Shown in pieces: positions 1-64,000 of a stretch of 64,000 bases of DNA; position 1 is the first letter of the stretch; each line of letters opens with the position of its first letter. This DNA comes from Dudresnaya verticillata. Taxonomy: Eukaryota. The stretch spans positions 248,001 to 312,000 of the forward strand of contig OZ374558.1 of NCBI GenBank assembly GCA_977862235.1, in the 5' to 3' direction. The position numbers and the translations under genes are program-made. The notes beneath the pieces are model-generated. The model saw only the letters and a list, made by a program, of their open reading frames with translations, did no database searches and was not told the DNA's origin.

Positions 1-40
1 TGAAATCATCGAATGGACTTCAACAGATCTAAAGGAGTTC

Positions 41-412
41 ATGGAGCTTCTTGCCTCCTGTGGGAATCTTCGAGTCATCCACATGAAGCCACCGCAAAAT
101 ATTGCAAGCTATCAATCGGGTTACTCATATGAGCGGAACGATCGGTTCATTAGGAGATTGCCAAAGTTTCTGGAGCTCGTTGGAGAAACCATGCCTTGTT
201 TGCAGTACATTTTCCTTGAGAAGTCTGACAAAAAAGTGTTCCAACATTGTCCTGCCGGAGAAAGGGTGGTGAGGAAGCTTGAGCAAGCGGTCAAGGCCGC
301 GGAACATTTCGAAGAAATGCACCCCACTATTGATGCTGGGACCATCAAGGCTCAGCTGGAGACATGGCTTTCTATAGAACGCAATTCTGCCCAAGCTTCG
401 ACAAAACAGTGA
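41..412 (+). CDS. 3' end of an unidentified ORF (probably starts before the window)
   Basis: 123-aa ORF, frame open toward the window edge; no recognisable motif. Confidence 0.3.
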   Translation: MELLASCGNLRVIHMKPPQNIASYQSGYSYERNDRFIRRLPKFLELVGETMPCLQYIFLEKSDKKVFQHCPAGERVVRKLEQAVKAAEHFEEMHPTIDAGTIKAQLETWLSIERNSAQASTKQ

Positions 413-2105
413 GGTTGATATTGAAGCTTAAATGAAGTGGGAAAGCATCGCTTTTAAGTAAGAGAAAATAGTTACTATAAGATAGTTCTGTTCGAAAGAA
501 GCCTTGTCGTTACTAGTTTACAATGTTCCCAAGCTAGTGCATATTTCCGAGCTCACCGTTATTAGAACGAATGCAGACTAATGCAATAGTCGAACGTGGA
601 GTACGTGACTGCTGAGGAGGTTCTAGGATAACGAATGAAGGTATCCAGACTATCCATTTGCGAAGGAATTGGCATCATGAAAGGAAACAAAGTCGCTGTT
701 ACAGTCGCTTGCACAGTCGTACCTTCACGAACAAGTTCCACGCGAGTATCGCATGTGCTGCTCATTCCCAAAGTCTTGAAGATAATCGTGAAGCCAGTAG
801 CTGGCGGGGAATTTGGCCATCGGATTATTGTACAACAGGGATCAAGATGGGAAAAGAAAACATCGGTATAGATCAGGTTACTACAATGTACACCTCTAGT
901 TTCCCGCATTCTCCAGCTCACAGCTCTTGCTGTGAATTGTCCGATGTCCTGTCAGTCCTGACCTTCCAGTAGCCATCAACGGGTAAACCGGTAAGGTTTC
1001 CGGTTGTTCGTCTTGTTTTCATAAAGCTGTGATGGTGATGTGTAGACGAGGCCGCAAGCAACCAAATTGCAAATGATTGCTCCCAAAAATGTAATACGCA
1101 ATATGTTGCACTAATGCTCTAATCTTCGGCAATTCATATTGCAATATAGCCGCCATCGCACCCCAATAACATCTGCAATACGTGCTTACCTCGTGCAGTA
1201 AATGTGCAATATGCCCTACCTCGTGCAGCAAGTTAGCAATAGACTTAGATCGTGAGAAGAAGGCATGGATATCCATCTTAATGCTTGTGTAATGCGATGT
1301 TGTTTTATGAGCCTGCAGAACGATATAAGCAGACCTGATAACATGTTAGTGATAGCAGTGGCTTGGTAACATGCAATTTACAGCATGGGGGCTAGAAAAA
1401 GCCGTATTCTCGGGATCCAACACTACAGATGCCGCTCCCCCACAAACCCACACATATGTATATCGTATACTGAATTTAGTAATAGGGCTTCCAATAATAC
1501 TACTCAACACAATAGGTATTGAAATATACAATGTCACTGCAATAAGTATTGCAATTTTCTATCTAAAACAACGCAATATGTTACTGCTACTGTACATTGC
1601 AATGTATTGCTATTGTAATTAATTGCAAGAGAGCCCTGGGTGTAGATCAATAATGATTTCTGCCGATTGTCGTCATGCTTCTTGCAAAGGCTCCTGGACT
1701 CGACGCATTAATATAAACATAGTGGATATTAAGTATATTATTATCCTATCCGAAAAAGAGACGACTCCAAGGCCCGAAGAATGTAAACCGAGCAATGACG
1801 CCTATGTAACTGCAGTTTAAAAGAATCGATGCGTGGAAACAAAGACGGAGTGTACTCGTTGTGTACAGAATTAGTTTGAAAGTATGCTTTTTGTTGTGCC
1901 CGATAGGATTCTGAATATGTTTGAATTGATAGTCCGGGTTGTGTAGCGTGACTGAACTGAGACGTATTTGCAGGTATACAATTATTTCAGTATCAAGTAC
2001 GTTGCAGACACACTATTTTTAATAGAGTGCCTGGAAATAGTCTCACCTTTAACGGATTAAAGGAAACCCCCAAGATGTGACACCAAAAGCTGCGTTTAGA
2101 GTTCT

Positions 2106-2580
2106 TGTACTATGGGGGAAAGGACGGAAGTCGGAGTCGGTCGGAGTGGTAGAGAAGTCTTCAACTACTCTTGGGCATGGACGACGACGGTTCGAATCTT
2201 GCTTAGCTGATAGAAGTGAATATCGCTAAAAAAGGAATATTTTCTGCCCATAGTCCTGTTGAAACACTAGAGATACTTGCTGGGCGGCTAGCGGATATAA
2301 CGGCGGTAGAACAGTAGAACTATTAGAACTTTTTGTTGATCGGTCCCCCCGGGTTGATGTTGTTCAGACACTGAGCAACGATCCCCTTTTTATACCTATC
2401 GATAGTAGCTCTAGATTCTTCCAAAGCTTCTAGAAACATCTAGAATGCTCAACATCTAGAAACTGCTAAACTACATAAAACTTACAAATATAGACTAGAA
2501 AGATCTAGACAGGAATAGTGTAGAACGTTCTAGTACATCCAGAAGCATCTTCGTTACACCTGTCTAGAAACGGTTCGAAG
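2106..2580. repeat. LTR-like remnant rich in TCTAGA motifs
   Basis: Dense TCTAGA/CTAGAA motifs at 2410-2570, similar in style to the Copia LTR at 50383-50700; no TSD found. Confidence 0.3.
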
Positions 2581-3038
2581 GTAAAGTATAGGGACAGAAG
2601 CAAAGGACGTCACTTTCCAATAGGACGCCATGAGTTCATAGATGAAGGGATGGAACCTTCGCCATCGGCCTGCATATCTATGTAATACCGGTTTTTCTGC
2701 GTTGTACTGCTTCTCGCGAGTTGGCTCGCGGACCTGTCTGTTTTTCAGTTCAGATGCCTTTTTCTACTAGAGCTCCCAGCTTCCGCTCTATTTATGCCCT
2801 CAACTCGCTGGTGCTCCTCCAATCTACGTTGCTTCAAATGCAACCCTTCCTCTAAATGCAATTAGTAAATGCTAGCTCGACGGTAAAGCGTCGTATATGT
2901 CAGTTGTCGTTCTTCATGTCATGAGTCAATTCATTTCCAGCTCGATTTCCTTGTCCAACATCAGTAGCAGTGTCGCGTAGCCAACATCAATTCACGATTC
3001 ATCCTATTTTCTAACACCTACTACGCTGTGGGATTAAC

Positions 3039-3410
3039 TGCTCTCCACGTCCTTCGGGCAATTAGTCGCTACTCGACCGAATTCCGTGGCAGCGGCTCAG
3101 AAATAAACCATTGTCAACTATATATATATTAGAAAAGGAAGAAACCAAAAGTCCGGTTCCACGCCTATTAAACCAGGCCTTGAAGCTCATGTGAAATCCG
3201 CATACAAAAGGGACCAGTCGAGCCATTCTCTGCGATTCTCGCTGTGATTTTCCACTTTTGCAACAAGTCGCTTTACAACCAGCGTGGAAAACAACGACGG
3301 TGCGATCCAAACCAGCTCGTGTAGGGAGGTATTAACCTGTTTACACGCTTGAAAATGCGTGTCCAGTGCACGTGTTATTAACTTTACTGGCTACCATTTA
3401 GTGTGCTTCA
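3039..3410 (+). repeat. Direct repeat copy A (~370 bp)
   Basis: Near-identical to 7321-7704 (starts TGCTCTCCACGTCCTTCGGG, ends TTTAGTGTGCnTCA). Confidence 0.9.
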
Positions 3411-3623
3411 GCATTGCAAATGTAGCCCTCAACATGTGTCAGTCATGAGCCGCCACCCGACTGGACCACCGTCTTCAAATTCGCAAAGTGAGCTAGGCAC
3501 GAAATAACCTTGCTACCGCGTGCGCGTGCACTTAATAATATAAACATAGTCCAGAGCTGGTGAAGCGGACTCACTCTAAACCTGTTAATACAAAAGTAGA
3601 GCGCGTACATTTTTTAAATGACA

Positions 3624-3667
3624 AGAGAGAGAGAGGTAGAGAGAGAGAGAGAGAGATAGAGATAGAG
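3624..3667. repeat. (GA)n microsatellite at the 3' end of the CRE-like fragment
   Basis: agagagagagaggtagagagagagagagagatagagatagag. Confidence 0.9.
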
Positions 3668-3682
3668 GCCCCTTAAGGGGGC

Positions 3683-4595
3683 TTAGGAAGCAGAACTAAT
3701 GTAAATTGGCGGGGGAGATAGCTTGCGGCGATTAATGCTAACCACGACACATTGCTTTGAAGGACAAAGGAATCTGCGAGGGCGAGGAGTAAACTTGATA
3801 CGTTCAGTGGCCGGAGAAGAGCCTTGTTTCGCTGCGATAAATTGTGCGACACAGAGCGCACCAAGCTCGAACCCAGTGCTAATGCGGCCATAAATGTGTA
3901 AAATCTGTAGATACATACGGAGGCAGTATCTTAAGTAGGGAGCATCACAGCACTACACCAAGCAAAGCCAAAAAGGAAGTGACAATATCTTAGCGGTTTC
4001 TTTTTGCTTGGTCCACCGTGAAGGTCGTGGGATTGAGTCCCGCTGGTGCGCGATGGTACGAAGCTGGAGAGTAGTCTACAAATCATGGGATGGAGTTCCA
4101 TGCCGAATGTGGAGCAGGTGCGGCGATAGTTGGATCGCTTGGTTCTCTCAAACAAGCGAAGAGCATGACCAGACACGCACCTCGACGAGGCACATACAGA
4201 GTGAGAGCTTGTTTCTGAGATATCGCAACCTTGAGGGGTAGACACGAAACTACGCTCATCCACTTACACGTCAATGCGGAGGTCATCACGATCATGATCA
4301 AGTTGGCAGGTGGCTAGGCGTGTAACATGACGGTCATCAAAAATGTGTCCAGACGATGTACGGGAACGATTGAGTACTGCGGAACCAGCCCGGTGTTCAT
4401 CGTACAAGTCAAAGCGATGTTCCACTTCCACTTTCACACTAATTCCATGTCGCCTAGCAACACCCTGCAACAAAGAAGCAAGACCGTCACGAAGGTGATC
4501 ATAGCGTCGAACTCTGCCTTCTCTCTCACATTCTCTTGCCTGAGACACAGTCGCATGGTGCCCATAGACGTCCATATAAAGTTCCGCATCTCTCT
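3683..4595 (-). mobile_element. 5'-truncated CRE-like non-LTR retrotransposon (CCHC/RLE region)
   Basis: MDVYGHHATV..RRYDHLRDGLA, DLRIDV*VDERSF, ELHPMI|LHIYGRISTGFELGA..VVSINRRKL align colinearly with the C-terminus of the LINE at 24586-27474. Confidence 0.85.
3906..4080. mobile_element. 175-bp solo-LTR/MITE-like insertion
   Basis: Ends TGTAGA...TCTACA, AATC TSD (3902-3905/4081-4084); removal restores in-frame PMILHIYG in the CRE fragment. Confidence 0.85.
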
Positions 4596-5143
4596 TATTC
4601 ATCTCTCTTATTATTTTACAAAAGAATATTGGCGCGAGTTGTGTGAAAAATTGTCGCGACTGCGCAAAATTTATCAAAAAAGATGTGCTAAATACGCGGA
4701 ATATCGTCGAGAGTTGTTGTCGTTAGGCGGAAGCCCATTTTGTAGAGCCCGACAAACCACCAGACCTTCGCGTTCTTAACACCGCAACCCACCAAGAATC
4801 CTCTCCTGGACCACCCACCACAACGAGAAGCCCAAAAGCACTCAAAGTTCTCCTGCAGACTGTGCTCAAGCCGCTCTAGTTATCCGACCTCTGCGCAACA
4901 TCGCCCATCGCCAAGTACAGCCTTCTCGGTTTCGGGGAGTTCAAGTCAGATCTGAGCCCTAGATCCGCCCGCCCAAACCGAAAACTATCACTTGTACACC
5001 GTTCCACTTCCCATATTCTGCTCATCTCAACCATCGAGCCCTGGTCTCTTCTCTTCTCGACATAACTCCCTTTCTTCATCTTTCTCCTACGGACGTTCTC
5101 AAGAGCTTAATATCTCTCCTTCTCAAGAACCAGAACATCCGGT

Positions 5144-6625
5144 ATGGGATCGAGAGATTCGAGACGCCCACCGCGCTATCCGATGTCTGCCGATTCGCGT
5201 GTGAGCCAATTTACGAAAACTGTTGCGGACCATCTCAATGGGGAGGCACCACACCCTCCCCTCAGCCAAATTCCCATATCTGAGGGTCTTCGCAATACTC
5301 TTGCAGAAAAAGGGCTTCAAGACTTGAGTTCCGTGTCAGTTACGCCTGATGCAGGCGGTACCAGCAGACTCGCAAATGAATCCAAAAGACCTATGAGGCA
5401 GTCGAAGAACCGTCATTCTGCTGCTTCAGGTTTTGGACGAAAACGGGTCTCAGAAAGGGTCTGTGAGCAAGGTACGAACTCTTCAAGAAGCACGCCACCC
5501 ATCTCCGAAGTTCAAGGCAATCGTTCTTCCGTAGGGCAGAAGCGGATTCGGGTTGGTATCCCCTTGCGCTCAAAGCCCATCAGTTCCGACCGTATTGTGT
5601 CTGCACATCCTCGGACAAGCTCGGGTCCTCGGTCTTGTAGGGAACCTAACTCAGGTATGAGCGGGGGTCTTGGGCACGAAAACAACGCCCACAACAAACA
5701 AGCGTCTGATGCTGCACAACAGAAAGCAAATTCCAGGCACCAGTTGCACGGGTTTACCAGTGAGCGGAAAGACGCAGACTCGAGAGCAGATGATCAGCTC
5801 TCACGCCTGAAACGTCGTCGCACGGGCGAGAAAGGGAACGCTTCATACATGGATGGACGCGACAGCACAAGCCCTCCCTTCATGAGAGCCTCTCAAAGGG
5901 CCTTGAAGCCCATCAAAAGTCAAGTGGTCGATGGCACATCTTCCGATGGGAACGGGAAAGACACAGAAGATCACAGGCATGATGATGCACCAACACTTGT
6001 GACGTTCCAGGGAAAAGTGGGGCAGGCGGGACAACTGCTGCGAGTATCCAAATCCTGCGAACAAAAGATTCGCAGTTTACGAGAAACGGGAGATCGTTGC
6101 GATCACAACTTGTACAAGAGAACTGTGAAGAAAGCTGTGAGAGTGGCATTTCAGCGAGCTCTGGTATTAGAGACGGCGTGCAGGATGAGGAAAACAGAAC
6201 GAGCCGACATCCAGCCAGACCAAGTCGCCAGAATGACTCGCGAGGCCGACAGGCAATACAAGAATATTGGTACGGTTCTTGTTCCGGAGCATCTGAAGGC
6301 GCTAAAGGATATGGGGATCAAGAGCGATAACACCACTGAATTCCTCGACTTGGTGAAGTGGAAGGCCTTTCACCGCTTGACAATGATGCGGCAGGGGCTG
6401 TCTGTCTCCTCGAGAGAAGCCGCTGACAAAGCCGTCCGAGATTCCAAAATCTCTCTCCGTAGTGCCGGGTCAGGCTCTACAGTCCAGATCAAACGGACAG
6501 ATCTTCAGAAGCTGATCGAGACAGCTGGGGAGTTTGGTAACCTTCTGGCGGTAGTGGACAAGATCAGTGAACATCCGTATGGTGAGCCTGCGGAGGCTGG
6601 GAAAGAGAGTTTGCTACCCGAATAG
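5144..6625 (+). CDS. Uncharacterised 493-aa protein (Ser/Arg-rich N-half, helical-looking C-half)
   Basis: Uninterrupted ATG-started ORF between the direct repeats; no motif recognised. Confidence 0.55.
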   Translation: MGSRDSRRPPRYPMSADSRVSQFTKTVADHLNGEAPHPPLSQIPISEGLRNTLAEKGLQDLSSVSVTPDAGGTSRLANESKRPMRQSKNRHSAASGFGRKRVSERVCEQGTNSSRSTPPISEVQGNRSSVGQKRIRVGIPLRSKPISSDRIVSAHPRTSSGPRSCREPNSGMSGGLGHENNAHNKQASDAAQQKANSRHQLHGFTSERKDADSRADDQLSRLKRRRTGEKGNASYMDGRDSTSPPFMRASQRALKPIKSQVVDGTSSDGNGKDTEDHRHDDAPTLVTFQGKVGQAGQLLRVSKSCEQKIRSLRETGDRCDHNLYKRTVKKAVRVAFQRALVLETACRMRKTERADIQPDQVARMTREADRQYKNIGTVLVPEHLKALKDMGIKSDNTTEFLDLVKWKAFHRLTMMRQGLSVSSREAADKAVRDSKISLRSAGSGSTVQIKRTDLQKLIETAGEFGNLLAVVDKISEHPYGEPAEAGKESLLPE

Positions 6626-7320
6626 GTGCTTTGCAGAACAATTCTGATGAGCCCTCTGTTCGCATGAAGAGGAACCGTGCCGCGTATCTAGAAGCATTCT
6701 TTCGGTAGGAACTTGGATTAGAATCGCAGCGTCATTGGCAAGTTCAAGGAGAAGCAATGACTGACTTTCTGACAATAGCATCTGTTGTTCCAGGACTATT
6801 CCTGATGACATATGGTTTAAATAAACAACTAGGTCCATCTCACGAGTTTCGAAGGGAGTACTATTTTTGGTTACGCTGCTGGATAGAAAAGAAGCTGTCG
6901 CAGATATGGTTCGGAAGCTGCTTAAAAACAGATCATAGTAGAAACGGTGACTGTATATCGACTTGAATCCCGACCGTAAACACTGTTTTCATATCTTCTT
7001 CCCTTGTCTCACAAGAAAGCTAGCATACAGACTGTACTGAATAGAGCTGTTATTTGAAGACCTCTAATAACTCTCAACACACAATGGAATAAGAAGACCT
7101 TGAGTGAGAAGTTGTAAAGTGATGCAATTCGGGTACTTGATGTCATTGTCACAGAGTGCGCTCCACAACGATTACAACTGCAATCTTATTGAAGCGTGCC
7201 ACGAGAGCTACAGCCACACAAGTAAAGTGTGCCAGCTCGTAGTCACCGTACAGTTACAGCGCGTCCACATTCTCCTTCATGTTGGTATCTTGTTGCAGCG
7301 AGCAGCCTAGATATTTCTAG

Positions 7321-7704
7321 TGCTCTCCACGTCCTTCGGGCCATTAGTCGCTACTCGACCGAATTCCGTGGCACCGGCTCAGAAATAAACCATTGTCAAC
7401 TATATATAATAGAAAAGGTTTCGAGCCGAGGGAAGAAACCAAAAGTCCGGTTCCACGCCTATTAAACCAGGCCTTGAAGCTCATGTGAAATCCGTATACA
7501 AAAGGGATCAGTCGAGCCATTCTCTGCGATTCTCGCTGTGATTTTCCACTTTTGCAACAAGTCGCTTTACAACCAGCGTGGAAAACAACGACGGCGCGAT
7601 CCAAACCAGCTCATGTAGGGAGGTATTAACCTGTTTACACGCTTGAAAATGCGTGTCCAGTGCACGTGTTATTAACTTTACTGGCTACCATTTAGTGTGC
7701 GTCA
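7321..7704 (+). repeat. Direct repeat copy B
   Basis: Near-identical to 3039-3410, with a ~12-bp extra segment near 7419-7431. Confidence 0.9.
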
Positions 7705-8388
7705 TATTGCGTGCTAGTCTTCATATCCTTTGCAGCTTCACCCTTGAAGGCGACTCCTTCGTGCAACAGATCTGTTAATGCGTTTTTAGAAACATTGACG
7801 CCAGCATCTCCAGAAGCCATCTTCCATCAGCGTGGCATGCCAAGGAAACTATGCGTGCCTTACGGAGTCTTCCGGAGATGGAACAGACCCTAACACCCAC
7901 GCCACATCCTGTCATCCAGGCGAGGATCCTTGCCGCATGGAAGTCGGCCGTCGCAGGCCGGCGGTCTGCGCCGGTCCAAAATACATCGTCCCTACCCCCC
8001 GCGCTCAGGCTTTCTAACCACCGCGACCGTAAGCTTGCGGTTCGGTGGCATCTTGGCACCTTCCCAATTCCACCCTCCTGCGCAGTCACACGTTCTGAAC
8101 TTCGTGAACAAGCCGCAGTCCTTCAAAAATTGCCACACCTCGCGAACAGCCCCTCAGACCTTACCGCTATCTCAACCGCCATTGACAAAATCCGCCGACT
8201 ATGCGCACAAGATCATCCACCCCCCGTCCCCCACCACCATACTGTGCCCTCGTGAAAGATAGCCCATAGTCCCAAAGCACACAACAAGACATATATACAT
8301 AAGTCCACGAGCCCCCTTTTTTTGCGGACCCTCAAGTGCGCCTGCACATGGGCCTAAGCTGCCCGCGTAGGACCACTATAAACAACAA

Positions 8389-8517
8389 TTAAAGAACAAC
8401 ATCACCTCGAACACCTTCCAAACCTCGCTCGAATGGTACAGCATCCATCATAAGAATGTCACTGTAGAGACACTTGTTCATCCGAATCACGTGCAGTACG
8501 TCCGCATTGTTTACCTT
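8389..8517 (-). pseudogene. 3' part of the gene disrupted by the Gypsy insertion
   Basis: Removing the element and one CCTT joins ...KKPRK (14652+) in frame to VNNADVLHVIRMNKCLYSDILMMDAVPFERGLEGVRGDVVL*. Confidence 0.6.
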
Positions 8518-9127
8518 TGTTACACATAGCGCTCGCACTGTTTGGGAGTACTCCCTAGAATGGGATCCCAACGCGCACATGCGACGCTGCAGGTGCATTC
8601 CCTAGAATGGGAGCCTGCTGGGGAACGCACTGCTGAACAATGGCAAACCCCACGGCCGATCATGGCTATCGCGCACAGACCTGGTGAACCTGCACAAGGC
8701 AGAACTGCCGGTCTGACAATGCGAATTTGCGTCCCTTCGGACAAGCCTCTACATCTTATTGGCTAACGCTCAGGGTCCCCTGACAACAGGGTTCAGACCT
8801 GAACGACTTCCCGTCCGTCCCCGACCCACTGTGGGACGGCGGGTGTGAACACATCCACCTGTTCAGGTCTATCTGACTTGGAGCGGATCCCGAGAGCATG
8901 CGGGCCACAAATACTGTGGGTCGCTTTGAGCCGTCCGGCTGTAGAAATAATAAAGGCAGCACTCTGGCGTCGAACGACGACGACGAGGGACATGACACCA
9001 CTCCTCATCCACGCCGTGACTTTGCCCTCCACTTTGCCAACCCCAACTTTCTCTCTACCAACCTTTTACTTTTCCTTTTCGAGTTCGCGATCTACTGCTT
9101 CGAAGGCAAAAGCTGTTAAGCGTCACA
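8518..9127 (+). repeat. 5' LTR (610 bp)
   Basis: TGTTACACATAG...GCGTCACA; ORF-track translations identical to the 3' copy. Confidence 0.97.
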
Positions 9128-9177
9128 GTAATTACTTTTCCCGGGAGTAGTTTCGTTATTGTTGACGAAGCGAGATC

Positions 9178-11013
9178 GTGTTCACGATGACCAACACTAG
9201 GGGTGCTACGAATGGATCCAATGCCCAAGATTCAAGCACAAACCGTGTCCGTCAGACGATCGTCGAAACGGTGGAAGCGCCGAGGCTGACAGGACTGTCA
9301 ACGGCTGACTTCGTCTTGTTCAAGCACGATCGCGAGATCTATGAACGACGAGTCGCTGAGAAGAATTCGGATCCGAATGTTAAGATCCAGCTTACGAACT
9401 ACAAGGACTCTATTCTACCTGCTGTGCTGGAGATCTTCGCACTAGGTGACTGGGTTCCGGTGGACACCGTTGACGACATCACGGAGAAGCATCTTGAGGA
9501 CTGTGTGGCCAAGCAGGCTGTAGTTAATCCTGATGATTATGATCTTGGAAAGCTCGATGATTCCCTCAATGACTTGAAGCTCGGACGAGCGGATAGTGAA
9601 CACAACCTAGAAGCCCAAGTTTGGAAGCTGATCTTGGAATACACCAAGATCTTACAGAACTGTGGTTACGATAAGTTTGCCGAACAGCACCCGAAGCTTG
9701 CCGTGGAGCACATACTTAAGCGTATCACTCACCCGTTCCTGAAGAACCGCATGATCATGACTGCGCGTCTGAAGAAGGACGAGGACTTTCAGAAGAACTT
9801 CAAAGTTTTCGTACGAGAACTCGCGAAGGAGGCGCGGGGGATCGACCGCATGAACGCCGCCAAGAAATACAAAGCGCCCGCTACCGCTTTCGACAACTTT
9901 GCTACTCGTGTCGCGGATGATCCGCCGCCGACGGCGCCATACCGATCGGGCAGTTCCGGTTCCGGACGTAAGAATAAGAACCGTCGTAATCAAGGTGGTG
10001 CATCTGGCAGTACTGCAGGAGATGGAAACCGCAATCAAGGCAAACCGTTCGGTGGTAACGATGGCAGAGGTAAACGCTTTCGCGAACCTCCCCATTGTCT
10101 CAACCCAAAGTGCGACAAGCGCCATTGGATTGATGACTGTGAAATAACTGCGGACGCAGAGAAGAAAAATCTCAAGGATGAGTGCCGTGCGCGTTCGCAA
10201 GCGCGCAAGCGATCGAAGCAGGACTCAGAGAAGCGAGGAAACATCGGATCTGTAGAACTACCTACCGAAGGAGAACACACATCAATGTTCTCAGCCTCAT
10301 TCTGTTCAGGTGCTGTAGAGGTGTCCGCCTTAACCGATCAAGGTTCGGATGCTAATCTAATTTCACCATCAGTACTGAAAGAGATCTTACTGGCTGACCC
10401 AGATGTTCAAGTTGTGACTCTACCAAAGAAGCTGGAGTTCTCCAATGCTCATTCTTCTGCAGTGAAGATCACGTGCAGCAGGCAAGTATCCGCTGACGTA
10501 ATGCTACGCGTACGCCATGGTACGAACCTCATGTTGCGAGGAATGAAGTGGCTGGTCGCAGACGCTGAAGTACAGCACGTTTATGTCGGACGACATGTTC
10601 TCGCGTCTATAGGGTTGAACAACCGTGTCATGCTCGAGTTCGCGGCTGATAGATTCGGAGGAGTCGTCGACGTCCCAGAAGTTCTTCATAAGGATGGGAG
10701 TGGCGACACTCCTTGCGCCGACGCCGGTGCGTCTATCCATGGAATCCTTCGCGAACGCGGTTTGGACTTCGGAAGCACCTTCCACAGCGAAGGAGGTGCT
10801 GAGGACGATCAACTCGAAGACAGTAACGTCTACGCCGATCTTGGCGAGGACTCGGCGGATGATTTGAAACAGGCGATCGCCGCAATGGTCGAAGACGCTC
10901 GCAACAATGGACTGAGCGATGCCGGAGCCGAACGGCTGATCTCTATCCTGGACAGGTACCCGGTTTTCGGATTCGGCTGGGCAAATCCCAACCAGCCGAC
11001 GTTCCGCCAATGA
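9178..11013 (+). CDS. gag: Gag + aspartic protease
   Basis: Zn knuckle CLNPKCDKRHWIDDC; protease-like ALTDQGSDANLI and VYVGRHVL. Confidence 0.85.
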   Translation: MFTMTNTRGATNGSNAQDSSTNRVRQTIVETVEAPRLTGLSTADFVLFKHDREIYERRVAEKNSDPNVKIQLTNYKDSILPAVLEIFALGDWVPVDTVDDITEKHLEDCVAKQAVVNPDDYDLGKLDDSLNDLKLGRADSEHNLEAQVWKLILEYTKILQNCGYDKFAEQHPKLAVEHILKRITHPFLKNRMIMTARLKKDEDFQKNFKVFVRELAKEARGIDRMNAAKKYKAPATAFDNFATRVADDPPPTAPYRSGSSGSGRKNKNRRNQGGASGSTAGDGNRNQGKPFGGNDGRGKRFREPPHCLNPKCDKRHWIDDCEITADAEKKNLKDECRARSQARKRSKQDSEKRGNIGSVELPTEGEHTSMFSASFCSGAVEVSALTDQGSDANLISPSVLKEILLADPDVQVVTLPKKLEFSNAHSSAVKITCSRQVSADVMLRVRHGTNLMLRGMKWLVADAEVQHVYVGRHVLASIGLNNRVMLEFAADRFGGVVDVPEVLHKDGSGDTPCADAGASIHGILRERGLDFGSTFHSEGGAEDDQLEDSNVYADLGEDSADDLKQAIAAMVEDARNNGLSDAGAERLISILDRYPVFGFGWANPNQPTFRQ

Positions 11014-14000
11014 GGGTACGACTTCAACAAGGATCCCGACCGGTACGTGTGAAAGCAAGGAGATACTCCGGTGAACAACGGAACTTCCTGAACACGTACG
11101 TGGATCAGCTCAAGGAGATGGAATTTTTCGAGGAGATGCCAACCGCCGAATGGCAAGCGGCACCTCTCCTTGTGCCGAAGCCTGGTTCCAGAGCTGGGTA
11201 TCGTATGACCGTGGACCTTCGTCTGGTCAATGGCGCGACAATCAAAGAGTCGTGGCCAATGCCTCATCTGGACAGTGAGGTGTATGATTTCTCAGGGAGC
11301 ACGTGTTTCGCCTCCCTGGATTTCGTGTCGGGTTATTAGCAGCTTCCACTGCATCCCGATTCCTACACCGCGTGTGGCGTCATCACACCGCGCGGGGTAA
11401 TGATATCAAAACGCGTGTTGCATGGTCTGGCGAACGCCGTGGCCTTTTTCCAGAGCTCGGTCGAGCCTCTATTCGCCAGCCTGCGTGATTTTCTGAAGGC
11501 ATGGTTGGACGATTTCAGCCTTCACGCCCCATCCGAGGAGATTCTTTTGGACAATCTCGAGAGTTTTCTCCGCATCTGTAAGGAGAAGAGATTGTGGCTT
11601 TCCGCACGGAAATGCAAACTCTTTCGCAAGCAACTTCGCTGGTGCGGTCGCATTGTGTCTGGGGAAGGGTACACACTCGACCCCACACGTCTTTCGGGTT
11701 TGCAAGAAATGGGAACCCCGAAGACTGCGGAAGAACTTGCGCAGTTCATCTACTGCTGTCGTTGGATGTCGCTCGCCATCCCCGACTTCGCGCGCCGCAT
11801 CGCACCGCTCAACAACATCTTGAAAGAGGCGTACGCCAAATCTGGAAAGCGCACGAAGAGATCTATCCGCAAGATCGCGCTCAGTAGCCTGTCTTGGGGG
11901 CCCCCGCATGAGAAGGCCTTTCTAGATCTTCAAGACAGCCTACGAACCGCTGTCACCCTCTCTTATCCGGATCCGGACAAAGCTATTTGCGTATTCACCG
12001 ATGCGTCCGAACGGTTCTGGTCTGGCGTTGTCACGCAGTGCGACGAATTAGATCTGAAGAAGCCGGTCGGCGAACAGAAGCATGAACCCCTCTCATTTTT
12101 GGGTTCCCAGTTTACAGGCGCATCGCTGAACTGGTCTACCTTCGAGAAAGAAGGATTCGTGGTGTTCCAGACCTTTGAGAAACTCGACTACATGCTGCTC
12201 GGTCACGCCCGTACTCACGTGTTCACGGATCATCGAAATCTACTGTTCGTGTTCGCACCTCTTGCGCTGGAACCAGCTCTTGGAAGGCACATTGTCTCAA
12301 AAGTTCAACGTTGGGCTCTGTACTTGTCCAAGTTCAGCTACGTCATTGAGCACATCAAGGGAGAAGAAAATGTGTTCGCAGATATTCTTACTCGCTGGGT
12401 CAAGGGCTACCGCAACGAGAAGTCAATGCTGTGCAGCGTTATACTCGAAGAAGCTGAACAGCTCATACCTGCCGCCGACGCAATTGTATGGCCGGATATC
12501 GAAGTGATTCGCGACTCACAAGCGTCTCACACACGCACTGAAGGAGTACTCCTTGACGAGGATGACAGATTGTGGAAGAAAGGAAATCTCATCTGGATTC
12601 CGAAGGAGGACCTCGAACTCAAGCTCAAAGTAATTGTGTGTTCACACTGTGGTACAATCGGACACCGAGGTATGGATGCAACCAAGAGCATCATACTCGA
12701 GAACGTTTGGTGGGAGACCATCAAGGAGGATGTCGACGAGTTGGTTCGCGGATGCCTACACTGCATCGTAACCCGTACGGGGGAGATCGTCCCGCGACCG
12801 CTCGGACACGCTCTGCACGGCGAACGCCCTAATGAAGTTGTCCACGCCGATTTCCTTTACATGGGTCAAGGTGTGGACGGGGAGAAATACGTCCTCATCA
12901 TACGGGACGACTTGTCCTCGTACATATGGCTTTGGCCAACAGACGAAGCGGACGCCGACGCTGCCGCTGCTTCCCTGAACGCTTGGGTTGGCAGCTTTGG
13001 TTCTATGGATTGGCTGGTCAGCGATCAGGGATCCCATTTCAAGAACAAACTACTCAAGGAGATGGTGGAAGAACTGCGTTCGCAACATCATTTCACCACG
13101 GCTTATTCTCCGTGGGCGAACGGTTCCGTCGAGAGAGTTTGCCGCGAAGTCCTTCGCGCGTGCCGCGCGCTGCTCAGCGAATGGAAGCTATCGCCGAAGG
13201 ATTGGCCTGCAGTAACCGAGTCTGTACAGAGCATCATTAATCAAGCTCCGCTTCGGAAGCTCGGCCTTCGCGACGCGGAAGTGCCAGGTGTACACCGCAC
13301 TCCGGTCGAGGTCTTCACAGGACATCGACCTGTGCGTCCTCTACTGAGAGCCTTACCGATGAACAAGTACCGGTCGGCCAAAACAATCGAAGAGTTACGC
13401 GCACGCGTGCTTCTCAACATTGATCAACTCCAAGATGCGTTGCTCAACATTCATCGAGATGTGGAAGAGATCTCAAGTGCTGCGCGGAAGCGAAAGGTTG
13501 ATCAACACAACAAGCGCACGAACGTTCACCGCGCTAACTTCGTTGAGGGCGACTTTGTCCTCGTTCGTCGCGCTCAGCCCGGTGGACACAAGCTGAAATT
13601 CGTTTGGCGAGGACCTCGGCGCGTCACACAAGTCCGTTCGGAATGGGTCTTCGAGATACAGAACCTCATCACGGACAAAAGGGAAGTGGTGCACGCGCGC
13701 CGCTTACACCTTTACCGCTCGGATATGGATGGCAAGGAAGTCCTTCCTGCACTGCTGAAATCTGCGGAGCACTCCGAGACAAGCTACCAGATTGCCGAAC
13801 AAATACGCGGCATCAGAGAAGTTGATGGAGAACTTCAGATTCACTTGGAGTGGAGTGGGCTCCCCGATGAGGTCGACTGGACCTGGGAACCCTTGCGCCA
13901 AGTCTTCGAGGACATGCCTGGACTGCTCGAAGATTTTCTCCACACTACCGGGACCCGCAGTCTCAAACGACGCGCGCTCGCGCAATGCAATTTCTCGTAA
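10960..14000 (+). pseudogene. pol: Pol (RT-RNaseH-integrase-chromodomain) with a frameshift near 10965 and TAG at 11337
   Basis: WQAAPLLVPK, YRMTVDLRLVN, DFVSGY*QLP, WLDD, FTDASE, TDHRNL, H..H..CLHC, VHADF, VSDQGSHF, NGSVER, C-terminal chromodomain (LEWSGL..WTWEP). Confidence 0.92.
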
Positions 14001-14041
14001 CCAAGCTTCTTTGTTCACGCTGAACAGAAGCTTGGGGGCAC

Positions 14042-14651
14042 TGTTACACATAGCGCTCGCACTGTTTGGGAGTACTCCCTAGAATGGGATCCCAACGCGC
14101 ACATGCGACGCTGCAGGTGCATTCCCTAGAATGGGAGCCTGCTGGGGAACGCACTGCTGAACAATGGCAAACCCCACGGCCGATCATGGCTATCGCGCAC
14201 AGACCTGGTGAACCTGCACAAGGCAGAACTGCCGGTCTGACAATGCGAATTTGCGTCCCTTCGGACAAGCCTCTACATCTTATTGGCTAACGCTCAGGGT
14301 CCCCTGACAACAGGGTTCAGACCTGAACGACTTCCCGTCCGTCCCCGACCCACTGTGGGACGGCGGGTGTGAACACATCCACCTGTTCAGGTCTATCTGA
14401 CTTGGAGCGGATCCCGAGAGCATGCGGGCCACAAATACTGTGGGTCGCTTTGAGCCGTCCGGCTGTAGAAATAATAAAGGCAGCACTCTGGCGTCGAACG
14501 ACGACGACGAGGGACATGACACCACTCCTCATCCACGCCGTGACTTTGCCCTCCACTTTGCCAACCCCAACTTTCTCTCTACCAACCTTTTACTTTTCCT
14601 TTTCGAGTTCGCGATCTACTGCTTCGAAGGCAAAAGCTGTTAAGCGTCACA
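14042..14651 (+). repeat. 3' LTR (610 bp)
   Basis: Apparently identical to 8518-9127. Confidence 0.97.
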
Positions 14652-15824
14652 CCTTTCGAGGTTTCTTCAGTTGAGAAGGTGGCTTTCTTCTGGAAGGATC
14701 AGTCTCCTCATCACATTGAGAAGCTGCTTTAGCTTCACTTTGGGTTTCTTCTTGCGTCTGAGAAACGGCATTCCGGATGACCGGTGCATCCGAATCGATT
14801 TGGGTAGCACCATTTTCTTTACCGCTGTCGACGAGGTCCAAAACTTCTTCTTTTATTGTATCGCCAGAGAGTTATCAGCGTTAGGTATAGAGTGTTTCAC
14901 CCCGGACAAATTCGCTGACTCTTTGTCTTCGACAGAGTGTATGCTCTGAGACAAAGCATTACATTCTCGTGTAAGTTGATCGTGGGGACTAGATTTCCAT
15001 TCTTCAAGGTCATGTATGCCGACTGACATTCTGTGTGGTGCAGATGGCCTTGACACCTGTGCATCTGGTTCCTGTCCGGCGCGTTCATGGGCTGGAGAAA
15101 TTCTGTTCGGCGAGCGAGTTCCTGGGGTTGCCTGCTCATTGTCACCGCAAGAAGTTGGCAACACAGCCACCTGTTTTCCATCTCGCTCAGACTCTGGCGA
15201 TGATGGATGCAGCTGCCTCGACACGCCCGCATCTTCTTCACCATCGGAAGGACGAAATTTAGGCCGTCTTCGAGCTCGTGGTTCACTTCCGCTTGAAATG
15301 CAAATAGCATCTTGCCCCGTTGTTGCACGCCCGGAATTGTCCGCTGCCGATATGGATTACGATCCCGTCTCGTCCCTGTCGGAGACCTTCCGTCGAGGAA
15401 CACTGCTTAAAACCAGAATGTATCCCTGACCACTGGTATTGCGTAGACGCTGGGTACTCCCGTCGCATGCTGGAAGCCTCCGCGTCGGTGCGAGCATCGT
15501 TCGAAGTTCTTCTTCCGCAATCTGCGCCAGAATGGGGACTTAATGCATAGCCTCCGCAATGCGGCGGCGCGCATGATCAGGGATCCTCAGGGCGGCCAGG
15601 TCAGAATCGCTGAGGAGGCGCAGCGCCTCGAGATCGATCTCCTCAGTGGCGAGGCGTGCTGCGTAGCGCTGGAGGCTGAGGAATTGCAGGAGGCGCGCAA
15701 CGTGCGGGTCTGCTGTGGAGGCGGCGGGGCGACTGGTAGCTGCGGAGCGGATGCTCTTGTGTGCATCCATTCTCTTCCCTCCCGCACGCGTTACCATAGT
15801 TCTTAGTCCATCCCATTGTGGCAC
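14652..15824 (-). pseudogene. SAM-domain protein pseudogene, 5' part
   Basis: VARLLQFLSLQRYAARLATEEIDLEALRLLSDSDLAALRIPDHARRRIAEAM is a typical SAM pattern; downstream low-complexity frame broken by stops. Confidence 0.7.
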
Positions 15825-16437
15825 CCTGGGATCGTGCCCTGATCAGCCGTCTGACACATCACCCGCACGTAGCTGTCTTGGTGCGATCCGTCATCCGCGG
15901 TGCCCGCATCTTCGCCTGAGCAGCGGCTTCCCACACCGCCCGCTCCCGCTCCGGACCATCCTGAACTATCCGATTGCACGGATGTTCCCGCCCAGTCGAA
16001 GCAAATGGCAAACACGACTTTTGATCCCGTGCCCCTTTCCACTTTGCACACCTACAACATTCGACGGACACACCGACCACGCGGTTTGATGATCAATTTG
16101 TATTGATGTGGCCAATTGATCACGCCAACCGCCGTTTTCCCGCCTCCTCCACCGTTATTCATGGGCCCGCCTGCTCCACCGTTATTCATGGCCTTCCCCC
16201 ACCTATCGCGCCTTCTTTACAAATAGCGCGGACGCGCACGCCACCACACCGGAACTCACACTTCTATAAACTACAAACACCCGCGCGCCGGGGCGTACGC
16301 GGCATCGATCATGCCGCGATTAGCGCCCTCCTTCGTCCCCCTCCTCCAGTCTCTCAGCCCCCCACAACCACCCCTCCCTCTCCTTCCCTGCGCTCTCTCA
16401 CTCCTCAACCCCCTCCCGCTCCCCCCCTCAATCGTCA

Positions 16438-16622
16438 ACACACCGCCGCCGCACCGCCACACCGCTGCCGCACCGCCACACCGCCGCCGCCCCGCCACAC
16501 CGCCGCCGCACCGCCACACCGCCGCCGCACCGCCACACCGCCGCCGCACCGCCACACCGCTGCCGCACCGCCACACCGCCGCCGCACCGCAACACCGTCG
16601 CCGCACCGCCATACCGCCGCCT
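16438..16622 (+). repeat. 19-bp GC-rich minisatellite (ACACCGCCGCCGCACCGCC) x ~9-10
   Basis: Direct reading; 19-aa periodicity in the overlapping ORFs. Confidence 0.9.
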
Positions 16623-18847
16623 CCTCGCACTTCCTGCCCCCGCCGACCTCGAGCATGATGATGACGATGAGGAGGGTGCTGCTGCGAGTCAGACCAGACT
16701 CTGCGCGCCCCTCCTGCAGGAGTTTTTCTTCCCGCCACTCGCATGCCCCGATCGGGGCCCCTGGCCTTCGAGCAGTTCCGCTAGTCGACCACCTGCCCCG
16801 CCGGTTAGCGACCCGCCCCGGTTGTCGAAGATCTGCCTGCCGATGCCCCGCCTCGCTGTTTTATGCCCCCCCTTGTGCACGCCTGCCCCGCGTGTACACC
16901 GACGCATTGCCGCACACTGTGCACACAGTAAGCACCCCGCCCCACCGCTGGACACCCCGCTCGATCACCCAGCCCCAGCTGACTGCCCCGCATGCTGTCT
17001 CTCGCCGTTCGCGGCCCCCAATCGGGTCGAACCCGAGTTTGGGGCTTTCAAGAACAAGTGTGGTAAAACAAGAAGAAGTGCAGAAGACATTTATGAAGAT
17101 AACGATGCAATAAGTTGACTACTGCTTTGCTGGCCCTGCCCCACTGTCCTTTGCAGCCGATCCTTTCTTCTCGCGGTGGCCTTGGCGACGATTCTTCTTC
17201 CCCTTGCTCCCTGTGCGATGTTTATTCAAGCCATGGGATTCATTCTTCAGCTCTTGATCAAAAATCTCACGGTGGCCAACCAACTCGGCAAGCTCGTACT
17301 TGGATTCGAACAACACCTTCGCAAGATATTGCCTTTCGAGGATAGTAGCGACGAATAGCTGATGCAAGATCCTTGCGAAGTCCGGAAAAGGCCTCGTTTA
17401 GAAGCTTGTTGTTCAGCTCTTTCTCCTTATCGTTCTGCTGAACGCCTTCCTTGTTCGATGTATACATCTTCAACGTACTTACGCACCAAGCATCGAACAT
17501 ATGGTAAAGGTCATCATCTTCCTCTTCCTGCCTCCCGTTGGACATCGCCGATCCCATAGCTCCCTCACTACCCTCGTTCCGAGCAGCCTTATTCATCTTT
17601 CCGAGGCCGATTGGCCGATTGATCCGTCATGCTGGAACAATCCCTCACCACCCCATCCACGACCGTCCGATGACCGATATGCAATAGCTTTCCTGTTTAT
17701 TGCAAGTCTCTCCCTTACTTGGTAAAGTTCTTCATTGCAACGTTCGAACATCTTCATCAATTCAAGTAGAAGGGGCGGCTGCACTGATATCGCCCGGGAT
17801 GACGACATATTTCCTTGAGGAGATCTCGGTTCCTCTCTTCGAATATTGTTCTCAACGTATATGAAATAAGCGGACCTTGCACAAAGTTGAAAGCATTCCA
17901 GGAAGCATAACAAATACGTTTGTCCTTTCACTGCTGTCTCCTATTTAATTAGAGTTTAATGTTAGTTGCTACAAGTTGGCAACTGTTAGCCGCAGCCGCC
18001 AACAGTTTCCAACTTTTGGCAACTATTAGCAGCTAACAGTTGCCGTAAATGGTCACCAACTGTTAGTGTGCGTTGCAAATCAATACTGCCGCAATTTCTA
18101 ATTTGATGACCTATTCAGGTGGCGCTGGATACCTTTTTGTATACAAGTACTCTTTCTCTTTCAGGTAGAAGCAGAAGATAGCTACAACTACTAAGTGGGA
18201 AGCCTTCTCAGGAACTAAGTGGAAGAAATATCAGACTGGTTTACATGTGCTGCGAGTCAGACAAGACTCTGCGCCAAGTTTCAAGGTATTTCGCTACCTC
18301 CCGGCTCCATTTACGTGCCTGCGGGACGTGGTGTAGGGAGGCTGCGTCAGATTGCCATTCAACCGACCATCCTGATCTGATTTCATAGTCATCGTGCTCC
18401 ACTTCCCAGCCTGAGGACCGTATCGCGCTCGGTACTATATTAATAGTAACTCGTATAGGATAGCAGCGTAGCTAAAAGCAGACGACATGGCTCTACAGTT
18501 CTTTCATGCCGGGAATTTTTCCGCAGTTGTCTCAGTCACGCTGCAGCCTTCCATGAAAGGGGAAGAAGTTCAAGTTACGATGGGAACGAAGGTTGAGATG
18601 TCTATTCTGTCTCTTGATGTGAGTGGCTTCGTTTCAGGTTTGCGAGCCCCGCCGCGGGTCGGGTTCAGGCTTGTCAACTGGTTGAAAGACCGTCCAGGAA
18701 AGACTCTATCCAGACAAGTCATTGCGCGATGGCGACTTGACGTTGCGCAATCGTTCAGACCAGCGCTCTCTTCGACTCACGATGGAAACTACGAAATCAA
18801 GTGAGTGATGTTATCTTCTGGGCGCCTGAAGCAATTTCGGGTACCTA

Positions 18848-19950
18848 CTATGCCTCCTTGTTTCTACGCGGAGGTCCAGAAACATTTTGGCAGGCCGACT
18901 TCACACGGTAGATATCAACTATGTTCCTGCCCTTCTTGACGAAGTACGCAGTCCTATCTGCTCCGAGGTAGAAGAGATTTCGGACTCGCTGTGTTCCGTC
19001 CCTTCCGTTCAGCTTGTGCCTAACAAGAATTTTCGTGCTGGGTATCTGGACCAACTGGACAATCTCTGCACACAGAATCCGGACAAGTTCATCAAGATTT
19101 GGGCACCTGGCCATCGTGAGCCCTCCTATGATGCTATCTTGTTCCAAAACGCTTCCGTTCCTGTTTACTGTCTCGCAAAACATGGCGAATGTGTCCGAGC
19201 AGCGCTTGCGAATACAGTGTTCAGTTTAAAAGGAGCATCGGATTCCCTAATGTTATTGCGATCCGGAGCCGTAACTACGTCGTTAACATCTTCTCTCTTG
19301 GAAGTATTCTGTTTTGTGCTCAAGCTGATAGTATGGAAATGGTTCTCGACACGGTTGTAGAACGGGTCTTTCTTTCAGATGACTTCAGTCCAAGAATTCA
19401 CTTGTCTTTTTTCTTGCATGTGTGCCTTTTGTTGCTCCTGGCAAACAATAGGCGGAAGGTTCTGATAATTGAGGGGAGGACCGAGAGTACTCCATTTCGA
19501 AGAGTAAACCTTCTGAACCGAGCCATTGAAATGTTTCGGCACAGAATTTTGTTCCTGCGAACAGAGAATCTTATCGAGACGGGAGAAGTTCTGAAATCTC
19601 TACATGAAGCTGTGTCCTGTCGTGCTTCGCGACTGCGACTGAAAACTATATCTCGCAGCAACATTCAGTTTCGGTCTTGGGAGAAGTTGGCGCAGTTATC
19701 AGTATTGCAGGTGAGCGTTACAGATGTTCTGGAGCTTCAGCTTACTTTGTTGTCCAGAGTTTCGAAGGAAGAAGCAATCGAGCTTATATCTATTGGGTAC
19801 AACCTTCCTGATAAAACTTCTCTCGCTTGTGAGCATGCTGCTGCCACCACCCGAGCAGAGTCGGGAAGAACAACAGTGTTCTGTTCCAAGTCGGGAGGCA
19901 TTAGCAACCGTGCAAGCTGGTCCCTTTTCGAGTTCTACAGTACTGGGTAA
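18848..19950 (+). pseudogene. Frameshifted unidentified coding remnant
   Basis: Overlapping 157-aa and 253-aa ORFs with protein-like composition; no motif recognised. Confidence 0.3.
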
Positions 19951-20376
19951 GTCACCGCCCTAGGGCGGAGCTCAAGGCGAGTGTGAGCGAGAAGCTTACA
20001 AGCTGTGGACAATTGAGTTTACTCAACCATGTATGCATACATGCATGGCTATCTAATAAAAAAGTGAAGGCATGGTTTGTGCAGGCAAAAGGTATTTACC
20101 TTGAGAATTACGCAGAGTTCTCCGCAGAGAATTCGACGCGTCCAAGGCAACCGTACTATAGCAACAGCTGCATGCAGCTACTGCAGTACTACCCGACCGT
20201 CGCTCGTGTCGATCGACATGTCGACCTGCATCTACATCTTGTTGCGGATCCGCGAGTGTGGAGCAGTAAAGCAAATCAATGGTATCATCGCCTGTGTCCA
20301 CTTCCGGTGTTGACTCTCCGGATCGAGTTCCGGTGAGACTGAGTCGGTGGAGGTCCACCACTTTGCGTATGGTTGC

Positions 20377-21348
20377 TCATTTGTCTCTCGCCAGCTTCAT
20401 TCTCATCAGGCGATAATCTTCAAAAGCGCCTTCGAAGTCCTTCCCCGTTATCCCTTCCAGCTTCCCGTCGACGAGTTTCTGGATAGCCCCGCGAACTTCA
20501 TATGCGTTTGAGCGGTTGATGCCATAGTTCTGGACCATCTTGGATATCACTTGTCCCCCAATAGGAAATCTTATATACACATCTTTCAGAAGCTCAACTT
20601 TCGTAACGTTAACAACTGTTGACGAAGAGCCATGGCGACCTGCAGGTCGCTTAAGTCTCTTCTCAGGCGGTATTTATTCGTCTTCATCAGAGTCTCCAAC
20701 GATGTTGACTAGAAGCTTCAGTAGTTTCCTGCGCGCCGATAGAGGACGAGTCGAGGTACTGACTCTTGCAAGCTCTTCATTCTTCTGGGGTGAAGCATAA
20801 GCATCGCTTTCCCCTTCTCTTTCCAAGAGAGTTGCCCACCTTGAGTCACGGAAGTAGTTTGTCACTTTTTTCAATGCTAAAGATTAAGCACAGGGCGGGC
20901 AGTCTTCAAAGATGTCTGGTCGAGCCGGCCGGTTGTCCTTCTTGGTCAAGCCGCTGCGACTAGTCATTCTGAGGAACGCCAGTCGCTTTGCAGATCGAAA
21001 GTCGGGGATGCTTAGACCGTACCCCAGCATGAGGAAGCGAGCAACAGTCTCTTGAGAGATGTGGCTTGAGGCTGAAATCTTAACCTGGGGCTGATGCGCT
21101 GTTGCTGGAACATCAGAGAGAAACTCTGAGGAGATTTTGGAGAAGACAGAACGTCTCAAGTTGTAACACCACTGAAGTATGTGGAGCGGATATGAAAACG
21201 GTGTCCAGTTCCCCTTAGGTTTGCCTTTCGCGAATTCATCTTTTATCCACTTGTCAGCTTCTCTAGCAAGGGCCTTCTTCTTGTTCTCGTCAGGGGAAGG
21301 GGAAGGTGGTTTTGGGGCGAATACTCGCACGCCTTGTGAACCGAGCAT
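20377..21348 (-). pseudogene. Fragmented unidentified coding remnant
   Basis: Three consecutive minus-strand ORFs (154, 66, 67 aa). Confidence 0.3.
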
Positions 21349-22024
21349 GATGACGTAATTACGAGACCTTAAAGTGTGTGGTTATGTGGGTAGCATCAAT
21401 GGAGAGGTTCGTGATCGGTCGGTAGTTTGAGTAGTCTGCCCGTACGTAATGTAGACGTAATGAGTACTGGTTAACGGCAATGAAAGTCTGAACGTCGAAG
21501 ATTGGTGACCATGAAATTATTAAGCTTTGAGGTGAATTTAGGGCGGGGTGTCGCTACACCGCGGGAGTTACAAATTTGTTAAGTTCTTTGAGCGCTTGCC
21601 GCTTTCGAGACATCGGTTGAACTCTCGCGCGCACGCGCACGAAGCTGCAAGCCTTTTTGCAGTTGTTCGACTCTCGCTGCTCGCTGCAGGACTTAAGCCG
21701 TCGTGTGTGACTGCTTTGAGATGTTCCTACTCTCACCGCTGCGACTTCCCAGTCCTTGCCCCACAGGTCCGGTCCAGAGCTGCCCCGATTGGACCATGGG
21801 CCAAAACGGACCGGGGGACTGGGTGCGAGGGCAGGGTGCGGGGCTCCATGGGCCATCTGCTGGACTCCGCTGGATTGGTGGGTGGGGCGCGCCTAACATG
21901 AAATAAAACGACGGATATAATGAGCCACAGCAGAAGTGCTGTTTCACTGTAAGTGGTGTGTGCGTATTAAGATGTAAGACGCCCACTCGCATCAAGCTGT
22001 AAGGCGCGCACAAGCGCCGTGCAC

Positions 22025-22562
22025 TGTAAGGATGATGCGCCCCGCTGGCGTCCCTGCTGGCACCAAATTTGATGGCAAATTGCCATTGGGTAATTTATTG
22101 TGGCCGCTCACGCGGCCCGACGCGGTACTACCACTAATCCGTATTTATAACTGACAACAGTACTATTAGATTAATAATTACAGGTAGAATAGCTTAGAAT
22201 AACTCATAGGAGGTAAGAGCAATTCCGGCTCTGCCATGCTTAATAGGCCCCTTAGTAGCAGGGCCTCCTGAATAGAACCCTACGGTGGGTTTGGGTCTTT
22301 TCCCCTTTTTATGGAATTCACAGACTCACCGTACCTTTTTCCCCTTTCAGGCGCTCTACGAGCCTTGTCTCCGCACGACGGAAGCTCTGCGCGAGCTGGG
22401 TAGCGCCGCCCTTCCCTTTTCCCCTTTTTCCTAGGCTTTGTGCCTTTTTCCTCAAGTCTCTACCAACTCCCTTTTCCCCCGAGCTACCAAAGCTAGTGTC
22501 GGCCATAGGACAGGTGTCCTGGTTGTTTCCGTTCTATCTGGCCCCGTGGCCATTCTACTACA
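22025..22562. repeat. LTR-like segment truncating the Gypsy RNase H
   Basis: TGTAAG...CTACTACA; resembles 50925-51638; abuts RNase H exactly at IYT(D). Confidence 0.5.
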
Positions 22563-22846
22563 CCGTATAGATGATTGAACGTTTCCCGAGTTGCGGTAAT
22601 CGGAGTATCGACGGTGAGAAGAGCTTCCGTTTGAGCGTTTCGAATGCGGTAACCTCATACGCCGTGGGACTCTCGTAGTCAGGATCTGCGTCCTTTCGTG
22701 TCATGTCCGTCAACGGTCGCGTAATTTTCGCGAAGCCTTTAACGAATCTTCGGTATACGTTACACGCTCCGAGGAACGAAACGACTTGAGTGAGTGTTTT
22801 CGGGAACTTAGCGTATCGGAATGCCTCGGAGCTCTTCTCGGCCATA
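22563..22846 (-). pseudogene. pol: Gypsy RT connection/RNase H start (downstream part of the element at 42508-46850)
   Basis: VVSFLGACNVYRRFVKGFAKITRPLTDM..AFETLKRKL..ILRLP; continues GKLSM|AEK across the DNA transposon. Confidence 0.9.
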
Positions 22847-23100
22847 AACACTACTTTCGAGATATTCAGAATCAACTTTACAAAACAGTACCAAATTGCA
22901 CCCCGGTTTCTTTAGCTCTGTGGAACCGGGAGCGTGCGCTGAGAACAACGGTGGAATCCGTTTGTCTGTAGCGTAACTAGTTCAGAAGTTATGGCGCACT
23001 AAGCACAGTCTGTACACCCCCCAAACGTTTCCGAAAGTTTCACACTTTTCCGAATTTCTGTAAAAACAATTTTAATTAGATTTTCCCTCACCCTGTGCGG
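22847..23100 (+). repeat. Left TIR (resumes at 27544-~27605 after the LINE)
   Basis: Reverse complement of ~42180-42507. Confidence 0.93.
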
Positions 23101-23860
23101 AACCAAAAGTCCTACAACTCTCTCTCCTTCTCCTTCTTTCTCGCCGTTCTCTTCATTCTTTGCCCCTGCTTTTCGTTCCTGTCTCTGCTGCTAGCGTGCG
23201 CTCCTCGCGTGTCGCTCGTTCTTTGCACCGCTTCCCTTCGCCGCTGTGCTTCGCACCGCTGCTGGGGGCCTCGGCGCTTTTCGCTTGTCTTTCCTTCCGC
23301 TCTCGTCTTTTCGTTGTCGCTCGCCGTTGCTTCCACTTCCCTTCTGTATCTGGCTACGCCCTTGCTACATCCTATCATACCGTCACCCAATGCGACGAAG
23401 CGTGCTAACAAACCGTCTCCGGAGTCTGCCTTTATTGGCTTAACACACCACGCCCTTGACTTTCTTTCCGATGCTGCTGGTCTATTGGACGGCGCTGTCG
23501 ATCTGACCGATTCTACCTCCGTCGAAGCCTTTATTCTCAATCTGTTCAAAATTCCCCGCGTGCAAGCTGTTCTACCGACGTTTTCTCGCAATCCTCGTTT
23601 CGCCTCGCTCTTGCGCATTCTCTCCGCATTCTCCCATCCTCCGGGCTGCCAGGGTGGCAATCCTACAGTGTCCCTTCTACCCTCTGCATCTACTCCGCCG
23701 GATCTGAATCCATCCTCGGTCCCTGCATCTTATCGTCATGCGTTCGAACGAAATCGTGTCGTGCCCTCCCCCGCCTCCTAAGTCCACCCGCAATCTCTCC
23801 AAGCTTCCGTTGCTCGGTCGTGCAGGTCGCATTTAACAGGACAGCCCCGGTGCTACTTCT

Positions 23861-24586
23861 TTGGCGAAACGTTTCGCTGGGTCTGTACGTCGTACTACCC
23901 GCGCCCTTTTCGGTGGCAATGAAAAGCGCTTCGTTCGCGTCACATCTCCATCGGCTGATCAGCGGGTGGCCGTTCCGTCTGAGTTTCGTTCCGCGCTACG
24001 TCAGGGCGGTTTTCCAGGCGCCGCCACTATTCTGCCCACTTCGAATGCTTCCTCTTTCTATATTTGCGCTGCCGAGAGAGATCTTCTATGCGCTGAAGCT
24101 GCTTACAAGGCGTGGGCAGCTTTAACGTGTCAGGCTGACAGCTTTACGGCTCCACAGCTCTCCTTCTCAGCAGTGCTCGATCTTCGCACTGCACTTTCCG
24201 ACCCAAATGACATTCGAGCCGTCTATCCCTACTTGCGCGCCGAAATTCTGCGCTTGGAGTGTACAAACTGCACGTGGGCGCCCGCCAGGTACTTCTCGTG
24301 TTCCCTTCGAGCCCTCGATACGGTACTATTCGAGCGACTTCTCGCGTCTGGAACGGCACAACCCAGTGACGCACTTCCTTCGGCTTCCGAGACGCAATCT
24401 GTGCCTAAACGTCGCCGTGGGTACCCGACGCTTAGCGCTCCCGACGCAGAGGGTTTCCAAACCATTCTCCCGAGTCGCCCTCCTGATTCTCCATCTCCAG
24501 CCCCATCTCATCCTCACGCTCCTGATTCCGTCTCCGCTCCTGTTCCACAAGCTACTTATCCCGCTGAAATGGACTTGGAAAACTGA
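23861..24586 (+). CDS. LINE ORF1-like region (likely extends upstream across a frameshift)
   Basis: 241-aa ORF whose TGA overlaps the RT ATG (TGATG); 228-aa ORF upstream in another frame. Confidence 0.5.
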   Translation: MAKRFAGSVRRTTRALFGGNEKRFVRVTSPSADQRVAVPSEFRSALRQGGFPGAATILPTSNASSFYICAAERDLLCAEAAYKAWAALTCQADSFTAPQLSFSAVLDLRTALSDPNDIRAVYPYLRAEILRLECTNCTWAPARYFSCSLRALDTVLFERLLASGTAQPSDALPSASETQSVPKRRRGYPTLSAPDAEGFQTILPSRPPDSPSPAPSHPHAPDSVSAPVPQATYPAEMDLEN

Positions 24587-27474
24587 TGGAGCCATATTCA
24601 ACTTTCGAACCCTGTCCCGGTCCTGATGGTGTCTTTCCCCTTCGAATCCCTACTGTCAAATACCTTCCGAACTGCCTGCGTGATGACTGGGATGCGCTTA
24701 ATCATCATCTCTACTCGTCTTTCTGTCGTGCACGTACTGATAGCGAAAAAGTGGAGCGTCTTGCTCGCATATGTGCGGTTGGAAAACTTGTCCTGCGTCG
24801 CAACGGGCGGGGCGAGCCTCGCTCTCGCAACCGCGCCACCTGCACGCGTCTTCTACGCGAGCGACTGCAGCTCGCCATCCGCGGCAAATGGCTGCAGCTA
24901 TATGATTTCGCTACCTGCGCGTTCGAATCGCTACCCCGTTTCTCCTCCCCTTCATCCTCGGGACTCGATTCTACTCGCCGATGTCGTCAACTGATGGCCG
25001 ATGGCGCAGTATCCAAGGCCGCCGCTGCTCTCTGCAGTGGCACAACCCCTGTTCTCCCGACGCCGGCTACCTACCACCATCTCGAGGCTCTCCACCCTCG
25101 GCCGCTCACTCCTTTCCATTCTGCCACAAACGCTTCTCTACCTCCTTCCTATGATTTTACGGAGGCGGATTTTCGGCGCGCCCTCAAGAAGCTACCATTC
25201 CACAGCGCTCCGAGTCCTGATGGTTTACGCCCTTCCATTCTCCGCCACCTTGCACATGCTCCAGGCGGTTCGGAGCCTGCCCGTTCCTCTCTCACTGCCC
25301 TAACGGACTTCTTTAACCTGTGTGCTCGTGGCGGTCTCCCCCGTAAAATGCGCCCTTGGTTCTCCAGTGCGCTGCTTATCGGCCTTCCCAAGAAGCCTGC
25401 CCCTAAGCTCCGCCCCATAGCCATTGGCTGTGTGCTCCGCCGTTTCGTCTGTCGCCTTCTTAACCAATGCGCTTCTCAAGACTCCAGCATCTTAAATTAC
25501 CTCCGTCCTCACCAGCTTGCTGTTGGTGTCCCCAACGGATGTGAGGCCTTGGTTCACGCTACCCGCGCGGTGGTGGACAACAAAGCATCTGAAGACTTCG
25601 TTCTTTTGCGTATCGATGCAGCAAATGCCTTCAATATAATCGACCGTGCTCACTTGCTTCGTCAGGTTATTCAGTATGCTCCGCGCCTCGCCAAGTTTGT
25701 GCACTATCTTTTCTCCAGCGACCCCCTTTTACTGTTCGGGCCCCACACTATCTGGAGTCGCACCGGAACCCAACAAGGGGATCCGCTCAGTATGCTACTC
25801 TTTGCCCTTGCCTTTCAACCTCTCTTTGACCAGATTATTGCTGCCTTCCCCGACCTTCCCTTGGTTGCCTGCTACGCTGATGACCTCAACATTGTTGCTC
25901 CACTTTCCGTTGCTTCTGATATCCTTTCATTCTTACAAGATCTTGGAGCCCCTATTGGTTTCCGGATGCAAATGAATAAGACCGAGGCGTGGTGGATCCG
26001 ACCGCTCCCCACACGCCGCTCGGTTGTCACCGCGCTTCCATGTCGTCTGAACCGTTCTCCATGCATTGATATTCTTGGTTCCCCTGTCGTTACCGGCCAC
26101 GGGTGCCTCCAGTTTACCCAGCAGCGCCAAAGCGCTGTGCAGCATATATTTTCTCGTCTCTCCGCACTTGGAGATCCACAGTTGGTGTGTCACCTCCTTC
26201 GTTACTGCGCTGGTGCTAGTAAGCTCGTGTATCTCCTTCGAACAACCCCACCGCAATTTACCCGCGTTGCTGCGTGTCACCACGACAACAACATGCGAGG
26301 GGTTTTCGAGGAAACGCATGGGGCTCTGACCACCAGTGCTTGGGAATTGGCCGGTCTCCCGCTACGCCAAGGTGGTTTGGGTCTCACGCATACTTCATGG
26401 TTGCCGGATATTGCCTTTCTCAGTTCCGTTCTTGCCTGCTTGCCGACGATCACTGCTCTACTCGGCGTTTCCGGTTTTAGCGCTCGTACTATCCTCTCTG
26501 CTCCTTTACGACGCGTGCAGAGCATTTTATTCCTCTCGCCATCTGCCGCACCCTATTCCATGGACTCGCTACTGGCTTGGGGTTTATCCACTGCCTTCCA
26601 GCCCACGTACGCTCTACAACACGACTTAACCAACCGGCTCCTGCTCCATAAGCTCTCGACCCTGACGCCTGCCTCTCACGATGCTGCCGACATCCGCACT
26701 CGTCTACGACTTCAATCTACTAGTACCTCAAACTCTGCTCGCCCATTCAGCACTATCCCTTTTCACGGGAGTGATCTTCGCGTGGAGCCTGAGATCTGGA
26801 AGACCATGGTCCGCCTTCGTCTTGGTCTCCCGTTGTTCAGTGGCGACCTCCCATGTTCTCGCTGCGCAGCTGGCACCCGCTCCTCTATCCCTCTGCTTGA
26901 ACGCTATGGGCACCATGCCACAATCTGTGGCGCTCGCGAAGGGTCTATCCGTCGCCACAACGGCCTTCGGGACAAACTAGCTGCTCATATTAGTACAGTT
27001 GCGCTTCATCATGGTGTCCAACTTCGCCTGGAAGAGCCCTTTATTGATCCATCTGACCCCACCCGCGACCCTCTTCGCCTGGACATCTACGTGGACGATC
27101 GCAGCTTTGCCCCAAAAGCACAAGCGTTCGATGTCTCTGTCGTGAGTCCCCATTAATTGCCGGTCAGAACCGGTCGCGTTGCTGGTCAGGCCATCCTTGC
27201 CCGCGAGAGAGCGAAACGTAACCATTGCCGTGCTGTTTTTGATCAATATGACACCGAGCTGCACCCGATGGTCATTGATATATATGGACGCACCGGTGCT
27301 GGCTTCGATATCGGCGCTCAAGTCTTCGCCAACTTTCTTGCCGAAAAGAAAGGCACTTGCCCGCTTGCTGAGAAGCATGCTCTCTTGAATCGTCTTGTAT
27401 CCTTTGTTTCGCAGTTTGTCGCCGTCAGCGTCAATCGTCGCCGCTTGACTCCTGCAGATTTGCCTCATATGTAG
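24586..27474 (+). pseudogene. RT + CCHC + restriction-like endonuclease, one in-frame TAA at 27154
   Basis: LRPIAIG, QLAVG, DAANAFN, GTQQGDPLS, YADD, LPLRQGGLG, CSRC..HATIC, RRHN, RLD..DVSV..E..K. Confidence 0.93.
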
Positions 27475-28192
27475 TGCTTAAGAGTATCCAGTAGGGATGC
27501 TCTAGCTTTATGCTTTTGTAAAGTGAAGTTTACCCCTGTGCGGCCCCAGGGACGCCAGCGCACTCACCTCACCACCGCTGTCGCCCCCGCCCGCCGCCCC
27601 TGCACCGCACCGTCCCCGCACCACGCCGCGCGCACCATGCCGCCCCTGCACCACGCCACGCACACCACGCCTCGAGAACTGTTGCCGCCACCCCCGCTCG
27701 CCGCCCCTGCACAATGCCGCGCGCACCATTGTCGTCGCCCCTGCTCCCCTCCCCTGCCCAAAGTGCCAGCCCTTCGCGCATTTGCGCACCCGGCCTGCCC
27801 GCGACGCCCCTGTACATGACGTCAGGTACCTGAAGGGCGTCCCTGCGCGGCGACCGTGCTTGCCCAACAGGCACTTGACGTCCTTGCTAGGCGTCCCTGC
27901 TCACTGCGCATGGTTGCTCTACCTGCATGTGTCAATCCTGGGCACAAGCACTGCAGTCAGGACATGCACTGACAGACTGTAACAGTACCCTCGCTTCATC
28001 CCTCCTCAGTCCGCCTCGCGCCACTTCCCCTTATCACTGCCGTCCCACGTGGGTGTACACCCACGACCCCGTAATTCGCTCCCACTCTGCTCTTGTGCTC
28101 ACCTTCTGTCTCTAACCAGTGGTATCGCAATGCACACCGTCCGTCGCCATCGCACGCTGCTGCGAAAACGCCACCTTTATCGTATCTGTACT

Positions 28193-28867
28193 TCACCTTC
28201 TGCAGTACTCGTACGGGATAGTCCCAATGTCCTCGGTGATTTCTCTCATATTTGCTGCATGCCTGCAGCAATTGTATCGCCTGCGGATTATGTTTGCCAG
28301 CCTTGGTGGTTCTTTCTGTTCTCCATTCTTAACCTCATCCATGCAACCGCAGAGCGGATCGATCCACGTGTCGCAGAGTTTCACTTTCGTACTGCGCCTC
28401 TTGAACTCCTGCCATTCCCGCCCGTTGTACGCGAACTTGTATTCCCCCCTGAAGAAACGCTCTGAATATGATTGTGGTCCTGACTGTGCTGATTCTGCCC
28501 CGTATACACGTTCGTAGAACTCTTTGAAGTTACTTCTGGCGTAGAGGCGCACACCGAGGTCTGCAAGGCCGAGTACCTCCTTCTTCTCCTCGATGGCACT
28601 GCTCACTTCTCGAACAATGAGATACTCTCCGATTCGCTGCACAGCCTCCTCAAGTGTCTCCCCAGGCTGGCAGTACTTGTGAAGGTCGAGAATATGCATT
28701 CTGCCCTTCCCTGACGTTGTAGATTCCTCTTTGTTACATTCTGTTTCCTCACCTGCGCCTGTCCCCGAATCAGGACTCCCAGCTGAGTGTTCGGGGTCAA
28801 TCTCTTCTTCATCACTGCTGATTTGTATCGCCTCGTCCACTTCGATGGCCTGTGTGATGTCGCCCAT
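28193..28867 (-). CDS. Cargo ORF, acidic N-terminus and Cys-rich C-terminus
   Basis: 224-aa ORF with C..CGC..CC cluster. Confidence 0.45.
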   Translation of the reverse strand: MGDITQAIEVDEAIQISSDEEEIDPEHSAGSPDSGTGAGEETECNKEESTTSGKGRMHILDLHKYCQPGETLEEAVQRIGEYLIVREVSSAIEEKKEVLGLADLGVRLYARSNFKEFYERVYGAESAQSGPQSYSERFFRGEYKFAYNGREWQEFKRRSTKVKLCDTWIDPLCGCMDEVKNGEQKEPPRLANIIRRRYNCCRHAANMREITEDIGTIPYEYCRR

Positions 28868-28959
28868 CTCTAACGTGCGCCAAGGTCAATTTCCTTGTGC
28901 TGGCCAGAACGCGACCAATTCGTGTGCTAGGGGCCTTCGACATGTGCCATCTTGTAAGA

Positions 28960-29530
28960 TCTAGAGAGTTCGTAATGCCATACAAGTCTCCGCAGCAGAC
29001 TGTAATTTCTTCACGTATGTGGAAGCACAGTACTAAAGTGCAATAACCGGGATGTGACACGGAAAGGGCGTGTCCACACTTTTCACGACGTTTTTATAGC
29101 CATAAAACATCGCGGGAACGGAGGACACATGACATGTGTCTGCACATTGTCCAGAAACATCCTTCAGATTCCCATGACGTGGTTCACAGTTCTGAAACTG
29201 ATGGACATACCGGCCTCTGTACAGTGCTATTATGGCAACGGGATCAACAAATTTCTCAGTAGGAGCGTTTCTGCTCCTGGTCTGAAACATATGGGGGAAG
29301 GATTGAGTACGAGGGCATTACCAATAATTCTGGTGTGACTTCATACGCATATGCGTTGGACACATTCCTACCGTGAGATATGCCGCGAGCTATACTTGCC
29401 TTGTGATTCCCGCAGGAATGCGCGCTTTTTCAACTCTGTACGGTCACTATGGTGCCTCTAGCTCTTCCTGTCCGGGCAAAAGTGAGTTGTAGTGATTGCA
29501 CATACTCCTGCGCCCGCAGGCCTCGAAGAC
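28960..29530 (-). pseudogene. Possible degenerate SET-domain remnant
   Basis: GAGVYA near 29500, QNCEP near 29190, IREEITVCCGDLYG near 29000: SET-like motif order across broken frames. Confidence 0.3.
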
Positions 29531-29717
29531 TATTTTCCGGTACAGTAAAGTGGCTTCGTTTTCACTGCTAGAATGGTTTTGAAGCAGTAACAGTGTAAAA
29601 GGAGTTTGATCCAACCGATATCTCCTACCCAGTTACTACACTTTCCCTAGGTCCGAAGTCAAGTTGTTCATCACGATCATCTCTTTGCACTTGCGACAGA
29701 CCACCTGCATGTGCGCC

Positions 29718-32706
29718 ATGGGCAGAAAATCCAACAGAAGGAAGAAGACGCCCGTGACAAATGACCGTAATGAAGTCAGTCTGCACCAGCAAACGATTCA
29801 GTTCGCTGATCTGCTTGACGGTTCCATGCTGAAGTGTGTCGATCCCCGGGCTTGTGTACCCCTCACCAAGGTCAGGCCGATATCCAGGTCCGGAGTTGAA
29901 CGGCTCAAGCGCATTTTTATCGGACTAGGAGGGGGTACAAACCAGGGGGTGCGACATGCTCCCGAGTCGATAGGATATGTCGCAGGGAGCGATATGCCAG
30001 TGATTATCGAGCTCACGGGAGCCCTTCGCAAGCATGCAGGAGACTATTTTCGAAGTTCTCGGAATAGGGAGGGAGCGTACCGTACGGAGAAGGAGATGAA
30101 AGAAATCATCAGTTCGAGAGGAGTGTGGTATGGCGTTGTAGATGGCATGCACCGGCCGGTTGCAATTATTGAGCTCATGGACATACACTACGAGATATGG
30201 AAGACATTCTCGAGGCCGGTTATGCATGTCAGGGGCGGGGCGTCTCTGCAGGTTCTGAAACAGTTTGCAAGGCACCAGAACCGCAATCATCAGTCTGCTT
30301 GTTATGTAGAAACCACGTTCTTTGACACACTGAAAGGCCTGCACGAAGAAGCCGACCGTCTGCAGGCTGAAGCCAATGGAAAAGAGCCGACAGCGAAAGC
30401 GGTTGCCGCGGCGTTTTATGGTGCTTCTCATCTTCACGAGAACACAATCAGGAAAACAGGCCAGGTTGTTCTTCGATTGCATAGATCGGTCCTAGATACT
30501 ATCGGGGAGATTGCAACACAGGAGGATGCAGACTTGGCGGCCTCGACTTCCCTTGGAAGTGCAGGGGCTGGAAGTTCCAGGCAGCTCGTAATGTCCTCGG
30601 TAGACTGCCGAGTCTATCGGGATTTTATCCATATATCGTCACTGAAGTCTGCTACAGTGCTTATGAATGCCGGCCGGTCGCCAGACGGGGTAGAGGCTCA
30701 AATATGTACCTTGAACAGGCTGCGGAAAAGGGCCAGAATGCATAATTTCAGACCTGCACCGTACAAGGTCACAGTCGAGGAATTCGAGAGAGCAAGAGAC
30801 GCGTTGATAGAAGCTAGGAAGTTCGAGAGCCTGAGGGAATCCCCGAATTGGCCTTCAGCTATGTCCGTTATGAGGACCAATCTGTTGCACACGCGCAAAC
30901 TGGACCTGGACGTTATGTCGAATCGTGGAAACAATCACATACTGAAGACGATTCTTACCATGTACCGAGAAAGTTGCCCAGGGGAGGCCCCACAGAAAAT
31001 AGAGAAATACAACAGCAGATAAGAAGTTGCGCAGGCACGAGTACCGTCTAGCACAGATCCAAAACATCCTGAAGAAGAGAAGAGCCCTGGAAGTCACATG
31101 AAACATGTACCGTCTGGAGTGCTCTTGAACAAAACTGCTTCACAATGTACCCCACAGACAGATACGGAGAAGGAGAACGACGACAACCGCAGTGATCCCG
31201 ACCACCTGGGCTCCACTGCGAGAAGCACAACTCCGGATGAGTCCCTTCCTGTGATCAACGGGGATGAAGGAGACGCTGTCACACCTATCCCTTTGCCCTC
31301 AACGGCCACTACGATAAGATCGGAAAGATTGGATACTGTTAAGAAGCTTAAAAGGGATAATAGAGACGATGTCGCAACACCGGACGAGATACTGAAATCG
31401 GAAGGCCTTGGGTGTGACCAAATATGCTGGCAGGACTACAACCAAAAGTACAGGAAAATTGAGAGCAAACTGTTGGATTTCATTCTGTCGGAAACCCCGT
31501 ATGGCACCCCTGCCTCACAGTCTCGAGCTGAGAAAAGGTATGCCAACTACCTCAGTACTTCAGAAATGAACGAGTTGGCTGAGTTTTGCAGGCAGACAAT
31601 CGCCCCGGGTGGTTGGGTGTTCCTGTTTGTGTCATTTCAGACCTTTGAGCACATGAGGCAGGCACTTTCAAAGAATGGTTTCGACTACCCAACGTATGCA
31701 TTCGTGATTCTGAAGGGTACCGGACTGTTCAGGAATCCAGGGGCAACGAAAGGCCACAAAATGGCGCAGACATAGCCGTTTTTGGGAAACCACCGGGTGT
31801 ACACCCATCCGGTTCAAAGGTAGACTTGAAGAGCCCCTATCACTTATTGAAATGCCAGGAGAAATGGAAGTTCGCATGCATGTCGACTGTCCCAGTCTCC
31901 AAGAAGAAACTGTTGAGACCTCAGACAAGATCCCCGGTGCTGACCGAAGAAAAGAATGTTGACTTGCTCGCGGAAGTTCTGATGACGTTCTGTGCAGAGC
32001 AAGGGCATGTCTGGATACGTACGCTGGCACGATGACGACCTGCATAGCGTGTCTTGCCACTGGTAGGAGATGCGCATGCATCGAGAAAAATGCTGAAACG
32101 TTCAGACATGCACACGGAAGGCTATCGCGACTGGCGCAAGACGCACAACGTGTAACCAAGGTAGCCCCTTTGAAGGAAATATGTACTGCTCCCGAACAGG
32201 CGTCTGAAAAAGCATGTGAAACGGGCTCAGAACAAGCTGCCTGGCAGGCGGGTAGCTCAGAGCGTAAACGAGTGTGTTCCGAAGGGGCGCCTGAACAGAT
32301 GGAACCGTTGGCCAAGCGGCAAAACGTCGAGACAGGAGCAGTACCTGCTAAGGTCAGGTGACGGAATGATAAACAGGGAGAAGGGGAAGATGTGACCCAA
32401 CACCGAGAAGTCAGTGGGGGAGATGAAGTCACTCTCTTCATTGACAAGAAGGCTGTAGGAACTTCCAAGGTTCAGTTGGGGGTGGACGGGGCGCGATTTC
32501 TGGATAGCATCCATGGTACTGCGTTATCCTCTTTTCAAAGAGAAGGTCAGCACCTCGTCGCAGTCTATGCATTCAAAGCGGCGACGAAAAGCTCCCATTT
32601 GCGATACCCGTACTCATACCGGGAGATAGACAGTGAGATACTGGCAACTCTGAGTGAGATCCAAAGCGTGTTTGCTTGGGACGTCAATCAGATGGCATTG
32701 ACATGA
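29718..32706 (+). pseudogene. ParB-like + beta-class N6A/N4C DNA methyltransferase + Tnp1-like accessory domain fusion
   Basis: ParB-like VRPISRSGVERLK..YGVVDGMHR; in-frame TAA at 31020; motif IV-like LDFILSETPYG; APGGWVFLF; EKNVDLLAEVL..GHV/LDTYAGTMTTCIACLATGRRCACIEK (motif I, 1-nt frameshift ~32010); in-frame TGA at 32359. Confidence 0.85.
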
Positions 32707-32892
32707 ACTCACGAGACGAGCTTTTCATGGTCATCGTCGAATTGGGCGAGTTTCCTGAGATTAGCATGCGACCGTTCGCAAAGACGCCTTACAATAACCC
32801 GACACCAGCCTGCTGGCGCTCTACAGACAGAGATTCCTGCCGCACATACGTCTCCGCCCCTGCAGTGTTTGGCATAAGAACGGAATCGACCA

Positions 32893-33280
32893 GACTGCAA
32901 CGTTTCGTTTGCGGGGCTGACAAATTCGGTGCGCGTCGCAATCAAGAAGCTGGGAGGCAATACATCGCCTGATGAGAAGGTCATTTTGGGAATGCGCAAC
33001 GAAGAGCGGGTAATAGTTGACGTAGCCGCGAGCTTCCAGGAAATGGCAGTGCGAAATCTGGAGCAGCGCGCGGGGGGCGCCCTGCAGATTTGCGCTGCAC
33101 ACAAGACAGGGGCGCGCACGCTGGTTGTGTCGGACAGCCGTCGGTGCGGCGTCCAACGCAGTGGTGAGAAGGCGGGTGATTGCGGCGTGCGAGCGGCACG
33201 GGTGCACATGCGCCATCCCGTCCAACGAGTTGTGCACCGCGGTGCCAAAACAGGGTGATGGATGTGCGGGCGATAAGGCC
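32893..33280 (+). pseudogene. Captured C-terminal fragment of a TsaD/Qri7(OSGEPL1)-family t6A enzyme
   Basis: DCNVSFAGLTNSVRVAI, DVAASFQ, TLVV, (frameshift) VGAASN..R..IPSNELCT..VM match FSFAGLKT/AASFQ/GGVAAN/LCTDNGVM. Confidence 0.8.
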
Positions 33281-33842
33281 GCTCGCCGGGCTCCTCGCGC
33301 AGCAGGAACGAAAAAGCTCCGATAGCTATGTGCTTGTCTCGTGCGGGAGAAGCTATTCCGTATTATTGATAATACGATGACAGTTCTGATTGCTTGTAAA
33401 AGGCGAAAAGGTTTCTGAAAGCTTCCCTTTCTGCGCTGCAAAGAGCAGCTGTTTCGTTGTCCCAGGGCCCACAAGGAAAATATCTGTTCAAAAGCTCTAC
33501 TTTCGTATGAAATACGAAGCCTTTTTAGATATTCCGGTTCTGGCCGTATCAATACCCAATCAGAAGTATTTGACAGATCATTTCCATGAAAAGCTATGTT
33601 GTATTATCCATACTACACCTACAGTTTCGCGGAGCTCGCCCTTTGCAAAACCTAAAGTTTCGTGTCGCGACCCGCTACTCCGCTCGTGTTTCTCCGACGG
33701 GCCTCACCGACCGCTCCCAATCCCTCCGCCCAGCCCGCGTACCCCAAAGAGCCCACGTCTCCCAACCGATCGCACCCCGCGCCTCCGCCTGTCCCGCCCA
33801 CATCACACATCCGACACTCCGGAGACCCGCGCGCAAGCCCAT

Positions 33843-36000
33843 TCACCCGTAATGTATCAATCCCAAGCTCGCAGGACTTCGCCTCCTCCGCCGAGTCACA
33901 CGACGAGTAGCGTCTGCATAGCTGTCGCCTTCCTCATGGCTTGAATTGTCAACAACGAGACCAACCCTGCTCTCAGCCGCAAGAATCCAGTCCGTGAAAT
34001 GCACCTCCATCTGACATAATCGGTCGTCACTATCGTTACCAGGAGCAACAGAAATCCAATCTGCATAGTCAACTGACGCGCAGCTTGGGTCAATAACTTC
34101 ACGCAGCAGTACCGTTTTCGATGGCACTAAGACGTGAAAGCTGTCAACAGATTGCTCGAGAGTCCTTTGGCGTCTGACCGTTTGAGATTGTATCCCATCT
34201 CCTCTGGGAGCCGCGCGCCGCCGCAACGTCGAATTCATGATGCTACTTTCACGTCTACCTAACTGGAGCTCGCCCAGTAGAGGATCTGTCCCGTCAAGCA
34301 GTACTTCATTAGACTGGGAAGATACTTTTCTCTTCTCGGGTGACGGCAACATCATTTCAGTACACTCCTGATCAGACGCGCTCTTCATATCTTCGTTAGC
34401 GTCCCGACCGAGCCTGTCGATAAACCCGCCTATCTCGCGATTGTTTGGCGAGCCACCCAAACCGTTCAGAAAGAACTCAACAGCATCTTCAATGGTTTGA
34501 ACTCCATTCTCGAGCAGAATGGCAGTAACTGGGAACTCCGCTTTTGCAGGTCTGGATATCCCAGAAACCCCATCGTCTTCAGAGTCCTGATTATGCCGTA
34601 CCCTTCGCCGCCGCCTGGTTGTGCAGCTCGAAGCAGCCCGTCTGGACTTAGAGTTGCTTAGCGAATCGACAGGCGAGCTACGCTTTCTCGACGAGGCGGT
34701 TTGAACTCTTCTTCGTTTCGGACGAATTCCGTTGGTCTCTTCCTGTACTTGCTTTGCACTTGACTGGATGCGCCTTCTCCTTCTCGACTGCGTCGCGATA
34801 GGACTTCCTGGAGTAACTGGCGAAGTGCGGTTCTGCATAGCTGTTGCCTTCTCCCCTGCGGGCAATCGAGATGGGATGGGCGAGATGGGATCCACTTTCG
34901 CAGCGACAGGCGTCGAATGAGAAGAGCTCGTACCCGCATCCTTTGCTTTCCGCGAAACATGCATCCTAACCGAGTCTTCTCCCTTCGCCTTCTGTCTTAC
35001 CGGAGTGATCGAAAGATCCATATTCCTATGGGCACCAGCACTGCCCTCCTTCTGCTCTAGAAGCGCACGCGAAACTGGTAGCCCTCCACTGTAGCTCATG
35101 CATGACTTGGTATCCAACAGCGGTCCGCATAATCGATTTTGCTGCTGGAACATAACATAATGGCTTGGATAAGCTGAGGCACGCGCTATAAGGTCAATGA
35201 TGAACGCAGAGCCGAGGAAAAGCACATCACCTTCAAGCATGGCAGCGAGCTCGCGTGTGTGCGTAGGGTCAAGTCCAGGAGCAATGATGGAAAACGTGGG
35301 GCGTTGCTCCACATTACGCACAAGCACAGCGCCAGAAGCACCAAGCACATCCGCGATAATGCCATTCGTCGGTGCAGTCCCCAGCCAAGGCGCGGCCCCG
35401 GCCTCTCAGGCTTTCGATCGAGAACGTCTTCCATCCATCTCAATGGCTGTATCTCCAGAGACTGCTCGTAGCATGTCGCACCGGGACACCATCACCTTGC
35501 GCGCCTTCGATGCAAATGCCGACCAACGTGCTAAGCTCGTCGCGTCTGAATTGTCGAAGTCGAACAATGTCATAGGTATGTACGCTGATCCTGCAGCAGA
35601 AACGGACGATTGGGGTGATGATTTCGTCCTCGGGGAGTCCAGTTCAAGACCGGGAGATCAGTCGAGTGGCAATTGGACCGTTGACGAGGGGCCTGCAAGC
35701 TTCCCATCATGGTTTATTGAGAAGGACCCCACGAAGAACGAGTTCGAGTTCAAACTCGAGACACCGCAGACTGTCGCATCGCTTCCTGTTCGCAATGTGT
35801 ACCAACCGTCCACAGCTGAGATTCTCCCAGGGGGCGATGAAACGTTGCGCATGCGTAGCATCTGCACCGTCTGCTTCTTCTGCACCGCGCTGCCGAATCA
35901 GACGCACTATAAATCAGGCTGTCCGTCTTGGCGGTCAAGGTGGATGCCCAGAATGAAAGGAAGGAAGAAAATCAAGATCCCGGGAAACGAAGGCCCCTCA
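33843..36000 (-). pseudogene. Large unidentified cargo gene (501-aa open part, same frame upstream with stops)
   Basis: ORF 33843-35348, in frame with 35658-35885. Confidence 0.5.
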
Positions 36001-36278
36001 CGAACGACATGGTCAGGATCTATTGTTTCAAGCATAAGCGGTTCTACCGTGCAATACTCTTCTCGAAATTGCCTACATGACGAATCAGTTTTTGCTGCGA
36101 AAACCTACAGGAGAACTGCGCCTACCTAAACCGTGAGAATAGCGTCCCAAGAGAGCTCCTGTGCGGCATTCGCTCCCAAGCAGACGCAGCCGTCATCGCA
36201 TCGCTCCTCGGCGCACTTGCCGTCTGCCGCGACTCACGCCCGCCGCCGCATCAGCTCTCCGACCCAGCCCCCCAAATC

Positions 36279-36782
36279 GTGCCTACCGAACATCTAATGC
36301 AGGGTGCATTCGTCAATACAACCCCCATCAAGCCCCAGCTCATGCCGACATACGACCCTGTCGCATATCTCTCATTGCAGCTAAAGGAAGACGTTCATGC
36401 CGAGATGGAGCCAAATCCCACGCTTGAGAGAGACCTTGGCAGACAAAGGCGACGTGCAGAGCAAATAGGGGGCGATACAGGATACACGCCAAACGATGGC
36501 GCAATTCCAGCTTTGTCCGTTACGGCGACTCAGACGATTGCGACCGAGGGTACAGATAGGGTTCAGACAGCTGGAGCAGGGTCGGACGACCTCGGAGACA
36601 CGACGTCTACGAACGAGCGGGTGGGGCAAGGAGAGGCGGAGGCGAGTTCTTTCCTCGGGTCTGTGGTTGCGTTTGATGAGCACGAGGTGGTGGCATCGCT
36701 TAGCAGAAGAGTTGACCAGCCACCTCTAACTGTTGAGGAGGTTGTTCGAATCAATCTTGGTGGAAGGGCCGGGCGGGCGTGA
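36279..36782 (+). CDS. Unidentified acidic ORF
   Basis: 167-aa ORF, no motif recognised. Confidence 0.3.
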   Translation: MPTEHLMQGAFVNTTPIKPQLMPTYDPVAYLSLQLKEDVHAEMEPNPTLERDLGRQRRRAEQIGGDTGYTPNDGAIPALSVTATQTIATEGTDRVQTAGAGSDDLGDTTSTNERVGQGEAEASSFLGSVVAFDEHEVVASLSRRVDQPPLTVEEVVRINLGGRAGRA

Positions 36783-36866
36783 GAGCAATGTTGATGGAAA
36801 CGAGGATAAAGCGAAGGGGAAGTAAATCAGGGCTCTTCTGAAGCATGCTGCACCAAGGGGTTCAAG

Positions 36867-37259
36867 TCAAGCGATCCCCGGTATGCGGGTCGGAGTGCGG
36901 CGACGGTAATACTCATACGGCTTGCCGAAGAGACGAACGAGGTGATACTCCTCGACGGGGATGCGCTGGTGGAAGAACCTCCACGCGACAGAGGCGAAGG
37001 CGGCGGCGCAGACGGGGTTTCCGAGCAGCAGCTGCGTGCCAACCGCCCACACAAGCCATTCAAGATAGCCAGGGTGGCGGCAGAAGCGGTATACGCCGCG
37101 CGTGATGAGGCGATGGCCCGAGCGGTAGTGCGACTGAATGCGATGCGTGAAGTCGCGGCGCGCTGTGAGCCACGCAGACAGGCGGAGGGTCTGGCCGAAG
37201 AGCACTAGCACAGCGCCCGACGGGAGCAGCACGGCTTGCACGGACGCCTTGGGAGCCAA
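36867..37259 (-). pseudogene. ICMT: Captured C-terminal half of isoprenylcysteine carboxyl methyltransferase
   Basis: GQTLRL..FTHRI..HRLITRGVYRFCRHPGY..GTQLLLGNP..FF..RIPVEE..L..FG..YEYY: Ste14/ICMT signature; N-terminal half absent. Confidence 0.9.
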
Positions 37260-37378
37260 TATCGGAATGACCTACCGTCTGTCTGAAGCCCAGCTGAATA
37301 CTTTCGGACTAACGCTACAACTCAATGGTGCGGTCTCTATTGGGTAATTACTCAATGCAGGTATGCAATCATTGCGCA

Positions 37379-39616
37379 CTAGTTTTGGTGGAGACTCTCG
37401 CGAATCTTGTTATGTACATTGACGGGGATACGCGAAGTGCCCGTTAAGCCACTAAATTCCACAAGCACCGAGCCAGTTGGAATCTTCCCGATCCGTGGCG
37501 CTTGGTCATCTAAGATGGAAGGTTGATATCGCAGCCTATAGGCGTCATGCCGTTCTTGCTCAATTGCTTCGTACCAACATATCTGCAGCTGCACAGATTG
37601 TACCTTCCGGCCTCGTGTGCTCCGCAGCACGTCTTGAATCTTCGCAATGTAGAATGGGCATTCTGGAGTGCTGCCCTCATAGCGAACGGCAACGAAACTA
37701 TTGCGCGAGAATGGGACTTGTATGTCCTCCATTAAGTCTCTCTCGTTTTCGCCGGGAAGGAACTCTACCTCGTTCTCTTCCAGCCCTTCCCTTGATTATT
37801 TCCCATTGGTTTCCAAGACATCTTCTAGATTCCAGTGAAAGGGTTCCATTCTGTACCGATAGATGTCGTCCCGCAACTTCCGAAGCTCTTCAATCTTTTT
37901 TATGTCCTTTATCCGCGCTTCTTTAGAACGAATGCGGTCCCCGACTTCTTTCAAATCCGGGGGAGCACGGGCCCGAGTTGGAGGGGTTTTGAACAACTCA
38001 GGGGGAAACAAAATGAAACCCTTCTGCGCACTGTATGTGCGTAGGGGTTTCCATTCACCGTCGCACTGTATGCGAGCCTGGCACCCCGTCTTGAAACGAG
38101 CATTAACTCCTTCCGGCTCTCCTGCCACCCTAAAGAACCGAAAGAACCTGTAATGTGAAAAGGTTTCAACCTTCCCTACACACTTAGAATCCTGACAAAG
38201 ACCTGAGAAGTTTGGAATGTGCAGTATTCTTGCAACATGCGGCTCCGGCTGGTAGGATTTGCTCAGCTCCTCTATCATTTCATCCATAGTGATGTCATCT
38301 CTTGTATCCAACCTCCTTAAGGTACAACTGAAAGTCTGATCAATATCAGAATGAGTGTGTCCTATCGGCAGAAATGAGGCTTGTGCCTCTTGAAAAACGC
38401 CCCACGCTAGTAGACTTTCCAGGTAGGAGAACATGAACCTGTTCTTGTTCTCCCTGGTACAGTTGTCCATCTGCAGCAGAAGCGTTGGTTGCAGATTCCC
38501 ACTTGCCTTCCTGAGGCTGAGCGATTGGTGTATTGCCTCTATTACATGATTGGCACCGGATTCGTACTCCGCTGTCATGACGAAAAGGCACAACCTATTC
38601 TTCGGTCCGTGTTCCAGAACCCCTATAAGTTTCACCTTGATTGCGTGACCTACTGTAGCTTTCGTATTCACAGCAAAGTGCGGCAGTCCGAACGCAGACT
38701 GGTCTGCGCCGTCTACCACAATCTAACAATACTCTTCAGGAAACATTACAGCTTTTTCCGAAGTCTTCTTGTAATGCACCCGCTCCTTCCAGACCATGGA
38801 CAGATGCTGGTGCCTGCGCATCCTAAACGGCCTCCCCGCCCGCTTGCCGGTTCCCGCCTTGGCAAGTCCATCGCGAATCTCCTCACATTCTGTGCACTTC
38901 GTAAAGCGACATACTTTTCGGACCTTAATTTGGGAACAGTATGCCTTCCACGTAGCGTAAAAGTAGCTCGCGCTTGCAGGTGTCTCACCACTATACAAAA
39001 GGCACTGGTCTGTTGTGAATTGCTCGTACACAGTCTTCCTGTCAAAGTATGGCAGATGCAATTCGGCTCTGTCCGGCATATGGTCTGCAGTAGCTTCAGC
39101 AATCCTCTCGAGGTACGAAACGATTCTGTCCCGTTGTTCAGAATTTGCGTCTCGCGGAGTCGCAGCGGAGAGGGACAACAAGCCGCCAAACGTCTTGACA
39201 GACGTTTGAAAATCCCGTGAAAACCCGAATGCTTTCTCTAAGAAATTGTAGCACACCAGAGCACCATTAAACCGGTAAAACCTGTCAGGCTGGAGCAGGC
39301 GGAATAGATAGTCCCTTCTTTCGTTCTTTTCCATCATCAGAACACGACGAGCTTCGGCCTTGAGGTAAACCTGCTCACAGGCCTGGAAACATTTCTTTGT
39401 AGAACAGCACTTCTTGCGCTCCCAATCCTCCGTGTCTATCCTCTCTAGTGCAGCCGTACGCCTTATCATAAAGGCAGTCTCGCCCTTCTTGGGCCTCTTA
39501 CTAACACGTGAACGATAACGATAAACTCGCTTCTTAACGGCACCAATGCCCCTCGTACCGTTTCCTCTACGCTCCTCAGAACCAACACGATCAGCCTCCG
39601 CTCTCTGCGTCCTCAC
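37379..39616 (-). pseudogene. Sola-like DDD transposase (single frame, stops at 38723 and 37796)
   Basis: LHLPY, FTKCTEC, VDGADQ..LPHF, QMDNCTRENKN, FLPIGHTHSDIDQTFS; C-terminal PFYIAKI..ICWY module. Confidence 0.88.
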
Positions 39617-40749
39617 CTCGGTTTAGGTCAGAGAGCATTTCTGTTCCATCTGCCACCTCGTCGGCAGGTGCTGCCACTTCATCAGCAGGTTCTGTCTGTG
39701 CGCCACCCCGAGTGAAAAGGTCGATAGTGGATTCCGAACCCTCACCTTCTTCGCGACGGTCTTTCCCCTCGCTTGCTGCCACCACCGCCCCCTCCACGTC
39801 ATCTTCCTCAGCTTCCTGTTCTGCTCCTGCTATCTGGTCTGCATCCTGGTCTGGCCCTGCTTCGTGGTCTGGCCCTGCTTCGTGGGCTGGCCCTAGTTCT
39901 CCTACGGTCCCTGGTTCCGCTTCGGCCATACCGTTGTCGTCTTCAGTGATCCCCTTCTTCTCGTTTTGAATAATGCGGTTTTGCTGGCTTTTGAGGGCGT
40001 GGTCGTAACGGCGGCTTTTTCACCGAGGTGTACTGCAGGGGAGATTCCATATCTATATCATCTTCAAGCACAATGTCACACCTTTCCCCGGGTGACATGA
40101 ATGGGTCCGGATCCTGCACGACTGTCTCCCGACCTCCGGCATCTGCTGCTACAGGCGTGCGAGGAGGGGTGTTAGGAGGTCTTGGGCTGCGAATGGTGCC
40201 CTTACGTTGGCCCGGTGTATGCACAGTACCGGAATCAGGGCATTCCTCCCGGTCCCTTTCAAGTAGCATTGCCTCTCCAGGGTTCATCTCTGGCCCAGAC
40301 TCCATCGCCTCCTTCAGATACACAGCCATCATATCCTCCAACTGGTACAAATCCCAACAGTGCTCACCTTTATCCATTTTTTGTAGCATCTTGGGAACCG
40401 CCCTGTCAGATAAGTACTGAAATGGGTTGGGGAGGCGCTCTGCTCCGGGTAGGTAGTGCAATCGGTGGCTCGCTACCCATACCTCCCCGGGGCGTTGCTG
40501 CTTACTGAGAAAATGGCCGCCAAGGACTGTGCAGAAACGACCGCTTGGGTCCTCCGTCCCGGGCGGTGGCAGCAAGAGAGTGGCACAAGCCACATGCTGT
40601 CCTCCGAGAGTTAGCGAGACGCGCGCACCCGGCTTGACATGGGGTTGAGTAATACTTACCTCCGCGGATGCGGGGCGACCTGAGGCTTCTTCCATAGCGT
40701 CAAAACGAGGCAGTAGGGGCTGGTCCGGCGATGCCTGGGAGGGGGGCAA
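39591..40749 (-). pseudogene. Upstream ORFs of the transposase locus, including a Tnp1/Transposase_23-like small domain
   Basis: GARVSLTLGGQHVA..LGGHFLSKQQRPGEVWV..LPNPFQY..HCWDLYQL parallels 32392-32706. Confidence 0.55.
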
Positions 40750-42179
40750 TCAGGAGAGCTCGGAGGAGGTCGCCGCGAGGGTAAAGGTGCAGTGCAGTCA
40801 CCCATCGTTGGGAGGCATGTCTTAAATAGGCGAGGTTTGCGATTATCGGCAAGACTCAGGGTTCCAATTACTGGGTCAGGAACGAACTACCGCACAGTAC
40901 AGATACTTGGTATCGCATTCTGCACAGATTCTGTGGTGCGTAGCGAACCGCCTTCCAGAACGACTGGTATCGCAAAAAATCATTCTTACAAACGCGAAGT
41001 GATGCGCCAATGGCAGGCAGCGCAGAGGATAGGAGGAGTACCCCCGGCCTTAATACTCGTCAGGGTATAACCTGGTCTAAAGGCCCGGCGTGCCTGTCCA
41101 GGCTTCACAACAACTCTGCGTCGGCGTGCGTGCATCGCTGCACAATTTGGTGGCAGGTGCGCGTGCCCATCCAATTTGATCCCGAAGGCCAAATCGTGTG
41201 ACCATGTTGTTCTGCTCGGTTCTGTTAAGTGCAGATGCGGCGAAAAAGGGTATTGTGAATCCAAGTACGGTCACGGTTGAGATTGTTAAAAAGCGTGTCA
41301 TGGATATGACTAGAGAGTAAGGAAACGTTACCATCGCGATTCTTCTACAGAATCGCAGCGCAAAGATTGCCGCCGAAACGGTGATGTGAGAGACCCTGCC
41401 TCTGTTCATCAGTCGCTTGAAGAGCTTCTGGAAGGAGCTCCTTTCCCAGCGGGGCGCGAGGTGTAAATGGGGCATGTATTGTGTCCTTGTGAAGAATATA
41501 CAGATGTTACAGAAGAGAAATACTCGTTCCCAGCTCCTGCATACACGCTTGTAACAACCGCAGATGGCATAGTCATTGGATACGTTAAGGCGGAACAGTC
41601 ATTACTAATTCGCAAGTTCACCTGTCGCAAATGGGAAAAACTGGATGTACCTATTGTTTCAAGTAATAGTCACTTCGTTGTTTGCGAAGCACAAAACTGG
41701 CTCTCACGCAGCAGCAAAGCACGAAACAGATACACGTTCGCGCAGTATGCGTGCCACGCGCCCATCGAAGCACGCATACCCCGTTCGCGGACGTGCACCT
41801 CGAAGCACACATACGCTACTCACTAGCAAATACACATTACCACTTGGGAATATGAAAGACTCCCATGCCCCTCGTTGTTGCCTAGTTAGCAACCGCCTGA
41901 ATGGCCGTACCGCGAGACGTCATTCAGCTCTTTGCATTCATAACTAAACTGCATAATGGCGCTTCTGAAGAATATAGCATAAAGTTGTATCCAAGGCGGC
42001 CGTGCTAGCATCGATGCTGGATCCAGCGTCTCACAAGCCACGGGAAGAGTGTGCGATGCAGCGAGTAGGAGGGCCGGGTAGGAGCGGCTGGCAGGGGCGA
42101 GATCAGTGGTGTGGCGAGTGCGCTGGCGGCCCTGGGGGCAAGCTGGAGCGACAAGCAGACGCACGGAAATCAGGTCGGC

Positions 42180-42507
42180 GAGCAGGAGCGGCGGTTAGGA
42201 GCGGCTGGCAGGGGCGAAAGTAGTGGTGCGGCGAGTGCGATGGCGGCCCTGGGCGAGAGCAGGGCGAGGGAAAATCTAGTTAAATTTTTTTTGCAGAAAT
42301 TGGGAAAAGTGTGAAACGTTCGGAAACGTTTGGGGGGTGTACAGACTGTGTTTAGTGCGCCGTAACTTCTGAACTAGTTACGCTACAGACAAACGGATTC
42401 CACCGTTGTTCTCAGCGCACGCTCCTAGCTCCATAGAGCTAAAGGAACCGGGGTACAATTTGGTACTGTTTTGCGAAGTTGATTCTGAATATCTCGAAAG
42501 TAGTGTT
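42180..42507 (-). repeat. Right TIR
   Basis: Ends ...ATCTCGAAAGTAGTGTT followed by CATA. Confidence 0.93.
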
Positions 42508-42720
42508 CATACTCAGCTTCCCCGGGGAAATTGCGTGTCCGAGATAGTCGACTCATTTTCGGAAAAGGAAACACTTCTTCATCTTGGGTACAATTTGGTA
42601 CTGTTTTGCGAAGTTGATTCTGAATATCTCGAAAGTAGTGTTCATACTCAGCTTCCCCGGGGAAATTGCGTGTCCGAGATAGTCGACTCATTTTCGGAAA
42701 AGGAAACACTTCTTCATCTT
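42451..42720. repeat. 135-bp tandem duplication spanning the transposon right junction
   Basis: 42451-42585 repeated at 42586-42720, GGG microhomology. Confidence 0.95.
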
Positions 42721-45700
42721 GGGCGAAACCCCGTAGTTACGAAGTAGTGTGAGGACGTGATCGAGACGTGATGTGTTCACGAAGATTCACGGAGAAAACG
42801 ATCACGTGATCGAGGTAAACGAGACAGAACTGCCAACTGACTCCGGATAGAATGATCTCAAGTGCACGTTGAAACGTATCGGGCGCGTGTTTCAAACGGA
42901 AGGGCATAGGAAGGTAACGATAAGTTCCGAGAAACGAAGCAAACTGACTTGTCGCGGTCTTCCGGGGCAACCGGAATCTGCCAGTACCCTCTGTTATAAT
43001 TTAGAGTCGAGAAAATAGACGCGTGTCCCAGTGAATCGATACAATTTTCCATCCGGGAAGCGGGTACGCGTCGGATACTGTCTTCGTATTGCGTCTTCGG
43101 TAATCTACGCAAAAACGAAGTGTTCCGTCTTTCTTCGGTGCGAGGACTACGGGGGACGCCCACTCGGAGGTAGCTGGTTCGATTACTCCGGCTTCGAGCA
43201 TACTGTCGATTTCGTTACGGACGATTTCGCGTATTGCCGGCCCTTGACGGTAGGGCATCGAGCGATCTCTACAAACCGGGACTCGACCTATTGGAATAGG
43301 TCGAGTCCCGGGTTGTATATCGATCCGATGCTCCGTGGCTGAGATCGTTCCGAGGTCTCCGTTCCACATCGATTCATGCTTACGTAGCATCTCGAGGACC
43401 TCGTTTCGCGTTTCGTCGGGTATGTTCGAAAGGTCTACGGGTTCTTCCCAATCGCGGGAACTCAAATTGGCTTCGGCTGCTGCAGTCTCGGCGCCCTTCG
43501 TGAGCGGTTTTCCCTTCGTGGATACGGATTCTTCGGGTGACTTCGAGTCGTCGTGCTCACTTAGCGTAGAGATGTTGAGCACGTTCGCAAACGAATCCGC
43601 GACTTCGAGATCGGGTGTCAAAATCGCGAGCGGGTTTCGAGCTGCGTATCCGATGACGGTTCCCTTCGGTAGAGCTGGAGGCTTATCTGTGAAGTTCGCC
43701 ATCAACACCGAAAGCTCGCGATTCGAACTGACTTCGTGTATCCCGTTCGTTAACCGTACCCCGTGTCGGTGATTTAACGAAGGTTTCGGTTCGATATAAA
43801 TTAGCCCGAGTGCTTCCGAGGTTACGGTGACTAGCTTCTGCGAATAACTCGGTATTGCGACGCGACGGTTCAAACGAATAGTGCGGGTGTCTCGGTCCCA
43901 ATCGTGGAGCTCGCGTTGATGTCGCTTTGATAGCTTTTTCTCGAATTTCTGCTTCGGATTTTTCGAATTAGTTGCGGGCGGAGCCGATCCAGCAAAGCGA
44001 TTGATAATCGGAATCGTGCTTCCATTCTTCGTGATGAGCCTCCGTGGGCTGAGCTCGATGCTTCGTAAATGCGCGTCCATCCACGAAGGTCCAAAGAGAA
44101 CATCGACTGCAAGCTTTTCCGCAACCACGAAGGGTACGCGGTATCGAACGTTCCCAAAGCGGACTATCAGGTACACGATACCATGGAGTCGCAACGGGGG
44201 GCGATCAGCAGATGCGAGCCTCGGAACTGATTCCATCGTGGATGCGTTTGCTTCCCAACCGATGGGTAACGCAGACCGGGCTATTAGATTGTAACCGGAA
44301 CACATATCGACTGCAATCGTATTTGGCGTCATTACGGAGGCATCTTGGCCAATGGATCCGATCACGAGGAAGATCTCCGAAGTCATCAAGCAAACGTATC
44401 CCTCGGTGGTAACTTAGGGTTCGATATTCGAGATCGATATCTTCTTCGAAGCGTTTTTGCGCGAAGCGGCTTTCGCGAGGACTCGACATCGCTTTCGATC
44501 TCGTCTTCGTGCAGCGCGCTTCCTTCTCATCGCAGCGGCTCTCGGAATCGGAAGATGTAGAATGTCTCTGGGAACGGATTCAGACGAAGTACCTGACACG
44601 AACGATTTACTCGTTTCCCGAACTCGAACTAGAATCCGAATTACGAGGATCCGCGTCCAAAGGGGTGGTTGATCGCTCACCTTTTCCGTTATTCGCGGAG
44701 TCTTGATAAGCCTCCGAGGGCGGGTTCAGGTGACTCGGCTCAATCGCGTCAACGTTTTCACGGACTGCGAGAACCGGTTGGCGGCCCGGAGCCTGCGCGT
44801 GCCTCTGATTGCGGAGGACGGTCGGCGGTGCTCGACCTCGACTGACTTGAGGCTGGGCTCGGTCCCTCGGGTAGCGCGTATCGCCTTGACGAAGGTCTCG
44901 GTTTACGCGATTGTCACGCGGTCCTCCGGAGTCCTGTCCACGGTGACCTCGATTGTCAACGGACGCGAACGAATTCCCTCTTGCAGCACCGCGATTCACG
45001 AAGTTATTACGCGTATACGCTCTCGTCTCGAGTTGATAGAGACAGTTCTGATACGCGCAGTAGAGTTGTTTCTCCTTCGTGAGATACGGACACGAATACA
45101 TCAGGTCACCGATTTCGTGACAGAAGCAACACGGGCACGCATCCTGGTTCGTCGGGATCATCTAACGCGCCATCTCGATTTGCTCCGGGGTCATCGGGGG
45201 GACACGCGCGGATACGAAACGCTCTATGCGACTCGTGAGATCTAACGTATCGTCCACGGAGACCGTTGTCGAAGTAGTCGGTGTAGCGGATGTGGACCCG
45301 GGTCCTGAATGAATCATCATCACGGCCATTTGCGGGTCTTCGTTCATCGGGTACTCGAATTCACTTCCGGGAGTATCGTAAGATTCGATGAGCATCGTAC
45401 GTCCGGGCGCTTGACGACTCTTCGGGTACGTACCAAACGCTCAGTTCTTCGAATCACGTGACTGCTGGGCCGCGGTGCCACGTTGTTCACGAGCTCGGAA
45501 TGTCGTGCCTTCGGCTTGCGCGATTCGTTGTACGCTCATGAAGTTCTGTTCCTCGGACAACGGCAAACAGCGAACCTGGACGGCCACAATAGGATACGAA
45601 GTAGGTAGTAGTCCACGAATAAATTGGGGCGTTAACGAAGAGTCATCGTAGACACCGGAGCAGACATCCGCCTAGCCTTGCAGACGAGTCGCGAATACCA

Positions 45701-46850
45701 TCTCGGTTTCTTCGGACTTCTGCTTCGCGGTCGTACGCGATCGTGTGCGTCCGAGATTACGTCTTCCGTGATAAATCGTTGAAGCAATACGTTCAATATA
45801 GCGGACTAGCAAACCGGGTTGCCAGTACGAACGCCTCCGAAGGCATAGTGTTGATACAACTTGAGCGCGGTCTCGTCGAGGAACCACGAAACCGTCCGAA
45901 CTGCTGCTCCTTCGGTGATCCAGACTCCGTTCAGCAATTGTCCAATATCACGAAGAAATGCGAGAATCTTAATCGGATCGCGTCCCGTAAACTTCTCGAT
46001 TCTCGGCATCATCGAACGCATGCGCGAAACGGTTTTCGACGTGTTACCTCGGAATACTTCGTGTTGGTTATCCCGAGGTGACGAATTCGTGAGTCGATAC
46101 GATCGATAGATTACGGCCCTCGCGAATTCGGGAATGAGCGTCGGTATCGGTTCGACGCCCGGCTCGAGCGGTCCCCAGTGCCAGAACGATGACATGGGTC
46201 CCACTAGCGATAACGGATTTTCGATTACAGCTCCCCCGGGGGACATCGGTGGTTGAAGTGAATCTTGGAAGACTGCGGGGTTGATACGGGGGTTGTCGGA
46301 GGCCTCGGTTGCCTGATGCGATGAAGGGCGCGGAAACTGATTCGGATACGTGTTTTCGGTAACATAATTTGGGCACCCGGGCCTTGCACGGGTTGAACTA
46401 GTCGCGAATTGCGTGGGTCAGGACGGACATCTGGACGATCTTCGCGCCTTGGAGTCCTTTCCTTCGGTAATGCGGCGGACAAGATGTCACGAATAACGTT
46501 CAATTGTTCCTCCGTGAACGCGTGCGAGCAGCGAGCGGGAAGCGAGTGACTCGCCTTGCCCACGGGGGCGGTTGCATTGCGCGCGAGCACGAGGAAACGG
46601 TTGCCGACTCCCGAGACGAGATCCCGGAGACTCTCGAGTGAGTCTTCGATCCTACGGACCTTGCCAGCACGGAGATTTTCGAACTCTGCGTGAACTCGAT
46701 TATGCGTATTACGAATTGAAAGCTGCGTGATACGGTACGCAGTGGACAGCGCGTCGATGACCTCTTCGCAGAGAAAACGTAGCTCGGCATCGGAGACTTC
46801 CTTCATCGAGAAAAGTAGATCGACGGTATCCGACGGAACGATTTCCAACG
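42508..46850 (-). mobile_element. Degenerate Ty3/Gypsy gag-PR-RT, interrupted by the Sola-like element
   Basis: Gag fragments, CFCHEIG..C knuckle, VDMCSGYNLI protease, EWASPVVLAPKKDGTLRFCVDYR, GYWQIP, YLDH, DYLGH. Confidence 0.92.
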
Positions 46851-47722
46851 GAGTGTACGTATACGAAAGGTCGGAATGGCTACCGTGAGACTGCTATCGC
46901 GAGTCCGCGCGAAGATCGGGTTCCCTCATACATGAAGCGCGAGCGCGAGAAAACTGTTCTCGGTCACTCGCGTTCGAGTCGAACAACGGGAGCTTCGGAA
47001 TCGATACGTCATCGGGTTTCGGTACCCGCGAATCGGGACGAATCGGAGCGCGAGACATCGTGTCTCGGATAACAACGAATTACGAATAGATGCGAAACTT
47101 CGGAACTACGTTCTAGGTCGGGAGACCGGTGTGGTGTGGTATAAAGAATGTCCACGGAGACGCAGGGAAGTCTCGCACTGTAAGGAATGGCCTCGAAGCC
47201 TAACGTGCGGCCTCGTAGCCTAAAGGAGAAAGAAAAGGGGTGGTAGCATGGTAGAGCGGAGTGACCAACTCGAAGGACCGCGGTGTCAACGTATTCGTGC
47301 GCGGAAGGGAGAACTCGAGCGATCAATCACCGGGGATGACTTCGGGTGCGCGGGGCTATCGAAAGCGAGGCTCGACCGTATCCACGGTCACGAAGACGAA
47401 GACAACGAACTCGAAGAAACAGGCGTTTACCGAAGACTCCGAGGTCGGGGCGCTAGTCGCTTACACGAAACCCTCGGAAGTCGTGCCAGACGACTGGCTA
47501 AGTACTACTACGTGAGCACGAATGCATGTCAACGCGGGAGACGGTTCGCACGCGAATGATTCGTAACGGCCTCGGTCCAGCGAACGGTCGTCTCACGTAT
47601 GGCGGCGGTTACGAAGTGCGCCAGCGATGCATACGGAGGTGCACGCGCGTCGTGGGCCTCGGAGCCGTTACGCGCAGGAAACAACGGGAAAACACGAAGG
47701 TGTCACCGATTTCGTATCGGGT

Positions 47723-47880
47723 GCGCACTGTAATGCGAATTGCCATCGTGGTGCGCGCGATCACGAAGTCAGCACGGAATTAGTGCGGAGGTGTCAGCGA
47801 TTTCGTATCGCGTGCGCACTGTAATGCGAATGCCATCGTGGCGGCCGCACAGCGCACTGTAATCCGTTTGCCATCGTGGC
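47723..47880 (+). repeat. Three copies of GCGCACTGTAAT..TGCCATCGTGG
   Basis: Direct reading at ~47723, ~47814, ~47852. Confidence 0.7.
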
Positions 47881-47899
47881 ATGCGCATTCACGGAGTCA

Positions 47900-49400
47900 C
47901 TTCGAAATTCGAATTTCTCGATTATTTTCGCGTAGACCACGGAGTCGTTTTGCGCGCAGCGTCTATACCAGACAAACGTTCTGTCTCAATGGAAACGCTC
48001 AGTTCCTTCGGTGCTTCTCTGATACAGGGAGATCATATTCTCTCGTTCGACTGGCGAGATGGGTATCGACATTTTGCTTTTCATCGAAAGATGTGGGATA
48101 TGTTCTTATTCAGATACGATGGGAAGTTTTACAGATGCATAACATTGCCGTTCGGGTGGACACCGCTCGCCTTACTGGTTCTGCCACCTATTGAGCCCAC
48201 TAACCCGGTTCATGCGTTCTGTTTTACATTGCAGGATGCCAACGTGGATAGACGACTACCATTTAATCCCCGGGAAGGGGAAAATACCCAGCAGTACAGA
48301 GGACTGCCAAAGATTATCAGAAAAGCTGGGTTATCTGTTTTTATCTCTTGGGCTAGAGAGACATCCCAAAAAGGGGGTATGGGGACATGGCAGAACCCGG
48401 ATCCAACATCTCGGGGTTATGTTATGTTAGGACACTGAGGCGTCTCTAAATAAATCACACATTTCGATAGATACTCTCGAATTCAGGTACTACATTGTTC
48501 CCGAGAAGCTGCACACATTGAGAGACCTGGCGACATCTCTTCTCCGAAGTGCTGCGAAGTCCAAAAGTTGGGTACGAGAAGATCTGAAAGGAAGCAATCG
48601 AAGACTGGGAAGCTTCCCCGAGCAAAAAAACTTTCCAACAAGGGAAAGCGAGACCTTCGAGCTTGGCAAACTATGCTTTCAGGGGATGGGAGACTCATCT
48701 ATGGCGGGGAGAATCGTGGTCGTTGCATACCGACGCGGCCGATGTCGGGTTCGGGGGGATGTCGGGACAGGATATGCCCCCAGGAGCCAATGGGGTTATC
48801 CAGGTGCAAGTAACATGGTCTCCTTTCCTTCGACTGCTGTCTATTACCTACCGAGAGCTTGTTGTCGTCCGCGAGACTTTGAAGGACGATTTAGTACGAG
48901 CCACATTGTGTGGAATGCCACAAACTGTCCGTCTACATGTGGACAATATGGCGGTTTTCTATATTGTGAACAACATGGTCCCATCCAAACCAGAATTGAT
49001 GGAGAAGTTGCGGCGACTCCACAGCCTCCTCCAGCCCATGCGAATTTCTCTTCGGGCAACTTAAATACCGACGGCGCTGAACCGACACGAAGACCGTCTC
49101 AGCCAAGCATGGGACCCACGTGACCTCGCCGCGGCGCCTTCCTTGCTGAAATCGTTAGAGGTGTCGCTGAAGCTACAGCGCGTACACAGGCACTGACCAC
49201 TGAAGGAGGCACCCGCCGCCCGCGCCGGGTGATTCGAGCTCAGTTCGCAGAAATGTGGGGGACGGTTTTGAGTCGGCTATGGAATCCCCCGCCGAAGTGG
49301 ATCGCCCTCACACTGATCGGTGGTTGCGAAACGCGATCGTGTCCGAGACGGCATCGCGGGGTTTTAGGGAAGGGGCACGTGGTCTTGTCCAGATGTAAAA
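47900..49400 (+). mobile_element. DIRS-like retrotransposon remnant (RT, RNase H, possible methyltransferase motif)
   Basis: SMETL, SFDWRDGYRH, LPFGW, WIDD, IQHLG, LHTDAA..GFGG, ITYREL, VDNMAV, WNPP. Confidence 0.8.
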
Positions 49401-49569
49401 TGATCTGCCAAAATCATCTGAGCTTTCACGAGGTCAATGAAAATAGCAGGCTTGGCAGTTTTGTTTCGGGTTTAGGGCGAACGGGTGGGGATGCCCTTCG
49501 TCTTAGCAGGAGTATTGCCGGTTTCAAGCTGAAGTTGTTTTTAAGCGGTGGATTGTTTTGAGGACATTC

Positions 49570-50700
49570 TGAATGAATAGAGCAGTTCCATTTTCCCTAC
49601 ATGCACGACACGTAGACTTCTTCTTGACTTCAATATCTTCTGATGGAGTCGTGCCAGCAATCCTTTTTCTACGGGGAGACTTCGTAGATCGTAGTGTAAA
49701 ACCGCTACCGGGATTTAAAGTAGGCTTGGAATTTCCTAAGATATCCTTAGTACGGTCTCATGTACGAAAAATAATGGTTGCATCTTAGTACTTGAATGTT
49801 TGTAGAATTTCAGCCGAAGTTCCAACAGCCTCTCGGTCGGCCTGACGCGGTGCTGCTGCAAGGATAGATACACGTTGATTGGAATCTACCTTAGAATTAG
49901 CCAGCCGTAGAAAGGAACATAACGACTCCGGCAATGTTGACTCCGTGGCTATAGCCTTAAAGCGGCTTAAAACAACATCAAAGCCCATTTCAAAAGTTTT
50001 AAAACCTTCTTGGCCATGACGTGTTGTACTTAATAAAGATAAAATGTTCTGGAAGACATCGTTCACAACTGCCGGAGGATCGGTGTTGTGAAGAGGTTTT
50101 GCTATTTCCAAAGCACTATTCGCGTCATGAATAGTTGCAGTATCCAATTTCATAATAATGTCTTGAGATCGACCGTACAGCTGTGCCTGCAGCAAGGTTC
50201 TCTGAAGATCGGAGAAGGAATCTTATTATTATTTCTCTCAGGTAACTTATCATGAAACGTTGGCCATAAATTGACAGCCTTTAGATAACGTTGTCGGTTT
50301 CCACGTCTATCGGTCCAGGGAACATCCTTGATTGTCCAGGAAGATTTAGGACGAGAGGGAAAATCAGCTGGGCCCGTAACTTAATAAAGTGGAGGGAAAC
50401 ACTGTATGAAGAACGAAGATAAGAAAAGAGAAGATAGAATAGTAGATCAAATAGGAAGGTGTAATTGAATGTGTTATAATAGTTCTTCTAATTCTGATGC
50501 CTTAGACCAAGAGTGAGCGAACTATTGAGGATTCTTATAGACCTGCTACTTCTCAGCTTGGGATATTATTCTAGTAGTTCAGAAAGTCTAGAAGACTATA
50601 GACTCTACTATAGTATTAGTGGAAGTCTGATATTTTAGCAATACTGTATTGATCCGATATTGCATGCATATGATGCAATACCTCTAAACAAATATCCATC
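49570..50700 (-). mobile_element. Ty1/Copia 5' remnant (LTR, half-tRNAiMet PBS, gag)
   Basis: Minus-strand AGTTACGGGCCCAG (50368-50381) resembles the copia-type PBS GGTTATGGGCCCAG; gag-like LQAQLYGR..LANSKVDSNQRVSILAAA; TCTAGA-rich LTR. Confidence 0.75.
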
Positions 50701-50924
50701 AACGATACAAGTTAGATACGGCGAGCGTGGTCCCCAACTCCTTCACCATGTCGGTTTGCACCTCAATACGGAGAAACTCCAACACCCTCGGGATGACTAC
50801 CGAAAGTATCCAGTGGACACGGTGGGAGTCACCGGGCTTGGGTACACCCTTGTGGAAGATATCTGTACTATAGCTGTCAGCACACTATCAGCAGCGGCTG
50901 TAAGGTATGCTGGCAGCGCTGCAC

Positions 50925-51638
50925 TGTAATGGTGCACACGATGACGCCCGCTGGCGAGTCGTGGTTGGGCAGCGTGCCCTTAGTTTTTTCGTTGAATTAG
51001 TAGCGGTCGACCGCATTGCTGCCGGCAGCGGCCGCGCGCCGTGCCGCACACGACGCGCCCCTGTGACGCTCTCCGGCATCGAGCCGTTGAGAGGGCCGCT
51101 GCCCGTTACGCCCCGCGCGCGCCCACGGGTAACCGTTACCCGGACGTATCGACACGTGTATGGGCGCGCGCTCGCACACCTCCCGCGTTGGTGTTGTGGG
51201 GCGCACCTACTGTAGAAGTAGTCGTAGTGCACATAGTGTAGGGTATTTAAGACCGTCGGCCATCGACGGCTCAGTAAACCGGGCAAGCAACAGCTCGTGC
51301 TGAAGCTTTCCCCCAGCCTCTTCGGGTTCGATCCCTTTGCCTTACGCCAGCGGGCGGTTTCCCTTTTCCCCTTGCCTCGCTAGGCTTTCCCCTTTCCTTT
51401 TCCTTTCCGTCGGCTTCGTGCCGCCCTTCGACAGGGACGCTGGGATCCGGCCGCTGCCTACCCACGTGCGGTACGCCCCGTGCGCGCTCCGGCATCGACG
51501 CCGTCGATCCGCACCTGCGGGGCGCACGCGGCCGACACCGCTCTACCAACCCCAACAGCGCTACCCATCGACGGGTCTGTGTGGCGGCTTCGGACCAGCA
51601 AATATCAGACGTCGGATCGACCCGACGTCTATACTACA
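50925..51638 (-). repeat. Probable 3' LTR of a minus-strand Gypsy relic
   Basis: TG..CA ends; purine-rich GGGCGGGCTGGGATAT precedes TGTAG on the minus strand. Confidence 0.5.
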
Positions 51639-52374
51639 ATATCCCAGCCCGCCCGGGACCTAGATGGCTTACTGGCTACACCTTTAGGGAATTCTTCGCG
51701 GTTCTCCATACCGGAATTCAGGTCACCAGTGTGGCTATGGCGTGTTCTCATGGCTGGAGCTGTCTCCGGTTTCGGTGGGCTCATGCGGCGTGGTCTCTCA
51801 GTAAAGGGCTCCTATGGGACGGTGTTATCGTCAACACGGCGTGATCTCGTGGTGGACGGCACCTCAGCTGGATCCGATACGGAAGGGTCCACTATTTCTT
51901 CTTTTCTTAGCATACTAAAACAGAATCAAAGATATTTTTCCGTGTCTTTCCAACACACCAATAAGGAGTTATAACGAAGCTGGGATCCTACCGAAGCGGT
52001 GTCCAACGGCGATTTTTCTGCCTTAACGGTCTTCCAGGTCTGGAGACCAAAACGATGTGGTGTAGTGAAGGTCACACCTGTAAGGAAAGGTTATCACGCA
52101 ATCCCAAGAAGGAGTGATGTCACCAAACCGGTGTGGTAGAGCTTAGTTCGTAAAACGAATGGAGCATCAAAAGCGGCACCGTCTGTAAGGAGTAGAAGAA
52201 GGCGAAGAACAAGGGGATGGTACAATAGCAGGACAGCTGCACCGAGACGGGGGTAAAAGGAATTATTGCACAGGGCTGGCTCGGGGAAATCGTGACGGAA
52301 TACTAGGGCAAATATTACGGTAAAGGACTTTTCCAGGGGTGCCTCCCCATTTACGGTAGGGTCCGGGCTGGCCA

Positions 52375-52546
52375 TGCATTAATACAGTGTGAAGTGTGCG
52401 CGGCAGCTGGTTCGTGTGGGCCAGACCGGGATGGGTCTGGTTCAGCAGGTAGCTTCGGCCCTACTGGTCCCGGTTAGTGTTGCGGACCTGTTCGGCCTTC
52501 TTATTGGCCGTCATTACACACCTTACTGTACAAAAAGCATTACAGT
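52375..52546 (+). repeat. Left part of a ~360-bp repeat split by the Helitron
   Basis: Aligns with the reverse complement of ~62309-62480. Confidence 0.85.
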
Positions 52547-52717
52547 TCTCCCCATAGTAATGATTAGTCAGTGTACGAGGCCCCTCGAGGGCTTCGTACA
52601 CGTAAAAAATTACAAAAAAAACATCCGCCCGCCATTACCATCCCTTGCCGCCAAACCTATTTCTACGCACGCCTAAAAATATTACCAGTTCACCCTTTTA
52701 CGCCCAATAGAAAAATT

Positions 52718-52753
<36 letters not shown>

Positions 52754-52845
52754 CAGCAGCAGCATTAGCAGCATCAGCAGCATCAGCAGCAGCAGCAGCA
52801 GCAGCAGCATCAGCAGCAGCAGCATCAGCAGCAGCAGCAGCAGCA
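52718..52845 (+). repeat. (CAG/CAT)n tract in the Helitron 5' region
   Basis: ~42 triplets. Confidence 0.95.
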
Positions 52846-53507
52846 AAGCTGCAACCCCATTGGCTGACCGCCAAGCCGCGCCACCCGATTGGCTGCATTT
52901 TGCCGCAACGCGCGCGCATTGGTGCGCTCCGATTTTCTGACAGTAAATTGACAGACGCGCCGCCGCGCTACAGTGATACGATCTTACAGTCCCGCCGTGC
53001 GCCTCCATTCTTAATTTATGTGATTAAAACCGCACCTGTCCTAGGGGCCTAGAAAGCTACTTTACATAATTAAATTGGTACTGTAGTGCTCATCCGAAGT
53101 GAGCTCGCCGTGATCTCGCTGAGGCCGTGTAAATCGCAAACTACAGAGCCATATCAGCGGCGGCGGGGAACGCTCCCGCACGACTCCTCCCCCCTCCCTC
53201 TACGCGAGCGCACAAGCACGGGTGGAAGCCCGGGGCAGGTAAGCTGAGTTGTGGCGAGAGCAGACCCCTTCGCAACGGGTACAGATCCTGCTTGATTCCC
53301 GTCGTCGCTGCCCCGAGTGGTAGCGGCGCGCCCTGGGAGGGCGGGAGGGTTCAACCGGTTATCCGTGGTGGGCGCAGTTCAGAGCGGTGCGAGAGCGCGA
53401 ACAGGCAAACCGGCGACGCAGCGACCCGAATCCAGATCTAGCGACGCGAATCCAGATCCAGCGACGCGCGACAGTTTTTAATTTAGTGCATAGGGCATTT
53501 AAGGTAG

Positions 53508-53571
53508 GAAAAGAAAAAAGAAAAAGAAAAAGAAAAAGAAAAAGAAAAAGAAAACAAAAACAAAAACAAAA
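53508..53571 (+). repeat. (AAAAAG)n/(AAAAAC)n tract
   Basis: Direct reading. Confidence 0.9.
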
Positions 53572-54372
53572 TCGATAGTTGCCTAATTAGACTCTGCCCG
53601 CACGCGCAAAAATAAATCATAAGTCAAAAAAGACTTAAGAAAAAATCGCATTGCTGTCCGCGTCCTGGATCGGGCTCTGAAAAATCGTCGTCGGTTGCGT
53701 ACTAGCGCTAACCTTTTTTTGCGGTTTCAGTTTCGCTTTGGTGACGGACCCCTGGTAACCATCGCGACCAATCGTCTGCTAGTGCAAGCCCCACAGATTA
53801 TGACTCGGGGGGCGGAAATTCGGCAACTCTGAGTACCCTTTGCGTTGAGCCTATTGGTTCCGCGAGGCGAAAGGACGACCCGTTTGCTTTGGACAGTGCT
53901 TCGGCAGCCCTGTCTAAGTGCGTCTCTTTGGAGGGCAGACGTGTAACGGCAACACCACTCCGGTGTTGTCGGTTAAAGAAGCATATCTCTCCCCCGCTGT
54001 CGGGCCCTAGGGGGAGTAAGGCAAGGAGCCCTTGGGTATTTTGCGGTGGAACCACCAACGTCAGGGTATCCACACGTTGCCCTGGGGAGCGCAGGACGGT
54101 TCTGGGTGCACAAAGGTTACACTTTGTGTACTTGACGTACGTATTGACCTGCGCCAAAGGAGAAGGCAGAAGAGAGAAGGCAGAAGGTATAAGGCAGAAG
54201 ACAGTCCGGTGTGCCCAAAATCAACGGTGCGGCGCGCCGTGCTTAAGTGGAAATCAGTGCGGAGCTCGCAGAGGCAGCATTATAGTCTGCGCAGCGCGTC
54301 TTACTTAAACCAAGGGGGACACAAGTTAAGGGAGTTAGAAGAGGGAAGCAGGGAAGACTCCAAGAGCAAGCG

Positions 54373-57300
54373 GTGGTCAAGATGGTTCGCGGAGGCCCCA
54401 GACCCAACTCTGGGGGTCCGCGTCCTAACTCTGGTGGTGCCCGTGCCAACTCTGGTGGCGCCCGTGCCAACTCTGGTGGCGCCCGTGCCAATGCTGGTGG
54501 CGCCCGTGCCAACGCTGGTGGCGCCCGTGCCAACGCTGGTGGCGCTCGTGCCAACTCCGGTGGTGCCCGTCCAAGTACTGGAGGTCCACGTCCAAATGCT
54601 GGTGGCTCACGTGAGAACGCAGGAGGCCCGCGCCCGAATGCCGGAGGGTCACGTCAGCACGCCGGGGGGTCGCGCCCGAATACAGGAGGTCCGCGTGAAA
54701 ACGCAGGAGGACCGCGTGATAACGCAGGAGGATCACGTCCGAACACAGGAGGCCCACGTCAGAACGCAGGTGGGCCGCGTGAAAATGCGGGGGGGTCGCG
54801 GTTGAATACAGGAGGTCCACGGGAGAACGCAGCAGGACCGCGACAGAACGCAGGAGGCCGACGTGAAAATTCAGGCCGTGTTCGAACCAATGCGGGAGGA
54901 TCACGATCAAACGCAGGAGGAGCACGGTCCAATGCAGGGGGAGCACGATCGAACGCAGGAGGAGCACGGTCGAATGCAGGAGGGGCACGGTCGAATGCAG
55001 GGGGGGCACGTCGAGGGGCCGGGAGACCGAGGAGAAGGACGATTCCAGAGCTGGACCAAGGAAGTGTTGCGGAACAAGGGGAGCACGTACCCGTCGGGCC
55101 GGCCGTTGAAAGCGTTGAGCCGAACATAGCACAGTCCGTTCCTGGGAGCACTGACAGGACGATGATGTCAGAGGTTGGGAAGGTGGAACGTGGGCTATTT
55201 AAAGTCTACTACGCATTCGATAGCCGAGCTGAAGAAGCAAAGGAGCAAGACGTAGTTCCGTCGGACTTTGACTATCCAAGGGATACAAGGAGAAGGTGTT
55301 CGAAGTGCGGAGATCCGACTCACAATTCACGACGTTGTCCGCTGAAGGGATGGGTACTGTACATCAGCACTTGCAAGTAATGTGGCAGTATGCTCGTCGG
55401 AAAAGAAAGCGACGGAATGTGCTGTGGGAAGAGGAGTACTTCAGGATGGGGTGTGACGTTTCGAAGGAGGCATTTGTCGAGTCAGCTGAAGGAAATGTAC
55501 AAGATGCGGGCGTTCCGTACGATGTCAGTGCAGCTGAACACACTGTTTGCGACGTGTTTGTCATTTATGGATCTTAAGTTCATGCCGTCCGGTGGACCGT
55601 CGTTCATGAAGCTGTTCGGCAACGCAGCGACCGCTGTACCGAGACGTGACGCGCGCTACACTTTTCTGTGGTCCAATGACGCCCCGAGTTTGAGAGAGGG
55701 AGACCAGAGGTCAAGGCTGTTGCGAGAAGCAGTTCGCAACAGCAATGTACGCGCCATGGTTCCTGTACTGTACGACAAACTACTGCCTCCCCCACGCATT
55801 ATGCGTGAAAGGTACCGAACACTGGTTTCGGGAACTGATCGTGCACGAGGCGCGGGAAGTTCAGCTCAAGGCCAAGCATTGGCAGTCGATACTGTAGAAG
55901 TGAATGACCAAGTTGCAAACGACGGTGCGGTTGTGGAAAACTATCGTGGAAGGCAGGTTGGTGAGGTACAAGCTGTGACAGGAGTTGGACCGCTGCCACA
56001 AGACCAAGCAGGAGTTCCGACGCACCTCCTAAGTTGCACGGTTGAACCTTCTGGTCTATACCGATCCGATCAGCCAGTCGTGCAGTTGGTTGGCAATGCT
56101 GACATTGAACCGGATCACCAACGTGGAACACATGTTGTGAAGTATCGTACACTTAACGTGGGCTCGAAGATAGCGGAGGTGGGCGCGTTCCCGTTACTGT
56201 ATCCGTGCGGAGATGAACATGAGCCGTTTGACTTGGCACGGTTCATTCAAGCAAAGTCAGATAACACTGAACCGTCGAGTACGAGAGAAGCGAATAAGAA
56301 GAAGCTCCAGAAGCTCAATTGGGCGGCAAACGTCAAGCGCCGCCTGTACACGGACAATATTCTACAGGAGAGCGGTACACTATTCCAGGTCTGGCTACTG
56401 CGAACTGCTACTAACATCGAGGACCAGCGACTCAAGTTCTTGGAGCGGGAGCAGACATCAAGGATCGTAGAGGAGAGGGAGCTACAGGAAACTGTAATGG
56501 ATGACGACGACACGTATCGTATTGGGAGACTGTTCCTTCCGGATAACCACGTGAACTCAGCGTCATATTGGAAAGGGAAGCTCCTGGACGTACAAGCTAT
56601 GGTCGCTAGGAGGCATGTCCCTTCTCTGCTCGTGACTGTGACAATGAATCCGTGGCGTGAGGAGATGGGCAGACTGGGTTTGGACATAGATCATCGAAGT
56701 ACGTTCCAGCCTCATGACCGTTGACCACGTGTGTTTGATCGTCCCGATATCACGGCAAGAGTCTACAACCAGTTCGCCAACGATGTCATGAGGGAGATTG
56801 AGTCCAACTCGGAGGAATACTTTGGACGCCGTTGTATCGGAATCGCTTCCAAGTTGGAGTTTCAGGAACGTAACACGCCACACAACCACATACTAGTGTT
56901 CCTAGAGGGTGGCCTGCTGGAAGACTTGGACGAGATTGACGGGATTATCAGTGCGGAGTTGCCTTTGGCGTCCGAGGATCCAGAGCTCCGGGAACTGGTG
57001 ATGCGTTTCAACAGACACCGGCACTCTCCGTACTGTAGAGGGCGTACTCGTAATGGAAGGTGTCGTTTTGGATACGACCAGACTGCAGTGACGCCGACAA
57101 CCTACATGGATGAGACCTGCAATCGCGTGGTGTACCGCAGAAGGAAAGAGGAAGATCTGAAAGTAGTCCCGTACAATGCCAAGTTGACAAGGAGGTATCG
57201 TTGCCACATCAACGTGGAACGGACCCAGGGAGGAGGGGCAGTCGCGTACCTGATGAAGTACACATTCAAGCCACCGAAACTTCAAGACGTGGAGATTCAA

Positions 57301-59814
57301 ACGGAGCCAGAGAGGCAGGGCACCCGGAACCCAGCAAGGGACAACATTCGCAACGACATCCGCCTACACATGCGTGCGAGAGTGAGTGGCTCCGTTGAGG
57401 CAGCTTGGTCGTTACTCGAGTTCAGGCATGTCAAGTTGAATCCACCGGTGACAGCCTACCCGGTGCACTTGGAGGGAGAGCGCCACATTGTCATCAGGAA
57501 CCCCAACCTTTCGCGGGGACCGGGACAGCTAGGCGACTCACCGCTGCTGCGCTACTTCAAGCGTCCGTCACAGTACAGGTCGAAAACATTTCTCGACTAC
57601 ATGGAAGGCTTCAAGCTGTACAAGACGCTTCCGAGGAGTATGCAGTCGAGGAGTCAGGATATTCCAAGAGACGACGGCTCGCCTGGAAACTATGTCGTCA
57701 AAAGGGGCTCGGATGAAGACTCGGTGGCACGCATCCGCTTCGTTTCCCCAGCAAACGTCGAGCTGTTCGCGCTTCGGACAATTCTGATTCACAGGCCGAT
57801 CTCATCCTTTGCGCAAGCCAAAGGCTTTGAAGGGCGTAACTACGGCTCCTTCCGCGATGTTGCAGTGGAAATGGGACTGTATGCGGATGGAAACGAGTAC
57901 GACAGATCCTTTGACGAGGCAGTAAGTATGCATTCGACACCTTCAAGTCTGCGCTTCATGATCGTGACTCTGTACCAGCAAGGAGGAAATCCAGAACGCA
58001 TGCTCCACAGACACTCAGAGTACTTGATGTCAGACATTCACCTCGGATCTACGTCGCAGAAGAAGGCAGAGTTGATGCGCAGACTGATTGAGATATCAGA
58101 TCGCCATGGAGGGAACCTCCTGCGACAGCATCGAGCCTTCCGCTCCTTTGTTACCTCACAGCATAGGTCAACGGAAGTGGAGAGGGTACAGAGTGAGATA
58201 CAGCAAGCGTCGTCGTCGGCAAGCTCACGAGAAGCGGTAGAAGACAAGTACAGGACGTTGAACTCACAGCAGAAGCGAGTGTTCGATAAGATCATGTCTG
58301 TCATGTTGGACCGTCGCCGAGAAGACCCACTGGCTACGGATGGAAAGGTGTTCTTCCTACAGGGCCATGCAGGGACAGGGAAGACATACCTTCTGTCTTT
58401 GCTTCGGGATATGGCGGAGTGCAGGGGAATGCATGTGGAAATCACCGCTACTACAGGAATTGCAGCGTCTCTATACCGTGGTGGTCGCACACTGCACAGT
58501 CTCCTTGGACTGGGCGTTGACGACAAGGAAAGTTCTGAACGACACGCCAAGCTTTCCAAATACGGTCCACGATCTCAGAGGGCAGCGATGATTCGGAACA
58601 TGTCACTTCTTATCGTAGATGAGGCCTCTATGATGCAAAGAGTGCTATTTGAGCACGTGGATGCCATCCTCAAAGACTTGCGAGTGCGACCGGAAGCTCA
58701 TCGTGGAAACGGAGGCAGTAGCAATGCCTCGAATAGCTCGGGGTCACGTTCAGACAAGCCGCTCTTCGGTGGGTTAAGCATCGTATTTGCAGGCGACTAC
58801 CTTCAGTTGTTGCCAGTTGTTCCGTCGCGGAGGCTTCAAGAAGACGAGCATGGGAACAAAGAATACGTCAACGTGTCCTTACTAGACGAACTACCTTGGG
58901 CATCCTCACTCTGGCAGGCTGTGAAGGTGCTCCGCATTACTCAACAAGTTCGTCAGGCAGAAGATCAGAGATTCAGCCGGCTGCTCATGTCAATCGCTAC
59001 TGGAAGGTTTCCTACAACAAGCAAGCTTCCACTGTCTTCGACGGGGAACATACAAGCTTCGTACGAACTTCTATGGAAGTGGGCAGTAACACAAAACCCT
59101 GCACACGTCGAACTTAACCGTATGATTGTGTGCCCGACAAATGCACTGGTCGACGAGCATAACACAGAGTGCTTGGAACGCTTCCCGGGCAGTTCGTTCT
59201 CTCTGCGTTCCGCCACAAGTATCGTTCCAATCCGCGGCCGTAACAGAGATGGAAACCCAGTCGGGAACACCATCGTTCCAGAGATGACCTACCGCTACAT
59301 GCCGACTGGGGTTCCTCCGCACGAATTGAAACTGAAGTTGGGTGTCCCGGTAATGGTAATACGGAATGTTCTACACCCGCACATTGTTAACGGTGCAATG
59401 TTCGTCGTCAAGCGCTACAGTAGAAGAATGGTTTACGTGGCCAAGCTGAACGAAAGCGGGGATAGGGAGGAAGTGGAAACTTACGCGCTACACCGTATCG
59501 ACTTCCAGTTTGACTTCCACGGCGTTCGAGTTACCCGCAGGCAGTTTCCGCTTCGTCTAGAATTTAGTGCTACAGTGCACAAGGCACAAGGCCAAACGTT
59601 GCGCAAGATGATTGTGGACTTGCGATCCAACTTCTTCTCTCCGGGTCAGCTCTATGTCGCCCTGTCTCGCGTTAAGAAATCGAATGACGTCCATCTCCTG
59701 CACAACGAAGAAGACCACCCATCCAGCACCGACCACCCCTTCCACAACATGCCAGTAGTGGTTGGAAATCCATTTCTACCTGAAGCAGTCACGTTTGTGG
59801 AACAACGTCACTGA
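54373..59814 (+). pseudogene. Helitron Rep/Pif1 helicase (~1813 codons, in-frame stops at 55378 and 56722)
   Basis: CSKC..H..C knuckle; VTVTMNPW; HUH EFQERNTPHNHIL; YLMKY; GHAGTGKT, DEASM, GDYLQLLPV, QFPL..TVHKAQGQT, GQLYVALSRV; all three ORFs share one frame. Confidence 0.95.
54388..55012 (+). repeat. Coding 21-bp repeat (GG[APS]RxN[AST]) x ~30
   Basis: N-terminus of RepHel. Confidence 0.92.
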
Positions 59815-60096
59815 CATTAAGTGGTTTTGCTGCTTTTACTCTTTGTCCTTTTTTTCATCGGCCTCTTAAAGGCCTTGAAGTTTTTCTGGCGGCCTCTTAA
59901 AGGCCTTGATTTTCTAGAAGCCTCTTAAAGGCCCTCAAGTCTCTTTTCTGCATTCAATCGTCTTGAAAATATCTCTCAAGACTTTTCACTTCTGCTTCCG
60001 ACACACAATCCTACCTTTAACTCAGCAGTACAATGCGGCACCAGAACGTCAGAGACGGCACATCGCGGCGCGCCGCGCCGCGATGTCTTCCCTTGT

Positions 60097-60279
60097 TTAC
60101 CTTATAGTAAGATTTTGTAGGGGTATGACCGTCCAAAGGGTAGTATTAGCCCGGCCACGTCTCGAAAAATAAACAAAATTCTATATCGATGCGCCAACAA
60201 ATCCACTTGGCGCCACAATAGTTTCTACGCATCCGAAATTATATCTAAAATACACGGCCGCAGCGCCAATGAAAAAAAT

Positions 60280-60315
<36 letters not shown>

Positions 60316-60543
60316 CAGCAATGCTCACCATTGATTGGCTGGATGGTGCTCCTTACAGCCGACACCTTTGCTGTGCGCCTGATTTCTTAATTTGGTCCTT
60401 TACTTTTGTGCGCGCGCCACCGCCGTTACACCCCGCGCCGAAGGCGCGGGGCTTATCATACCAGCACTCAGTGCCGTCCCGCGCCGAAGGCGCGGGGTCT
60501 AGCGGCGCGCAGCGCCGCCCCCGCCGAAGGCGGTTCGACTTGT
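60097..60543 (+). mobile_element. Non-autonomous Helitron-like unit
   Basis: 5' part homologous to 52547-52970 including a CAG tract (60280-60320); CGCCGAAGGCG hairpins then CTTGT. Confidence 0.75.
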
Positions 60544-60735
60544 TACCTTATTAAGATTAAATCAACTACTTGGCTCCGAGTGTTGGGTGTCGCAGGCGCC
60601 AGCACAGTGTACAGCGTTACTGCTCCACTCCATCCCGCTATGGGGTTTGGCCCGAGCTCGCCAGGGCGCGCATTCCCGAAAGTCGTGTGCCAGTTTACTC
60701 TTCATGGAGCCCTCGCAGCGGCCACTTCACCACAC
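60544..60735 (+). repeat. Right part of the split ~360-bp repeat
   Basis: Aligns with the reverse complement of ~62115-62308. Confidence 0.85.
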
Positions 60736-60799
60736 TCGCAATTAATCCATTAGTTTGCGGCTAACAGGGACTGGTGAGGACTTTCCGGGTGCCGATGTG

Positions 60800-62110
60800 C
60801 TTACAAAAGTCCCCAATAATGGGCGAAACGAAAGGCTTCCCTCGGCCGCTTAGAATTCTTTATGGTGGCCCATAGCGGAGATTTCAGTGGTCCAACCATA
60901 CAGTAGCGACGGTTCAGCTTTCTCATCCTTGACAGGTATCGCCCAGACGTACCTATAAAACAAATCGCCAATGCCCACCACCTTGGCACAACCTTCTCAA
61001 AACTCCGGAGAAAATTCTAGAACATCGACGGCAACGACATGGAAGCGACGTAATGGATGCCAGAGCTTCATCCTGTCCTGCCGTCTCGTCCTAGAAAAAT
61101 TTTCCGTTGAGCTTCACACAGTCCCGCACCGCTTCGGAGACGTTGTTGTGCCAACCGCGACACCAAAATGTTAACTAACCTTAACTGCCGTGCATTTCAC
61201 TCCATAGAGGCCACATGGAACCGATCCGTGGAAGTATCGCCTCACTTTACCCACTAAAACCTTCGGTACCACGACGCGTATCAGGTCTACGTCCAATCGA
61301 AACTGAAGCCCATCCACGTCAAGAAAATAATTGTCGTTATCGTCCACAAAGGCATCAAGATCTCCGTACTGCGCTGCTTTTCCTGTTGGCACCTCCTCCA
61401 CCTCGGGGAGGCTGCATGTCTCTTCAGAAAGCAGTCAAGCCACCTAGTGAAGTTGAGGGCAGACTTCCCGCTCCACGTAGTCCCGGTTCAACGTATCCGC
61501 CACGGAAAGTGTATGCTCCGGTCCATATTCGATCTCCAAGTTGTAATCCTGTACAGCCGTCATCCATCTCGACCTCGAGGCTCCCTCAACCGCATTACGC
61601 AGCTCAGAGACTGTTTATCAGACACTACTGTAAAAGTGCCAATGACATGCAGATAATGGCTCCACTTCCCCATAGCGTGCACAAATGCAAGGCATTCCTT
61701 CCCTGTCACAGTGTAATACCTTTCTGCATTGGTCAGTTGCCGTACAGTAATAGAAATTGGCTGCCATTAAATGTCACCTCTTTCTTGCAACAGCACTGCG
61801 CCGAGACCATAATCACATGAGCCCCGGAGCAGCTCATTCAACAGCTGCACTTGTTCTGCTCCGTTGTAAATAAATGCCGAAAAGTACGAAATAAGACCGA
61901 CAAACATCATGACTTCAGTACCTTTTGACGGCTTCTGCAGCTGCTTGATAGCCGCAATGTATCCTCGCGAAGGGAACAGCCTCTCCAGTGTCACGGTACG
62001 GCCCGGAACGTCCACCGTGCTCACCCCGAACTGAAATTTAGACAGCTTAAGATTGGTTACCGCCTTTTTCATCCAGAGTAATGCCAGGGAGAGTTGGTCG
62101 ATATGTTCCA
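60800..62110 (-). pseudogene. pol: Highly degraded Gypsy pol (RT end, RNase H, integrase start)
   Basis: LKLSKFQFG, MFVGLISYF, CDYGLGAVLLQ, VVVPKVL..FHGS. Confidence 0.75.
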
Positions 62111-62114
62111 GCTC

Positions 62115-62480
62115 GCTGTGGTGAAGTAGCCTACGCGGAGTCTCGACGACGGGCGAGCCGGCGCACAACCGTCGGGAATGTGCGCCTTGGCGAGCTCGCG
62201 GCAAAACCCAATGCGGGGTTGAGTGGAACAGTAACACTGTACACCTTTCTGGAGCCTGCAACACTCACCAATCGGAGCCAAGTAGCTGATTTAATCTTAA
62301 TTAGGCAACTGTAATGATTTTGTACAGCTTCTAGTGTAATGCCGACCAATGAGAATGCCGAGCATGTCCTCAACGGTGACCGGGACCAGTAGGGCCGGAC
62401 CCACCTGCTGGACCAGACGCATCCGGGCCTAGGCAACATGGACCGGGCCGAAGGGCATATCTGACACTATTTTAATGTGT
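62115..62480 (-). repeat. Uninterrupted copy of the ~360-bp repeat (empty Helitron site)
   Basis: Minus strand reads ...CATTACAGT|TGCCTAATTAAGATTAAATC... with no insertion. Confidence 0.85.
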
Positions 62481-64000
62481 AGCAACCGCGGACACTAAAG
62501 TAAACAGGCAAACAACACTGGTAAAAGTTCTTTACCTTAAGCTTTACCCTAGTACCCCTTAACGGTTTCCCTGCTCCAGCCCCGTGCACGGATTCCTCTC
62601 ACCTCCGTCTTGGTGTAGCTGTCCTGGTACTGTACCACCCCCTGTTTTCGCCTTCTTCTACTCCTTACAGATGTTTCCGTTCGCGATGCTCCCTTCGGTC
62701 TACGAACTAAGCTCTACTACACAGGCTTGGTCACATCACTCCTTCTTGGGATTGCCTGATCAGCTCTCCTTACAGGTGTGCCTTTCACTACACCGCACTC
62801 TTCCTTGGTTCCCACTGTCCCATCATCCATGAACGCCCACACACGAATCGCCCATTGAAGTCTCAAGAACAAGATGCGCTATCCGTTGAATACTACCGCA
62901 CGATTCTTCATCCCCAGCGGAAGAAGGAGGTACTAGAACATGTAATACAGTGAATGGCTTACAGAAGCGGGCACTCTACATGCGTGTATGCACCGAAATA
63001 GCATTACCTATAGGTCGCCAGCAGGGGGAAACGGACAGCCTACGAATGGTCCGAGTGGTACCCTGCAGGGCAGTAGCTTAGTATCTATATATCTATTTTA
63101 GAAATTTTAGCTTAGGATCGGGGCGTGTATGTAGCCCAGTATGAGTGGTTCTACCTGACCCTCGGAATGCCATGTAAGGGTATCTCCCGGAGTGGTCACT
63201 GGACAGTAAAGGTAAGCACCTCCCAGCCCCAACTACTTCTACAAGCCATCGGCACCGCCGCACACCCGTACCCATGCCCGGTTAACCGCCCGCCCAGTGA
63301 ACTACCTTCAATGTCGTGCTTCCATTTAGGTTCCAAACCTCCGTCCACCCTCTGGGTTCCTCCCGCTCTAGCACCGCTACCAGACACCCGCTCTGTGGCT
63401 ATCTCATTGAGTGTACTCCTTGAGTACACAAGAGACCCAAAGGTACTTCCTTACAGAACAAGCCAGCTACAGTCCTAATAGCCGTAAGATGCCGAGACTC
63501 CTCGACCATTTCGACCTGGAAATAACCATCCTTCACGTCGAGGGTGGAAAAACGTTCCGTGATAGCTAGCCGTATGTCTACTTAAAGCCCTCCATTGGGT
63601 AATAGTATGCAACGGTCTGGGTATTCAACGACCTAAAGTCGTAGCTCACACGTAGCGAGCCTTTGTCTTTACGAAGACGTTTTTTGCGGCCTAAGGAGAG
63701 TAACTATTCCCCAGAACTACATTACGGACCAGCTTTTTCTTCATCTTCTTCTATGCTTCCTCCTCTGTATGCGAGCGTCTTCGGATCGACGCGACAATGT
63801 GTTTCGCCCCTGGCGCCAGCTTCATGGTGTGCTCCTGTCCATGAATACGTCCCGCTCCCTTGAAGAGCTCTCTATTCTCCCACACCACCGTCCGCAGTCG
63901 TTCCTCCATTTCTCGGTCAGCATGAAACCGGACAGATTCATCTCGCGAATGGCTTCGTCAACATCGGCATCCGCGACAGTGAGCCGCACGTCATCTACCG

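Follow-up and report, generated by a model that had tools for sequence, protein, structure and literature searches.

A decayed giant, probably Sola1-type transposon with a ParB-methyltransferase gene in Dudresnaya verticillata

The closest described counterpart of the element reported here is Sola1-1_Ec32 of the brown alga Ectocarpus, published in 2025. It is a transposon of 21,549 bp (21.5 kb) with AACCG ends, a 282-bp terminal inverted repeat (TIR) and a 4-bp target-site duplication (TSD), harboring an antisense gene of ~1,000 codons (1,104 aa) for a ParB-like and N4C/N6A methyltransferase protein for which self-modification was proposed; the Ectocarpus giant families are described there as often containing nested transposable elements and pseudogenised transposases (PMC12477816). 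Giant Plavaka (EnSpm/CACTA) elements with PAG1-3 were reported from the red alga Bostrychia, in a preprint whose main text does not contain the word "Sola" (bioRxiv 10.1101/2025.02.11.637652). Their transposase belongs to another superfamily than that of the DUF7869 element described below. Methylase and ParB are encoded by different genes there, the former fused to SET and the latter to a 2OG oxygenase, whereas a single protein combines both here; inverted-repeat arrays lie adjacent to PAG3. VANDAL anti-silencing proteins and the TET/JBP proteins of KDZ/Plavaka are likewise transposon-borne and alter the epigenetic state of the element, as the same preprint outlines (bioRxiv 2025.02.11.637652), but they remove or oxidise cytosine methylation whereas the protein considered here would add an amino-methyl mark. 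The chlorophyte-type Dam family also joins a eukaryotic adenine methyltransferase to a ParB-type DNA-binding part (N-terminal HTH); the study describing it assigns it to another structural group, one akin to DpnM (PMC4738411).

The window, i.e., the whole stretch of 64,000 nucleotides analysed, contains a giant element that is very probably a cut-and-paste DNA transposon (Table 1). The terminal sequences and the 4-bp CATA duplication named in the preliminary description are both present, and the element's own length, with the nested LINE discounted, comes to 15,218 bp, in line with the ~15 kb given earlier. An early reading of a TIR of only 249 bp was ruled out, as the nested LINE splits the left TIR; the match resumes beyond the LINE and, with the LINE left out of the count, is lost at about 310-330 bp, so that the ~330 bp first proposed is about right. 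The insertion lies, as had been noted, within a Gypsy RT/RNase H coding sequence, the frame of which runs on across the insertion site (GKLSM before and AEK after the junction) when one TSD copy is counted. A 135-bp tandem duplication, absent from the preliminary description, takes in the terminal 57 bp of the right TIR together with flanking DNA, and is either a recent local duplication or an assembly artefact.

Table 1. Features of the element and its surroundings (positions in the window)
Feature	Position	Strand	Remarks
Gypsy RT/RNase H coding sequence, interrupted, downstream part	22558..22842	-	upstream part right of 42512
Left target-site duplication CATA	22843..22846	+	abuts AACACTAC end
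Transposon, decayed copy	22847-42507		19,661 bp (~19.7 kb) including nested LINE; ends AACACTAC..GTAGTGTT
Left TIR, outer 244 bp	22847..23090	+	begins AACACTAC; 227/244 aligned positions identical to right end
Nested LINE in left TIR	23091..27543	+	~4.4 kb; RT match RVT_1 E 8.7e-12
LINE 10-bp TSD CCCTGTGCGG	23091-23100 and 27534-27543
LINE RT ORF with YADD	24568-27156		followed by Cys/His + RHN motif
Left TIR, inner part, LINE-displaced	27534..27603	+	53/70 identical to 42195-42264; leads into GC-rich subterminal repeats
GC-rich subterminal repeats	27592-27671		inner left TIR runs into these
Open frame, 230 aa, possible further accessory gene	28193..28885	-	no Pfam or NCBIfam match
ParB-fold + helical region + beta-class N6A/N4C methyltransferase + C-terminal ~100-aa domain	29718..32706	+	opposite strand to transposase
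Methyltransferase gene motifs	30132; 31488; 32014		GVVDGMHR; ETPY; DTYAGT
Probable captured TsaD/Kae1/Qri7 gene fragment (weak)	32878..33258	+	PF00814 E 0.0052; TIGR03723 E 7.5e-4
Cargo with overlapping open frames 520 aa (-), 318 aa (+), 233 aa (+)	33843..36782		no Pfam or NCBIfam match
Captured C-terminal part of host isoprenylcysteine carboxyl methyltransferase (ICMT/STE14) gene	36867..37271	-	PF04140 E 5.5e-27
DUF7869 (Sola-like) transposase	37379..40749	-	DUF7869 E 3.8e-44
Near-invariant Asp of transposase	38711-13, 38465-67, 38339-41
Right TIR	42195..42507	-	ends GTAGTGTT
Right target-site duplication CATA	42508..42511	+	abuts GTAGTGTT end
Tandem second copy	42586..42720	+	135 bp; 100% identical to 42451-42585; TIR tip + TSD + flank

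By description, the layout resembles that of Sola1-1_Ec32: both elements are about 20 kb long overall, have a long imperfect TIR (282 bp there, about 310-330 bp here) and ends starting with AAC (AACCG vs AACAC here), show a 4-bp TSD ending in A, and carry a ParB-methyltransferase gene antisense to the transposase (PMC12477816). They differ in family and terminal sequence, in the ICMT and probable TsaD fragments found here, and probably in host lineage, relatives being predicted as single ORFs, as would suit an intron-poor host such as a red seaweed. The view that such an element was undescribed does not stand, since the same layout had been published for Sola1-1_Ec32 (PMC12477816) and was in spirit already catalogued; no red-algal Sola with ParB-methyltransferase cargo was found in the literature searched, which lies outside Repbase/Dfam, subscription journals and bioRxiv supplements. 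The nested LINE (4.4 kb), together with about 4.7 kb of mixed cargo, accounts for part of the size of the Dudresnaya copy, and in one relative the transposase and the methyltransferase together fit one 5,994-bp contig. Regarding this cargo, the Cys/His and RHN motif after the LINE RT presumably places it near the restriction-like-endonuclease LINEs, the TsaD/Kae1/Qri7 fragment gave no related match in a PDB search, and the ICMT fragment matches PDB 5vg9 (E 7.4e-28) over chain residues 162-276 only. ICMT methylates proteins and has no relationship to the DNA methyltransferase of the element.

The transposase comprises an N-terminal ~100-aa domain, a low-complexity linker, a Cys/His region, three Asp and a C-terminal domain. 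Its DGADQ/QMDNC/GHTHSDIDQ motifs had been recognized beforehand and their assignment is borne out by the DUF7869 match, the only family above its cut-off in the window and in the eight transposase relatives scanned; a profile search returned no relevant solved relative. The three Asp are conserved in 120/120, 119/120 and 120/120 relatives and are all present in the window, and this conservation points to a DDD catalytic role. The gene is no longer open: it has in-frame stops at 38723-25 and 37796-98 and, upstream of these, breaks of frame within the linker. A DDD catalytic triad is part of the definition of Sola, and the Sola features found here are the TIRs, the 4-bp TSD and the putative triad. 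Taking the DUF7869 family to be Sola1, placement of the element in Sola1 is likely. Insect Sola1 elements reportedly prefer AWWT targets (PMC3845634); CATA does not fit AWWT, a single insertion being too few for any preference, and the target bias of Sola1-1_Ec32 is likewise reported as different (PMC12477816). Two other placements were discarded: the motif set DF(A/S)ENY ... SDGA..QYKN ... ATSHGK of Sola2 (PMC3627910, supplement S10 alignment) differs by eye from the DGADQ / QxDNCxRENKN / FLPxGHTHxDIDQ seen here, and for Plavaka/EnSpm or KDZ, DUF7869 alone passes its cut-off.

The methyltransferase gene is also broken, with stops at 31020 and 32359 and two changes of frame, one around 31720 and one around 32010, and with ETPY in the place of the DPPY of its closest relatives; the broken state of both genes was absent from the preliminary description. 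CpG depletion is mild in the two genes (O/E 0.83-0.84) and uninformative. The window's own fragments match PF01555 weakly, under the curated cut-off (E 0.017 and 1.5e-4), and the match is clear in intact relatives (45/47 long relatives of the accessory protein). In the closest intact relatives, motif IV (DPPY) precedes the SAM-binding motif I, which is the beta-class order, and the best solved relatives are the beta-class adenine enzymes M1.HpyAVI (E 3.6e-19), M.BceJIV (E 1.5e-15) and CcrM (E 8e-11). The full-length fold, predicted with only four aligned sequences, is of low quality (pLDDT 38.8) and is used for no more than a weak check of the methyltransferase class. For the N-terminal part, a model of the relative P0207 (pLDDT 88.8) superposes on PadC (Z 9.9, rmsd 2.3, 97 aligned) and KorB (Z 8.1, rmsd 6.5, 195 aligned), and Noc/ParB proteins take the first ten rows of a Foldseek search with it, with a best E of only 1.6e-3; a ParB/Srx fold is accordingly predicted for the accessory protein from this relative. 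In the ParB GxxR motif, the G is found in 93/95 rows, the R in only 50/95 and an upstream R in 90/91, and the window keeps GMHR. These results bear out the initial outline of a giant element with TIRs and a 4-bp TSD, a Sola-like transposase of putative DDD type and a ParB-fold DNA amino-methyltransferase.

Phage ParB_N + N6_N4_Mtase fusions share the methyltransferase class, as do M1.HpyAVI, M.BceJIV and CcrM, and have the same domain order. However, they measure about 450 aa, whereas the proteins considered here reach 850-1,100 aa and contain in addition a long insert of helices and the C-terminal domain. The accessory protein and phage methyltransferases are 23-28% identical, and clusters of these phage fusions are among the nearest Atlas look-alikes, at scores under 0.9 that make them a lead only.

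Could the methyltransferase simply be a passenger, i.e., a captured host gene or a separate nested element comparable to the ICMT fragment, with no role for the transposon? The same element does contain host-gene fragments and a LINE, and related accessory genes shift between transposon superfamilies in red algae according to the Bostrychia preprint (bioRxiv 2025.02.11.637652). Against this, the accessory protein (225 cluster representatives at E<=1e-30) is repeatedly paired with DUF7869 transposases. For seven of the 21 methyltransferase clusters, a listed transposase is recorded on a contig of exactly the same size in bp and large enough for both genes, against 0.47 expected, and in one cluster pair 5/6 members agree in contig size and source. 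The divergences of the seven pairs and the window are correlated (Spearman rho 0.83; 3/40,320 permutations) in proteins that have diverged to 30-66% identity, and the paired transposases are scattered over the transposase tree (P0123 left out of this reading). Six of the 13 methyltransferase clusters on contigs of at least 5.9 kb matched none of the 120 listed transposases. The match of P0160 with P0025 was dropped, two genes being unable to fit on 4,334 bp, and chance size matches therefore do occur. The linkage rests on identical contig sizes because none of the relatives came with its TIRs: loci of 840-2,570 bp were recovered in three cases, one of 1,003 bp from a metagenome scan and two short MAG contigs (840 and 2,570 bp), probably contamination, from a prokaryote genome scan, and viral scans found no related loci. 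The two proteins have in common a ~100-aa domain, C-terminal in the methyltransferase, which also argues against a passenger; its tree is too weak to count moves between the two genes. This domain may resemble a Tnp1/En/Spm-like domain, for which searches of Pfam, NCBIfam and PDB sequences gave no support. The same gene pairing is found in Ectocarpus (PMC12477816). A mere passenger is thus largely refuted and very improbable, and the methyltransferase can be held with good confidence to be a selected gene of the element. Contig-size pairing and correlated divergence suggest that the transposase and the methyltransferase form an old, co-inherited two-gene module.

The element had been assigned to a lineage with DNA-modifying capacity. 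This stands insofar as the methyltransferase is a regular and apparently co-inherited component, while the copy itself, with its ETPY, stops and frame changes, has no modifying capacity left. Across the family, DPPY is found in only 14/51 full-length relatives, and a quick tree search groups long open proteins without DPPY in two clades, one QVPR/ALPS-type (9 rows, SH-aLRT 99) and one EPPx/RPPx (10 rows, 98), which retain a SAM-binding-like motif I. Such clades would be expected if the accessory protein were mainly a DNA-binding or chromatin scaffold, acting as anti-silencing factor or transposition cofactor, with methyl transfer dispensable or lost in much of the family, and DIRS1-borne adenine methyltransferase domains are likewise reported as likely inactive (PMC4738411). 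However, the nearest relatives of the window (P0126, P0127, P0128 and P0137) have, without exception, both DPPY and an intact motif I, and DPPY forms fall on both sides of the midpoint root, so that a scaffold is possible but rather doubtful.

A further question is which DNA would be methylated. Beta-class enzymes are usually motif-specific, not locus-specific, and no parS-like palindromes forming a tandem array were found beside the methyltransferase gene, in contrast to PAG3; only scattered palindromes, including GGGTGTACACCC at 28051 and 31795, came out of this search, which had no chance control. Both points would suit an enzyme acting on host DNA broadly or at insertion targets. The fusion of a ParB fold with a KorB-like helical region suggests site-guided action instead, and the published reading is self-modification (PMC12477816; bioRxiv 2025.02.11.637652); action on host DNA is accordingly considered improbable. 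Self-directed methylation as the job of the methyltransferase is given about an even chance.

It is reasonably probable overall that the locus is a decayed giant, probably Sola1-type transposon, the intact form of which encoded a ParB-methyltransferase likely to bind and methylate its own element. From what is known of these families, the DDD transposase would cut at the TIRs and generate the 4-bp duplication, and a DPPY enzyme would make N6-methyladenine, N4-methylcytosine being also possible. The ParB/HTH part may recognize a sequence within the element, the subterminal repeats being one candidate, and guide methylation to it, which might shield the element from host silencing or regulate its transposase. 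Pairing and divergence suggest that the two genes would have travelled over a long time in one module, about 6-8 kb in size and with the genes arranged tail to tail, the present copy having presumably grown by acquiring a LINE and pieces of host genes (ICMT and probably TsaD). A more far-reaching and unlikely reading is that of a deep, widespread algal Sola-like lineage with a phage-derived ParB-methyltransferase as fixed second gene, in which ParB would be a CTP-gated sliding clamp loading inside the element, spreading 6mA/4mC over kilobases of its own DNA and coupled to the transposase via the shared ~100-aa domain, with a catalytically dead reader in two clades. If true, the transposon would encode an epigenetic marking system of its own, self-limited and derived from the machinery of bacterial partition.

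As a dead copy, the locus contributes a well-bounded example and not a new principle. The self-modification idea came from one family in the Ectocarpus paper (PMC12477816); the contig-size pairing with correlated divergence, the shared ~100-aa domain and the DPPY-less clades are new here. These data suggest that the pairing of ParB-methyltransferase and transposase is old and widespread, with at least seven paired lineages, and intact DPPY members together with naturally DPPY-less clades make self-methylation directly testable.

The giant Sola-like transposon is real and has clear boundaries; it is a dead copy, and elements of its kind were described in 2025. The 4-bp CATA target site duplication (TSD) and the interrupted Gypsy RT, both put forward in the preliminary description, are seen at the 22847 and 42507 junctions, where the Gypsy frame reads GKLSM|AEK through the insertion site once a single CATA copy is counted. 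From the nesting, the Gypsy element was inserted first and the giant element second. The outer terminal inverted repeats (TIRs) are identical at 227 of 244 positions (left versus right end). The left TIR is split by a nested LINE, with a 10-bp TSD at 23091 and 27534, and the match restarts beyond the LINE (53/70), then fades after ~310-330 bp; with the LINE discounted, this agrees with the ~330 bp claimed earlier, as does the element's own length (15,218 bp without the LINE) with the ~15 kb given. A first reading, with a TIR of only 249 bp, was dropped since the LINE interrupts the left TIR. Entry of the LINE may have preceded or followed the giant element's jump. A perfect 135-bp tandem duplication (42451-42720), spanning the right TIR tip, the TSD and flank, may be an assembly artefact. 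TGTACACCCCCC is present in both TIRs (no chance control).

Coordinates of the transposon, its two genes and their shared domain in the window
Feature	Coordinates	Strand	Remarks
Giant transposon	22847-42507		start AACACTAC, end GTAGTGTT; CATA on either flank
ParB-methyltransferase accessory gene	29718-32706	+	tail to tail with transposase gene
DUF7869 transposase	37379-40749	-	DUF7869 match, E 3.8e-44
Shared ~100-aa domain	32362-32703	+	in both window genes
Shared ~100-aa domain	40330-40626	-	in both window genes

While the preliminary description knew of no account of such an element, one of the same kind, likened here by its published description, is Sola1-1_Ec32 from Ectocarpus (PMC12477816). 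According to that paper, it is 21,549 bp long with AACCG-CGGTT ends, a 282-bp imperfect TIR and a 4-bp TSD that tends to end in A, its best match is Sola1-1_PPa, and it carries, on the strand opposite its transposase, a 1,104-aa ParB-like and N4C/N6A methyltransferase protein whose suggested role is to modify the element that bears it; giant families frequently harbor nested TEs and transposases that have become pseudogenes. In Bostrychia, giant Plavaka elements harbor separate methylase-SET and ParB-oxygenase genes (bioRxiv 10.1101/2025.02.11.637652), whereas methylase and ParB form one fusion protein in the window. Chlorophyte adenine methyltransferases fused to ParB-HTH have also been reported (PMC4738411).

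Regarding the transposase, 138 relatives were obtained from a search of longer proteins. In the best 120 of these 138, which are 37-60% identical, the three Asp (DGADQ, QxDN, DIDQ) are conserved in 120, 119 and 120 proteins, and so is an upstream C..C..H group. The window copy retains all three Asp, bearing out the DGADQ/QMDNC/GHTHxDIDQ transposase first noticed, and is broken by in-frame stops (38723-25, 37796-98) and by disruptions of the frame within the linker. Its motifs are unlike the compared part of the Sola2 alignment (PMC3627910, supplement S10), and placement in Sola1 is probable; CATA, known from one insertion site only, is at odds with AWWT, the target that insect Sola1 elements prefer (PMC3845634). 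In two bacterial MAGs, short contigs carry pieces of DUF7869 transposases (loci L002 and L003), which are probably eukaryotic contamination.

Relatives are predicted as single long ORFs, the four closest long methyltransferase relatives having 887-1,010 aa with PF01555 above cut-off. Such ORFs point to a host alga poor in introns, probably a red seaweed. In a profile search with the accessory protein, the number of cluster representatives was 225 at E<=1e-30, rising to 810 at 1e-10, and PF01555 was found at E<=0.01 in 45 of 47 long relatives scanned. Motif IV lies ahead of motif I, and among proteins of solved structure the best matches are adenine enzymes of the beta class, so that N6-methyladenine would be a likelier product than N4-methylcytosine. 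For the relative P0207, the N-terminal 440 residues have a confident predicted fold (pLDDT 88.8) which matches PadC (Z 9.9, rmsd 2.3 over 97 aligned residues) and KorB (Z 8.1, rmsd 6.5 over 195); the top ten Foldseek rows are all Noc/ParB, none at E 0.001 or better. These matches of a predicted model support a ParB fold, and the GxxR arginine is present in 50 of 95 rows. A ParB-DNA methyltransferase inside the element, as first proposed, is therefore upheld through its relatives; the window gene itself is dead, as indicated by a pair of stops, two changes of frame and ETPY in the DPPY position.

Linkage of the two genes was assessed indirectly, through contigs of exactly equal length, for the 21 methyltransferase clusters with known contig sizes and the best 120 of 138 transposases. 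Eight of the 21 matched a transposase, one pairing being discarded as the two genes together are too big for the contig; the seven left compare with 0.47 expected from local length density. Among clusters with a contig of at least 5.9 kb, seven of 13 are paired and six unpaired against the same 120 of 138. In one cluster pair, five of six methyltransferase members match a transposase member in length and source, and one contig there holds 5,310 bp of coding in 5,994 bp, the two genes therefore being adjacent. Divergences of the two proteins correlate over the seven pairs plus the window (Spearman 0.83; 3 of 40,320 permutations), which random pairing would not yield, and the paired transposases are dispersed across their tree. 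From these observations, we read transposase and methyltransferase as an old co-inherited two-gene module; a methyltransferase that is a passenger appears very improbable.

The methyltransferase C-terminus shares a ~100-aa domain with the N-terminus of 11 of the best 120 of 138 transposases (profile-profile probability 99.25), found in P0006, P0007, P0126 and others, with no sequence match in Pfam, NCBIfam or PDB.

Element boundaries, domain content, fold and decay are demonstrated. In the proposed mechanism, the transposase would excise at the TIRs, leaving a 4-bp duplication, and the ParB/helical part of the fusion protein would bind a candidate site within the element, near which adenine would be methylated; the predicted methylation would alter host silencing of the element or transposase engagement with it. 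Such binding, methylation and effect together are given about an even chance, host-wide DNA methylation by the enzyme being improbable. The surroundings of the methyltransferase gene showed no parS-like array. A palindrome core, GGGTGTACACCC, occurs twice within the element (28048-28065, 31795-31806; no chance control).

Among full-length methyltransferase relatives, DPPY is found in 14 of 51 and DPPF in three of 51. Two clades (9 and 10 rows; SH-aLRT 99 and 98 in a quick tree), P0190-P0213 and P0169-P0187, comprise long ParB-methyltransferase proteins without DPPY that retain motif I, the SAM-binding motif; from their motifs, these could possibly be pseudo-enzymes. DPPY is intact in all of the window enzyme's nearest relatives, and an accessory protein acting as a non-catalytic scaffold is considered rather unlikely.

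The 4.7 kb separating the two genes in the window copy is read as later cargo, including an ICMT C-terminal fragment and a weakly matching TsaD-like fragment; the remaining cargo frames had no family assignment (108 frames scanned). A 230-aa open frame at 28193-28885 (-), with an acidic N-terminus, a Cys-rich C-terminus and no family match, is a possible third accessory gene.

The window also contains Gypsy-, Helitron- and LINE-like frames, the Helitron and Gypsy labels being presumed from their motifs. A second large inverted-repeat element (52056-62797; arms ~490 bp, 78% identical) surrounds, at 55381-59814, a Helitron-like Rep/helicase region that includes a coding repeat of 21-bp units; it also holds an inner inverted pair (60542-60734/62117-62309). 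The Gypsy-like element at 8518-14651, with 610-bp direct repeats 100% identical and long gag/pol frames with a few breaks, is a very recent insertion. At 3039-7704, ~380-bp direct repeats (94%) flank a 504-aa frame that has no assignment, possibly an LTR-like element, and at 47863-49123 both strands carry decayed RT/RNase H frames, presumably DIRS-like from their motifs.

No report of such an element beyond brown algae was found in the literature searched, Repbase and Dfam lying outside that search; if the host is a red seaweed, the element type would be extended beyond brown algae. What is added here is modest, namely evidence of co-inheritance at the family level, the domain common to both proteins and the clades lacking DPPY, and it makes the self-methylation idea testable.

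Follow-up and report, generated by a model that had tools for sequence, protein, structure and literature searches.

The stretch of DNA analysed here (the window) comprises 64,000 nucleotides of Dudresnaya verticillata contig OZ374558.1, positions 248,001 to 312,000. On its forward strand lies a broken gene that joins a ParB-like half to a beta-class amino-methyltransferase (MTase), and this gene is carried by a large DNA transposon with a transposase gene on the opposite strand. The coordinates of all features are collected in Table 1.

Table 1. Features of the transposon and its MTase gene; positions are those of the window, and P0003 and P0170 are intact relatives of the MTase and the transposase, respectively.
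Feature	Position	Strand	Remarks
Left target-site duplication (TSD), CATA	22843..22846	.	same 4 bases at 42508-42511, after the right end
Left terminal inverted repeat (TIR), outer part, starts AACAC	22847..23100	+	resumes at 27544-27610, past the LINE
Nested non-LTR retrotransposon (LINE)	23101..27543	+	RVT_1 E 8.7e-12; not part of the cargo
CGCCCC(C/T)GC, five copies, left subterminal zone	27582..27745	+	candidate protein-binding sites
Decayed ParB-MTase fusion gene, ~1,000 aa	29718-32706	+	ATG 29718, final TGA 32704-32706
Predicted ParB/sulfiredoxin (Srx)-fold domain	29718..30311	+	structure model and fold matches; DGMHR 30141-30155, conserved RxQN 30270-30281
Predicted HTH (model residues ~178-248) and all-helical domain	30312..31019	+	weak TetR/wHTH-type fold matches
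Nonsense TAA at linker start	31020-31022	+	no stop here in intact relatives; site lies within one tblastn HSP
Variable linker, predicted disordered	31023..31400	+	51-153 aa in relatives; pLDDT<50 in the P0003 model
Beta-class amino-MTase	31401..32135	+	motif IV ETPY within 31473-31505, motif I 32011-32040
Beta-rich tail domain, ~100 aa	32404..32697	+	past TGA 32359-32361; profile E 3.3e-18
Isoprenylcysteine methyltransferase (ICMT) fragment, C-terminal half	36867..37271	-	PF04140 E 5.5e-27
DUF7869 transposase core and C-terminal domain	37379..39622	-	PF25273 E 3.8e-44; 47% to P0170, 727 aa
N-terminal domain of the transposase; homologue of the MTase tail domain	40336..40641	-	E 1.2e-10
Right TIR, ends GTGTT	42197..42507	-	followed by TSD CATA

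The first-pass annotation, made from the sequence alone, had described a ParB-like motif and an MTase in one frame, separated by a single TAA. This description was borne out and every motif was found at its given position: VVDGMHR lies at 30135-30155, the first ORF is ended by the TAA, and LDFILSETPYG follows at 31473-31505 in the frame of the ParB part, while LDTYAGTMTT (32011-32040) and GRRCACIEK (32062-32088) lie in a different frame from it. Other breaks are indels at ~31718-31755 and ~32010 and the TGA at 32359-32361. The annotated start of the gene, 29718, stood, but the end at 32361 had to be moved, since intact relatives have a tail that is homologous to the next 114 codons (32362-32706). 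When the gene was read through with X at the breaks, it scored 902 bits against a profile of 54 relatives from which the window row was excluded, whereas 200 shuffles scored at most 1.5 bits against the same profile, indicating that the similarity is not due to chance. The window copy retains 148 of 173 clade-invariant residues; in a leave-one-out comparison it kept 82-86% of invariant residues, compared with 90-97% for intact members. The decay noted in the first pass was thereby confirmed (stops, indels, and ETPY where the eight closest relatives read DPPY), and the window copy is a dead copy of a transposon accessory gene.

Intact relatives were collected in two ways. Using the N-terminal half as query, we obtained eight proteins of greater length, 821-1010 aa, at 34-48% identity. 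Each is a single ORF with PF01555, and seven have DPPY. An intact relative as query retrieved 857 cluster representatives at E<=0.001, 130 of them at E<=1e-30, and the best 150 of the 857 entered further analysis. Among 163 collected family proteins, 58 cover both halves, and the trees were built from 54 full-length relatives and the window copy over 652 columns, with partial matches left out. A separate 'N-terminal-only gene' was considered and dropped, as two such clusters include full-length members. The nearest ESM Atlas cluster (score 0.91, a lead only) is eukaryotic, with Streptophyta as its commonest phylum.

The window's own N-terminal 415 residues were modelled with AlphaFold2 from an alignment of 111 sequences, giving a pLDDT of 92.5 and a pTM of 0.91. 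When this model was compared with 48,161 chains in VIA-align, the top eight matches were all of ParB/Srx type (Z 9.1-5.6; next row 4.7), with PadC as the best (Z 9.1, rmsd 2.8, 97 residues) and a Pnob8-like ParB (Z 8.3, 213 residues), sulfiredoxin (7.4) and KorB (7.4) among the others. SerK, SbnI and Atu1540 also appeared among the fold matches, and we take them to share the ParB/Srx fold. Ranks 9-22 were mostly of TetR/wHTH type and fell on residues 178-250 with weak scores (Z 4.2-4.7). The Foldseek top 10 in the PDB were all ParB or Noc proteins (E 0.016-0.53, none at E<=0.001), and the named BFVD rows were dominated by viral ParB-labelled proteins. Sequence profiles gave another result: Pfam, NCBIfam and PHROGs contained no ParB profile match for the window gene, none of 51 relatives had ParB_N at E<=0.1 (four of them had a weak match, to DndB alone), and a PDB profile search of the family returned no match for the ParB part. 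The ParB identity given in the first pass is therefore carried by structure and not by sequence profiles, and the fold scores, middling but one-sided in their agreement, support a ParB/Srx fold followed by an HTH. At the ParB site the family reads DGxHR, unlike the GERR that we assume to be canonical for CTP-clamp ParB proteins.

In the MTase half, two pieces of the window gene match PF01555, one at positions 2-71 (E 0.017) and the other at 185-219 (E 1.5e-4), with separate scores of 15.5 and 22.2 bits that each fall below the curated cut-off of 26.7; the eight intact relatives score 35-58 bits. Motif IV precedes motif I in the window copy, which is the beta order, and the catalytic (D/S/N)PP(Y/F) is absent there. 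The MTase domain of intact P0003 (whole-model pLDDT = 54) was matched to CcrM with Z 21.2, rmsd 3.6 and 224 residues, with a Foldseek E of 1.7e-10. The next best structural matches were M1.HpyAVI, M.BceJIV and M.MboIIA, all DNA N6-adenine enzymes, and the family profile matches M1.HpyAVI at 1e-17. These four bacterial enzymes share fold and motif order with the family (Z 19.6-21.2) and have the DPPY found in the relatives, but they are only 15-20% identical to it, and the family motif I reads GTLTT where the bacterial enzymes have GSGTT, so that the second glycine is missing. Unlike them, the family is fused to ParB-HTH and carried by a transposon. Motif order, PF01555 in the relatives and the CcrM-like fold agree with the beta-class assignment of the first-pass annotation, and both an N6_N4_Mtase match, in the PF01555 pieces, and relatives with a catalytic motif IV, DPPY, were found.

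The host element spans 22847-42507, which is ~15.2 kb net of the nested LINE, and has TIRs of 311 bp that are identical at 281/312 positions once the LINE is removed. It is inserted in a Gypsy pol frame, which runs on without a break across the empty site. The LINE, presumably CRE-like, is 4.4 kb long, lies in the left TIR, has an 862-codon RT frame and is flanked by a 10-bp TSD, CCCTGTGCGG, at 23091-23100 and 27534-27543. We also considered a CACTA/EnSpm element, a class that ends in CACTA and makes a TSD of 2-3 bp. Here CACTA occurs 2 bases inside the end, and this reading was rejected because the ends are symmetric (AACAC/GTGTT) and the TSD has 4 bp. In addition to the five copies of CGCCCC(C/T)GC on the left, two inverted copies lie near 42091-42216, giving 7 in 467 subterminal bp versus 2 in the other 63.5 kb, for a motif that was picked post hoc. 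One of these 2 is found at 32855, just past the end of the MTase gene. The transposase gene converges on the MTase gene. It carries the acidic motifs DGADQ (38713), DNCTREN (38467) and GHTHSDID (38362), which are kept in 115-118 of 120 transposase relatives among the matches listed, has internal stops at 38725 and 37798, and has its N-terminal part out of frame with the core. It is as broken as the MTase gene; both are dead. The TIRs, the 4-bp TSD and the transposase opposite the MTase gene bear out the earlier view that the fusion gene is cargo of a eukaryotic DNA transposon. We take the DUF7869 transposase to be a Sola transposase, and the element is likely of Sola1 type; a literature search on DUF7869 found no paper. 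A 4-bp TSD is described for Sola2 (PMC3627910).

We then asked about the pairing of the two genes in other assemblies by comparing source-contig sizes. Of 34 distinct sizes, from 35 MTase relatives with a size on record, 8 recur among the 120 listed transposase matches, whereas a shifted null gave a mean of 0.43 and a maximum of 4 in 20,000. Seven of the eight size-matched contigs could fit both genes, and one is too small and demonstrably false. The P0178 transposase cluster contains counterparts of equal size and source for 5 of the 6 contigs of the P0003 MTase cluster. Judged from these coincidences of contig size, the MTase and transposase genes appear to share contigs in other assemblies. 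Pairwise identities of the two proteins co-vary over seven pairs and the window (Mantel r 0.81, 39/40,320 permutations), which may reflect host kinship. Scans for family loci in metagenome, viral and prokaryote-genome contigs yielded only generic MTases at 21-39%, nothing at all, or four distant transposases with no MTase-family match nearby. Distant DUF7869-type transposases were seen in four prokaryotic MAG records (L037-L040), one of them on a 589-kb contig; these are either contamination or real.

The tail of the MTase and the head of the transposase are homologous. The N-terminal domain of the window transposase is 31% identical to the N-terminus of intact P0170, and a profile of six MTase tails matches the N-terminus of 11 of the 120 listed transposases (E 3e-13 to 3e-24). 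Reciprocally, a profile of ten transposase heads matches the C-terminal end of 37 MTase-family proteins out of 169, and the tail domain is present in 18 of 51 full-length MTases. It had no Pfam, Atlas or PDB match; we had presumed a similarity to Tnp1/En/Spm domains, and the library searches gave no such match. Neither this shared domain nor the clades lacking catalytic motifs described below were mentioned in the literature covered by our search, which was not aimed at these features and took in openly available papers. These results bear on the view that the gene is a neutral passenger with no role for the transposon, comparable to the ICMT fragment. In favour of this view are the decay of the window copy and the presence of a gene fragment in the element. 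Against it stand the fact that MTase and transposase appear to be linked and to diverge together in lineages that are ~50% identical, the domain common to both proteins, the same pairing described in Ectocarpus, and a transposase that is equally broken in the window copy. We therefore regard a neutral passenger as very improbable and largely refuted.

Motif IV was compared across 88 MTase domains, some of them redundant, and read DPPY in 31, DPPF in 4 and SPPY in none. In both FastTree (0.999) and SH-aLRT (99.9) support, the window copy was grouped with eight members, all of which have DPPY and seven of which also have DGMHR. ETPY in the window copy is thus derived, because the other eight clade members all read DPPY. 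Across the tree, DPPY/F is kept in 20 of the 54 intact relatives, in several deep branches at ~30-60% identity, which suggests selection for catalysis. The remaining 34 have no DPPY/F, and 25 of these also have no DGx(H/Y)R; the two losses are associated (Fisher p 2e-4, with kinship ignored and a few rows gapped at the motif), and the motif-less relatives form whole clades.

Taken together, we favour, with moderate confidence, the interpretation that the window gene is a dead copy of an accessory gene whose intact proteins bind their own element and write N6-methyladenine (6mA) on it. From the architecture we would expect the HTH to recognise repeated motifs close to the element ends and the ParB module to load and then spread over the element. 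The MTase tethered to them would methylate adenines in the vicinity, and transcription or transposition of the element would thereby stay possible. The interpretation is supported by the fused ORF, the ParB/Srx and HTH folds, the MTase fold, DPPY in the clade, the position within the element, the apparent linkage to the transposase and the domain shared with it. Against it count the 34 motif-less relatives, the altered motif I, the middling ParB match and DGxHR in place of GERR.

The same observations give weight to a protein that is mainly a DNA or chromatin binder, an anti-silencing factor or transposition scaffold resembling the VANDAL accessory proteins, in which the MTase is often or always a pseudo-enzyme. 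Whole clades that have lost both motifs nevertheless keep the ORF, motif I is non-canonical, and DAM enzymes of another class, carried by retrotransposons, are reported to have produced no 6mA in E. coli (10.64898/2026.05.21.726589). However, DPPY/F persists in several deep branches, including the clade of the window copy. We consider a mainly binding role less likely than self-marking, but the strongest of the alternatives.

Another question is what an active enzyme would modify. DPPY is described for bacterial N6-adenine enzymes and SPPY for most N4-cytosine enzymes (PMC8885841), so that DPPY in the window copy's clade points to N6-adenine at the level of sequence motifs, and 4mC appears less likely than 6mA for the family because SPPY is found in none of the 88 domains. 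Activity on a different substrate or over a different range (4mC, RNA, DNA-RNA hybrids or genome-wide host DNA) would be in keeping with PF01555 spanning both N4-cytosine and N6-adenine enzymes, with the matches of PvuII and N4CMT to the P0003 MTase at Z 17, and with the statement that eukaryotic beta-class enzymes are often recruited to RNA (PMC4738411). Yet the best structural matches are DNA N6-adenine enzymes, the fused ParB-HTH points to DNA, and an RNA-binding Pfam domain was found in 0 of 97 scanned relatives, and we judge such a substrate or reach to be improbable. The bdelloid N4CMT is a eukaryotic PF01555 enzyme as well and matches structurally at Z 17.1, but it is described as a host gene with SPPY that makes 4mC (PMC8885841), whereas the family is carried by transposons and has DPPY.

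The favoured self-marking interpretation can be extended to both proteins. The shared domain might dock MTase and transposase together or to a common chromatin or DNA ligand, ParB might load at CGCCCCYGC and, gated by nucleotide, spread like a clamp, so that the element might lay its own 6mA track. We put this forward tentatively and consider it unlikely in its full form. If true, a eukaryotic element would have turned a bacterial partition-type clamp to epigenetic self-licensing limited to cis, and whole sub-lineages would later have kept the protein as a non-catalytic binder.

The closest published counterpart is Sola1-1_Ec32 of Ectocarpus, which is described as a 21.5-kb element with a 282-bp TIR and a 4-bp TSD whose last base is A; opposite its transposase lies a gene for a ParB-like and N4C/N6A MTase protein of 1,104 aa (PMC12477816). 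For it a model equivalent to ours, self-modification, has been proposed, and similar proteins are cited from green and red algae (PMC12477816). As far as this description allows a comparison, both are giant TIR elements with a 4-bp TSD ending in A, ends that begin with AAC, imperfect TIRs of ~300 bp (282 there, 311 here) and a ~1,000-1,100-aa ParB-like and MTase gene opposite the transposase. They differ in length (15.2 kb here, 21.5 kb there) and in their ends (AACAC/GTGTT here, AACCG/CGGTT there), and the window copy is dead. The description of Sola1-1_Ec32 considered here makes no mention of motif IV, of the shared tail domain or of pseudo-enzyme clades (PMC12477816).

Related cargo is described in a Bostrychia preprint on Plavaka PAG2 and PAG3 of red algae, where PAG2 is a methylase with SET and PAG3 a ParB with a 2OG oxygenase (bioRxiv 10.1101/2025.02.11.637652). 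These also place PF01555 and ParB-like proteins on giant algal DNA transposons, with self-binding and self-modification proposed as here; they are two separate genes on EnSpm, Mutator or Zisupton elements, whereas here both parts form one protein. No SET or 2OG Pfam match was found in 97 relatives (51 + 46), which for 2OG is a weak test, as the PAG3 domain itself was found solely by HHpred. Both algal papers propose that a transposon may evade silencing by marking its own DNA (PMC12477816; 10.1101/2025.02.11.637652). The view in the first-pass annotation that such proteins are rare in eukaryotes was less well supported, given the design published for Sola1-1_Ec32, the related red algal cargo and the 857 family representatives. 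The dead window copy itself adds one more locus to a known design; the family expands one published example into a large set with natural intact DPPY members, and also offers natural controls in the members without the motif, along with candidate binding repeats and the transposase-shared domain.

Eukaryotic amino-MTase clades are described as deriving from phage ParB-terminase loci, and phage ParB_N and N6_N4_Mtase fusions share with the family the order of ParB followed by a beta-class MTase (PMC4738411). Such phage fusions are the nearest named ESM Atlas clusters (scores 0.86-0.88, a lead only). However, they have ~400-490 aa versus ~1,000 here, and the 24-27% similarity is confined to the MTase part; the ParB part had no sequence match to them. 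When 22 members of the family were placed in a tree with 36 MTases from prokaryotes or viruses, the two groups were cleanly split (support 0.99), with no particular sister to the family and no phage donor among these sequences, and a ParB-like pattern lay upstream of the MTase in 1 of the 36.

Within 27545-42507, GATC occurs 36 times versus 55 expected (z -3.5), the most depleted of 136 four-mers, and TATA (14 versus 28 expected) is also among the most depleted. Neither lies beyond the spread found in flanking DNA, where words other than these fall as low as z -4.6, and we therefore did not read the GATC depletion as a target signal. The ICMT fragment, which matches a solved ICMT at E 7e-28 and starts directly after a TAG, was probably captured from a host, possibly as an exon. 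Open frames at 28193-28885 (-), 33843-35405 (-), 35173-36782 (+) and 41467-41826 (+) had no Pfam or NCBIfam match where scanned, and the first of these, divergent from the MTase gene, may be another accessory gene. There was no Rfam match. The C-terminal domain of the transposase at 37379-37795 (-) looks BAH-like, and one relative gave a weak BAH match (E 0.043). An exact 135-bp tandem duplication at 42451-42720, across the right end and the Gypsy flank, is either real or an assembly artefact. The window as a whole is dense in eukaryotic transposons and has a GC content of ~52%; the frames at 54286-59814 (+), with GGAR/GGPR-type repeats ahead of them, presumably represent a Helitron Rep-helicase, and 9166-14000 (+) is what we take to be a Gypsy-like gag-pol with an apparent C-terminal chromodomain.
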